A DNA stretch of 64,000 nt from assembly GCA_965644295.1 (NCBI GenBank), contig CBFFRP010000620.1, positions 5,534-69,533 on the forward strand, written 5' to 3'. The DNA is from Paraphysomonas bandaiensis. Lineage: Eukaryota; Protista; Chrysophyceae. The translations under genes and the position numbers were made by a program. Numbering within the stretch: position 1 is the first letter of the stretch; each line of letters opens with the position of its first letter. The notes beneath the pieces were generated by a model. That model ran no database searches, was not told the origin of the DNA, and worked only from the letters and a program-made list of their open reading frames with translations. Below, piece after piece: positions 1 through 64,000 of the stretch.

Positions 1-1
1 T

Positions 2-919
2 TAAGCTAGTCCAATACCAAGACTCTTTGTCCAACAAAATATAGGAACGCTGCTGGGACAGAAGCTGCATTTTGCTAACATCTAGAGCATTCTTCCCATA
101 GTTCATTTTGCAAAGCACTGACACCAGAGCCTTGGCCAGCAGTCCTGTCGAGTCTTCGGTCTGGCCAGTGTACATTTGGCTTCCATGAAGCACTCGCGCA
201 TCTGCACATCCGACATCGATATTGTCTGTGCTCAATGTGTATGATAAGTCTGTGGCCAATGCTGCAGCGTCACTGTCTGGTAACCAGCAGATTAGCCAAT
301 CCTCAAAATCGGTCAAAATACCGAATACATGTCGTAGCCCATGAAAGCTGCGTAGGCGTAACATGTAGTCGAACAGCTGACCTTGGACCTTGGGATTCTG
401 GAAAGTGGACTCCTTTGCCTTATTCTTTCTCGGCTTTTTTATTTCGACAGCCCCGACAGGGTACCCATTGCAACAAATAACCCAAATGTCCGCTTTCATG
501 GAGGCAATTTCGAGATCGCATCGCAATTTTAATTCCCCTCCAAGGTTTGCAACTGTGAGCATGTCAAGAATGACACTGTGAACAAGATTATGGATATCCA
601 TTTCTGTAGAGAACCCTACAGTATCGTCCAAAGTAAATATTTTTGATATCTTCTTTTCTAAATTCTTGATTTGTTCAGTCGAGATATCCAGCAGTCCAAA
701 ATTTAATTCACGAAAAGCACTCACACATCTGTGTCCATTGCTAATTGATGGACTTGTCCTGGACCCATCTTGGAAAACACAAGGGAGTTTTCGTTGGCCA
801 CTGAAATATTGATATAGACTGTCCTTTCGGAATTCATTCAACTCTACATGTGCCGAATTCAACTGTTCCGTCAGTTTCAACACTTGGCTTCGCAACTCTT
901 CCTCTACACTACTAGACAT
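2..919 (-). CDS. PD-(D/E)xK restriction-endonuclease-fold protein (Crinkler/CR-REase-like), 3' end outside the window
   Basis: My translation: ATG at 919 (MSSSVEEELRSQ...), 306 codons open to the window edge, so absent from the ORF track. Contains KADIWV...GAVEIKKP...QGQLFDYMLRLRSFHG...FGILT...W, i.e. a D..ExK..QxxxY arrangement. Confidence 0.7.
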   Translation of the reverse strand, partial: MSSSVEEELRSQVLKLTEQLNSAHVELNEFRKDSLYQYFSGQRKLPCVFQDGSRTSPSISNGHRCVSAFRELNFGLLDISTEQIKNLEKKISKIFTLDDTVGFSTEMDIHNLVHSVILDMLTVANLGGELKLRCDLEIASMKADIWVICCNGYPVGAVEIKKPRKNKAKESTFQNPKVQGQLFDYMLRLRSFHGLRHVFGILTDFEDWLICWLPDSDAAALATDLSYTLSTDNIDVGCADARVLHGSQMYTGQTEDSTGLLAKALVSVLCKMNYGKNALDVSKMQLLSQQRSYILLDKESWYWTSL

Positions 920-1055
920 ACCATACTATACTATACTATAATTTATTCATCACGATTCTTTTAACCATAACTGTTGCATATATGTGCATCATACTGTTGC
1001 ATATATCTAGATATGGACATCATACTGTTGCGGCTTTGAGAAGTAATAATTACAG

Positions 1056-1212
1056 TATCGTATCGGCATCCTTCGTTTATTTTTGTTCCAAGATGCCTCT
1101 AATATTGAGATAACAATTATATGTATTCCAGCCGTAGTTGTAGTTCAGTAATATAGATGAATTTTGCTTCCATTTATTTCCGAAAAATGAGATGCTGACT
1201 GCCGATACGATA
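1056..1212. mobile_element. MITE family A (Tc1/mariner-type, TA ends)
   Basis: Perfect terminal inverted repeats TATCGTATCGGCA ... TGCCGATACGATA; the interior matches 28925-29053 in inverted orientation. Confidence 0.75.
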
Positions 1213-1959
1213 GAAGGTCCGCTTTTATGAACAGAAACAGAACGGTATTATGTAGTATTACGTGTATTCTACTGTATGCTACTGCTGTATACTGTTGTAT
1301 AATTGTGTTAAAATACTGTTGTATGTATAGGTATATCTATATGTGCGTCATCTTACGTTACTTTAAACTCTCAGTAGTGCCATGAAACAAGATAATATCT
1401 ACACCAGGAGCCGATAGCGATCTACTTGCCGTCATATTCTCATCAACCCCTCCATTAATGCGATGTCTGTTCATATATATACGTGAAGGTGACTGTTAAT
1501 AGTCTCACAGACCCCCCTCACGTATATACGACACAAACAGAGACATGTGCCAGTCAATTATCTTCTGTCGTTTGCTCCATTTCATTCCGTCTACGTTTAT
1601 CCCTCTTGCGGCCCTTCATGTAGGGTAAGATTTTTCTTGAAGCCTTTGATTTTTCTGTAGGGTAAGATATCTCTCTGAGGTTCTCCCCCCCACCACAGAT
1701 CCTACAGCATTTTTATTTTACCTTTTGGAAAACGAAAGCCTTCTGAACACAAATGATGGCGCCCTCCCCATGTGTAAATTCCAGCATTCTCTCGTGATAT
1801 AGATTGCTCTTCTTGTGTAGGTATTCGCTCCGAATTATATGAAGTGCATCTTGTTCAAATTTCTGGTAAGAGTGTTTCACGTAGAGTCCCCAACGGATAC
1901 ACAAACTATACTTTGAAGCCGCTGAATATATGCAATCAGCTTTTGCTATTGACATGTTA

Positions 1960-2095
1960 TAAATAATATTGCTCTTGCGTGCTGAGGTTAAGTGTGCACT
2001 GACCCTTATACTGTCACACTATTATTATTAATAAAATAAAAAAAGTGACGATGCACAGACATCTAAGCTTCTATAAAATAAGATTGATAACTAGT
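1960..2095. repeat. old dispersed repeat family D (decayed transposon fragment)
   Basis: Core AAGTGT..ACTGACCCT..TACT.TCACAC plus flanks; recurs at ~35185-35250 (inverted) and ~58710-58850. Confidence 0.5.
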
Positions 2096-2223
2096 CTTAG
2101 TATTTAGTGTGAGATATATACTTCGTATTAGTTAGAAGATAAAACTTGTAATAAACTCCATATACGTAACGAAGCCTAATAATGTAACAGTATGGGACAG
2201 TTGGATAGTGCATCAAGGACCAA

Positions 2224-2393
2224 GGGATGTATTATTCAACCTAGTCAAATTGGTTGAATTACCTAGTCACACTACTTTTGGTTGAATAACCTAGTCAAGT
2301 AGGTGAAAAACCTAGTCATTTAATAATTCATATATTAAGTTTACAATGACTAGGTGTTTTGGGGTATTCACCTAGTCAAAAATAATAATTTCC
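2224..2393. mobile_element. MITE-like family C with iterated ACCTAGTCA subterminal motifs
   Basis: GGGA..TATTATTCAACCTAGTCAAATTGGTTGAATTACCTAGTCAC terminus, about six ACCTAGTCA motifs; near-identical termini at 27422 (inverted) and 54366. Confidence 0.65.
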
Positions 2394-2451
2394 ACTCAAA
2401 CAAGTTCCCTTCCACATTAATGAAAATGCAAGAATTGTACACATGCAATAC

Positions 2452-2738
2452 TGCCCCATATTGACAGCGTAACTAATTACTGCGTGCGGCCCCCTAGTGG
2501 GTGCGGCTGAGTGCTGCTGCGATTGCTCACCTCTACCTATGTACACATTGCTTAGTTCAGCACTACCCCACCCGGGGTCTCACTGCATATTCAGCGCTGA
2601 ATACCATGTGATAATGATGTAGCTAGTTGGGTTCAGTAGGTAGCTAGCAAATAACGTATGGGACTTAAATCAAGTATTAGTTAGGTACCCACCCGACCCC
2701 CATCCGAATCTACCTAAGTACGCGCTCAGAATGGGGCA
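2452..2738. mobile_element. MITE family B (~285 bp, CCCCAT...ATGGGG TIRs)
   Basis: TGCCCCATATTGA ... TCAGAATGGGGCA; homologous copies at 39516-39753 and 47350-47610. Possible decayed TSD AATAC/AGTGC. Confidence 0.8.
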
Positions 2739-5700
2739 AGTGCAAGATCTCGAGGACAGCGGGCTGGGCTCATCACAGAGAGCTAACAACTTCAAAGAGA
2801 GTTTGGACGAATGCCTGAAGGCCAAAGATGCTTGCGATTCTCTATCTACGCCCTCTGAAGGAGATATTGACCGTATATTGGACGACTTGGGTGAGAGCAG
2901 CGTTGAAAGTTTGAAAGAGCGGCTCGCTGAATATCGCGATCAGCTTGATAAGTTTGATAACGAGGGGAAATCATCATCTGTACGAGCTCGCAATGTCCGA
3001 GACATGGTTGTAACTTATGAGCATGCGCTATCCAAGATCAAGGCTATCCAAGCGCAGCGTCAAGCGGGCGTTGTTACACGCGCATCGGATGGAGATATTG
3101 ACCGTATATTGGACGAGTTGGGTGAGAGCAGCGTTGAAAGTTTGCAAGAGGGGCTCGCTGAATATCGCGATCAGGTTGATAAGTTTGATAAAGAAGGGAA
3201 ATCATCATCTGTACGAGCTCGCAATGTCCGTGACATGGTTGCAACTTATGAGCATGCGCTATCCAAGATCAAGGCTATTCAACCGCAGCGTCAAGCGATC
3301 GCTACGCCAAATACGGATAATACCCCATACTTTGTGCACATATTTCACGATGTGGAGAATTGTAGGTGTGAAGGGCGATTGGGTCTGAAGGCCAGAGTCC
3401 TAGTTAAATACACGTTAGAGAAGATCATGTGCGCTTTTCTCGAAGTATGGAAGCAGTGAATGTTATGGATTTCGACCGAGATCTGTCATGGAAGTGGGAT
3501 TTTTGCATCAGGCGCGACAGCAATAATGTTTTTCACCCATCGAAATCTTTCGTTCGAGATATGGACACTGTTGGGGCAGTACTTATCGATGTGCCGGGTA
3601 TAAAGAAAGGAGAGGTTGATAAGCGCATTGAGCGTAACATGAGAGCATTTGTAGCTGATTACCAAAAAATGAATGACGATGCGAAACAAAAAACTGCAGC
3701 TGTCCTCATTGCCAGTGATGGTGACTACTCCTCTGTTGTAGACGATTTGAAACGGATGGGTATACTTGTGATTTTAATTTATGATCCCGCGGAATGTTCT
3801 GATGTTTTCAAATCCATTGTGAGTCCTCGCTACTCTCTAGGTGTGTGGCAAGAAATCCTTGGTGCCAGTAAACCTATGGCGTCTGGAGTTAATAACACTA
3901 CTGTGGAAATATTTGGAAACCCACAGAATGATAAGGAGTATGCCTCTCTAGTTTTTGCTCTTGCCGATTTCATGTATGTAAGGGGACAGGCCAGCCGTTT
4001 CTATCCCGTTGACATGAGAGAGCTAATTAGAGATAAACTAGAAATCGGGGCGATTAATACTAAGTATGGGGGCTTGGACAGTTTTTGTGGTAGAAGTAAT
4101 GGAGCTCTTTGCTACCAGGCTAATAATCAGGGAGGATTAGTTTCTGTAGCTTTGCACTTTCTACTGGAGTTTTGGGTACGCTTAGAGGGGGGAAAGGTTC
4201 CCGCCAATCGATTGGGTACGTTATTATTGCACTTTTTAAAGTCGTATTCCTATTCTTATTTACTTTGAAGTCTGGCTGCTAATTGTGATGCATGTAGGTG
4301 AATTCTATAAGAATTTTTCACGGTGCGCCGAAAAAAATGTGGTCAAAAACCAATTTAGAGAAAGTGGGGGGGCTCCTGCACTCTGTTCTGCCACTGGTGG
4401 AAGTATGATATGGATCCAGTGTCCCGACGATAGCACCGTGAATGCACAGGTAACAGTGACGAGACTACCAATTCGTGCATGTGGACTATTAGCTGGCTAC
4501 TACACCACAACCACCTCAAGTACCTCTCAAAGCCAACTGTTGATGACAACATGTTGCTTAAGGTGTCACCCGATGTCGTATTGAAGCTGTGTACTGATTC
4601 TCAGGGACCGTATTAGCGACTATCGATTAATCACTTTGAATCTTCACAGCAACCAATTTCTGATCCAGATGCTCTGTTGAAAGAAAGCAAATTGTGTGTA
4701 GATAAGTTTCTAAGTGGCCTACAGATCTCACCACTAGCCGAAGTGCCGGTGCCACGCTCAGTTCTTCTGGGTGACACTGAATTGCGAACGATAAGGAAAC
4801 AATATCAAGTGTACTGCAATGTGTACAGGCGTAGGCAGGAGAACACGTGTGGCGATGATGCCATTTTTATGCTTCTTCCTAAACATATGTCAGCAGGACC
4901 GAATGTACCGGCGAATCGATCTCCTCGACGACACCCAAATAAGAGTGCTTATGATATAGAGGCATTTACGCATTCACACCTAGTGAAACTAGGCATCAAC
5001 CGCGATACTCATATTGTGACATATTGAACATACGAAAGGAACCAGTGCTACATGCTTATATCGTGCTATCTATCTCGAGATGCACTTGACCAGGATAGGA
5101 GAAACAGGCTCCTCAATTCATTTTGTGAATCACTGCCTAGTCCTGAAGCGCGTGAAGTTGAGTCTATTAAGCTTATTTATCCTTCCAGAAATGCGGAGGG
5201 GGCGGAAAAAGTCATGGATCGTATTAACGAACTTCGTCATTGCGAACGGGAATTAGATGTATTCGATGCCCCGGGTGGTCCTCCAGACACTTCCTCCTAC
5301 CGCCCTGCTGTCGAACGATTCGTTTTTATGGATGCAGTCTGGCGCTTTTTGATTAGTGAGATCAATGATATTGCACCTGGATTACAGCTCAAAATATCTC
5401 AGCGTCAACAAAAGCGCGTCATAGCTGTACGTGGTCTAGAAAAGATGGTTGAGATTGCGGAGACACGTTTAAGAGAACGGCGTCGGAAAATATTGGAAAA
5501 AGCCATTGCAATTCCGAAGGAAAAACAGAGCGAGGACGTCAATGACGCACTTAATGACAACCTGAACTCAATTTTTTCCAGCTGGTTTAGAGCATATGAT
5601 CCTGTCCAAGACGGTACGTATTCGCTGGATACTGGATCCAACACTAACGAAACGTCTGTTTCTAGTGTAAGTTTGGGTAGTAATGCAATCCTCATTTCGT

Positions 5701-8551
5701 CGTTAATGGTATCGTATGTAGTCTACATCAGTCCGGATGCCTCTGGCGAAATTCTATGTAGGACAGAGAGAGGTTTGTATTTTGGCTCTGCATGAACGCC
5801 AGGACCAATGGCAGCTCCTTGTCAAAACAGCCCAAAATATTATTGACAGCTTTACAAGGAGAGAAATATCTGTAAAGGGTGAAAATCCGACTAGATTCAA
5901 AAAAGCACTCAGTAAATTTGATCTATTGTCTTATAAATATATATGACAAGGACACCAAGAATATTATTTTGCATGGTGCCAGGGAATCGGTTTTGGGAGC
6001 AAGTGCTTACATTGAACAAGAAATGACTGGACAGCAGCCCGAGTCTGCCGATATAGACTGTTCGGAATTCCCGCATAGCGATAGAATTGCCAGATATCTT
6101 CGTCGAGATGGTGAGGGATGTACTTTAGCACATTTACAGAACTTTGTGTCTCAGACTTTTAAATCGATGACTCTAACGATAGGCTCACAGTGAATCAGAT
6201 TCCAACAACTCCACAATTCTTACGCTTCGTGGTCCTCAAAAAATGATACCAGCAGCTATTGAGGCAACGAAGGCGAAATTACGAAAAAATGTAGCTGATC
6301 TCGAATTATCAGTGGTTGACTGCTTTCACGATTATCAGGTGAACTGGTTGATGCAAAATGCGACGGATATAGGCGACGAAAATGATACTGTGGTGGATTT
6401 TGTCAGTGAAGACTTAATTTCAACCGATGGCGATCCGCAGTTGAAATGCCAGTGCGAGATGGGTCCAATATCTGTTTACGTAGTTCATTGTGATTTTATT
6501 GAGACTGCATCTTATGGATGTAACACAATTGTCAACTCCGCCAACTCACAATTGCAGCATGACGGTGGTATTGCGAAGGCAATATCAGATGCTGCTGGCC
6601 CCGAACTTGTTACACGGAGTGTAATTCCAAAAGTCATATTCCTGCTGGTGGAGCGACAGCGACGGAATCGTATCGTTTGCATGATCACGGATTCAAGAGT
6701 ATTATACATACGGTGGCTCCGGTATGGTCTTCTTCTTCTAACGATTCTGTGAGGATAGGCGAACGCAATTTGTTGTATAATGCTGTGAAGAATGCCTTGT
6801 GTGAAGCTCAGTTAAAAGGCGCGGAGGCCGTAGCGATTCCAGGTGTTGGTATGGGTTTATTCAAGTGGCCGGTGGAAGATGCTGCGACAGAAATCGTACT
6901 TGCAATCGGAGAGTTCATTCATGACCAAACAGCGGCTGATGACGCCCAGAAATCTCTGAAAAAAATAGTTCTTTTTGACAACATTGAGTCCAGGGTATCT
7001 GCGTTCGTATCAGCACTAAAGGCATTGCAGGATCACACCATTGGTGCGTCGGTGTCTATCCCTACACAATTCCCTCCTCCACCACCACCTTCAGTGCCTG
7101 AGTATCAGTGGTTCCGGAAAGTGTGGACTCATGAGATTTCGGAACAGCCAGATGGGGTGGTTCGTACCGTGTATGACGAATCTTTGGTTGAGCATGTTGT
7201 TGTTCCTTATGATTATGATCAAGTTATGCAAATGGAGCGAGCATTTCTTGCTGGAGACTCGTCGGTTACTCTGGTTGGTGATGCCTACGGAGCAAGAAAT
7301 AATAAACAATACAAAATTGACTTCTCACTAAAAACACAAACAACGATTCCACCCTTGAATGACCTTTCTGTACGTCCGATTTTCCGCAGACCTGTAATCG
7401 ATCCTAAGAATATTCCGATGTACAATGAGCGGTGTAAAGAGCAAATACTCGTTAGATCTGACATCGTTGAGAGGGTTATACCTACGAACTTAAGAACTGG
7501 TGCTTTTGTAAAAGGTCGAGATGGGATACAGACTCTAAACTCCTTACAAAGAGAGAATGGCGTGGCAATATTCGGTAATTATTTTGTCATTTATTGTCGT
7601 GATTGGATGTAAATATATTTTGTGTAAATAGGTACCTCTGATGCGATAAAGAAAACCATGATTGCTCTCGATAGTTTCATTTTGGAAAATAAAACTTCCA
7701 ACACTGTTGAATTACGTCTTCTACGAACTTCCAATATTCAATTCGAAACCGCACTTAATGAACTCCAGGAACTAAGCAGAGAAATGAATGTCGTGATCAG
7801 CTCCAGCAATGATGCCGACTGGAATGTTATTATTGAAGGTTTAGGGGAAGTTGTAGTGCTCCGGGCGCAGACAAAAGTGCTTGAATATGAGAGGAATAAA
7901 GTCTATAATGACAGCCGTGCCCTTTCTCTACCTGATACCTGGGGGTATGAGTTAACTGATGACGATTGCTTCCCTGACCCTTCACTCAAAGAGCTAGAGC
8001 CAATTAGCAGCGAGTACATCGAGGCTGCTAAATGCTTTGGAAATGACAATTTTAAGGCAGACATAGTGCGCATTGAACGTGTGCAAAACGTAGAGCTCTA
8101 CCGTCTTTACGACACGAAGCGCAAAGAGGTTGCTCGTAAAAACGGAGGCAATGCGAATGAGATTCTTCTGAAGCATGGAACACGTTATACACTTCCGAAA
8201 ACTGTCTGGAATAGTGGTTCGAGGACAAACACATATGGTTTTGATTTTCGTTGGTCTAGTGCCAATAATTATTATGGTAGAGGATCGTACTTTACTGACG
8301 ATACTGCTGGTTACGCTAATAGCTACTCGTATAAATGCGAGAACTCAGACGAAAGACAGATTTTTCTGGCATATGTCGCCCAGGGTTGTATTGAGCAGAA
8401 GGATACCACAGATAGCAACATAAAAACCCCTTCAGCGGGTTACCAGTCTGTGCGTGGTCCGATTGATGGGTCTATTCAAGGGCTTATTGTTTACGAACTG
8501 CATCAAAGCTATCCTGCTTACGTTGTTACGTACAAAAGAGCGCCCAAGTAA
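2731..8551 (+). pseudogene. disrupted multidomain gene: helical repeats - NYN RNase - LOTUS/OST-HTH-like - KH-like - Macro - WWE - PARP (ADP-ribosyltransferase)
   Basis: NYN: FVHIFHDVENC...KKGEVDKRI...VLIASDGDY. Macro: IVNSANSQLQHDGGIAKAI...IHTVAP...AVAIPGVGMGLF. WWE: VPYDYDQVMQMERAF...YKIDFSLKTQ. PARP: LKHGT, YYGRGSYF, YELHQSYPAYVVTY. Frame-restoring introns at 4216-4297 and 7575-7631. About six frameshifts and in-frame stops at 4614 (TAG) and 5025 (TGA). Confidence 0.8.
2854..3300 (+). repeat. intragenic tandem duplication, 231-bp (77-aa) period
   Basis: GGAGATATTGACCGTATATTGGACG at 2860 and 3091; GDIDRILD...HALSKIKAIQ occurs twice. Confidence 0.95.
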
Positions 8552-8586
8552 CTAGGTGAGCTGTAGTACTATGCAATTGGTTGAAC

Positions 8587-8783
8587 TAGGGTTAGGGTAC
8601 TAGTTTATACTTCCTTTTCTTTATATATACTCTTGACTTAATAATTCTGTTTTCTCCGTACTATTCGATTAGGGTTAGTTTTAGGGTTAGGGTTAGGGTA
8701 CTAGTTTATTCTTCCTTTTCTTTATATACTCTTGACTTAATAATTCTGTTTTCTCCATACTATTCGATTAGGGTTAGGGTTAT
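8587..8783 (+). repeat. interstitial telomere-like TTAGGG units within a ~101-bp tandem duplication
   Basis: Short (TTAGGG)n runs near 8587, 8669-8698 and 8768-8782, separated by two copies of an AT-rich spacer. Confidence 0.8.
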
Positions 8784-9032
8784 TGAAAATTGCTCATTTT
8801 AAGCTAGATCACAGAGAGAATTTGTCGTAAGACTGTAGATAGATTTATTAATATCATCGTTTACATGAAGTTGTGATAACCAACACTAACTCATTTCAAT
8901 CCATGCATAATATCCTACATATGCGAACCTCTCGTTACTGAACATATCTTGAAAGATCACGTAAGCACAACAAACAGTGGATTGACGCTGAGTCGTAATT
9001 GTAACTACTTCAAATTGATATCCACTACGAAA

Positions 9033-9487
9033 TGTGATGTTTCTGAGAACTAGAAACACGTGAAAGACAAAAAGCTCTCTCTAAAAACGTTTTAACAGAT
9101 TTAAAGTGCACGCCAGCGGGCTGCTACACTGTTAAGCCTACCAGCGGGTAGAACTCCTCCACACAAACGCAAACCGCGAATGAGCTTAATTGAATCGTTA
9201 TTAAAACGTTATATAGAAAGAATGAGTAACACAGCTATACATCTCTACAGTGTAACACACACATACACATACATCATGTTCAGCATTTCACTTCAACACA
9301 CAACACACCCGATTAGAAGTATTTTATCCGGTATGTATGTACAGCTTCAACACTCTGAGAGTAGAAACTGAAAATAAAACTGAAAACTGAAAATACTAAA
9401 ACACTCTGTACGTGTTAGAGAGTACAACAGAAGAGTAACATATCATACTACTAATAACGCAGTATAAGTAACCAGTACTGCGTGACA
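9033..9487 (-). repeat. 3' LTR (455 bp)
   Basis: Matches 15373-15828 with 3 substitutions and one 1-bp indel; reads TGTCACGC...ACATCACA on the minus strand. Confidence 0.97.
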
Positions 9488-9505
9488 CTACCCTCTTTTC
9501 CCCCC
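9488..9505 (-). promoter_or_regulatory. polypurine tract
   Basis: GGGGGGAAAAGAGGGTAG immediately before the 3' LTR on the minus strand. Confidence 0.9.
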
Positions 9506-9718
9506 AGCTGAAGAAATTAGATTGTGAATACAGATACTGTGATTCATGTATGCAAATACTTAAATCGGCCATACTAGATAGCGTCATTCTAAGTATAAGC
9601 AAACAAAATCAGATTCAAACATATTAGATTGAAAATAAACTAGATAGACAAGGTAGTATTGTAATAGAAATAAAAGAATATTATAAATATGATTTCAAAA
9701 TAGAAGAATAAAACCTGT

Positions 9719-12700
9719 TTACAAGAGTATATCAGGAAATCTCTTGCAAAACTCCGCATCGACCAACACCATAATAGAAGAGTCAAATGTAGTAACTCGA
9801 CCGTAGCAATGAACGTCATAGGCACTCCATTCATATGTAGACCGAAACAAAGGGCAATATAGATCAATACGCAATTTACGACGACCCGCCCACCGTACAT
9901 AGTTACACTCCACAACATAAATAGTCGTATAACAATTCGGTAAGTCTAGTGTATCATAAAAATCGGCACCCCAAGCACGCAAATCTACATAAATAGTTTG
10001 ACCAGGAGACACTCCCTCAATAGGAATACGTTTCATACGAGTACGTTCAGCTTTAGCCATGGTAGCAGTAAATAGTAACGGAAAAAGATATGGTCGTTGT
10101 TCACAGTATAATTGGAAATGTGAAGTAGAGGAAATATCTAGGGACCATGGTATCCACAACAAAGAACCATCCTCAAACTGTACTTGAAAATCCATTGTAG
10201 TACGCACTTCAGGATCTCCTCTATGAGCAACGATAGAACGCACTGTATGTTGGTTGAAATCAATTTGGGCTACACGATATGCATCATCAAGTGTTCCAAA
10301 GAACGGTTTAAGCCATGACATGTGCAATACCACTTCAAAACGCATGACAATATGAACACATGTAACATCAGCTTTATAAGTTGACACCACTTCATAAGGT
10401 CCCTTAAAACGAGGATATAACTTCGTAGGCTTGTGGCGCTTTGGATTTAATTGGAATAATACAAGTTGGCCCGGTTGATATTGGGTTAAGCTCTCAACTG
10501 GCGTCTTAGATTTACGCTTGTTTTGTATCTTACGCTGAACCTCATTTGCAATTTCACGAATCGTCTCAAGATGTTCATTAAACTTGGCAATATACTCCAT
10601 AGAGCTACTCACATTAACATTATCCGTTAATTTAAAGTATGGCATAGCAGCAGTACCAAATGTAAACTCAAATGGCGACAAACCAGTCTCACTACTAACT
10701 TCATCATTAAGAATGAACTGAATCAGTAAGTAACATTCTGGATCTCCCCATACATCCTGTAAACGTTCATCATGCACCAATGCACTTAGAAACCTTAGCG
10801 TCTCTTGATGAGTTCTCTCAACCATATTTGATTCATGTCGATCTACTAAAGACATTCGAAAACGCACACCAAACCATTTCAAAAGCAATTGTACAACCTC
10901 TGCTGTAATATTAGATCCAGGATCTGATATCATAACTTCTGATATTCCATATGTAACAAAATAACTGAACAATGCACGTGCAACTCCAACCGCTTTGTAA
11001 TCCTTAGCTGGATAAAGACCGATTAAACGAGAAGGCATCTGTTTGACAACATGTATGCAGCAATGTCCATACTTGTCCGGCGGTGAAACTGTAAGCGTAT
11101 CAAAACCTACAAATTGACGACAATGCTCTGAGTCAAGTGCTCTAATCGGCGCTTGTAATGAAGTACTCATACCCGCATTCAGTTTCTGGCATATTGGACA
11201 ACGATCAATCAAATCTTGAATAACTTCCGTAGTTATTGTATGTCCAGGAAATACTTTGGACAATTTCAACCATGTCCTCTTAGTACCATGATGCCCCATA
11301 CGACCGTTATGAACCAAATCAAACGCTTCCTTAACTGATTTAGGCCGTAAATTTTGACTCGCTAGTTCTTCCAGAGCTGCTATGATCTCTGAAGAAAATA
11401 CAGCACAACATGCTATATCATCTGATTCAGAACTCCATTCTCCTATACAATTTAATTCAATCAGTTGATCCTCCGGTAGCAAATCTGTATTCTCAAATAT
11501 AACAATTTCCCCATATATTAGACTCTCCTCAGGAAAACAGTCTATACTTATGGACAACAACATAACATGAGCCACAGCCGATTCCTGATCTTTACGAGAT
11601 AACCAATCAGCAAATCTGTTTAACTTTCCCTTGAAATGAAGCAAGTCGAAATTGAAATTCTGTATAAACATCCGCATGCGTACTATTCTGTCAACAACCG
11701 AAACTTCCATCCATTTAAGATTGGCGTGATCCGTCATGATCGTGAACTTTTTACCTCTCAAATAATACGACAAAGCATATACACAAAAGAATATTCCAAA
11801 ACACTCCTTGTCAATAGTGGACCACTTCAATGTTGGTTCCGAAAATTTCTTCGACACCATTGCAATTACTTGATAGAATTCTTGACCATTGGCGTCAATG
11901 AAAATTTGTAACAACACACCTCCACATGCATAAAACGAAGCATCTGTCATCAAGATCCATCTTAAAGAATAGTCGGGATGATACAGAGTAAGAGATTTTA
12001 AAATCGCCTCTTTAAATCTACTAAATTCCTCCCTGTAATTTACTTTCCAACAATTCTCATTCCAGTCAAAATTCTTCTTCGTCATGTCATGTAACTTATG
12101 AGTAAGGTCACTATATAACGGAATAAAAGGTTTAAAATATATTGCCGCTCCAAGAAATCTCTGCATTTGTTTCGTCTTGTTTTTCCCTTCTGGAAATTCA
12201 ATTGCAGTTACTGATAATTTTCGGGCCTCAGTTAATTGGTAAGTGTTGTCCTTACAAAGATAGCCGAAAAATTCCACTGATGAATAGCCAAATTTGCTTT
12301 TCGACAATTTCAACACGACGTTATAATAAGTACATTTTTTAATAACTTTCTTGAACTTCTCAATAGCATCCTGATAGTCATGCGCTAACACCAGTAAGTT
12401 GTCAAATATCACTACCATCCACTCTGAGAATTCATTGAAAATATCAGACACTACATGCATCAAAACTCCACTTGCCGGAGAAACTCCCTCTGGCATAAAC
12501 TTTGGTTCGAACTGACCCCATGGAGTTTGAACTGACAACAGTGCTGAAACTGATTCATGAAGTCTAATCCCATGGAAAGCATTACATATATCCAAATCAA
12601 TGAACACCTTATACCCAGCTGCTTTATGTAATTCTTTTATAACATCTGGTATGGGATAATGCGGACTTTCAATCTCTAAATTAACACGCCTGTAATCACC

Positions 12701-13681
12701 ACATATTCGAATAAAAGGTTTCGTAGCCTTGGGTGCTACTACAATTGGAGATGCATAAGGACTCGTACTGGGACGATAAAAGTATCCGCACATCCTATTG
12801 AACTCCTCCTTCGTACGTTCATATAACATAGGTGGTATCCTTCTCATATTCTTGGGTTTAATTCTATCAGGAATAGTACTTTTCACCTTTAATTTTAACT
12901 CAGGAACATGCTGAATTCCAGTCCACTCTCTAGGAACAAAAACATCAACTGCATCCTCTCTCAAAACTCTCAATATATCAGTTTGTTGAGCGAAATCAGG
13001 ATGTACTTTTGATTCTAGTTCACTAAAATATTTCTCCCTAGCCTCATCCACTGACTGTTCCAAAAAAGTCACTAAACTTCCAAAACTACATGGTTCAGGG
13101 ATCATATCATCTTCCTCTGACTGTTCTGGAATTGGATTCTCCCATGGATTACAGACTGGTCCTGACGACATATATCTCCTAAGTTCGTCAATGTCATCCC
13201 CAATATTGGCAAGAACTTCTATTTCACTTAAATTAACAGATTGTTCAACACTCAGTGATGCTTTCTTAATCATATTCATAAATAGTTCGGAAAAATGCTC
13301 ACAGATTGCCGGTAATCCTATAATAATGTCCTTTGCCAAACCGTCCAAAACATACAGTGAAAGTTGTGCTTTGTAGGTCTTACCATCATCTTCAAAAGCA
13401 ATTGTAACAGGAATATACCCTTGTAGTTCAATCTGATGTCCGTCTGCTACTTTGACCCTCAATTTTTTATGTACCATATCCTTTAACAATTTGTCCCCAC
13501 ACTTCTTAACAAAATTTGATGAAATAAAATTATCCGAAGATGATCCGGAATCAAATAAAACCATTTCCACATTAATCTTATCACCACAGTTATTTATTAT
13601 CATTCCTTGCCTATGTACAGCATTACGAAATCTGCTGGAAGTATCATTGTAATTTCGCATAGCTGCTATCACTGATTGTGC
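9719..13681 (-). CDS. pol: Pol: protease, reverse transcriptase, RNase H, integrase, chromodomain, C-terminal extension
   Basis: LFDSGSS; YASPIVV/ICGDYRRVN/DLDICNAF/IFDNLL; TDASFY...TDHANL...ADWLSR; HNGRMGH...CPIC; GFDTL/SDPGS/VERTH; FKGPYEV; VRSIVAHRG...FQVQFEDG...WIPW. Frame is open from the codon after the gag stop. Confidence 0.96.
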   Translation of the reverse strand, partial: AQSVIAAMRNYNDTSSRFRNAVHRQGMIINNCGDKINVEMVLFDSGSSSDNFISSNFVKKCGDKLLKDMVHKKLRVKVADGHQIELQGYIPVTIAFEDDGKTYKAQLSLYVLDGLAKDIIIGLPAICEHFSELFMNMIKKASLSVEQSVNLSEIEVLANIGDDIDELRRYMSSGPVCNPWENPIPEQSEEDDMIPEPCSFGSLVTFLEQSVDEAREKYFSELESKVHPDFAQQTDILRVLREDAVDVFVPREWTGIQHVPELKLKVKSTIPDRIKPKNMRRIPPMLYERTKEEFNRMCGYFYRPSTSPYASPIVVAPKATKPFIRICGDYRRVNLEIESPHYPIPDVIKELHKAAGYKVFIDLDICNAFHGIRLHESVSALLSVQTPWGQFEPKFMPEGVSPASGVLMHVVSDIFNEFSEWMVVIFDNLLVLAHDYQDAIEKFKKVIKKCTYYNVVLKLSKSKFGYSSVEFFGYLCKDNTYQLTEARKLSVTAIEFPEGKNKTKQMQRFLGAAIYFKPFIPLYSDLTHKLHDMTKKNFDWNENCWKVNYREEFSRFKEAILKSLTLYHPDYSLRWILMTDASFYACGGVLLQIFIDANGQEFYQVIAMVSKKFSEPTLKWSTIDKECFGIFFCVYALSYYLRGKKFTIMTDHANLKWMEVSVVDRIVRMRMFIQNFNFDLLHFKGKLNRFADWLSRKDQESAVAHVMLLSISIDCFPEESLIYGEIVIFENTDLLPEDQLIELNCIGEWSSESDDIACCAVFSSEIIAALEELASQNLRPKSVKEAFDLVHNGRMGHHGTKRTWLKLSKVFPGHTITTEVIQDLIDRCPICQKLNAGMSTSLQAPIRALDSEHCRQFVGFDTLTVSPPDKYGHCCIHVVKQMPSRLIGLYPAKDYKAVGVARALFSYFVTYGISEVMISDPGSNITAEVVQLLLKWFGVRFRMSLVDRHESNMVERTHQETLRFLSALVHDERLQDVWGDPECYLLIQFILNDEVSSETGLSPFEFTFGTAAMPYFKLTDNVNVSSSMEYIAKFNEHLETIREIANEVQRKIQNKRKSKTPVESLTQYQPGQLVLFQLNPKRHKPTKLYPRFKGPYEVVSTYKADVTCVHIVMRFEVVLHMSWLKPFFGTLDDAYRVAQIDFNQHTVRSIVAHRGDPEVRTTMDFQVQFEDGSLLWIPWSLDISSTSHFQLYCEQRPYLFPLLFTATMAKAERTRMKRIPIEGVSPGQTIYVDLRAWGADFYDTLDLPNCYTTIYVVECNYVRWAGRRKLRIDLYCPLFRSTYEWSAYDVHCYGRVTTFDSSIMVLVDAEFCKRFPDILL

Positions 13682-15304
13682 TCAAAGGTCATCCAAAGGA
13701 TTGTCATCTCCTTGTTGATCCTCTTCAACATCAAGTTGATCTCTGGTAAGGATACGTACATCTCCAGGACGCTTAACATCACCTGGATTCCTTTTTAATT
13801 GCCCTGGGTTACCACCAAAACGGCGTTGAGGAGGCGTTGTTAGACTTGGCCTTGGCATTACCACCATACCCATTTTCGTGTTCATGACTTTCAAAGCATC
13901 AATGAGAATAGCCTTATCATGAGAAAATTTACATGATTTGTCTTTGCAACCTCCCTCTTGCATCATTTCTCTAAAACATGGAGCAGATTTCTGTGCTTCA
14001 ACAGTTGCCAGCAAATCCTCTTCATGTTTTAGTACGCATAACTCATCATCAATAATTTCCTCCTCGTCACAATACTCATTTACGTCATCAACATGTTTGA
14101 GTTCCTTAACTTTCTTATTATCCTTATCACTCGAAAACTTAAATCGACTCTTAAACTGATTATACTTCTCATGTAATTCTCGAGTAATTTTCCAGATTTT
14201 AAAAAACTCAGACAAAAACAGTTGCACAGAAGTAAAGTTTTCTGTCCTCAAAAGTCTTCTGAAAGTATCACGCATGCAATAAGGAATCAAACTAAACCAT
14301 TCAGCTAAAGAACCACCTCTCTTAGTTGTAATCAGAGGAATACTATCTCTCAGGTCATTCTGCTTGGCTGCTTCCTCTAGAAACTCATACCTCTGTAAGA
14401 ACTTAGTTTCCAGAATACAAAGATCCTCGTCAACCTTACGAAAATTCTCCAACTTTTCCATTGAGACTTTATACGACTCACATGACGAAGCTAACATTTT
14501 GTTGAATTGCATCACATCAAATGGCCTAAAATGACGTCTTGCTGCCGCAATAAGATCCGTAATACTGGCATCATTACATTCAATCTGACTAGGATACACA
14601 TTGGGTTTAATTTCCTTAAGAGTATGCCTAATCAACTCCTTAGCCCTTCCATCCAACAACGCATAAACTGATGGTATAGGTCTATTACGATTCATTTTCT
14701 CAAACTCCGCAATTTTCTCCAAAAACACCAAGAAACCATCAAGAGTAATTACTGACAGCTTTATACCATACTTCTTTGGATCCTTTTCTGCTGCTACTGT
14801 AACCTCACTTGAGCCGTTTCTCTCAATTTCCTGTAAAGCTTCTTGCAATGTAAGACGCTGATGTGTACCCACTGGCCGCTCATCTTCTGATTTAAGAGCC
14901 AATGTCGCATTCATAACACCTTCACGCACAGCATTCTCAATACGTGTCTGCAACAAATCAGGGTCTATATACTGCTGCTCACGCTGTTCAATTGCTGTAA
15001 CTACAGGCTCTAGTCCAACAACTTCATTACCATTTGATTTCGACTCCTCGAATGGTATTTCTGAGAACTGATCAGCTTGTACGATTTCTGAATTTGCTCT
15101 CGATGACCTTCCAGACCTCCTCTGTCGAAGCTCCTCGAGACTCTGTTGAACATACTGATTGAACACCTGTTGCTCGTGATAACGTTGCTCATTACGTTGT
15201 TCACGCTGCTCATTACGTTGTTCAATATTATCCAAACGCTGAAACAGTTGCTGGATATACAGTGGAATCTGCTCCTCCTCGGCTCCATCATCTGTTCCCT
15301 CCAT
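13682..15304 (-). CDS. gag: Gag-like protein with N-terminal coiled coil and C-terminal CCCH finger
   Basis: First ATG at 15304; lies between the 5' LTR and pol; C-x9-C-x4-C-x3-H at 13919-13978. Confidence 0.88.
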   Translation of the reverse strand: MEGTDDGAEEEQIPLYIQQLFQRLDNIEQRNEQREQRNEQRYHEQQVFNQYVQQSLEELRQRRSGRSSRANSEIVQADQFSEIPFEESKSNGNEVVGLEPVVTAIEQREQQYIDPDLLQTRIENAVREGVMNATLALKSEDERPVGTHQRLTLQEALQEIERNGSSEVTVAAEKDPKKYGIKLSVITLDGFLVFLEKIAEFEKMNRNRPIPSVYALLDGRAKELIRHTLKEIKPNVYPSQIECNDASITDLIAAARRHFRPFDVMQFNKMLASSCESYKVSMEKLENFRKVDEDLCILETKFLQRYEFLEEAAKQNDLRDSIPLITTKRGGSLAEWFSLIPYCMRDTFRRLLRTENFTSVQLFLSEFFKIWKITRELHEKYNQFKSRFKFSSDKDNKKVKELKHVDDVNEYCDEEEIIDDELCVLKHEEDLLATVEAQKSAPCFREMMQEGGCKDKSCKFSHDKAILIDALKVMNTKMGMVVMPRPSLTTPPQRRFGGNPGQLKRNPGDVKRPGDVRILTRDQLDVEEDQQGDDNPLDDL

Positions 15305-15372
15305 AACACTCAAAATGAATTAAACTCAACAATATCCAATGTTTACTGTTCTTCTACTCAGAGTAATATTAC

Positions 15373-15828
15373 TGTGATGTTTCTGAGAACTAGAAACACG
15401 TGAAAGACAAAAAGCTCTCTCTAAAAACGTTTTAACAGATTTAGAGTGTACGCCAGCGGGCTGCTACACTGTTAAGTCTACCAGCGGGTAGAACTCCTCC
15501 ACACAAACGCAAACCGCGAATGAGCTTAATTGAATCGTTATTAAAACGTTATATAGAAAAGAATGAGTAACACAGCTATACATCTCTACAGTGTAACACA
15601 CACATACACATACATCATGTTCAGCATTTCACTTCAACACACAACACACCCGATTAGAAGTATTTTATCCGGTATGTATGTACAGCTTCAACACTCTGAG
15701 AGTAGAAACTGAAAATAAAACTGAAAACTGAAAATACTAAAACACTCTGTACGTGTTAGAGAGTACAACAGAAGAGTAACATATCATACTACTAATAACG
15801 CAGTATAAGTAACCAGTACTGCGTGACA
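15373..15828 (-). repeat. 5' LTR (456 bp)
   Basis: Partner of 9033-9487; TATA-like TCTATATAAC followed by Inr-like TCATTC on the minus strand. Confidence 0.97.
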
Positions 15829-18800
15829 CACACTCATGATACTGTAAGACTGATGACACACTCATGATACTGTAAGACTGATGACACACTCATGATGCTG
15901 ATGTTCTGATGACACACTCATGATGCTGATGTTCTGATGACACACTCATGATACTGTAAGACTGATGACACACTCATGATGCTGTAAGACTGATGACACA
16001 CTCATGATGCTGATGTTCTGATGACACACTCATGATGCTGATGTTCTGATGACACACTCATGATACTGTAAGACTGATGACACACTCATGATGCTGTAAG
16101 ACTGATGACACACTCATGATGCTGATGTTCTGATGACACACTCATGATACTGTAAGACTGATGACACACTCATGATACTGTAAGACTGATGACACACTCA
16201 TGATGCTGTAAGACTGATGACACACTCATGATGCTGATGTTCTGATGACACACTCATGATACTGTAAGACTGATGACACACTCATGATGCTGTAAGACTG
16301 ATGACACACTCATGATGCTGATGTTCTGATGACACACTCATGATACTGTAAGACTGATGACACACTCATGATACTGTAAGACTGATGACACACTCATGAT
16401 GCTGATGTTCTGATGACACACTCATGATACTGTAAGACTGATGACACACTCATGATGCTGATGTTCTGATGACACACTCATGATACTGTAAGACTGATGA
16501 CACACTCATGATACTGTAAGACTGATGACACACTCATGATGCTGTAAGACTGATGACACACTCATGATGCTGATGTTCTGATGACACACTCATGATGCTG
16601 TAAGACTGATGACACACTCATGATGCTGTAAGACTGATGACACATTCATGATGCTGTAAGACTGATGACACACTCATGATGCTGATGTTCTGATGACACA
16701 CTCATAATGCTGATGATCTAATGACACACTCATGATACTGTAAGACTGATGACACACTCATGATACTGTAAGACTGATGACACACTCATTATGCTGATGT
16801 TCTGATGACACACTCATGATACTGTAAGACTGATGACACACTCATGATACTGTAAGACTGATGACACACTCATGATGCTGTAAGACTGATGACACACTCA
16901 TGATGCTGATGTTCTGATGACACACTCATGATGCTGTAAGACTGATGACACACTCATGATGCTGTAAGACTGATGACACATTCATGATGCTGTAAGACTG
17001 ATGACACACTCATGATGCTGATGTTCTGATGACACACTCATAATGCTGATGATCTAATGACACACTCATGATACTGTAAGACTGATGACACACTCATGAT
17101 ACTGTAAGACTGATGACACACTCATTATGCTGATGTTCTGATGACACACTCATGATGCTGATGTTCTGATGACACACTCATGATACTGTAAGACTGATGA
17201 CACACTCATGATGCTGTAAGACTGATGACACACTCATGATGCTGATGTTCTGATGACACACTCATGATGCTGATGTTCTGATGACACACTCATGATACTG
17301 TAAGACTGATGACACACTCATGATACTGTAAGACTGATGACACACTCATGATGCTGATGTTCTGATGACACACTCATGATACTGTAAGACTGATGACACA
17401 CTCATGATGCTGATGTTCTGATGACACACTCATGATACTGTAAGACTGATGACACACTCATGATGCTGTAAGACTGATGACACACTCATGATGCTGATGT
17501 TCTGATGACACACTCATAATGCTGATGATCTAATGACACACTCATGATACTGTAAGACTGATGACACACTCATGATGCTGTAAGACTGATGACACACTCA
17601 TGATGCTGATGTTCTGATGACACACTCATGATGCTGATGTTCTGATGACACACTCATGATACTACTGTAAGACTGATGACACACTCATGATGCTGATGTT
17701 CTGATGACACACTCATGATACTGTAAGACTGATGACACACTCATGATGCTGTAAGACTGATGACACACTCATGATGCTGATGTTCTGATGACACACTCAT
17801 GATGCTGATGTTCTGATGACACACTCATGATACTGTAAGACTGATGACACACTCATGATACTGTAAGACTGATGACACACTCATGATGCTGTAAGACTGA
17901 TGACACACTCATGATGCTGATGTTCTGATGACACACTCATGATGCTGTAAGACTGATGACACACTCATGATACTGTAAGACTGATGACACACTCATGATG
18001 CTGTAAGACTGATGACACACTCATGATGCTGATGTTCTGATGACACACTCATAATGCTGATGATCTAATGACACACTCATGATACTGTAAGACTGATGAC
18101 ACACTCATGATACTGTAAGACTGATGACACACTCATTATGCTGATGTTCTGATGACACACTCATGATGCTGATGTTCTGATGACACACTCATGATACTGT
18201 AAGACTGATGACACACTCATGATACTGTAAGACTGATGACACACTCATGATGCTGATGTTCTGATGACACACTCATGATGCTGATGTTCTGATGACACAC
18301 TCATGATACTGTAAGACTGATGACACACTCATGATGCTGTAAGACTGATGACACACTCATGATACTGTAAGACTGATGACACACTCATGATGCTGATGTT
18401 CTGATGACACACTCATGCTACTGTAAGACTGATGACACACTCATGATGCTGATGTTCTGATCACACACTCATGATACTGTAAGACTGATGACACACTCAT
18501 GATGCTGATGTTCTGATGACACACTCCTGATGCTGATGTTCTGATGACACACTCATGATACTGTAAGACTGATGACACACTCATGATGCTGATGCTCTGA
18601 TGACACACTCATGATACTGTAAGACTGATGACACACTCATGATGCTGATGTTCTGATGACACACTCATGATACTGTAAGACTGATGACACACTCATGATG
18701 CTGATGTTCTGATGACACACTCATGATACTGTAAGACTGATGACACACTCATGATGCTGATGCTCTGATGACACACTCATGATACTGTAAGACTGATGAC

Positions 18801-21800
18801 ACACTCATGATGCTGATGTTCTGATGACACACTCATGATACTGTAAGACTGATGACACACTCATGATGCTGTAAGACTGATGACACACTCATGATGCTGA
18901 TGTTCTGATGACACACTCATGATACTGTAAGACTGATGACACACTCATGATACTGTAAGACTGATGACACACTCATGATGCTGATGTTCTGATGACACAC
19001 TCATGCTACTGTAAGACTGATGACACACTCATGATGCTGATGCTCTGATGACACACTCATGATGCTGATGTTCTGATGACACACTCATGATACTGTAAGA
19101 CTGATGACACACTCATGATGCTGATGTTCTGATGACACACTCATGATGCTGTAAGACTGATGACACACTCATGATGCTGTAAGACTGATGACACACTCAT
19201 GATACTGTAAGACTGATGACACACTCATGATACTGTAAGACTGATGACACACTCATGATGCTGATGTTCTGATGACACACTCATGATACTGTAAGACTGA
19301 TGACACACTCATGATGCTGATGTTCTGATGACACACTCATGATACTGTAAGACTGATGACACACTCATGATACTGTAAGACTGATGACACACTCATGATG
19401 CTGATGTTCTGATGACACACTCATGATACTGTAAGACTGATGACACACTCATGATGCTGATGTTCTGATGACACACTCCTGATGCTGATGCTGTAAGACT
19501 GATGACACACTCATGATGCTGATGTTCTGATGACACACTCATGATGCTGATGTTCTGATGACACACTCATGATACTGTAAGACTGATGACACACTCATGA
19601 TGCTGTAAGACTGATGACACACTCATGATGCTGATGTTCTGATGACACACTCATGATACTGTAAGACTGATGACACACTCATGATGCTGTAAGACTGATG
19701 ACACACTCATGATGCTGATGTTCTGATGACACACTCATGATACTGTAAGACTGATGACACACTCATGATGCTGATGTTCTGATGACACACTCATGATACT
19801 GTAAGACTGATGACACACTCATGATGCTGATGTTCTGATGACACACTCCTGATGCTGATGCTGTAAGACTGATGACACACTCATGATGCTGATGCTCTGA
19901 TGACACACTCATGATGCTGATGTTCTGATGACACACTCATGATACTGTAAGACCGATGACACACTCATGATGCTGATGTTCTGATGACACACTCATGATG
20001 CTGTAAGACTGATGACACACTCATGATGCTGTAAGACTGATGACACACTCATGATACTGTAAGACTGATGACACACTCATGATACTGTAAGACTGATGAC
20101 ACACTCATGATGCTGATGTTCTGATGACACACTCATGATACTGTAAGACTGATGACACACTCATGATGCTGATGTTCGGATGACACACTCATGATACTGT
20201 AAGACTGATGACACACTCATGATACTGTAAGACTGATGACACACTCATGATGCTGATGTTCTGATGACACACTCATGATACTGTAAGACTGATGACACAC
20301 TCATGATGCTGATGTTCTGATGACACACTCCTGATGCTGATGCTGTAAGACTGATGACACACTCATGATGCTGATGTTCTGATGACACACTCATGATGCT
20401 GATGTTCTGATGACACACTCATGATACTGTAAGACTGATGACACACTCATGATGCTGTAAGACTGATGACACACTCATGATGCTGATGTTCTGATGACAC
20501 ACTCATGATGCTGTAAGACTGATGACACACTCATGATACTGTAAGACTGATGACACACTCATGATGCTGATGTTCTGATGACACACTCATGATACTGTAA
20601 GACTGATGACACACTCATGATGCTGATGTTCTGATGACACACTCATGATACTGTAAGACTGATGACACACTCATGATGCTGATGTTCTGATGACACACTC
20701 ATGATGCTGATGTTCTGATGACACACTCATGATGCTGATGTTCTGATCACACACTCATGATACTGTAAGACTGATGACACACTCATGATGCTGTAAGACT
20801 GATGACACACTCATGATGCTGATGTTCTGATGACACACTCATGATACTGTAAGACTGATGACACACTCATGATACTGTAAGACTGATGACACACTCATGA
20901 TGCTGATGTTCTGATGACACACTCATGATACTGTAAGACTGATGACACACTCATGATGCTGTAAGACTGATGACACACTCATGATGCTGATGTTCTGATG
21001 ACACACTCATGATACTGTAAGACTGATGACACACTCATGATGCTGTAAGACTGATGACACACTCATGATGCTGATGTTCTGATGACACACTCATGATGCT
21101 GTAAGACTGATGACACACTCATGATACTGTAAGACTGATGACACACTCATGATGCTGATGTTCTGATGACACACTCATGATACTGTAAGACTGATGACAC
21201 ACTCATGATGCTGATGTTCTGATGACACACTCATGATGCTGATGTTCTGATCACACACTCATGATACTGTAAGACTGATGACACACTCATGATGCTGTAA
21301 GACTGATGACACACTCATGATGCTGATGTTCTGATGACACACTCATGATACTGTAAGACTGATGACACACTCATGATGCTGATGTTCTGATGACACACTC
21401 ATGATGCTGATGTTCTGATCACACACTCATGATACTGTAAGACTGATGACACACTCATGATGCTGTAAGACTGATGACACACTCATGATGCTGATGTTCT
21501 GATGACACACTCATGATACTGTAAGACTGATGACACACTCATGATACTGTAAGACTGATGACACACTCATGATGCTGATGTTCTGATGACACACTCATGA
21601 TACTGTAAGACTGATGACACACTCATGATGCTGTAAGACTGATGACACACTCATGATGCTGATGTTCTGATGACACACTCATGATACTGTAAGACTGATG
21701 ACACACTCATGATACTGTAAGACTGATGACACACTCATGATGCTGATGTTCTGATGACACACTCATGCTACTGTAAGGTAAGACTGATGACACACTCATG

Positions 21801-24800
21801 ATGCTGATGCTCTGATGACACACTCATGATGCTGATGTTCTGATGACACACTCATGATACTGTAAGACTGATGACACACTCATGATGCTGATGTTCTGAT
21901 GACACACTCATGATGCTGTAAGACTGATGACACACTCATGATGCTGATGTTCTGATGACACACTCATGATACTGTAAGACTGATGACACACTCATGATAC
22001 TGTAAGACTGATGACACACTCATGATGCTGATGTTCTGATGACACACTCATGATACTGTAAGACTGATGACACACTCATGATGCTGATGTTCTGATGACA
22101 CACTCCTGATGCTGATGCTGTAAGACTGATGACACACTCATGATACTGTAAGACTGATGACACACTCATGATGCTGATGTTCTGATGACACACTCCTGAT
22201 GCTGATGCTGTAAGACTGATGACACACTCATGATGCTGATGTTCTGATGACACACTCATGATGCTGATGTTCTGATGACACACTCATGATACTGTAAGAC
22301 TGATGACACACTCATGATGCTGTAAGACTGATGACACACTCATGATGCTGATGTTCTGATGACACACTCATGATGCTGATGTTCTGATGACACACTCATG
22401 ATGCTGTAAGACTGATGACACACTCATGATGCTGATGTTCTGATGACACACTCATGATACTGTAAGACTGATGACACACTCATGATGCTGATGTTCTGAT
22501 GACACACTCATGATACTGTAAGACTGATGACACACTCATGATGCTGTAAGACTGATGACACACTCATGATGCTGATGTTCTGATGACACACTCATGATAC
22601 TGTAAGACTGATGACACACTCATGATGCTGTAAGACTGATGACACACTCATGATGCTGATGTTCTGATGACACACTCATGATGCTGATGTTCTGATGACA
22701 CACTCCTGATGCTGATGCTGTAAGACTGATGACACACTCATGATACTGTAAGACTGATGACACACTCATGATGCTGTAAGACTGATGACACACTCATGAT
22801 GCTGATGTTCTGATGACACACTCATGATGCTGATGTTCTGATGACACACTCATGATGCTGTAAGACTGATGACACACTCATGATGCTGATGTTCTGATGA
22901 CACACTCATGATACTGTAAGACTGATGACACACTCATGATGCTGATGTTCTGATGACACACTCATGATACTGTAAGACTGATGACACACTCATGATGCTG
23001 TAAGACTGATGACACACTCATGATGCTGATGTTCTGATGACACACTCATGATACTGTAAGACTGATGACACACTCATGATGCTGTAAGACTGATGACACA
23101 CTCATGATGCTGATGTTCTGATGACACACTCATGATGCTGATGTTCTGATGACACACTCATGATGCTGTAAGACTGATGACACACTCATGATACTGTAAG
23201 ACTGATGACACACTCATGATGCTGATGTTCTGATGACACACTCATGATGCTGTAAGACTGATGACACACTCATGATGCTGATGTTCTGATGACACACTCA
23301 TGATACTGTAAGACTGATGACACACTCATGATGCTGATGTTCTGATGACACACTCATGATGCTGATGTTCTGATGACACACTCATGATGCTGATGTTCTG
23401 ATCACACACTCATGATACTGTAAGACTGATGACACACTCATGATGCTGTAAGACTGATGACACACTCATGATGCTGATGTTCTGATGACACACTCATGAT
23501 ACTGTAAGACTGATGACACACTCATGATGCTGATGTTCTGATGACACACTCATGATGCTGATGTTCTGATGACACACTCATGATACTGTAAGACTGATGA
23601 CACACTCATGATGCTGTAAGACTGATGACACACTCATGATGCTGATGTTCTGATGACACACTCATGATGCTGATGTTCTGATGACACACTCATGATGCTG
23701 ATGCTGTAAGACTGATGACACACTCATGATACTGTAAGACTGATGACACACTCATGATGCTGATGTTCTGATGACACACTCATGATGCTGATGTTCTGAT
23801 GACACACTCATGATGCTGATGCTGTAAGACTGATGACACACTCATGATACTGTAAGACTGATGACACACTCATGATGCTGATGTTCTGATGACACACTCA
23901 TGATGCTGTAAGACTGATGACACACTCATGATGCTGATGTTCTGATGACACACTCATGATACTGTAAGACTGATGACACACTCATGATGCTGATGTTCTG
24001 ATGACACACTCATGATGCTGATGTTCTGATGACACACTCATGATGCTGATGTTCTGATCACACACTCATGATACTGTAAGACTGATGACACACTCATGAT
24101 GCTGTAAGACTGATGACACACTCATGATGCTGATGTTCTGATGACACACTCATGATACTGTAAGACTGATGACACACTCATGATACTGTAAGACTGATGA
24201 CACACTCATGATACTGTAAGACTGATGACACACTCATGATGCTGTAAGACTGATGACACACTCATGATGCTGATGTTCTGATGACACACTCATGATACTG
24301 TAAGACTGATGACACACTCATGATGCTGATGTTCTGATGACACACTCATGATGCTGATGTTCTGATGACACACTCATGCTACTGTAAGACTGATGACACA
24401 CTCATGATGCTGATGCTCTGATGACACACTCATGATGCTGATGTTCTGATGACACACTCATGATACTGTAAGACTGATGACACACTCATGATGCTGATGT
24501 TCTGATGACACACTCATGATGCTGTAAGACTGATGACACACTCATGATGCTGTAAGACTGATGACACACTCATGATACTGTAAGACTGATGACACACTCA
24601 TGATGCTGATGTTCTGATGACACACTCATGATGCTGATGTTCTGATGACACACTCATGATGCTGATGTTCTGATCACACACTCATGATACTGTAAGACTG
24701 ATGACACACTCATGATGCTGTAAGACTGATGACACACTCATGATGCTGATGTTCTGATGACACACTCATGATACTGTAAGACTGATGACACACTCATGAT

Positions 24801-26838
24801 ACTGTAAGACTGATGACACACTCATGATGCTGATGTTCTGATGACACACTCATGATACTGATGTTCTGATGACACACTCATGATACTGTAAGACTGATGA
24901 CACACTCATGATACTGTAAGACTGATGACACACTCATGATGCTGATGTTCTGATGACACACTCATGATACTGTAAGACTGATGACACACTCATGATACTG
25001 TAAGACTGATGACACACTCATGATGCTGATGTTCTGATGACACACTCATGCTACTGTAAGACTGATGACACACTCATGATGCTGATGTTCTGATGACACA
25101 CTCATGATGCTGATGTTCTGATGACACACTCATGATACTGTAAGACTGATGACACACTCATGATGCTGATGTTCTGATGACACACTCATGATACTGTAAG
25201 ACTGATGACACACTCATGATGCTGTAAGACTGATGACACACTCATGATACTGTAAGACTGATGACACACTCATGATACTGTAAGACTGATGACACACTCA
25301 TGATGCTGATGTTCTGATGACACACTCATGATACTGTAAGACTGATGACACACTCATGATGCTGATGTTCTGATGACACACTCATGATACTGTAAGACTG
25401 ATGACACACTCATGATACTGTAAGACTGATGACACACTCATGATACTGTAAGACTGATGACACACTCATGATGCTGTAAGACTGATGACACACTCATGAT
25501 ACTGTAAGACTGATGACACACTCATGATGCTGATGTTCTGATGACACACTCCTGATGATGATGCTGTAAGACTGATGACACACTCATGATACTGTAAGAC
25601 TGATGACACACTCATGATGCTGATGTTCTGATGACACACTCATGATACTGTAAGACTGATGACACACTCATGATGCTGATGTTCTGATGACACACTCATG
25701 ATGCTGATGTTCTGATGACACACTCATGATACTGTAAGACTGATGACACACTCATGATGCTGTAAGACTGATGACACACTCATGATGCTGATGTTCTGAT
25801 GACACACTCATGATGCTGTAAGACTGATGACACACTCATGATACTGTAAGACTGATGACACACTCATGATGCTGATGTTCTGATGACACACTCATGATAC
25901 TGTAAGACTGATGACACACTCATGATACTGTAAGACTGATGACACACTCATGATGCTGATGTTCTGATGACACACTCATGATGCTGATGTTCTGATGACA
26001 CACTCATGATGCTGATGTTCTGATCACACACTCATGATACTGTAAGACTGATGACACACTCATGATGCTGTAAGACTGATGACACACTCATGATGCTGAT
26101 GTTCTGATGACACACTCATGATACTGTAAGACTGATGACACACTCATGATACTGTAAGACTGATGACACACTCATGATGCTGATGTTCTGATGACACACT
26201 CATGATACTGTAAGACTGATGACACACTCATGATGCTGTAAGACTGATGACACACTCATGATGCTGATGTTCTGATGACACACTCATGATACTGTAAGAC
26301 TGATGACACACTCATGATACTGTAAGACTGATGACACACTCATGATGCTGATGTTCTGATGACACACTCATGCTACTGTAAGACTGATGACACACTCATG
26401 ATGCTGATGCTCTGATGACACACTCATGATGCTGATGTTCTGATGACACACTCATGATACTGTAAGACTGATGACACACTCATGATGCTGATGTTCTGAT
26501 GACACACTCATGATGCTGTAAGACTGATGACACACTCATGATGCTGATGTTCTGATGACACACTCATGATACTGTAAGACTGATGACACACTCATGATAC
26601 TGTAAGACTGATGACACACTCATGATGCTGATGTTCTGATGACACACTCATGATACTGTAAGACTGATGACACACTCATGATGCTGATGTTCTGATGACA
26701 CACTCATGATGCTGTAAGACTGATGACACACTCATGATGCTGATGTTCTGATGACACACTCATGATGCTGTAAGACTGATGACACAATCCTCATGATACT
26801 GTAAGACTGATGACACACTCCTGATGCTGATGTTCTGA
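15829..26838. repeat. 28-bp satellite array, ~11 kb (~390 units)
   Basis: Constant 19-mer CTGATGACACACTCATGAT plus a variable 9-mer (ACTGTAAGA, GCTGATGTT or GCTGTAAGA); rare marker variants and higher-order duplications. Confidence 0.99.
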
Positions 26839-27301
26839 TTGATGCTGCTCTACAGTCCACTTCAATGATGCTGCTTTTAGAAGTTTGTCCCCTGAAAACC
26901 TCCTTTTTTTCCGTTGGACTAAAAATAGGGAGATTTATGCACCCCTGAAAGCCAATGCAGCAATCGAAGTCATTCATTCAGTTCTGAAGTGAAGGAAGAT
27001 GAGCGCCATCACTCCCAGCATATGAAGATCTCAAGATGTCCTGCGGATCATAGAGTGAGTTATGCCCACAGCTTCATGGACCCTCCTCCCCATAACACTC
27101 ACAGGGACCATCGCTATATGCATACATGCTACAGATAGGCTAGATAGACATACACGTACATCTGTGTTATGTAGATATGTATATATGAGCTTATTGTTAT
27201 GTTCGAGTGTTTGTTTTGATGCTCTGTAAGCCACTAATATATTGTGTGGTGCGAGATGGTATCTTAGACAGTCACAGTGTGTAATCAATGGATATAAGAA
27301 C

Positions 27302-27422
27302 GACTAGGTTGAATACCAAAGTTGACTAGGTTGAGTCCTTTATTATTTTGACTAGGTTATTCCACCAAAAATAGCGTGACTAGGTAATTCAACCAATTTG
27401 ACTAGGTTGAATAATATTTCCC
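27302..27422. mobile_element. MITE-like family C copy (inverted)
   Basis: Reverse complement begins GGGAAATATTATTCAACCTAGTCAAATTGGTTGAATTACCTAGTCAC. Confidence 0.65.
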
Positions 27423-27560
27423 GGTTTTTAACGCCTATTGCTCGTAATAAGACTTTCAATAAAAAGTACATTTTCCTATATTTCAATAGTATGATCGCAT
27501 TCACTACGCATGTGAAACCTTTACAATTAGCCACATGATATTGGAGACTGTTACATGTTT

Positions 27561-27663
27561 ACATGAAACTTTACTGAAGAGTGGTACGAAGTAGAATAAT
27601 ATTCGATACTTTGTGGTCAGAAAACAAGATATATTACATTACAAGGAGCACGGCTAATCAAAC
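27561..27663 (+). repeat. ~100-bp direct repeat, copy 1 (copy 2 at 31224-31327)
   Basis: ACATGAAAC.TTACTGAAGAGTGGTAC...TACTTTGTGGTCAG.AAACAAGATATATTACATTAC.AGGAGCACGGCTAATC shared. Confidence 0.85.
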
Positions 27664-28190
27664 AGGGACGGTGACAAGTGATATAAAGCGTATTTATGCA
27701 AACCCTTTGCTCCAGAAATTTGTCCTCTATTAGATCTGACAGTATATGTTTTCTGTATCCATCGATCCAGTGTCGAAGATGCTAAACATTCATTTGCTGG
27801 AAACGATCAGTATAAGAGATATGTTTTCTGTATCCATCGATCCAGTGTCGAAGATGCTAAATATTCACTTGCTGGAAACGATCAGAATAAGAGATATTAC
27901 AGTTTTCTCGTCGATGCAGTAACAAATGGAATCGATAAATCATTGGATCTTGGTTGCGCAAGGGAAGATATAGGAACTCATAGCAATCGGAACTTTGCGG
28001 AATCAACTTCAGTATCCAAACTTGATGGACCTAGTAGAACTCAAGTTTTCTTGAGGGCTGGACAAGGAGTAAGCAGAACTCAGACTGCTATATGTTTTCG
28101 GAAGCCGATGGCGATGCCTTCGTAGGTCGTACGACTTCGCAGTTGAATATAACAGCTGATGTTTTATGTTTTACGTCCTGAGTAACCCAT
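27645..28190 (+). mobile_element. Crypton-type tyrosine-recombinase transposon relic (frameshifted)
   Basis: Stitched translation: NQTG...KRIYANP/FAPEICPLLDLTVYVF...FAGNDQ...DIGTHSNR...GPSRTQVFLRAGQ...DCYMFSEADGDAFVGR, matching Crypton YR motifs (HxxR and downstream Tyr). Internal 75-bp tandem duplication at 27744/27819. Confidence 0.75.
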
Positions 28191-28924
28191 CGTCCACACA
28201 GCATATAATAATCTACTAAAGCAGGGATAGACCAACGTTACGATATACATTCACGTCCATTGAACAACAAACAGGAAAGTTCTACCCGTACCGAGAACGA
28301 GGTTTACTCGCGTTATGTGCTCATGTCCTGGAGTCGTGCCTTACAAGCTACCAGACATCAGGTTCCGTTGTTGCACCTACTTCATAAGAAGAGCACCACG
28401 AATGCCGCCATATTCATACAATGAGACGCCTCTTCATTGATAGTCATATATAATCATATAGTCATACGGTCATGTAGGCATATAGCATATACGCATATAG
28501 GCAGGTCTGTTGCAGAGAGAGCTCAAGTGCAACCTATATGCGCAGTCTCATCTACCCACAGCATACAATCTCAATAAGCCGCATTTCTTCTATAGATAAG
28601 ACAGCAGAGGTGTGCAGCTCAGTGCTAGTTATTGTACGATAAGCATATGAAGATGCGTGTATGCTACATGTCATTATGATACACACATAGTGCACGCAAA
28701 ATGTATACAACAGTATACCATGTATACTGTCATGTATATATCTATCCTGTATACAACGTAATACGTACCTATATACAATTTTCACATATTTTCATACTTT
28801 TGATCATTACAAAACCCGCCATTTTCATAAAAAAGAAAAGCCGCCTGTAGGAATTCCCAGTGTACTGTTGTACCTGTACTGCTTCACTGTTGTGTACTGC
28901 ACAGTGTAACATCCTCAAACTATT

Positions 28925-29053
28925 AGCATCTCCGTTTTCGGAAATAAATTGAAGCAAAACTCCTCTATATTACTGATATACAACGACGGCTGGAATACAG
29001 ATAATTGTTGTCTCAATATTATGAACAAAAAAACAAAAATAAACAAAGATGCC
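28925..29053. mobile_element. MITE family A copy (inverted, termini eroded)
   Basis: Reverse complement aligns with 1065-1197. Confidence 0.7.
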
Positions 29054-29179
29054 CTACGTCCATTTTATGGACTCGTAGAGAGACTCCTTCATACGTGAAT
29101 CATACATGCTTACATGCAAGCCATAATTCACACATACATTCAGTCTTATAAAAGTAAACTATTGACTTGATACCGCGAG

Positions 29180-30919
29180 ATGATTTCAGATGATGAGATG
29201 AGCGAGATATCTTACGGCTTCAGTAAATACTCCACGACAGGAGATGTATGCGATGTGTGTGAGTATGACGAGGAACAAGGAATACGCCTCATGGATAGCA
29301 GCATTAATGGCATTGTTTCCCATGCAAAAGAGATTCTTGGCTACACACCGGCGCTCAGTAATCAATATGTGTCAGAGGCTTCATGCATACGGTTACTATG
29401 CCGATATCGATGGGATGTCACAGCCCTTAAAACAGATATGCAAGAAGATAGAGTGTTTAATCAGATGCTGTCTCCCATTCCGATGAATCTTGTGGGCAAT
29501 GCTTGTGATTCCAATGCCAATCTGACATGTGATATCTGTGCCAATGACGTACCATACGAGTTTACCAGCAGTGGTGGATGTGGCCATTCATACTGTAATA
29601 GTTGTTGGGGGAAGTATATTACCACCTGTATTGACGATGACAAGGTGTTTGCAGTAAAGTGTATGCATGCTGAGTGTGAGTGTTTCTTGGAGAGTGACAA
29701 CATAATTGCTATCGCTCAGGATTCTGCCGAGTTGTTTATTAAGAAACGGTTTACTAACTTCGTATCCCGCCACTCCGACCTAGTGTACTGTCCAAAAGAG
29801 TCTTGCTCTGTCCTTTTGAAGGCGACTCCAGATGTTGTCGGTGTCACATGCTGTAAATGTCATCATGAGTTTTGTCAAATGTGTAACGAGGCGGCACACT
29901 GGCCTGCTTCATGCGGTTGGTCTGGCCAGTTCGAGAAGGCATGCAACGATATAAAAATAGCAGCCTTGCGTCAAATTTTGCCCACGTACAATGCTAGTAG
30001 TGCTAACCGTGCTGAGATTTATGATAAAGGATTCTGTCCACTAAAGTTTCGTCAACTACAATTGTTGTTTAATCAGCTGCGTGAAACACTTATTCGAGAG
30101 TATCTGGCTGAGGCGGGTGTAAGAATTGTCCTTGCCGTGGCAGTACTTTGTAAACACTTAGGTCTTGACTTCTATTCTTTCTTCAACTACATCAGAGGAT
30201 TACTTCGCCAAACCGAACTCGGCGTAACACGAGAAATATTAGAAATATTAGATCTTACTCGGAACAGGTGGTATGTTTCTCCCGCTGTTATCGCTTGTCT
30301 TGAGGAGACTTTACGCACTTTCGAAATTATTAGTTTTACGAGAGATAGAGATTGTCAGAGTGAATACGATGCTGGTACAGAGAACATACATCAGATGCAA
30401 TGTCGCCCTACTGTAGACGATTCTGATGTACTACAATGTGAATATGATTTACTCAGAAGAGTAATTGAGCTATGTCCAGATATTCTCGATTTGGAATGTT
30501 TTAAAGATGCTAAAAATGAGCAAGAAATTTTGACAGAAACTCATTCTCTGCTCTTACAAATACAAGTAATTGAGGACAGAGAGAAAGATTTCGAACTTAA
30601 TGCAATTAATATTCGTGACAAAACTATGGTACATGAAGCTGCAGTAAAAGCGGTTAAAATTATTTGTAAAGGCTATCGACTCGCACGATACTTCTGTATA
30701 CACCTTCTGAATATGGGTGACTTGAAGCGAGCTCGGTTTACAGATTTATATATGCAATTTGTTCCTAAGATTATGGAGTGTTGCGAGTCTACTCTCAATA
30801 TTTTGGAATCACAAGAGTTTGGACTGAAATCGGAGGAGGGGCCTTTAATTGATGCGTGTTATGCCGCTGAAGGTCTACAGACGCAATTCGTCGACATAAT
30901 TCTGCGTAATGACATTTAG
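29180..30919 (+). CDS. Ariadne-like RBR-family protein (RING1 and IBR; RING2 not recognisable), single exon
   Basis: LLCRYRWD; RING1 CDIC...CGHSYCNSCW...CMHAEC; IBR YCPKESC...CCKCHHEFCQMCNEAAHWPASC; Ariadne-domain-like C-terminal helices. Confidence 0.8.
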   Translation: MISDDEMSEISYGFSKYSTTGDVCDVCEYDEEQGIRLMDSSINGIVSHAKEILGYTPALSNQYVSEASCIRLLCRYRWDVTALKTDMQEDRVFNQMLSPIPMNLVGNACDSNANLTCDICANDVPYEFTSSGGCGHSYCNSCWGKYITTCIDDDKVFAVKCMHAECECFLESDNIIAIAQDSAELFIKKRFTNFVSRHSDLVYCPKESCSVLLKATPDVVGVTCCKCHHEFCQMCNEAAHWPASCGWSGQFEKACNDIKIAALRQILPTYNASSANRAEIYDKGFCPLKFRQLQLLFNQLRETLIREYLAEAGVRIVLAVAVLCKHLGLDFYSFFNYIRGLLRQTELGVTREILEILDLTRNRWYVSPAVIACLEETLRTFEIISFTRDRDCQSEYDAGTENIHQMQCRPTVDDSDVLQCEYDLLRRVIELCPDILDLECFKDAKNEQEILTETHSLLLQIQVIEDREKDFELNAINIRDKTMVHEAAVKAVKIICKGYRLARYFCIHLLNMGDLKRARFTDLYMQFVPKIMECCESTLNILESQEFGLKSEEGPLIDACYAAEGLQTQFVDIILRNDI

Positions 30920-31223
30920 TTTCGATTAACTTGTTAACGCTGAAATCGGAGTCAAATGTTATAACTTAGGTACCTCTTTTGCGGTATTGTAAGAGATAGT
31001 ATACCAATGCATGTTTAACTTCATTACTATGCTAGTGTCATGTGTCATATTTTATAACTACTTGGTTGAATATCAAACTACTATAACTAGTTGGTTTTGT
31101 AAATGCCATTCTTCGTATATAATAGAGAAATAGAGGCCGAGGAAGAGCTATTCACTATAAACTTATATCATGATTAGAAACGTTCAACATATATTTTATT
31201 CATTGTGAGTGCTTAGATGGGCA

Positions 31224-31327
31224 ACATGAAACGTTACTGAAGAGTGGTACTAACTCGATAAATATTCATTACTTTGTGGTCAGTAAACAAGATATATTAC
31301 ATTACGAGGAGCACGGCTAATCGAAAC
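31224..31327 (+). repeat. ~100-bp direct repeat, copy 2
   Basis: Matches 27561-27663. Confidence 0.85.
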
Positions 31328-32499
31328 CACATGATGTCATAATATATTTTTCGTATAAATAACTAGCCTCTAAAAAGGAACCTACGTCGAAAAGTACAGC
31401 AAGACAGGATCACCAAATTCACATGGCTTGAAGTCATAAAATATTTGATATATGGGCAGGTTGTTGTCGTTTTCATTTCCATCTGCATCGCAGTCCTGTT
31501 GACAAGTGTGACTAAGGTTATTAACCGCACACTTGTTGAGTTACACTTACAATCACTTGCCCAGAAATACCACATTCTTGCAGTGTCAGCATCTCGTCAT
31601 TAATTTCATTAGCTTCAGAAAAATTATTCAAACATATTTTCAAATCTGACATCCGTCCGTGTCTTTTCGCCAGCACTTTCTGGATAATAACATATATAAC
31701 ACTAACATAACAGCCGCACATGAACTCAACGCACCTTAATTGAAAATATTCGAGTGTCCTCCTTGAACTTCATCGTAAAGTTCATATACTTCCAATTAAG
31801 TAAACGAAAATCTAATATTACCCACTTGTCTCTTTCTTCGACAAGAAGAACAGGCTTGTGTTCTGTCGGCTCTTTCTGTTTATAGATGTTACGTATATAT
31901 ATAAGAGGAGCGAGAGATCGTATATATTACCGGACCAGCATCCTTTTTAGTATCCGCCTTCTTCTTTTTAGCGCCCATAATAACACTGAGCCTTAAAAGT
32001 CGGTTATTAATATACCACCCAGTGGATGCAGTGCAGGTGTTTGTATGATGAGCTCAGATGGCTTCATATGAACACCTCCATCCAAATGTAACGGCACAAA
32101 TATAAACTGAAAGAGATCGAGATGATGTGACCCCTCAAGATATCTGGGCTATTTTTCATGACCTGCAGTCAATTTTGGTCACTTTTCTACCAAAAATGCT
32201 GAAATTAAGGTTTTCGACGAGTTTTGGTGCGGAAAAATTACTAGAAAATTATTTGCATATGAAATGTAGGGAGGATGTACGAGTAGTAGATAGGAAGGTC
32301 CCTGTACCTATATACAGAGTCATATGATCTGGACAGGATCTTCATACCATCATATACAGAGTATGTACATATACAGTACAGAGCAGCAGGATGACAGAGC
32401 TGAGTGTGTATGTATGGAGTATCATACACAGACGCTGCAGAGGATTCTACACAGAATTCCACTCACATCTCACTCCACTACCAGTAAAACCTCCTAAAC

Positions 32500-34550
32500 A
32501 TGAACACACTCATACACATCACACTCCTATCCACAGTAACCCTCACTAATGCCTTCTATCTTCCTGGTGTCGCCCCACATGACTTCTATGCAGGTGAACC
32601 AGTCGAATTAAAGGTAAACAAACTCAGGTACCTCAACTCACATACATACACATCATGTAACCTCCCTATAGCTCCATACGGACACAGCTGCCATATGACT
32701 ACTACTCTCTGAAGTACTGTAAGCCTCCTGAAGGCATTCATTCAGAGTCTGAGAATCTCGGCGAGTTCTTAAGGGGGGATCGTATAGAGAACTCTCCTTA
32801 TAAGGTACCCATCTAATCAGTCATATCACTGTTCTTGATTCCTTGTTTTACAGGTTGAGATGTTAGAAGATGAGTTCTGTAAAGTAGTGTGCCAAGTATC
32901 GCTATCGAATTCTGATGCCAGTGCGTTTAAAAAGACTATCAAGAATGAGTATCACAATAATTGGATTGTGGATAATCTCCCTGCTGCCTCTATTCTTGAT
33001 TCGGGTCATTTTATTACGACTCAGTATGTGGGATTCCCAGTTGGATATAAAGAGGCGAACTCCTTCTACCTCTATAATCACGTCAACATTGTCCTAGAGT
33101 ACTCATCTGTTGGGGAAGATGCACACCGCATTGTAGGTTTCTACGTGGAGCCAATCTCTATTAAACACCGATTTGTTGGTGGGAAACTCTGGGATGGTCG
33201 TGGTGAGCCACCACCTCGTGCAGCTTGCAGGGATGGCGAACATCTGGCCTTCGACAGCAACAGAGATGCTCAGAGGGTTGAATCTGGGGCACTCCTATAT
33301 ACGTATGATGTGGAGTGGCGTGAGAGTTCTGTACAATGGGCAAGTCGCTGGGACGTGTATCTCTCTCAGAATAACGCTGTGTCAGACCGTGTTCACTGGT
33401 TCAGTATTGTGAACTCTGTGCTCATTGTCATGTTTTTAGCATTCATGGTTGCAATGATACTAGTTCGAACTCTCAATCGAGATATCAGCAAATACAACCG
33501 AGTCATGACGGATGAAGAGAAAGCGGACCAAGCGGAAGAGACTGGCTGGAAGTTGGTACACGCAGATGTGTTCCGACCGCCTGTCCAGTATCCCATGCTC
33601 TTTTGTATATTTGCCGGGACTGGGATGCAGCTATTTATGTGCGCCATGTTTTTGATCATCTTTGCTGCGGTGGGATTCTTATCACCTGCAAACCGGGGGT
33701 CTCTTATGATTGGACTACTTCTAATTTTTGTACTTCTGGGATCTTTGTCTGGATACACATCAGCGAGGCTGTATAAAACATTCAAGGGCAAGCAGTGGCA
33801 ACGTTGTACCTTATTGACTGCCACCCTCTTTCCTGGTATTTGCTTCACTGTATTCTTCATTTTGAATGCTGTTGTTTGGTCGTACGGGTCGACTGGAGCA
33901 ATTCCTGTTCTCTCGATGTTAGCAATTCTGACCCTTTGGTTTGGTATCTCTGTACCCCTCGTTTTCATTGGAGCCTACTTCGGATATAAAAAGGACGCAC
34001 TTACTTTCCCTGTTGTGACATCTAACATTCCCCGCCAGATACCCACTCAGCCGTGGTTCCTTGAGATCACGCTCACCACTCTGTTAGGGGGTATATTGCC
34101 GTTTGGTGCGTGCTTTGTTGAGATGTTTTTCATTATGTCTTCTGTCTGGATGGATCAGTACTACTACGTCTTTGGGTTCCTGCTTTTATCCTTTATCATC
34201 CTCACTATCACTTGCGCTGAGGTCACCATTGTTCTCTGCTACTTTCAATTGTGCGCTGAAGATTATCGCTGGTGGTGGCGATCTATGATGACGTCGGGAT
34301 CCACCGCCCTGTACGTGTTTCTGTATGCCTGCTTCTACTTCTACAGACTGGAGAGCAACATGACCGTCACGTACTTTCTGTACTTCGGTTACATGGGTAT
34401 CATCTCCCTGGGCATATTCTTGATTACAGGTTAGTGATCATGATGACATAATAGTGCTTGATCATAGTATGTGTATTATCAGGTGCTATTGGCTTTTTCT
34501 CAGCACTATATTTCACTCACAGCATCTACGGGTCTATCAAGGTGGACTGA
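32500..34550 (+). CDS. TM9SF: transmembrane 9 superfamily protein (nonaspanin/EMP70, TM9SF2/4-like)
   Basis: Signal peptide then FYLPGVAP; HWFSIVNS; [15 protein letters not shown]; C-terminal SIKVD. Introns 32628-32671, 32805-32853, 34430-34482. Confidence 0.97.
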
Positions 34551-35184
34551 GTACATCTTTTTCACAGCAATAAGTCAGGCCATAGATATCGTAGCGTGTT
34601 GTCTGAAGTAAAACAGAATTTAGCGAACTAGAATATAGATTAGACTGTAGGTTGTCAACTATATTGTACCAAAACCGTATTGAAATATAATGTAATCACC
34701 TTTGTGCCAGTTTGATATATATGGTGTGGTTTATATAATATAGTTTCTCCATCATACAAGATACTCCCTAGCAATCAGACTTGAGCAACAATAGATTGAA
34801 TCGCAAATTAAATTAATTGACTTTAAATGATTAATGTTTCCATTTACCAATTAATATAAGTAATTGCGTGGCTTAAGTATATAGATAGTTGATAGCATCT
34901 TAAGATGTTTAGTTACTGATGGTGTCATTTTTAAACTTACTAAATGTTGCAGATGCTCCTACGTTCCTACTATTTTTAACTTAGTATGTCTGAAAAATTA
35001 GTATAGGCTCAGTTGCCATTTTTAATAGAGACGTCTGCAACAATTAGAAATGGCACTGTATAGTTTAGCAGGAACGTCGGATGAATTTTGTAGGGGTAAT
35101 ATATTTTTGAGCACTGATCATAGAGTACAAACACATTATCTATTACCGTAGAAGACCTAGATGTATGTTCTCTGTTAATTGTAA

Positions 35185-35250
35185 CTGTGTGATAGTATTA
35201 GGGTCAGTAAACACTTTATTTTAGCACGTAAAAGTAATATTATATTCAAG
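35185..35250. repeat. old dispersed repeat family D (inverted copy)
   Basis: Reverse complement aligns with ~1962-2020. Confidence 0.5.
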
Positions 35251-36381
35251 GTTGTTGGAAAAACTGACCACCTTCACACATGCAATTAGTTCCAATCGAA
35301 GTGGATCATGTCAGGGTAGGGGTGTTTTGTTAGGGAAAGGGTTAACGCCATCGTCTGTAAACTTTTTCTATCAGCTGAAGAAGAAAGTTTCAAGAAATCA
35401 GTAGTCAAGATTCAACTTGGTATGGGAACTAAACCGCGCTGAAAGGGCACATGTGTGATACTTTTTGATAAATATCGTACCTCCAGACGAGAAGGTAAAG
35501 CATATGATGAGGAAAACGAGGCCATTGGTTTAGTTAAATACAGCTGTTTACTGAAAAACACGCACTAAAGTACCACCACGATATCATTGCATGAAGCACT
35601 TTTATATCATTACCAATGTTTGGATCTTAGCAGACATAATATTGTTAGGAAGCATATGGTAATTAGAAATTTGAGGTTTCGGCGTGCGTATCAGCGTCTT
35701 TGGGATGATACTGTAATTCAGAGAGCAATATCATTCAAGGAAATGAATAACGCATTAATTGTTACACAAATCTTTCAGGAATTAATAAATGAAAACATAA
35801 AATAACTGTATCAACATCATGCCGCTACGGAGCCAGTTAACCTATGCTATAGTGATTCTATAAATATAGAACATAGAGTAGTATATACATAGTTATCTCA
35901 CATCTATATAATTATATGTTGTAGAACATTTAAAGCATTTGAAGACTGAACACTAGTAATTTCTTGTTATAAAGTTAGCGAATGACAATTTAATGTTGTG
36001 TCACTGAGATGGAAAGGAACATGATATACATTAAAAATAGAAGTCATGGTGACTATATCACAGCTACTATGTGGTCTTAGTTATTAGCTATTAGGACAGA
36101 GATTCAAAAACACTTGTAAACATAGAGTTGTTATACTCACTACCACTTTGCTGTTGACTTTGAGCATGAATGTCATCGTAGAAGTAAACGTTGTTGACCG
36201 TTTCATCAGAAGTTATGCTAAATAAATAATATATCTCGTGAATAAAAAAACGTTATTCATTAATGGCAACCTTTCCGCTACTTACATAGTAGTATAAATT
36301 TATGTCGAATATTGCTTCTCACTACAATAGCTACAACCACTTCAATATGCTACGGTTGTTGCTACAGTCCACTCTCCCATC

Positions 36382-37113
36382 CTAAGGTTTAGATTGTACA
36401 TCCTCTTCACTGGCAGAAAACGATTCTCCAGCTCTCTTTGCCTCTTGAGCCACAACGTCAGTGGCTGCCTTCACAGCGTCAGAAATTCCGTACTTCTGAT
36501 CAATCTCGTGAGCAAGTACCCCGGCTCTCTCGGCAGTACTCTTCACTGTATCAGAAACCTTATAGGTCTCGTCAATCTCATGAGCTTTTGCAGCAATCGA
36601 ATCCGCAGTACTCTTCACAGTCTCAGATACTTTATACGTTTCATCAATCTCTTTGGCTTTGCTCATGGCCATATTCGTAGCTGAGGTGACCCTCTCAGAC
36701 ACATGATACTTTGCATCAAGTTCTTTCAACCGATCCGTTATTCTGTACGTTTCATCTAAACGATGTGCATGCTCTCTAATCTTCTGTTCAAATGAACCAA
36801 ACACAGTTGCTTTTGAAGTTGAAGGTGAGTGTTGCTTCTGTTCGATGGTCGTTGCTTGAACCACACTATCAAACTCTCCTTCAACAGCAGCACCAATCAA
36901 ATACATCTCATCAACTTCAACTCCTTCTTCTTTTCCTAAGAATTCTCTTGATGGTATGAATATTTCATTCTCTTTAATGATAGCAATCAGAGTCTCTCCT
37001 GATGATGCATGAGGAGGGAGGGTTACACGGAATACTCGCTTATCATCGAGCTCCACGTAACACTCTTGATCCAGATGAAGAGGAACTGTAAAGGAAACTA
37101 ACTTCTGAGTCAT
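36382..37113 (-). CDS. hypothetical protein with amphipathic (K/H)E(I/L)DExYxVS(E/D) repeats
   Basis: Clean 243-aa ORF; five repeats such as KAKEIDETYKVSE; N-terminal VTLPPHASSGE-type beta module. Confidence 0.75.
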   Translation of the reverse strand: MTQKLVSFTVPLHLDQECYVELDDKRVFRVTLPPHASSGETLIAIIKENEIFIPSREFLGKEEGVEVDEMYLIGAAVEGEFDSVVQATTIEQKQHSPSTSKATVFGSFEQKIREHAHRLDETYRITDRLKELDAKYHVSERVTSATNMAMSKAKEIDETYKVSETVKSTADSIAAKAHEIDETYKVSDTVKSTAERAGVLAHEIDQKYGISDAVKAATDVVAQEAKRAGESFSASEEDVQSKP

Positions 37114-37770
37114 TGGTCTTATATGATTGTATGCTTTCGTCTCTATGAGTTATGAATGTATGTGTATGTGTGTGTAGATATGTATGTGTATGTGTAGTGG
37201 AGTGTGTGTGCGTATACTGATAGAGTGTTCCGTAGAGAATGTATGGAATGTGCTGCACTGTCCGTCCATAGTCAGTCTACAGTATTCTTCATATTGAAGA
37301 GAATGATGAAGTAAGTTGAGTCTCTGCGTCAGGTTCAAACAGAATATTCCATAGATAGAAATTAAGATCTCAACGATATACGATGAACTACAGTGGTAAT
37401 ACAGAAGGAAGACTACGAGTGGTATACGGCGGAATTCTTTGAATTCTTTTTGTACAGCTGGAGCAGCAGTACATGTATATACTGGGTATACCTCCTATAC
37501 ACAGCATATATACAATATACCCTACACTGGTCCCTATATGTACTTGTGTACTGCTGCTACTGTATATGTGTTTATATGGAAGCTGGTGTGGTGCTACGCG
37601 TATTGGTATTAATACGCTCATACACTAACACTGTCTCTCATATTTGAAGGTGGGCTTCATACAAATATATCCAAACACTCCCACAGGAACTACATCCACC
37701 TACAGTTTACACACTGATACCTCATAGATATCGATATATATATAGCAGTGTTTAAGCCCGCTATCTTACG

Positions 37771-38657
37771 ATGCTGTTGCTGGGATTAAGTAAGCATAGG
37801 AGCGTTAGTTTATCTGTGTCATGTTTTGTTATTCAGGTATACTTAGATTTAATCAAGACACCTCAGAGCCTGTTATGCTGGTACAGGGATGTGAGCTGTC
37901 TTCTTTTGGTTTCTTTCAGCGGGGAAGGTACTGTTTATCTCATGGCGTCATGGCCTCTCTAACCACTCGTGACTTCATATTTAGCGTTCGCGAGATGATT
38001 ACTTTTTTTGCGAAGACTATCACGAAGCGAACCCCTCCTGGACAACGACAGTCGGTGCAAAACGAAGGTGGGATATTGTATGCAGTTTATTTACAATAAC
38101 AGGGTGTTTGGCGGCTGCCCTATCGTTATTTTATACACGCTAATGACATTGCTGGACTGATCTTTGAATAGTTTCATAATGTGGATAGCCACAGATTATA
38201 TATTATTAAAGTTATTGATTGACCTTTCTCATCTTGTATTATGACTGCAGAGTACATGGTGCATGTATATATGCGCACGGATGGCCTCTGCGCTTGCGCC
38301 ACTGTTGACAAGGAGTACCCAGCCCGTGTCGCTTACTCCCTCTTGTCGAAAATTTTGGAGGACTTTGATTCAGCCTTTCCTAATTGGCGAAGGGAGTCCC
38401 GTAATGAGGCCTTGTTGTGGCCTGCTTTAGATGAGGCTGTTGTCAAGTACCAAGACCCTTCCCAAGCCGATCAGATAATGAGAATCCAGCGTAATCTGGA
38501 TGAAACAAAAGACATCTTGCACAACACTATTGACACAGTATTGGAGAGGGGTGAGAAGCTTGAAGATCTTGTGGAGCGCTCAGGAGAACTAAGTGCACAG
38601 TCTAAGTTATTTTATAAGCAGGCGAAACGAACGAATTCATGTTGTGCGGTTGTGTGA
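37771..38657 (+). CDS. YKT6: R-SNARE Ykt6
   Basis: Spliced longin domain (LSSFGFFQRGSVREMITF...PPGQRQSV...YPARVAYSLL), SNARE motif VLERGEKLEDLV, C-terminal CCAVV prenylation motif; three GT-AG introns. Confidence 0.97.
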
Positions 38658-39515
38658 AAGCCATAGTTAATAGCTATTTTGAATGCAAGCAATATCAGTT
38701 TTGTTGTCCTTTCAGCCTGCTTAAGTAAATGTCTATTTCCTCTTATTTTTACTGGCTTTGTTGAAGGCGTATGATATTGAATACTATCTACATTAATCCT
38801 GTATTCGTGAAGTGGCTATTGTTGAATCTCAATTTTGTCACTGAAATAAAAATACTCTGAAATACGTTATACTTTACTACTCGTATGATAGTAATGTGGC
38901 TACGATTCTATGCTCAAATCAATACTATTCACATAAATTTGAATTTCAGAGTACTGCAAATAATATTTCTATAGTGGTAACAACTAGTCCTCAGACGAAT
39001 TTTTAACAAGCATATAGTGGGAGGGTTATGCCGTTATGACAGCTTCAACTGAAGTAGAAGGGGATATTTATATTAAAACCGGCTAACTTCTTTTCGTACT
39101 ACTATCTCCTGGTTTAGTAGCTAATATAATCTAGTACTTTCAGTTTCTCAGTACGAAATATATTTCAATGACTCTAGAGTACTGATTTGAGGATTAGGAA
39201 GTGGTCTAAACCTCTATACTGTCCCTAATAATTATATTTGTCCATATCTTGAAATATATGCCCCCCATTCTTGTCACGTTAGTATGGATTTCGCTTATTA
39301 TCATCTTGTGTGTGTTTATAGAAACCATAAAAATAATAGTTCCATGGAACATTGAATTATCGAACCAACCACTACAGGTGATTTCTATTATAAACAGTAT
39401 TCGTCAGTATTACCCCTGATATACGTGTAACAATCCATATATCTTTGCTATCATAAACACAAATCTCTTGTCCGAGTGTTGTAATACATCACCAGTAGCA
39501 CGCATTGGCCATATG

Positions 39516-39753
39516 TGCCCCATTCTGAACGCGTACTTAGGTAGAGCCGGGTGGGGGCCGGGTGGGTACCTAACTAATACTTGATTTAAGTCCCATACGT
39601 TATTTGCTAGCGCTGAGTATACAGTGAGACCCCGAGTGGGGATCCGCTGAACTTAGCAATGTGTACATAGATAGAAGTGCGCGGTCGCAACGCTCAGCAG
39701 CACCCACTGGGGGGGCCGCACGCAGTGATTAGTTACGCTGTCAGTATGGGGAA
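39516..39753. mobile_element. MITE family B copy (inverted, internally deleted) with a 5-bp TSD
   Basis: ATATG|TGCCCCATTCTGA ... TCAGTATGGGGAA|ATATG. Confidence 0.85.
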
Positions 39754-39819
39754 ATATGAGGGTTTCGTTCAGTTCATTTGAGCTCTAATATATACCCTCC
39801 GGCTATGCGTGCATATAGT

Positions 39820-39932
39820 GAGAGGGGGTAGATAGAGGGGTAGAGCAGGTGAAGAGAGGGGTAGATAGAGGAGTAGAGCAGGTGAGGAGAGGGGGTAGAT
39901 AGAGGGGTAAAGCAGGTGAGGAGAGGGGAGAG
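39820..39932 (+). repeat. purine-rich minisatellite, three units of ~34 bp
   Basis: GAGGGGGTAGATAGAGGGGTAGAGCAGGTGA(A/G)GA repeated. Confidence 0.8.
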
Positions 39933-40632
39933 AGCGCACAGCACACGTGTGCTTTACTCTTCTATTAGAGTCACATACGCTTACGATACATAACAAATTT
40001 CACTCCCAAGTATAGTGAATTATCCTTAATGAACACTTTCATCAACCCGCTGCGCATAATCACAGTCATTGGCATTATATCCCTGCATCTGAAATGCAGA
40101 GCACTTACATGCATGCAGCATATGAAGATCTGAGAGAGCGATGCAGTAGCAGATACGGCTGTATCTTGAGCAGAATACAGCGCAAGTACAAATAAAAGCC
40201 GGAAAATCCACAAATTCTTCTATAAATCCGGGTTTTTCACATGATCGACAGATATTCAGCTATGGTGTTTTCATGCCAAGATATGGCTGACTCGACACCT
40301 CACTGACTCCACTATTCAAGTGTATGAGAAGGAATAAACGTTTAGCCCCTATGGCCCAATGCATGCATATGCATATATAGAGTCTCAATGCATGCATGTG
40401 TAGAGTGCTGTCTGAAGGATTGCTCACTTCACCAACAAAAAAATATCACTTCACCTCACTTCATATCATCGTATCGTACACTTCACTTCACCTCACTTCA
40501 TATCACAGTATCGTATAGAGTTGTCGTATAGTGGTATCGTACAGTGTATCTGCAGTATCCTGCGTCCGTATCGTATCAATATCCTCTACACTTATACACA
40601 TACACATACACAGCCCCCCCTCCCTCCCCCTC

Positions 40633-41550
40633 ATGGACACTGTGGAGATCCTCATGCTAATCTTCTCTTCCATCTCCATCATCTCATGTCTGACTCTCCT
40701 TCTCACCTATGCCGCTGCTCGTGATGTCTCCTCCTTTCATCATCTCATAGCCCTCACATGCACCTCTGATCTCCTCTCCTCTATAGGCATGGCACTGGGA
40801 CGCCCCTCAAGAGACACAGTCGCTTGTTGGGTGCAGGGTCTCCTCACCAACATATGCCCAGTGGCCGGAGTGTTCAGCACGACCCTTATAGCGTATATGA
40901 TGTATGTAAACATATTCAAACGGACCGCTGCGGGTGATATGTACCCTCAGCATGTGTATTACTGCTGCTGGATAGTTCCACTGGTGTTAACTCTCTTGCC
41001 ACTCTCGACCAACACGTATGGTCCAACAGGGAAGGATAATAGCGCATGGTGCTTTATAGTCGAGCGGTCAGACTCACCTCATTGGACCGTTACTTTCTGG
41101 GTCATTGTTTCGTTTTATTTTTGGATGTGGGCCTCTATGGTGATATATATAGTATTGTTTATTTGTATTGTTATTGAAGTCAAGCGAATATACTCAGTTC
41201 ACGCTGAACTGCGCTCCTCTTTAACAAGTGATTCTCATAGTCGTGTGGTGCAGAGCTTACAAAAATTTGCCTGGTATCCTATCAATATATTACTTTGTTG
41301 GTCATTACCGACAATCTTCGACATACTGTTGGGGCTGGGCGTTCGGAATTACGAGGGCTACGTCACAATGGATGCACTATCTGATATATCTCCCACGCTG
41401 CTTGGCTTTATGAATGTCATAGCATTCATGCGGACTAATAAGAAAATTAAAGAAGAGCTCTACTCGTGGATACCCGACACCAGCACTGTCAAGAAAGCTA
41501 TATGCTGTGAGTCTGGAGTGAACTACGAGGTCGACAATGTAGCTATTTAA
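40633..41550 (+). CDS. 7-TM GPCR-like protein (cAMP receptor-like / GCR1 class)
   Basis: Seven hydrophobic segments; SDLLSSIG, ACWVQGLL, AWCFI, WYPINILLCW, GFMNVIAF. Likely ATG at 40633 (MDTVEIL). Confidence 0.85.
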   Translation: MDTVEILMLIFSSISIISCLTLLLTYAAARDVSSFHHLIALTCTSDLLSSIGMALGRPSRDTVACWVQGLLTNICPVAGVFSTTLIAYMMYVNIFKRTAAGDMYPQHVYYCCWIVPLVLTLLPLSTNTYGPTGKDNSAWCFIVERSDSPHWTVTFWVIVSFYFWMWASMVIYIVLFICIVIEVKRIYSVHAELRSSLTSDSHSRVVQSLQKFAWYPINILLCWSLPTIFDILLGLGVRNYEGYVTMDALSDISPTLLGFMNVIAFMRTNKKIKEELYSWIPDTSTVKKAICCESGVNYEVDNVAI

Positions 41551-42262
41551 AATTATTTTGCTTTGCTAGCTGTAAAGTTATGCTATTGGTACAATATACA
41601 ATAGTATGTGAGTTTTGCTCGTTTGAGTTTTGGCCTGATTATAATTTCAACAATCATCACGCGAAATATTTGTCTATTTACTAAGTAATAATCTTTTTAT
41701 AGTATGACTTTTGGAGAAAGATTAGATACGTGTGACTTTGGCATTTCAGTGATACCCTGCTACTATATAGTGTTGACTGTTGACTGTGTGTGTTTCTTCA
41801 TGGAAAAGTTCTAACTGACAACTGGAAATAATATCCTTCAAACTTTCAAACGATACAAGGGTTTTCATCGCTGACTCAACAGAATCTGAAGCGACAATTA
41901 ATGGAAAGTGGAAGGAGAAAATATGTCATTTTCTTTCGTTGCTGTGTGTATTGGATATATATAGCTACGTTTTTAAACAAACAGCTCAATATAAAACAGA
42001 GCCACGTTACATAAATACTTGAATCTTTAAATACGTCATTTTATACGTGTGAACAACATCTAGTTTGATGCACAAGGGGATAATATAAAAGATCATATCA
42101 GGAAGAAACATCACATAATCGCTATATAAACACTATTCCCTCTATCTCTCCAAAATAATACCCCACTCAACATCAATAGAAAGGAATAGATATCTAATTC
42201 CAAAGTGTAGACAAATATGTCCATGAAATACCAACCCCAGTAACTCTACACTTGTCCATTGC

Positions 42263-45200
42263 TCAGCTGTTATTGACTACAACGGTTTCATCCGTGGATA
42301 TGCTTAATGAGGCAACAATAGGCGGGGGGTTGTTGTTGTGTTCGTCCAAAACCTTTTCCTGAGTGTTGTCCATGTGGTCGTGTGCGTTATGTGTATTCGT
42401 CTGTGAATTATGGGTGGGTGACCTAGTTGCCTGTTCAGCATTTACTTCATGGCCAATTCCCACGTCCTGTTCAAAATCAGCGATATTTACAGTGGCATCA
42501 GTGCTCTTGCGTAGCTCCATGCTGTGTAGCGGGGACACCTCTACCGTGGAGTTTTTATCGCTCATTCCCTCCTTCGGGGTTACATTTTCCTGTGCATGTG
42601 CCTCCCCGTCTATTTGCTCCAGAGTAGGGGTTATGGAAGCTTCAACTTTCAGATTGTATGTTGAATCCATTGAACGTTTACTTTCCACAACTTGAGGCAC
42701 TTCATAGTCGGACGGTATACCCTCCGTATGACTGTCGACTGTGCCCTTGGGCTCAAGATGATCTGTCGATACATTCCGCGAGATATTTCCTTGGGTCTTG
42801 ACACTGATCGTTATTTCACTCACAGACTTTTCACTGGGTGGCATATCGGAGGTCAATTGTTGTACAGTTTCCGAAACTGCTAAATTTATTATGTTCGACG
42901 TTATTACGCCCATTCCTTCCACACACATACCAGCTGGAGCTCCACCTCCTCCATCTACAAGGTTTTCTCTGCTGCGCCGACTTGATTTGCTTCCTCTACT
43001 AGACTCAGAGCTGGCGGTTCGGTTCTCCGCCGATTTTTTCCTCACCCGCCTAGCGCTTTTCGCAATACCGTCAGTAGAGGGTGGGCGCTCTGAGGAAGTT
43101 ATTTTGAGCGGTGGTAATGAGCCCGTGCTGTTACAGAGATTGGCTACATCACTTGTGGTTCGCAGAACAGACGCGCCATCATCAGGAGAAGGAGATACTG
43201 AGGTAGAATTTGCCGGACGATGGGCTCGTGTACTTGTCAGAGGAGATATGCCAGTTACGGAATTCGATGCGGGGGCAGATGTCCCGTTAGCTTTCAAACT
43301 AGAGATATTTCCCGTAGAAACAGAGTTGCCATGGCCACTAATACTACTGGTGGATGATTGTCCATTCGAGGTAAGGTTCCCAAACTCTGCAGTGGGCGAG
43401 GCTGTGTTGCCTGAAGAGTCAATAGGAGAACTATGTGTGGAATTCGGTGCTGCAGAGTGATGCTGATGCTTTTTCAGGTAGTTGGAGGCGTGTTCAATGG
43501 CCCCAACGCCATGTTTGTGCAATATTTCCGTGTCGTCCTCCACCACACCTAGAGCGGTGTTCTGGGCGATACCAGCTGGTACCTTATCTCTGGGCGACTG
43601 TCGGTTAGATAGACTCCCCGGCGCCACAACTGTTTCGGCCGTACTCAAATTAGAAGCACAAGAGTGAGATGTAGTAACTCCAAGTGCGGGTAAGCACGGG
43701 GAGCCTTTCATAGCTACACCTGCATCCTTCATGTCAGGCGGTATGGCAATACTCAGAGCTGGGGAAGAGCTAGCGTTTCCACCCGATACCGGCGCAATCG
43801 GGCTCGCGTTCGCTGTTACTGAAGGAGGGGTAGCCTCCGACGGGTGCCCCACGCGGTCGATGTGCTCCTCCCCTTGAGAAGATCTCGGCGGTCTATTCGA
43901 CCCGGGAGCTATTCCGAGTTTGTCCAACTGTATCGTCATCTGGCGTACATGATAACGGCGTAGCCTCTCTTCGAGATACTTCGGCCGGTAGGATGTGGGT
44001 AACATCGCAGCCTGTGGACAGTTACAGTAAAATAATCCATATGGTTCATAATTAGCATCCACTCACTTTGTGGTAAACTACTGGCTGCTGCAGAAACTGA
44101 TTCACCGTCATACGCGAATTAATGTCTTTTTCAAGAAGACCTATAAACTCCAATCATAACACAATACAGCAACTGATGGTACCAGAGCGAAAGAAAATAC
44201 ATCAAATCACATGGATTACTCTGTATCACAATTTTACATAAATACCGTCAATGAGATGAACTACATCATTCGTGTAGTGTTTCTGAGGTATGAGGTGGCG
44301 GCGTGGCGGCTCATGGAGAATGCTTCTAACTAAATCGACTGTGGTTACTCCATCGAAGGGCAGCTGTAGTGTCAGCATTTCGAACAGCACCACACCTACA
44401 TACATATCAGCTAGGTTAACATATATCGCGATAAATAAGTGCACAGTGACTACCTAGTGCCCAGTTGTCGGATGCCAATACGCTGGGACTATTGTTTATC
44501 ATTTCGGGTGATGTGTAGTAGGGAGTACCAACTTCGGCAGTCTCCATGGCGGTAGAATCTGTCACCTCTGTGGCGAGACCAAAGTCAGCCAACTGGGCAA
44601 GCTCCCCTGTTCACACAGCAATATATTGTCATGACAAAGAATAACGACGTTATTTCAAATTTCTTACTACGTGTACCAAACAAGTCACTCAGCAAGCACC
44701 CACTATTTAAACATCATGACTTACCACTGTCAGTGAGTAGAATATTTACTGGTTTAATATCTCGGTGTGCAATGCCGAAGGAGTGAAGGTAGGATAACGC
44801 TAACGCCACCTTTAAGGAGTTGTTAATCCCATGAAACCAACACAGGATTTATTTTACTATACACTACCGATCGAAACATGTTATATATGCACATTTCATT
44901 AGCCTAATTTTCATACCAATTGTGTTCAAACATACAAAATACTGCACATCGCACCTGAGAAATCCACTTCAAGACTTGGTTCTCTTGCAGAAACGTTTTG
45001 TTTCTTTCAGTCATAGTTATCACCTTGCCCAGATCACCGCCCTCACAATAGTGCATGATCAAGAAAACTTTCCTGTCACAACATGGGTAAACAAGAGCTG
45101 TAGTCAAACTTATTATAGTGCATGTTACATACAGAAACACAAGATCTACAGGAGCAAATAAAGACTTTGTATTCTAATATGACTTACAAAAACACGTCCA

Positions 45201-45946
45201 CTTACTTGGGGTGAATCGACATAAACACATCGTGTAGATGCACAATAAATGGGTGTCTATGCGCTCTCAAGTATTTAACTTCGTGAAGAAAAGCTTTCTC
45301 TTCGGACTTATGTTGTAGCAGCAGAGTCTTAGAAGCGTACCTGACAACATGTCATATCACCAATATGTAGGAATGACAAAACTCTAGCCATATTTCAGAT
45401 ACAACGTACATGATACATTTATATAATACACAAATTTCATAACGATAGGTTATATGAAGAAGATCCTGATTCAGGTAATGGTACTCACAATCTATTGTCT
45501 TCTCTATTTTTCACTAGATCTACTGTACCATATGAACCTCTTCCCAGAAATCGCACATCTTCATATAACTCCTGGCTTTTGACAACGGGGGGGGAGGAAT
45601 TGATATCTCCCGTATACGCCCAGTCACTCACTTTTGGGCAGCTAGGAATAGGAGGAACTTTCGCCAATGTATCAGGAGAAGGAGTCTCAGTAGATTTATA
45701 CACATGCCGCATTGACTTCTTGGACTGTAGTTTGGGAACGTTATTCTCATCTGGCGATACATCATCAGTCTCAGTGTCCATCTTAATATCATTCCCTCTC
45801 ATTCCTTTCCTTATCTTCCCCATGTTATGTTTCTCTTTATTCATTTCCTCTTGAAGCTCCCGCTTCTTCTGTTCAAACTCTTCTCGCTCACGAGCAAACG
45901 CTCCGATCTTTCCTCTTAATTTACCCGCCTTTGATGAGGATGCCAT
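42263..45946 (-). CDS. NIMA-related (NEK-like) Ser/Thr kinase with a long disordered C-terminus, multi-exon
   Basis: Exon pieces [51 protein letters not shown], then a ~600-aa S/T/P-rich last exon. Confidence 0.9.
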
Positions 45947-46566
45947 CTCTCTTCTCTTCTTCGATGTGCTGTGTGTTGTGTGTGTTATGAGTGGGAGGGT
46001 CCTCGTATATAACTGATACTGACACAGTGTGTATACAGTACTCTGCAGTAGAGTTAACGGGAGTAGCGAGCTCTCTATTAGCCGGGCATGTCACTCGTAT
46101 CAATCATATCACCACAGATTGTATGTGCCTCTGACTCGGACTCTTGATTGAGTGCTGAGTGTGTAACTTAACCACAGGGCTTCTCTGTGATGGTAATATA
46201 CACACAGAGCAGCTCATATATATATACATGTACAGTACATATACAGGCATCCGTCAACTGCACTCTGCTCCCAGATCTCTCACAGTATAACTGCACTGCA
46301 CCGTACAGCATATCCGGTATACCGTATACAGGTATACACACCACTGCCATGTGCCGTATGCCGCATGCCGTATGCCCTCCTACACTCCTAGCTACACCGT
46401 AAACGTCGTAGTAGTTACATTGGTGGTTATAGGTACACTTCGTACGTAGTTCACTGTACGCCACAGTGGTATACAGGGATGTATTGTTGTGTATACCACC
46501 GTGTGATATGGGTTCCTACAGCAGTGCTCTCTATACAGCTGTGTATATGCATGATATGGACAGCTA

Positions 46567-47280
46567 TGTACAAACGCCTGCTGGAGCAGAACCACTGCAG
46601 AGATCATCGACTTGAGATCAACACTGTCCGAGTCCTCATCAATCAGTTATCAATGGCCTCCTCTATCATCATACCCAACCATTATCTTCAGTGATAGGGT
46701 TCTATTGTCCTCCAACTCAACTAACTAACTAACTCAGTTATGGTCTGATGCAGACATAATTGAGAACTCAATGGAGATCTTGAGGATTCTGCTTTTGACT
46801 TGGATGAAAAGGTTCCTATCACTCATTCAATATTTGTAGTCATCAATAGGATGGAGCTGCTAACTACATACCAGGCGGTTGGAGGTCATGCTGTGTTCCT
46901 TTCCATTGACTTCGTGCCCACAGTTGGTCAAGTTTGCCCATAATTATTCAACACAGTTTAGGAATCCACTTTTCTTAATATTTTGACTACAACTAACGTA
47001 TGTGGCCAGTCACTACATCATTAGTGGACTTTTCAAACTTGTGCTTTCCACGCCGTCTCGCATTTCCCTTCCTTTATTGGATCAGTTGTGGCGTCGGCCT
47101 CGTCGTTTTTCCCTTGAAATGGATATATTCAAATATACTTCATCATTTTCCGGTCTTGGAAGTTTGTCGGGCCTATTGTTCTTCAGGTGGTTAACTACTA
47201 CTAGTTTCTTGAACAACTTCTGGATTGAAGTTCGTCACATTGAGCTTCGGCATATTGAAGAAAATCTTATCAGACTCTGA
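46567..47280 (+). other. possible small spliced gene, unidentified
   Basis: Coding-like pieces (MYKRLLEQ..., MELLTTYQAVGGHAVFLSIDF..., ASHYIISGLF...) with GT/AG boundaries; no confident model. Confidence 0.3.
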
Positions 47281-47349
47281 GTTATTGTCGAAAAGAAAAC
47301 AACTCATTCGCTAACAAATAAGGAATTAAGATATTTAGTGAATTGCACG

Positions 47350-47610
47350 TTCCCCATACTGACAGCGAAACTAATTACTGCGTGCGGCCCTCAAGTGGGT
47401 GCTGCTGAGTGCTGCGACCGCGCACCTCTACCTATGCACACATTGCTTAGTTCAGCGCTTCCCCACTCGGGTTCTCACTGCATATTCAGCGCATAATACC
47501 GTGTGATGTATCTAGTTGGGTTCAGTAGGTAGCTAGCTAATAACGTATGGACTTAATCAAGTATTAGTTAGGTAGGCACCCGGCCCCCACCCGGATCTAC
47601 CCCCACCCGG
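47350..47610. mobile_element. MITE family B copy (right end rearranged)
   Basis: TTCCCCATACTGACAGCG... aligns with 2452-2715. Confidence 0.8.
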
Positions 47611-48104
47611 AATGAAGCAGCCCGAATTCGTCTAAGCTTATTATAGTAAAGAAGTGAATATTGATGTAACTTTAAACTTTATAGCTATTTCATAATCACG
47701 AGAATGGACATGATCTAGGATCTAGATGTATGTTGTATGACTGGACACACATAACTCACTGAAACCATAACATAGTAAAGTGTAAAGTATTAACAATAGT
47801 CAGGAGAGCGATGACGAGACTAAGCAAGGAGGTTTAGACTAAATTAAGTGGGACAATTACACCAGTAGCCACTGAGACTGCTTTCTGTTTAATTTTGACG
47901 ACAGCCTGCTGCATTAGATTTCCGCGGAAATTCACGAAGAAAGAAAAAAGAGGTCAATATATCCTTATCTTTATAGCAGAACAGAAATAAATAATATACT
48001 ACGAATAGACCATAGCCTAACAGCACGGTATATAAAACTGTATAGAAATGCATCACCAGACGGTTGAGTTCATATCCGGTGATTGCTTCCGATGAATATT
48101 ACAC

Positions 48105-49368
48105 TTATATCGCTGCTATACTCAAAATTCTTTGTTTCAGATCTTCAGTGTTATTTCGAGGCTTGTTATAATAGCAAAACCAGACCACCGAAAGAGCAAT
48201 GACAGCCACTAATACTGCGGCAGTAACGATGAGTGAAATTTCTACAACGCTTAAGTTGTTGTCCCCCACAGTGTCGTCGTCTTGACCTTGTGGAATTACG
48301 GGGTCATTTGGGTCGTCATTGCCAGAAGGGTCATCCGTTGATGACGGTACGACACCTGTGAGACAGCACAATATTAACGAGCCCTTCAACACATACCAAA
48401 CACAGTGGCTTCATAAATATATATATGGTTTAATAAATCATATTACTCCTATACTCTGTAAGTACCTGGAATATTATCGGACCCATTGCAGTCTGCATAA
48501 AACCATACGTCCAGTCCATCTATGTTGAAGGTGTCGGAGTGTAGAAAAGAATATATTCGTTTGTATACATCCGGGCTAGTCGGTCCAGGTTCCGGCATCG
48601 AAGTATTGGAACCAACACACTGGTCTGCAGATAACGACGCCTCTTGAATGGATTCTCCTACACGTAACCCAATAAGATACTCCATTGAGGAGATGATATA
48701 TGGCACCACATTCAATTGGCAGAAAGGTGACGCTTACCCTCACATGTATCGCTTGTATTGTAGGCTGAGTAGGACAACATGTCATCTTGGCACTCCACCT
48801 GTACACTTAACTCCGGGATCTCAGGAATCTCCGAGCAGCCAGGATTAGCCGCGAACACGACAGCAGGCACATCACATGCAGAGTCTTCGATGTATACCCC
48901 TACAGCAGGCCATCCCTCACTAACAGCTATCGGATCAGACTGACAGCTAACGACACTCCCATTGTGACACTCTGTTGAGAGCTCACTATACGTGAATGAC
49001 GTCACGAAACCCGAACAATCAGAGGTCAAATAGGCCTTAACAGTTGTGAGCAGTTTCTCGCCATCGCTATTACAAGACGTCAGCTTGTAGCTCTCAAACG
49101 TAGGGACTCCTATAGGAACCTTCGAGCAGACTCCAATCTGCGGAGGTAACAATAAAATGACCGTAAGTTATGGACACACACGCATGTATATATCACTGTA
49201 GTTATGCTATACAGACGATCTTACTTGTTTCATTATAGAAAAATCAGTATTATCGGCAGAGCACGTGTCGCTACTGGTAGATATATCCAACACTATCCAA
49301 TCACCGTACAGAGAAGTGAAGTGCATTATTAGCACCAATAATAATCCTTGTGACGCCATTGAAGTCAT
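48105..49368 (-). CDS. Cys-rich type I membrane (cell-surface) protein, multi-exon
   Basis: Signal peptide MTSMASQGLLLVLIMHF, Cys-rich ectodomain exons, D/P-rich stalk, TM helix ISLIVTAAVLVAVIALSVVWFCYY, short tail. Confidence 0.75.
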
Positions 49369-49963
49369 TGAAGTGGAGAAGAATCAACTTCAATCCGAAG
49401 CAAAGTGCTGATATCTCAGAGATAATATATTCACTTCACGACTTCCTTCAGCTCTACCTTACCAACTAACTACCCCACATATAATGATAGTACGTGAAAG
49501 TTGTATGGGATCCAGGCAGGTAGATATGACTGTATGTGAATTTCACCATGTGGATGAGGTATACCTATGCGGTATACTGGTATACCTGCCTGTACGAGGA
49601 TAGTCATAATATATCTGTGGTACCGTATATGGGGAATACGTGTAGAAATTTATAAGTGGTTTCAGATCCACCGCACTGTATTACACGGTATATATGGAAA
49701 TACAGGCCCAGGAGAATGCTGTTGCTGGTACACTGCATTGCTTCATATGAACGGTGTACGTACATATCACCTATACGACTACTGCTGTATAAGTATAGTT
49801 GTGTGTATGTATGTATGGTATGGTGCTCTTGGCTACTGCATATTTTATGCAGTGTGTTGCCATATACATACATGATATTACAGTCTTAAGTATTGACTAG
49901 TTTTGCAACTTGTCTCCGCCACAGATAAATAAATACCTCAACAGTGAGATAATAATTAGCAGA

Positions 49964-51383
49964 ATGTTTAGTAGATTCGCACCTGTTCTGCGCTCTGCTG
50001 CGTATGCTAGCCGTGCCTCGAATAGATGCATATCGCACTCTACTCCTCGCTTGAGTAACTTTAAACCCCTGGCCCAGCACAAGGACACACCCGACAATAA
50101 CGAGGAAACCTACTTCGACTTTACCTCTGATAACTATAAGAGGGTAATTGGCCGCGTGCTATATACAGTACTGATGGCTTATACTATCGACTGGTGTGTA
50201 GGTGGATGCTATATTGGCGCGTTACCCGGATAATTATAGAAAGGCTGCAATGATTCCTTTGTTAGACCTTGCGCAAAGACAGGTATATTGTTATTGATTT
50301 TCTTCTGCAATGTTGAGTTTATGTCACTCAGAATGGTGGTTTCTTGACCCTAGCAGCAATGCAGAAGGTCGCCAGAGTCATTGGGTGTGAAGAAATGGAT
50401 GCCTACGAGGTGGCATCATTCTACACAATGTTCAACCGTACTAGAGTTGGCAAGTATTTTATTCAGGTGAGCAGACCCATTTTACTGCTGGCAGATATAC
50501 GCGACCTGTAATTTCATTTATCCGTTAATGTAAATTTCAATGGCGCGAAGTCATCTTTTACAACGAAACTATTTGTCTTATGAAATGTTGCAGTTGTGTG
50601 GCACCACTCCTTGTATGGTGTGTGGGTCAGAAGAGATAAAGAAAACTATTGAGGATTACTTGGAGATCGAGGTAAGTAATTCATCATTCGTGATACTCCG
50701 CACAGTACGCGCTTTACAATGACATGTGGATGCGCTTATGTGTATACTGATGAATGTACAGGAGGGTGAGTCCACTGAGGATGGCCTCTTTACATTGAGA
50801 GAAGTGGAATGCCTCGGCTCGTGTGCCAATGCCCCGATGATACAGGTAAGAGCGAAGCGCTGCCCCAACTCCATTCCGTATTGTAACAGTTCTTGATTAT
50901 ATATTTCTGGGCTATACTCTCCAATATTTGGTGACTAATTATTTTTTTTGTATAGCTTAATGACGACTACTATGAGTGTCTTACTCCAGAGACGACCATC
51001 GAACTCCTTAAGGCCTGTAAGGAAGGACGTCCCCCACCAATGGGAAAGTGGGGCTCGTTGCCTATGAATGGACAGGTGATATGTCGCACGTATGATGGAG
51101 ATTACAGCTTCTAATGTCGATCCTAACTGTTACGAGATGAATTGTCCTGTATTACAGCTGATGTCCTTTATCCCACTTGCAGGTGAGTTGCGAAGGCCCT
51201 CAGGGAAAAACCTCTCTTTTCGAATCTGCTCCAGGGCCGGGAGCATTCATGAGACCTGATGATGAGCTGCAACCCAAGGTACTTTTGTCCTCTATGCCCT
51301 AATGTATTCCGCATGCTTCGTCTATATGTCTTATAGATATGTAGTGTAATCCTGCAGATGTGAAGAAGCACATGGGATACTAG
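49964..51383 (+). CDS. NDUFV2: mitochondrial complex I 24-kDa subunit (NuoE homologue), multi-exon
   Basis: Transit peptide; HKDTPDNN; [11 protein letters not shown]; [12 protein letters not shown]; [10 protein letters not shown]; [13 protein letters not shown]; ends ADVKKHMGY. Confidence 0.97.
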
Positions 51384-52720
51384 AATCCTGACTGCACTAG
51401 CAAGATCGGCGAGAGAGCAAATTCAGCTGTGTGTGGCGTATTGTGTAGACAGTCGGACAGTCGTGTGAAAATTATCCCCTATACTGAACAAAAATCTAAT
51501 AAGTCATAGCAACTGTTTTAAAAATCAAATTTTCTATCAAATGGACCACTAGAATAATTTATTCGATCCATTAATTCTCAATACTTTTATCCGAGGCACA
51601 TTTATCTCGGCGAAGATATACATTCTGGAAGTAGTATTGTCTTGTTAATTGTTAAAGCTTGGATATATGAGACCTATAATAGTATAGTTGCTAGTTACCC
51701 TAGTCAATATTTCTATCATTGTTATTACTCGACGGTTACGACTTACGACATACAGTAAGTCCGTAATTACTGTTTGGAATTGCTTCAGAAATTACTGCAC
51801 ATCAGAGGGAACAATACTTGCATTTCTGCTTTATTATTAGATATCATAGTAACGTCTAAGAAACCAAGCACTATAAAATACTACAAATATACAGCACAGA
51901 GTAGTAGCGAATTTCGTTCTATTCCTTGTCGGAACTTTCTTTGCTGCCGCCCAAACAAGGTGGACTCTTCGTCACTGTTGAATTCTCTTCCCATTGTTCC
52001 GGTGTTTTCGCCAGAATAGAAAGTGCATGGATATCATTCTTGAGCTCTTCTTGAAGTATTCCATTAACGAGGCGGTGACGAGCAAGATGATTTTGACCTT
52101 CAAAGGCAGCAGAGACGATAACAACTGCAAGACAGCAGCATGTAAGACAACTCTCGCTTTATATGAACAAAAAGAAAATACTGATATTCACCTTTAAAAT
52201 GACTCTCTGAACCTTCTGGAACATTATGCTTATGGCTCTCATTGATAACATCCTGCACACACACATCTCAGCAATAAACAAACTGAAAAGAAATCAGCGT
52301 ACAAGAAAGAGGGGGTTGAGAGCTGAGAGCTTATTTCTTATGGAAATAGAAACTCTTCCTGCTGCTGTCATCATGATTCAGGATTCCACCAATGAGGTGA
52401 TATATGTGTATTGCTGGGTATGATAATGATGTGATGAGATGAGTGCCTCATACTGCTGCCTGGGCTGAGAAGAGACACGCACAGACATATACAAGCACCG
52501 TATATACAGTATATATACCTCTATGACATACAGTGCAGTATTACAGGTACTACAGTGTATTCCTATGATGATCTCGATGCTGTCTGTATGTATGTATATG
52601 TGTAAGCTGTGTATGTGTATGTGAGTATATTGAACAGATCTGTTAGAGACAGACAGACAGATACTCTATACTGCAGACCCCCCTCCGACTGAGTCCCTTC
52701 GGCTCATACCAGGTCGATCA

Positions 52721-54077
52721 ATGTCTGAAATAGAGCTCGGTGACTGCTTATCGTTAAACTTCCCCCCTCAGCTGTCTGGAGTGGTCAGTCCTTCAGGTGA
52801 GCCCTGTGTATGTATATGCATACATATATGTATGTATAGAGAGATACACACACATATATATGATATTGGCTCACTCTTGTCTGTGTACGTACAGCCTGGG
52901 AAAGCATCAAAAAGAGTTTCCGTAACACGTATGATCAGGTGCACTCCTCTCTATGCTGCGGAGAGTTCCTGTGCTGCGTGTGCTGCTTCGGGTTTCTTCC
53001 TATTCCTTTCTTGTGTCATCCCTGTATAGCTCATGGTATTCTCTCGAGCACTATTCAGACGTAAGCTCATGAGTTTATATATGTGTTTCACTGTTTGCAC
53101 TGAATTTTGAGTATTTCTGCACATTGTGATTCCGTATATTCGTGATTATTGTATAAGCCTAAATTGCGTCGTGCATATCATTGTAGGCAGTGCAACAATA
53201 TAAACAAGGAATATTTCTCTGGTCGGCGTGTATTCTACACTCGGAGTAACAAAATATATCTGAGTCAATTGGAGCTCAACACATTCACTCGACCCTATGA
53301 AAGCCCTGTGCTTGCTGAGGCAGTGGTTTTTGGACAAGCACCCGTTGTTCAAGTGGCGGAGGTTGTTGTTTCTCCTGTATTTGACAATGGTAGCAGCTCC
53401 CCGAGTGACTCTACGGGTGTTAATTACTCGTCTGTTAGCTCTACAAGTCAGGTTAGTACCACACCCATGTGCCCCCAAGAGGTTGAAGAATATATGCTTA
53501 TAACACGAAATACATTATTGCAATCATCATTACAGAGAGCGCTTGACTCTATTCGTTATTGATTATGCTGTCATTGGTTCTTTTACGAATTTTATATTGT
53601 TATATAGTGTCGAGAAGAAGAACCCCAATCATCATCAACGAATCAGGTTCACCCACTTTGTTAACGTTTTCTTCACGTTTTGACTATTTTTTCAGTACCA
53701 AGAAGAAGATCCTCCACCCGCATCCACTAACACGGTTTGTTTTGTTTTAGTGCGTTGTGCTCTTGGTTGATAGATTGTTCAGTACCAGGAAGAGGACCTA
53801 CCCCAAGCTGCAGGTGCAGGACGTTCTCTGCCGGGCAATACGGGTTCGGTGAGAAATTCAGAATCGTTTTTATAACCGTCGAAGTCATTTATTCGTGAAT
53901 ACATATGCATCGCCATTATTTTTATTTTTATTTATGCTGTTGTATCGATAGATAACTGTCCCTGGTGGATACTCCCCGGGACAAGTTCTTGATACCACTG
54001 CTCCATCTGGAGCTCGTGTGACCATTACGATACCGCCCGACGCCAAACCCGGGGACATTCTCAATTACTCTTATTAA
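52721..54077 (+). CDS. hypothetical Cys-rich membrane-associated protein (weakly Erf4/GOLGA7-like) with a C-terminal VPxGxxPGQ module, spliced
   Basis: Exons FPPQLSGVVSP / AWESIKKSF...EFLCCVCCFGFLPIPFLCHPC / QCNNINKEYF... / ITVPGGYSPGQVL...IPPDAKPGDIL. Confidence 0.55.
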
Positions 54078-54365
54078 ATATGGAGATATGTGCAGTCTAT
54101 TTGGGCAAGTTAGAGTTGAAGGCGACAGTCAGAGAGTCTTCAAATGTATTGAGATATGGTACTCAAGTAAGATAATGGACTCGTAGTTGATTATTAGTTG
54201 TCGATAAGAAAATGTTATTACTTTTTTAATTGGTTTACCAGTTTCCGAGTGTCAAGTAATCTAAGTTAATATAGTCAATTCGTACTTATGATATTTTTTG
54301 TTTAAAATTAGAAAAGCGATTTTACTTACAACCACAATCAGGTTTGAAATACAGTAAAAAAAAGT

Positions 54366-54415
54366 GGGAAATATTATTCAACCTAGTCAAATTGGTTGAA
54401 TTACCTAGTAACACT
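54366..54415. mobile_element. MITE-like family C terminal fragment
   Basis: GGGAAATATTATTCAACCTAGTCAAATTGGTTGAATTACCTAGT. Confidence 0.65.
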
Positions 54416-54897
54416 ATCGTTAAGAACAGATATATTCGACATATCAATGCTGGTAATATTCACAGCGTACATGAGGCCAACAGAGAGCTTATACAGCAGA
54501 AGATCATCAGCTCGAGTGCCATCTACATCGAATGAACGTCTCTGTGTTCGAGTGAGAGCAGGCCTTCAACGATGACCATGTGTTGTCGACGGTCTGGCTT
54601 GATATTGCACTGCAACTGCATTGTGATGTGTGTTCTTGTTGACCAGGGGGATCATCTACAGTCTACAGCAGTACTCGTACTGTTGTACTGCTGCATGAAT
54701 AGTACTGCTGTACATACGACATGGGTATATGTACCTATGTACTGTCCAGAGGAGTACACGTACCTCAGAGTGTTGCGTACCTATACACATCACTGGTATT
54801 ACAGTACCTCTCAGTCTATTGCACTGCACTGTGAGTGCTCAGCACTCGAACAGCTTGAAGGCACACAGCTCTGCTCTGACTTTAGAGCACAGCAGTC

Positions 54898-57614
54898 ATG
54901 AACTCAACAACTTATGTGCGCAACTTCACCTACGATGATCCGTACATACAGGAGGAGCAGCAGGTGGAGTCAGTGAAGTGTGTGAGTGTGGACCCCAGCG
55001 GACAGCTATGCGCTCTGGTCATACATAAGAATAAGGACACTAAGAGAGAGGGAGAGGGAGAGGAGGGGGGGGCAGAGGTTGAGAAGGAGGTTGAGAGGGA
55101 GGAAAAGGATGAGATGAGCATATGGAGTATGTGTGGGGGGGTGGGGGAGGTGTACCGTATGAGTGTTGGTGTGTTGAGAGGGCCTGTAGAGGTGATGTGG
55201 GCTCAAGACAGCTCACTCATACTCACAGCGACTGTGTGCTCCTCCCACAGAGATACAGACGGAGAGAGGGACTCATGCGGCAGTGAGATGGATGTGAATA
55301 TATGGCGACTGGGAGTGGGGGGCAGTGAGCCCGTCTATTCTTTGAGGTGAGTCCACTCAGAATGGTCTCTTTATTCACTGCTTAATACATTTTTATGGGC
55401 AGAATTTCGTCAAGATGGCATATCAACTTTCTTCCCAGTGAATATCTGTCTCTACTGATGCATAATGGTGATGGTAACCCTATGGTACTCTCACTGCAAG
55501 AGGATATCCACATGCGTGTGTGTCGTATAGACTGTGTAGACTCAGACCAGTACATGATTGAAAATGTGCACGAACTAAAACTGGATTATGCTACTGATAC
55601 TAGTCAGACAAAGTCCGCGTATATTGACACCAGTCGTGTAAGGGGTGAGACTTTTACCGAATCTAGTGGAGCCGTAGTTTGCATGGTTTGTCAATCTTCG
55701 CTGATAAATAGTTGCGGTGATGTATTCGTGGTCAATCGTTTCTCTAAATCTTCATTCAGACTACTTAAACTTGATAGCATCGTGAATCATGTGTTGCATA
55801 GCATTGATATCAGCCCAGCAGAAGAGGATGTTCATGAAATGTCCTCTCTGAGCCATTACATGGATCTCAATTTTGACCAGTCGCAGCTACTCGTGTGTTC
55901 GAGTAGCAATGACTCAGAAGTTAGTTCGAAGAATATTTTGAGAATTGTATCAACCGCTGATATGTCAATTTTAATGGTAATGCCTCCGCCTGTTCTGGCT
56001 CCGATATCTGGATGCTGTGTGTTGCAGCCAACTGTGGGGGTCTCGACATCGTTTCATACATGTATTGTGTTATCTTGTTCGGGTACGAATGGGGGACTGC
56101 ATGAGTTACGTTGGGCAGAGCATGAACATGAAAAAATGGACACTGATGACGTTGAAGGTAGAGAACGCGAACATCTGAAAGTAGAGGTTGATGTCAAATC
56201 TCTATACAAAGGTAGCGTAAGTTGTATTTCTGCCTCCTCAAGATACGCCACCTTGTGTGCCCTCACTACACCTGATTGTGATGCTAGCACTTCGACTTGT
56301 GTAGTATTTGCTCCGCAACTGCCAGTATCTGACTATCCGGGGCCAATGTATCCTCCCGGCTATGTGGTTCTGAATGCTGCTGTATCCTACGATGAGGCCG
56401 AAGATGAGTTCGATATTCCTATAGAGACAATATTTAGTGGGCTCGGAGACAGATCTTCGAACGGTAGACAAAGGGGGCAAAGACACGCTCAGGATATAGA
56501 TGTATGCTCTCTGACTCCCTTAGCTGGTGAACTGACGGAAATACTTCACGGGTCTGCCGATAGCACATTAGAGTGCGATACGCTTCATCGTGACTTAATT
56601 CATGAGCAGAAAATGTGTAGTGATATGGAATTCAGGCGCAAGTGGAGCAGTAGTGGTGGGTGGACCCCTGAACGACGCATTCTAACTGATGTCGCTGAGG
56701 AGGCTCTTTCAAATGCCCTCACGGTTTCTCCGTCAGGGAATCAGGAAAATTCAACAGGGTTTAGCCAAGCCAATGTGTTGCCACCTAAAGTTGCGTCTGG
56801 AGAGTTGGCTCGTGAATTGGACATTGCTGAAGAGGTGAGATCAGTGTTTCTATATCAGCTGGATGTTTTGGTGTACAGCTCTGTGCAATCCCATTTGCAT
56901 GTGGTAATTGATGTTTGCATATATTAGTACTGTGAAATATAATTCTGCAGTATGCAACCACTATGTTGTTCTATATTTAAGTGCTACTTTAGTCAATGTT
57001 GTGTAACGATGTATATTCACAGGACTCTATGAAGATAAGGACACTGTTAGGTAATCGAGAACGCGTGGAGGCCACTCTGATGAAAATAAAGGTTAGATAG
57101 CGTGATTATGCTATAGTACCAGTCTCTCTAACAACGTGTGAATATTAATAGGAGGTTGATGATGAGCGCAAGCGAGTAATGGCTGAGAAACGTGAGACTA
57201 AGAAGCGCCGAAGGGTACAGAAAATGTTGATATATTCCCGCTACTTCTATAGCTTTGAATGTTTAGTATTATATACATATACTATTATACTATATATATA
57301 GACACTTATCAATAGATTATGCATGGGTAGTGACATTAATGTAGGAGCAGTTGGAAAAGGAAACACAACAGACTGATATGCAGCAGACTGCTGGGAGTAG
57401 TCAAGCTGTTTACCCTGATATGCCTCCCCCCTCTATTCCAAGCACTGCGACTGTGGAGCCGCAGGTATCTGTTTCCACTAGTGGTCCTCCACTAGAAACA
57501 GAAGGAGTAACTGGTACAGTTGGTGTGAATGGAAATACGGAAAGAGTGCCCATAGTGAAGGAAGAGCTACCTAGTGCTGGAAAGCCAGTTGATAAGGTCG
57601 TACCCTCTGACTGA
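54898..57614 (+). CDS. divergent WD40 protein, RBBP5/Swd1-like (COMPASS subunit candidate), multi-exon
   Basis: Beta-propeller-like segments followed by YPPGYVVLNAAVSYDEAEDEFDI, resembling the RbBP5 FAPDF...VEYEERESEFDI segment. Confidence 0.55.
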
Positions 57615-58709
57615 ATGTCTCCTTATGGTGACGATATATACTGGAGATCGCATTTATGTTAGTATATAGAAGTAGAATATCTTGCTAGCTTACAATAGCG
57701 TGTGTAACAATTTAGTATTTCCGCAACTTGTGACCTATGATTAGTGCTATTGCAATAAAATAATGGTGTTCGTTGTTTTATCCATGTCTCAAAAGTGCTG
57801 GGCATGCTACTTTGATTATTATGCACGTAGTGGTGCCAATACACGAAAGAAAACTGTCACACATCAAAATATATATTATACACCTCTGAACAAGAGAAAA
57901 TACAGCAAGTGTACAAGTATGAAGTATGGATCGGTTAAAAAGTACATAGCTCGACTTGTCCTAAAGATATAAAGATTAAAGTTATAATAGAGGAATAAAG
58001 ATTAAAGATGGTTCATATTTGGAATGCATATTCACCAACTAGATGTCTGGAATGCATTCTTTTATGCAAATATTGAAAATGATGAAATGTGCACATGTGA
58101 CAACAGACTTTGAACTGCCAGCAGGACATTATTTCAAATTTGAGAAGTCGATGTATGATTTACGTGGTGCGATGATGGAAACATCTCAGTCGATTTATTA
58201 AGTCTCGATGTATACTTGAACCCTGTCTCTATCATATATATCATTTAAAAAAAAGAGAACGCACACTTCTCACTACTAAAATGTAATATTCGATCGAACA
58301 ATAATATCTCAAGAAGATTAATTCCAAGTTTGTGAGAAGTTTTATATGATAGACAATTGTGAAGTGGTGCCCTTTCTGAACGTCAGAGTTACCACAATAT
58401 ACGACAGAGCACCCCTGCTTCTCTTCGTGCGTACACAAAGATAGTATTTAAGCAGTACGACAAGATCAGGAAACCTCCACTATCATCTAATACTGCACAG
58501 AAACTACAGATCAAAATACAAAATTAAACCCAGAGGAGCGAGCCTGCGTCGACAGTTATCAATATTGTAGTCTGCATATATATTGAAGTAGCCGTAGATA
58601 AATTGTACTACTTGCAGTGCATCAAATACTACCGTTAAATACGTATATTGTAGCTACTAGTAGCTAGTAGCTAAATCTGATATTGAGTGAATCTAAAAGC
58701 GATGATGTA

Positions 58710-58850
58710 TATGGGGTTAAAGTGTACCCTGACCCTTCTTATACTGACTGCCACACAAAATTATGATTAATAAAATGATAAAACTGTGTGCAGTGTGCAT
58801 ACATCCAAATTCCAAACTTCTATGCTAACAGATAATTGGCAACATTTACC
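58710..58850. repeat. old dispersed repeat family D copy
   Basis: Aligns with ~1985-2095. Confidence 0.45.
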
Positions 58851-59492
58851 AATGATAATTGAAATTATCATTCTAAAGCCAATTAATTATACAGAACAGC
58901 CCGGAATTAAATATAACTATATATTTTTTAAATTGTCTGAAAAGTATTAGATGACACGGCCTGAGAGTGACAGAGTGACGACACTATTCTTATTAGAAAA
59001 TGACACTTGCACTTTATTTTAGAGTGAAACAGTACATCATGTCGACTGTAAAATCAGTTCGGCATTACTACTGAGAAATAAAGAATACCTGCCAATCAAA
59101 TCATTTGGTATTAGTATGTTACTCACGATTCGAGTATATAACTATTTTACATTTCAGCTACTTTGCGACCTGCCCACATATAAAGTTGCAGACTGACGTT
59201 GACACCCATCGCTAGGCAAGCACAAAGCAAGAAAGACATAGGCAGAAATACAGTCGTGAGAGCTACTAATATAAGCACAGCAGCTCATCGTCACGAACAG
59301 CTACATGACCAGTTACTCAATCAGCACCACACGAAAAAACAATTCAACTTCTACTACGCCATAAAATAACTCAACTACCGCGCACCTCACTGTTATGATT
59401 TCTGATGCCCATAGGTGCATTAAAAATACACCAAAGTGCTCTCATCTACAACAGAAAGAAATATGCGGTATAGTCGAGGTTGATAACTTTTG

Positions 59493-61206
59493 CTATTTTC
59501 TTGAGCCAGATGTGCAAGGTTGGATGATCATGACGATTCCTGTCGCGTTATCTGCCTGGTTGCCAAAGTTCCTGTTCGCGTGCACAGCATTGGCATCAAT
59601 AAGTGCCTTGGATATGTGCTTGGTGTACTTGAGACCATCTTCCTCATCAGTAGAAGAGCTTTCGTCGATTTTACTCTCGATGCGTTTCGCTTTTGAGCGT
59701 AGTTCAGGGTTAACCACGAAACTGGTGACATCATCATACTCCCAGTTATCCCAAATACCATCACTGGCGAGCACGACTGCTAGGTACGGCGAGGAGCTAA
59801 GATCTTCGTTCGATTCCTCGAGGGACTCGAATATGGGCTTAAGATCTATGCTTGTTACCTCGGGGTAGTGGGTCACACCTGTACAGAAGCAGTCACAAAT
59901 AGTATTCACATTCATTGAGATTACGCCATTCAAATACGCAATGCGCAAACATCATGCACTGCGAACACATATATAATGCACCCAGATACACATATATTTA
60001 TAAGTTGACTCCAAAGATCAGGAAACATGTGATCTAGCGTACCGTATAGATGTAAGTGAAAATCGCCTATAGATCGGGTAAATGCAAGAGCATCCTGAAA
60101 TCGTGCATACGAGGGAGCAGCAACCAGCGAAGCCCATTCATGTCTTACGTTCTTATAATAGCTGTTCATTCCATTACAACCATATCGTGAAAAATACATC
60201 CGACTAATAAGACGTATACTTGCGAGCTATATAATAACCCATATATCTTCTACAAAAGCTTGCACGATAATTGGAGAAAAGAGACAATACGTACAACATG
60301 CCACCATACTATACAGTGTCACATGATATAGTAGAGTTTATATTATATGACACATACATACCCAGACTACATAGAAATACTATAACAAAATGAGTATCCA
60401 ATTCTACTATGGTATCCTTACCTTCCCCTATTCGTTACCACAGGATCGCCGTTCGCATCCAGTGAAAATACGGGAGAACATCGTGATTTATCGTGAGTTG
60501 ACGCATCGTAGACTACCAGCAGTGATGGCTGAGTTGGATCCCCTTCCCTGTGTCTGAAGTTCCTCATCCGAATAAATTCTTCTGGGCTCTCGGGGGAATG
60601 TTCGGCGGTTAAAACAACAGTACTTACAGGTGTGTCATCAGTGGACATGTTAGGATGTCGCTTGTTACCGATAGCTGAATCGCCAACATGTTTCACCATA
60701 CTCTGAGCTAAAATAGCACGCGATGAACACAAAATACCACTCGAATCCCCCACATTTGCTGTATAAAGTGTGGTGTTTACTAACGCGACTAGGGAACAAC
60801 TGGTGCCGCCGTGAACACAGGCCCACGGGTGGGATGAACTTTTCCTCTTAACTAAATATTCTTCAGCTGTGTTCTGGACCTCCCATCCCTTTCCCCGCAA
60901 CACTCGAATGAAAGACTCCCTTATAGCCTCATGTGACTGGACGATCCCCTGTACGAGACACGTGTACGGGTCCTCCAACAGCTCGTCGACATGCTCCTCG
61001 AAATAACTCAAAAGAAACTTCCGTCCCGTCTCTGAGGCCGTCTGTCCCACGTCCCTCCCGTGTCCGTCCAGGACACCGAGGACACATATCCCTAGAGCCG
61101 GTCTGTCGAATATAAACATGTCGTCCTGGTTCTCTCTGGAGCCCCCGATATCTGTGTCTCCATAGGCCCGCCACGATAAACTAACACCTCCTTTGGGTGA
61201 TGCCAT
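59493..61206 (-). CDS. PP2C/PPM-family protein phosphatase, three exons
   Basis: RENQDD, VLDGHG, GGTSC, ANVGDS, EHSP, LAFTRSIGD, LASDGIWD, ADNAT. Confidence 0.95.
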
Positions 61207-63042
61207 GCGTGTGTGTGTGTGTGTGTGTTGATCAGAGGAGTATATGAGAGGGGAGTTTAATTCCCGGTGGTTAGATATGACTGTGAGATGAGTGAGCTGT
61301 GAGGTGATCTTAGTACGGTATCAATACATAGAGAGCTCTGCATACATACACACACATCTACTAGAGGCTAGAGGTATACATAGATCACTGCATACACTGC
61401 TGTATGTACCTGTATAGCTACTGCACGATATCATACTATACTGCCATACCATACACAAGAGGGCACAGTATACCATACAGTATTCCGGGGAATGTGTTGT
61501 ATATGGCAGTGTATTCCCCCCTCTGGATATATATTCAAACTATTCGAATCTTAAAATACGATGAATACAGTGCCCGGAATACAGTATACGGAATACAGAG
61601 CTGTATACGGTATATACAACGGATATCGCTCGCTCAGGATATCTAGATGCATGATACGGGCATCCATGCTGCTGTATATGTATATGTATGGGTATGCACT
61701 GCTCATATGGAACCGTAAAGTGTTTCTATGAATGGAATGGAGTCCTAACTCATATTAGTCATCAGTTGGATGAAGTAACTGGTTGACTATCTCAACAGAC
61801 AGAGCAAGTAGAGGCCCATATTCAGATAGATATACTCCTGTATGCAATAAGCTCTAATCAACTGACTGGTATACGGAAACAGTAACTGCTGTACTAATAT
61901 ATGCACTGAAACTAGGACTGAGGCACCATATATTGCACTAGTATTGTAAGGTAGCGTCCCATCAAGTATTGCAGTACTCTTTCACCGGTCCAACAATACT
62001 ACTGCAATACATCAGTATCATTAATCAGCAGCCAAATGCATGCGTATATTCCGATTTTAGTACTAGTTATGAAGATCCCATGACTACCTACTACATAGAA
62101 AATCACAAAGACTATAACAATATTAGAGAGTTGATCTGGCGTATTGACCAATCAATACAAACTCCTCAATGAGTAAATTTCTAGTATATATTCACTTCCA
62201 TGTGGAAGCATGAAGAACTGAATTGACTGTTTTTTTCTATAGGATACAGATATTTTAGTCGGGCGGAGCAATCCTTTTGACAGCAGCTGATATGTATATA
62301 GTATATATGTATTCCATTGCTCTACATTCTACATCTAGCTGTTTCATATGTAGAGAGTGGAGAGGCAGTAGATATATTTACAACATATTAGATATTTCGA
62401 ACATCTTTCCATATTTAAAAGGTAGCAAATATATAAAAGTGTACATGTACTATCTACTATTTATACAAACATTATGTAATGTAATGAAGATCTCCTAGTG
62501 CCTAGTGTTATGCTATATAATTTTATATTTATGTGACAACTCCGCCAATTCCACGGCAATAATATGCGACTATTACTTTATACACATACGATAGTCCAAA
62601 AAAACAAATAGCTAATAAAATTATTAAACACTGAATGACACTATACAGGAATGAATGGAGTTAGAAAAAAACAACCCAACATGGTTTCTCTGTGGTCTAT
62701 GCATCCAGCAGGTTACCCCTCATTCTGTTCACCTATCACTCCCTCAGCCCATTCCTCTTATTGGACAGACACTGTATTCCGCATACGGTATATTCGGCTA
62801 CTGTACTACAGTGCCCTACAGGATGTATACCACACGCAAAAACGGTGCTAGCATGCGGTACACCACGTAGCCCCGGACCCCATCAATACCCTACCAACAC
62901 ACACCCACTCAATCTTGCTGGTTATGAGTATATCACCTATGTAAGGCCCCAAAGTTCACGCTTAAGTCTCTTGCGCAACAACACTCGGTTCACATACAGA
63001 TATACACCAACACTCTCTATAAACAACTTCGACACAATTTCA

Positions 63043-63820
63043 ATGAAACGTGAAACAAATTCCAACACTTCCAGAACCTTCACTCCAAAGTTTGTTCTTC
63101 CCCCCTCCTATCAACCAACCAACATTGATGCGCAGATCCAAAAATGCTATCAGGGAGAACAGAAGAAAGCCAAAGCTGACACTCCCCAGCTACAGCTCCC
63201 ATCGGTACGCACCTTTCTGGGATGGGAAAATGACCTACCTGTGGGAGAGTACAAAACACTCGTCCTTACAAACATAAAAGCTGCTGATGATGCCACCTTC
63301 CTGGGGATAACACACTACCTTATCCATGGGTTAGGGTTTCCCATTCAACCCCTACCCCCAAGACACTCGCTACCTTCAGGGCAGCCAAGGATGCACGAAC
63401 GTGTTCAGACTTACCCGCTCCCACAGCGAGTAGGGTAGTCCGAGCGTTCGACCTAGGCAGACCTGGGTACGAAGTCCGACAGGGCATGGGAGCGAATGTT
63501 ACCGCTGACTCATGTATGTACTCCTCCCCTCTATGCTTTGACCTCCATGTAGAAACGGGCACATCAGTCGATGACAAAGGCCTCCTTCGGACCGAACGCC
63601 GACATGTCCAGATATCACTTTTCCGAACGCCACGAGAACTCTTCGTGGGTCGCACCGAGGATGAGCCCTCGCTGATACCAGTGGCGGCTATATAAGGGCT
63701 ACATGCAGACTCAGCGCACACCAGACCTGCACATGCCTTTAGGTTACGAAACACGCTGGATATGCTTCTCCGAACGGAGGTTTCCCCACGCCACCTCTAT
63801 ACGAAGTATTCTGGACTCTA
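63043..63820 (+). pseudogene. decayed coding-like segment, possibly transposon-derived; unidentified
   Basis: Intronless C/A-rich ORF pieces linked by a frameshift near 63400 and a stop at 63693; no recognisable motif. Confidence 0.3.
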
Positions 63821-64000
63821 ACACACTATAGAGGTAAGACTCGAGCCACTGATAAAACATATAGGTTCTATCAGATTCTATTACTCCACGATCCCATTCA
63901 CGATCAGGATCTAAGAGCTAAATTCTATAAAGCACTCTTCAATAATGAAATAGGAGGACATGTCGAAATCAACCTCGGCTCACTCTGTTGTAGAATGGTC

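Follow-up and report, generated by a model that had tools for sequence, protein, structure and literature searches.

A colinear series of coding pieces, all on the plus strand, extends from a start ATG at position 2731 to a stop codon at 8549-8551 of the window (the whole stretch of DNA analysed, 64,000 nucleotides). The host is a chrysophyte flagellate, Paraphysomonas-like, in agreement with the protist lineage given in a preliminary description of this DNA, which had also placed a single gene at 2731-8551 on the plus strand; the coordinates and strand were correct, as the ATG, the stop codon and the colinear pieces were all found there. From start to stop codon (2731-8551), the locus is colinear with residues 102-1608 of relative P0001 and residues 164-1787 of relative P0007. 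Its surroundings include telomere-like repeats, a Ty3/gypsy element and an 11-kb satellite. A tRNA scan and an Rfam scan found nothing. The queries for all searches, alignments and fold predictions were single exons or natural database proteins.

Domain organisation

The N-terminal part of the locus (2731-3327, frame 1) encodes a helical, coiled-coil-like region, which aligns to the N-terminus of P0002 from residue 26 and contains a 231-nt in-frame tandem duplication at 2860-3297 (1.9 copies, 95% identical). This is followed by a NYN domain of the MARF1/LabA type (3328-3870), read in frame 1 to ~3441 and in frame 3 from ~3453. Its acidic residues are kept in the motifs DVEN (D at 3349-3351), EVD (D at 3618-3620) and SDGDY (3714-3728; D at 3717-3719 and 3723-3725), with the D of HDVEN, that of GEVD and both D of SDGDY aligning to family-invariant columns. 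Because a frameshift splits the domain, the piece at this locus falls below the Pfam gathering score of PF01936 (19.6 bits, cut-off 24.2), which is exceeded by the relatives P0165 (29.6 bits), P0003 (27.2), P0007 (26.2) and P0002 (24.7). A PIN-like alpha/beta fold is predicted for the NYN domain in the relative P0007, and not on the broken sequence itself: in an AlphaFold model of P0007:150-700 the NYN part has a pLDDT of ~85-94, and the top Foldseek matches are the MARF1 NYN structures 6fdl/5yaa (E 2e-6, TM 0.73-0.77), followed by 2qip. The motifs, the profile scores of intact relatives and the modelled fold speak for the NYN assignment of the preliminary description, if less strongly than the profiles do for Macro and PARP.

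Downstream of the NYN domain, two tandem winged-helix-like modules (3930-4440), the second of which is split by an intron, had been described as LOTUS-like. The same AlphaFold model predicts two tandem alpha1-beta1-alpha2-alpha3-beta2-beta3 modules (pLDDT 60-85), consistent with a winged-helix topology, but sequence similarity to OST-HTH is lacking: no Pfam match to OST-HTH (PF12872) was obtained for nine family segments even with E-values allowed to reach 10, no LOTUS protein came up when PDB sequences were searched by profile, and the Foldseek list for P0007:150-700, which is dominated by the NYN domain, contains no LOTUS entry. The middle region (4617-6440), conserved colinearly across the family, would comprise several PARP14-type KH-like modules. 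Weak matches to the Pfam families KH_PARP14_3, KH_PARP14_6, KH_PARP14_2 and KH_KRR1_2nd were obtained (E 0.002-0.17), at least two beta-alpha-alpha-beta-beta-alpha units are seen in the structure model, and Foldseek gave weak matches of the KH theme to Dim2p, GLD-3, FMRP KH1-2 and the N4BP1 KH (6q3v, E 0.05), with E-values from 3e-3 to 5e-2. None of the Pfam matches reaches its cut-off, and the KH-like assignment, like that of LOTUS, is weak.

The C-terminal part begins with a Macro domain (6477-6990), read in frame 3 to 6608 and in frame 2 from 6617, whose two pieces score 23.4 and 52.9 bits against a PF01661 cut-off of 22. Its best solved relative is macrodomain 1 of PARP14 (3vfq/3q6z), and the motifs NSAN (6534-6545), GGIA (6564-6575) and GVGMGLF, as looked for in the N-x6-GG motif and the G-x-G-x-F loop, are present, which agrees with its earlier assignment as a putative hydrolase-type macrodomain. 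A WWE domain (7100-7390) follows, with weaker profile support: the segment at this locus scores 17.2 bits, below the PF02825 gathering score of 21.1, whereas the homologous segment of P0017 reaches 35.7. The last exon (7632-8551) is intact and consists of a conserved linker (7632-8040; its likeness to KH was judged only by eye) and a PARP catalytic domain (8042-8548), which scores 48.7 bits against a PF00644 cut-off of 26.7 and has PARP12, PARP14 and PARP15 as solved relatives (1e-13 to 1e-10). Profile and alignment agree with the previously described triad H-Y-G (codons 8174-8176, 8288-8290 and 8480-8482), in which the catalytic Glu is absent. The NAD-binding His and Tyr are invariant in an alignment of the family with fish PARP14, and the third residue, which is Ala in P0007, is Gly at this locus, in L002, in L005 and in P0017. 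H-Y-G is a family trait and not a product of decay. As the third residue is not Glu, the domain would be a mono-ART at most under the established rules.

Disruptions and introns of this copy

About five frameshifts and two premature stop codons interrupt the locus. Frameshift 1 (3441-3456, frame 1 to 3) adjoins a T4 run, where the homologues are continuous and an intron would not fit; frameshift 2 (4440-4470, frame 1 to 3) is accompanied by the loss of the conserved IGxGY motif of the family; frameshift 3 (5934-5942, frame 1 to 2) lies in an (AT)4 run, with residue 1105 of P0001 abutting both sides; frameshift 4 (6166-6195, frame 2 to 3) falls in a KH-like module, where ~34 nt correspond to 14 residues of P0001; and frameshift 5 (6609-6626, frame 3 to 2) falls in the Macro domain, again leaving no room for an intron. 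The reading of the locus itself puts the last of these at 6609-6616 (GPELVT/ECNSK), and homologue alignments place it up to 6626. The premature stops are an in-frame TAG at 4614-4616, which has residues homologous to P0007 and P0001 on either side, and an in-frame TGA at 5025-5027, in a segment that aligns gap-free to P0001, P0002 and P0003. This set of five frameshifts and two stops was found repeatedly in homologue-guided alignments, with as many as six independent homologues. A translation begun at the ATG at 2731 departs from the homologous frame at ~3441, inside the NYN domain, and reaches a stop at 3457-3459 (frame 1).

Three introns were also recognised. Intron 1 (4216-4297, 82 nt, GTACGT...TGTAG, phase 1) joins RLG to EFY on removal, giving an exact match to P0001. 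Intron 2 (5667-5721, 55 nt, GTAAGT...TGTAG, phase 0, frame 3 to 1) is probable, with an uncertain acceptor for which alternatives end at 5770 or 5772. Intron 3 (7575-7631, 57 nt, GTAATT...AAATAG, phase 1) coincides in position with the inter-ORF gap in L002 and L005. Introns in L002 and L005 suggested by protein-to-genome alignment with distant relatives were spurious, lying at alignment gaps, and were not used.

Short GT-AG introns were considered at all eight junctions and rejected for five, because the homologues are continuous there and the extra DNA amounts to 0-30 nt. An 11-nt 'GT...AG' at 6609-6619 was rejected as an intron, being far below the size of the real introns of this genome (44-82 nt). 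An alternative genetic code with TGA or TAG as sense was likewise rejected, the other long ORFs in the window being devoid of in-frame stops. The gaps between the fragments are mostly true frameshifts and stops, not introns. Since none of the roughly five frameshifts and two premature stops can be assigned to introns, the copy at 2731-8551 is not a working module and, judged from its reading frames, would be unable to make the protein.

The EMP70 gene, 24 kb distant, served as a control: its 634 aa are intact, its three introns measure 44-53 nt and it contains no frameshift. The retrotransposon beside it carries undamaged ORFs of 1317 and 543 aa. The integrity of this nearby housekeeping gene makes a general assembly error unlikely. 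The broken copy keeps 87%, 89% and 96% of the residues invariant in other members, values that fall within the range of intact members, and this retention of invariant and catalytic residues indicates that the decay is young.

The same retention would also be expected if the gene were intact and functional in the organism, the disruptions being assembly errors or belonging to one defective haplotype or strain-specific allele. Two of the five frameshifts do occur at typical error sites (the T4 and (AT)4 runs), the last exon is clean and every catalytic motif is untouched. Against this, seven disruptions are found in 5.8 kb and none in EMP70 or ~12 kb of other long ORFs, two of the disruptions are substitutions to stop codons, three frameshifts lie outside simple runs and one coincides with the loss of IGxGY. 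Nor was a close expressed copy found, the best relative being 35% identical in a library that includes the Paraphysomonas MMETSP transcriptome proteins. An intact gene is thus improbable, if the best of the alternatives.

Much less probable still is a truncated product, in which an internal start would yield a stand-alone mono-ART from the intact 3' part (WWE and PARP, 6617-8551, containing one intron). The absence of any disruption after 6626, the retention of 96% of family-invariant residues in the PARP exon and a 297-aa ORF opened by an ATG at 7658 would all be compatible with such a product. The first in-frame ATG after the last frameshift falls within the macrodomain, however, an undamaged tail of 1.9 kb is no more than chance would leave in a young pseudogene, and an exact look-up of the 297-aa PARP ORF found it in no called gene.

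Intact relatives and the parent family

A database search with the NYN exon retrieved 30 relatives. P0007 (1797 aa) encodes NYN, Macro and PARP domains in one uninterrupted ORF on an environmental eukaryotic contig, and P0017 (1941 aa), also from an environmental contig, covers the span from NYN to PARP in one uninterrupted ORF, with profile matches to Macro, WWE and PARP. The contigs L002/L003, L005 and L006 are colinear with both, the PARP exon following a short gap in L002/L003 and L005, and P0165 combines NYN and Macro. A word search with the NYN exon over a length range of 146-464 aa gave nothing, as did a scan of viral contigs and pattern scans of JGI metagenomes.

A NYN gene and a neighbouring Macro-WWE-PARP gene that merely resemble one gene are scarcely credible, since only the failure of the pseudogene fragments to read as a single ORF points that way and it is already contradicted by the uninterrupted ORFs of P0007 and P0017, which cover both parts, and by the NYN-to-Macro interval, which every relative shares in conserved, colinear form. 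Separate genes, named in the preliminary description as the finding that would overturn it, are not what the relatives show. Its proposal of a single polypeptide accordingly holds for the family, on the evidence of these ORFs and the colinear contigs, and fails for the broken copy at 2731-8551.

The most probable reading (roughly 0.8) is that the locus is a young pseudogene, whose parent family would encode one polypeptide of ~1700-1950 aa from NYN to PARP. The domain order of the family is a helical N-terminus, a putative NYN endoribonuclease of the MARF1/LabA type, a pair of winged-helix modules, a number of KH-like modules, a single hydrolase-type macrodomain resembling PARP14 MD1, WWE and a putative PARP-type mono-ADP-ribosyltransferase with the triad H-Y-G.

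Comparison with known proteins

Macro-PARPs such as PARP14 are regarded mainly as animal antiviral proteins. PARP14, with PARP9 and PARP15 a member of PARP clade 3, has in common with the present family, as predicted here, the order of KH-like modules, hydrolase-type macrodomain, WWE and C-terminal mono-ART without Glu. Among named proteins, those closest to the intact homologue P0007 are fish PARP14. The two differ in that the family has one macrodomain instead of three and no detected RRM (no match in the pseudogene, P0001, P0007 or P0017), in the third triad residue (G here and A in P0007, L in PARP14), in an extra conserved module of ~130 aa in the WWE-ART interval, and in the N-terminal NYN nuclease and two winged-helix modules, which PARP14 lacks. 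A PARP14 orthologue, which would have three RRMs, eight KH modules and three macrodomains before WWE-ART, was rejected on the single Macro match and the lack of any RRM match. PARP14 carries ADP-ribose writer and eraser on one chain (PMC10499325), a combination also predicted for this family.

The NYN subfamily (PF01936) is that of MARF1 (limkain b1) and of bacterial LabA-like NYN proteins. In MARF1, the NYN domain is accompanied by LOTUS/OST-HTH domains; in the present family the nuclease would likewise be followed by small modules of winged-helix type, which give no OST-HTH sequence match. MARF1 is devoid of Macro, WWE and PARP.

In animals, the KHNYN and N4BP1 nucleases act alongside the antiviral ZAP (PARP13) as separate proteins. 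The preliminary description had drawn a parallel with these nucleases, which belong to the Zc3h12a-type NYN subfamily and not to PF01936. The parallel is therefore an analogy only: a KH and NYN-fold RNase acts with a WWE-PARP-fold protein on RNA, and the activities are split over separate proteins, with an inactive ART domain in ZAP.

No description of the NYN architecture was found in the searchable literature, as had been supposed. A single chain with RNase, Macro and PARP does have a published counterpart in cnidarians (PMC8195603). The cnidarian HEPN-TRADD-N-Macro-PARP and oyster DED-TRADD-N-KH-RRM-macro-ART proteins are lineage-specific and were read as counter-invader proteins (Kaur et al. 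2021, PMC8195603). Like the present family, they fuse a predicted RNase effector with Macro and PARP in one polypeptide, but their nuclease is HEPN instead of NYN, their Death-like and TRADD-N adaptor domains have no counterpart here, and they are animal rather than stramenopile proteins. The cnidarian HEPN-Macro-PARP fusions are the nearest precedent for the NYN-Macro-PARP family.

Possible function of the family

Beyond the domain order, the single-ORF relatives, the retention of catalytic motifs and the breaks of this copy, an antiviral or anti-transposon role may be proposed for the family. In intact members, RNA, perhaps of foreign or transposon origin, would be bound by the KH and winged-helix modules and cut by the NYN domain; the ART domain would mono-ADP-ribosylate itself, partner proteins or RNA ends; the WWE domain would read ADP-ribose; and the macrodomain would remove the mark, as PARP14 MD1 does on PARP14. 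It is tentatively suggested, and remains rather doubtful, that intact members such as P0007 and P0017 serve heterotrophic and algal protists as single-chain innate-immunity effectors. Viral or retroelement RNA would then be sensed by the KH and winged-helix modules, the mono-ART and macrodomain would together operate an ADP-ribose switch, setting and resetting it, and the MARF1-type NYN nuclease would destroy the sensed RNA. The decay of this copy in a repeat-rich region fits a conflict-type gene without proving it, and the copy itself adds only that such genes are quickly gained and lost.

The family extends the PARP14-like architecture to stramenopiles and other uncultured eukaryotes, and offers a compact system in which the coupling of ADP-ribosylation and RNA cleavage could be tested. 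If its intact members do act as effectors, a PARP14-like antiviral logic with its own nuclease would occur outside animals.

A family of single-gene NYN-Macro-PARP proteins

An exhaustive HMMER search of 1.84 billion representative proteins with the NYN exon of the Paraphysomonas bandaiensis locus (window:3420-4214) matched 30 representatives; a word search with this exon gave no match within the exon's length range. The relatives that were looked up come from metagenome or read-archive assemblies, bar one NCBI record, and the G+C content of their contigs ranges from 37% to 66%, indicating that the family is carried by several different organisms.

Two of these environmental proteins unite the domains in one ORF: P0007 (1797 aa), with NYN, Macro and PARP uninterrupted, and P0017 (1941 aa), with an NYN region (8e-7 against the query) and Pfam Macro, WWE and PARP. 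P0165 (1803 aa) contains NYN and Macro. P0001 (1679 aa) contains an NYN-like region, KH_PARP14_3, Macro and WWE, with a 317-aa PARP ORF 75 nt downstream on both contigs carrying it (L002 and L003), and on contig L005 two ORFs come after P0002 (1050 aa), one of 652 aa with Macro and one of 303 aa with PARP. By tblastn, residues 171-1608 of P0001 and 164-1787 of P0007 run colinear with the window from NYN through the end of PARP. This colinearity with single-ORF relatives contradicts the view that NYN and Macro-WWE-PARP are separate genes, and the one-gene fusion proposed in the preliminary description is real for the family. A further relative, P0008 (596 aa, JGI metagenome), lacks NYN and is seemingly made up of repeated copies of the winged-helix module found after NYN in the family, so these modules also occur without the nuclease.

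Domain content and predicted structures

The window copy comprises 11 stop-free pieces in shifting frames of the + strand (2731-8551). Single window exons or natural database proteins served as input for searches, alignments and folds, and Pfam was run on the window pieces singly, each against its Pfam cut-off. Macro (pieces of 23.4 and 52.9 bits; cut-off 22) and PARP catalytic (48.7 bits; cut-off 26.7) were recovered, NYN (19.6 bits; cut-off 24.2), WWE (17.2 bits; cut-off 21.1) and KH_PARP14_3 (E 0.0085) fell below their cut-offs, and OST-HTH matched no window piece. The motifs DVEN, EVD, SDGDY, NSAN, GGIA and GLF, listed in the preliminary description, are all found in the window. Among solved structures, the macrodomain is nearest to PARP14 macrodomain 1 (3vfq/3q6z), and the last exon to the catalytic domains of PARP12, PARP14 and PARP15 (E 2e-13 to 1e-10). 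The PARP triad reads H-Y-G, with H at 8174-8176, Y at 8288-8290 and G at 8480-8482; the third residue is likewise G in every relative apart from P0007, which has A, so the glycine characterises the family and is no sign of decay.

A model of P0007:150-700, built from 9 sequences, has a pLDDT of about 85-94 over NYN, and its top Foldseek matches were the NYN domain of MARF1 (6fdl, 5yaa; E 2e-6 to 9e-6, TM 0.72-0.77), followed by LabA-like 2qip. The predicted fold thus places the nuclease in the MARF1/LabA subfamily, and not with KHNYN/N4BP1, the parallel drawn previously. C-terminal to NYN, the model contains two alpha1-beta1-alpha2-alpha3-beta2-beta3 modules. These correspond to the LOTUS-like segments first described, but a Pfam search at E up to 10 and a family profile run against PDB sequences both failed to link them to OST-HTH, and 'LOTUS-like' is a fold-level guess. 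A second model, of P0001:680-1310 (pLDDT 70), contains at least two beta-alpha-alpha-beta-beta-alpha units. The model's Foldseek matches, weak at E 8e-4 to 5e-2, are KH-themed: Dim2p, GLD-3, FMRP KH1-2, N4BP1 KH and secretin N domains. Together with weak Pfam matches to PARP14 KH families, this loosely suggests that the middle modules are KH-like, as had been proposed.

Between WWE and PARP lies a conserved module of ~130 aa (window 7632-8040), shared with L002, L005, P0007 and P0017 and absent from PARP14; by eye it resembles one more KH-like unit (...GLGxxxVxxAxxxV...). The helical N-terminal region carries a 231-nt (77-aa) in-frame tandem duplication (2860-3297; 1.9 copies, 95% identity), the unit being single in P0001, the closest relative.

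Probable inactivation of the Paraphysomonas copy

The locus was aligned with P0001, P0002, P0003 (another relative), P0007, P0017 and the ORFs of L005 and L002 by a protein-to-genome dynamic programme, written for this analysis, which permits frameshifts, introns and stops. Five frameshifts on the + strand recurred across homologues: at ~3441-3456 inside NYN, adjoining a T4 run; at ~4440-4470, where a conserved IGxGY motif is lost; at ~5934-5942 in an (AT)4 run; at ~6166-6195 within a KH-like module; and at ~6609-6626 within Macro, placed by direct reading at 6609-6616 (GPELVT / ECNSK boundary). In-frame stops, TAG at 4614 (+) and TGA at 5025 (+), are flanked by same-frame homologous residues. 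Introns on this strand lie at 4216-4297 (82 nt; excision gives RLG/EFY, identical to P0001) and 7575-7631 (57 nt; at the ORF gap of L002 and L005), and probably at 5667-5721 (55 nt). The last exon has no disruption. Explaining all of the frame changes by short introns did not survive the homologue alignments.

A local assembly error or a defective allele would also produce such disruptions. The same programme gave three introns (44, 49 and 53 nt), 0 frameshifts and 0 stops in the EMP70 gene (634 aa), and the neighbouring retrotransposon ORFs of 1317 and 543 aa are undisrupted. As the seven disruptions are confined to this copy, general assembly error is disfavoured and these local explanations appear improbable. 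The locus is most probably a young pseudogene; the preliminary description was largely right on the domains and on the fusion in the family, but not on the state of this copy.

Of the columns invariant among other family members, the window retains 87% over NYN and the winged-helix modules, 89% over Macro-WWE and 96% over PARP, inside the 74-100% range of intact members. Five indels and two stop-creating substitutions correspond to an estimated ~1% neutral divergence at usual indel-to-substitution ratios, too little to erode conserved residues, and on this sequence evidence inactivation was recent. Even with Paraphysomonas transcriptome proteins in the protein library, the closest relative there reaches only 35% identity, and a closely related expressed copy is thus not recorded.

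Genomic neighbourhood

About 35 nt past the stop codon lies a 99-nt tandem repeat (8587-8777; 1.9 copies) with short TTAGGG arrays, by its sequence an interstitial telomere-like element, with no such arrays expected by chance. It is followed by a Ty3/gypsy-type LTR-retrotransposon-type element (9719-15313, -), whose 1317-aa pol ORF is intact and has the domain order protease, RT, RNase H and integrase; upstream of pol is a 543-aa ORF with no Pfam match. Directly beyond is an 11-kb satellite (15828-26829) of about 390 copies of 28-nt units (87% matches). Such repeat-rich surroundings are in keeping with a decaying gene.

The intact TM9SF/EMP70 gene (32515-34547; introns of 44, 49 and 53 nt) is 95% identical to a Paraphysomonas transcript (MMETSP1103, taxid 36769) and shares 60-75% identity with proteins of other chrysophytes and ochrophytes, which assigns the window to a Paraphysomonas-like chrysophyte (Stramenopiles) and agrees with the protist host named at the outset. 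Three further long ORFs, which look like ordinary host genes, carry an IBR (RBR-type E3) domain (29180-30919), a Dictyostelium-cAMP-receptor-like GPCR domain (40531-41550) and a PP2C phosphatase fragment (60418-61206). ORFs of 599 aa (42263-44062, -; in the window's most G+C-rich part, 48%) and 510 aa (55395-56927, +) match no Pfam family.

Comparison with known proteins and possible function

Among named proteins, P0007 is closest to fish PARP14 (25% identity across 31% of the query), from which the family differs in having no RRMs, one macrodomain and an added NYN module. PARP14 combines mono-ADP-ribose writer, reader and eraser in one chain, and its MD1 strips PARP14's own marks off proteins and nucleic acids (PMC10499325). 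By analogy, the H-Y-G domain of intact members would write ADP-ribose, the WWE would read it and the MD1-like macrodomain would erase it, while the KH and winged-helix modules may hold RNA that the NYN domain would cut. Intact members may act in defence, as the preliminary description proposed.

The family apparently lacks a published description, since the searched literature contained none of NYN, Macro and PARP in one protein, in line with the preliminary description. Kaur et al. 2021 reported cnidarian HEPN-TRADD-N-Macro-PARP proteins and oyster KH-RRM-macro-ART proteins (PMC8195603), the former making fusion of an RNase to macro-PARP a known theme, to which this family adds a new type of nuclease and a new lineage.
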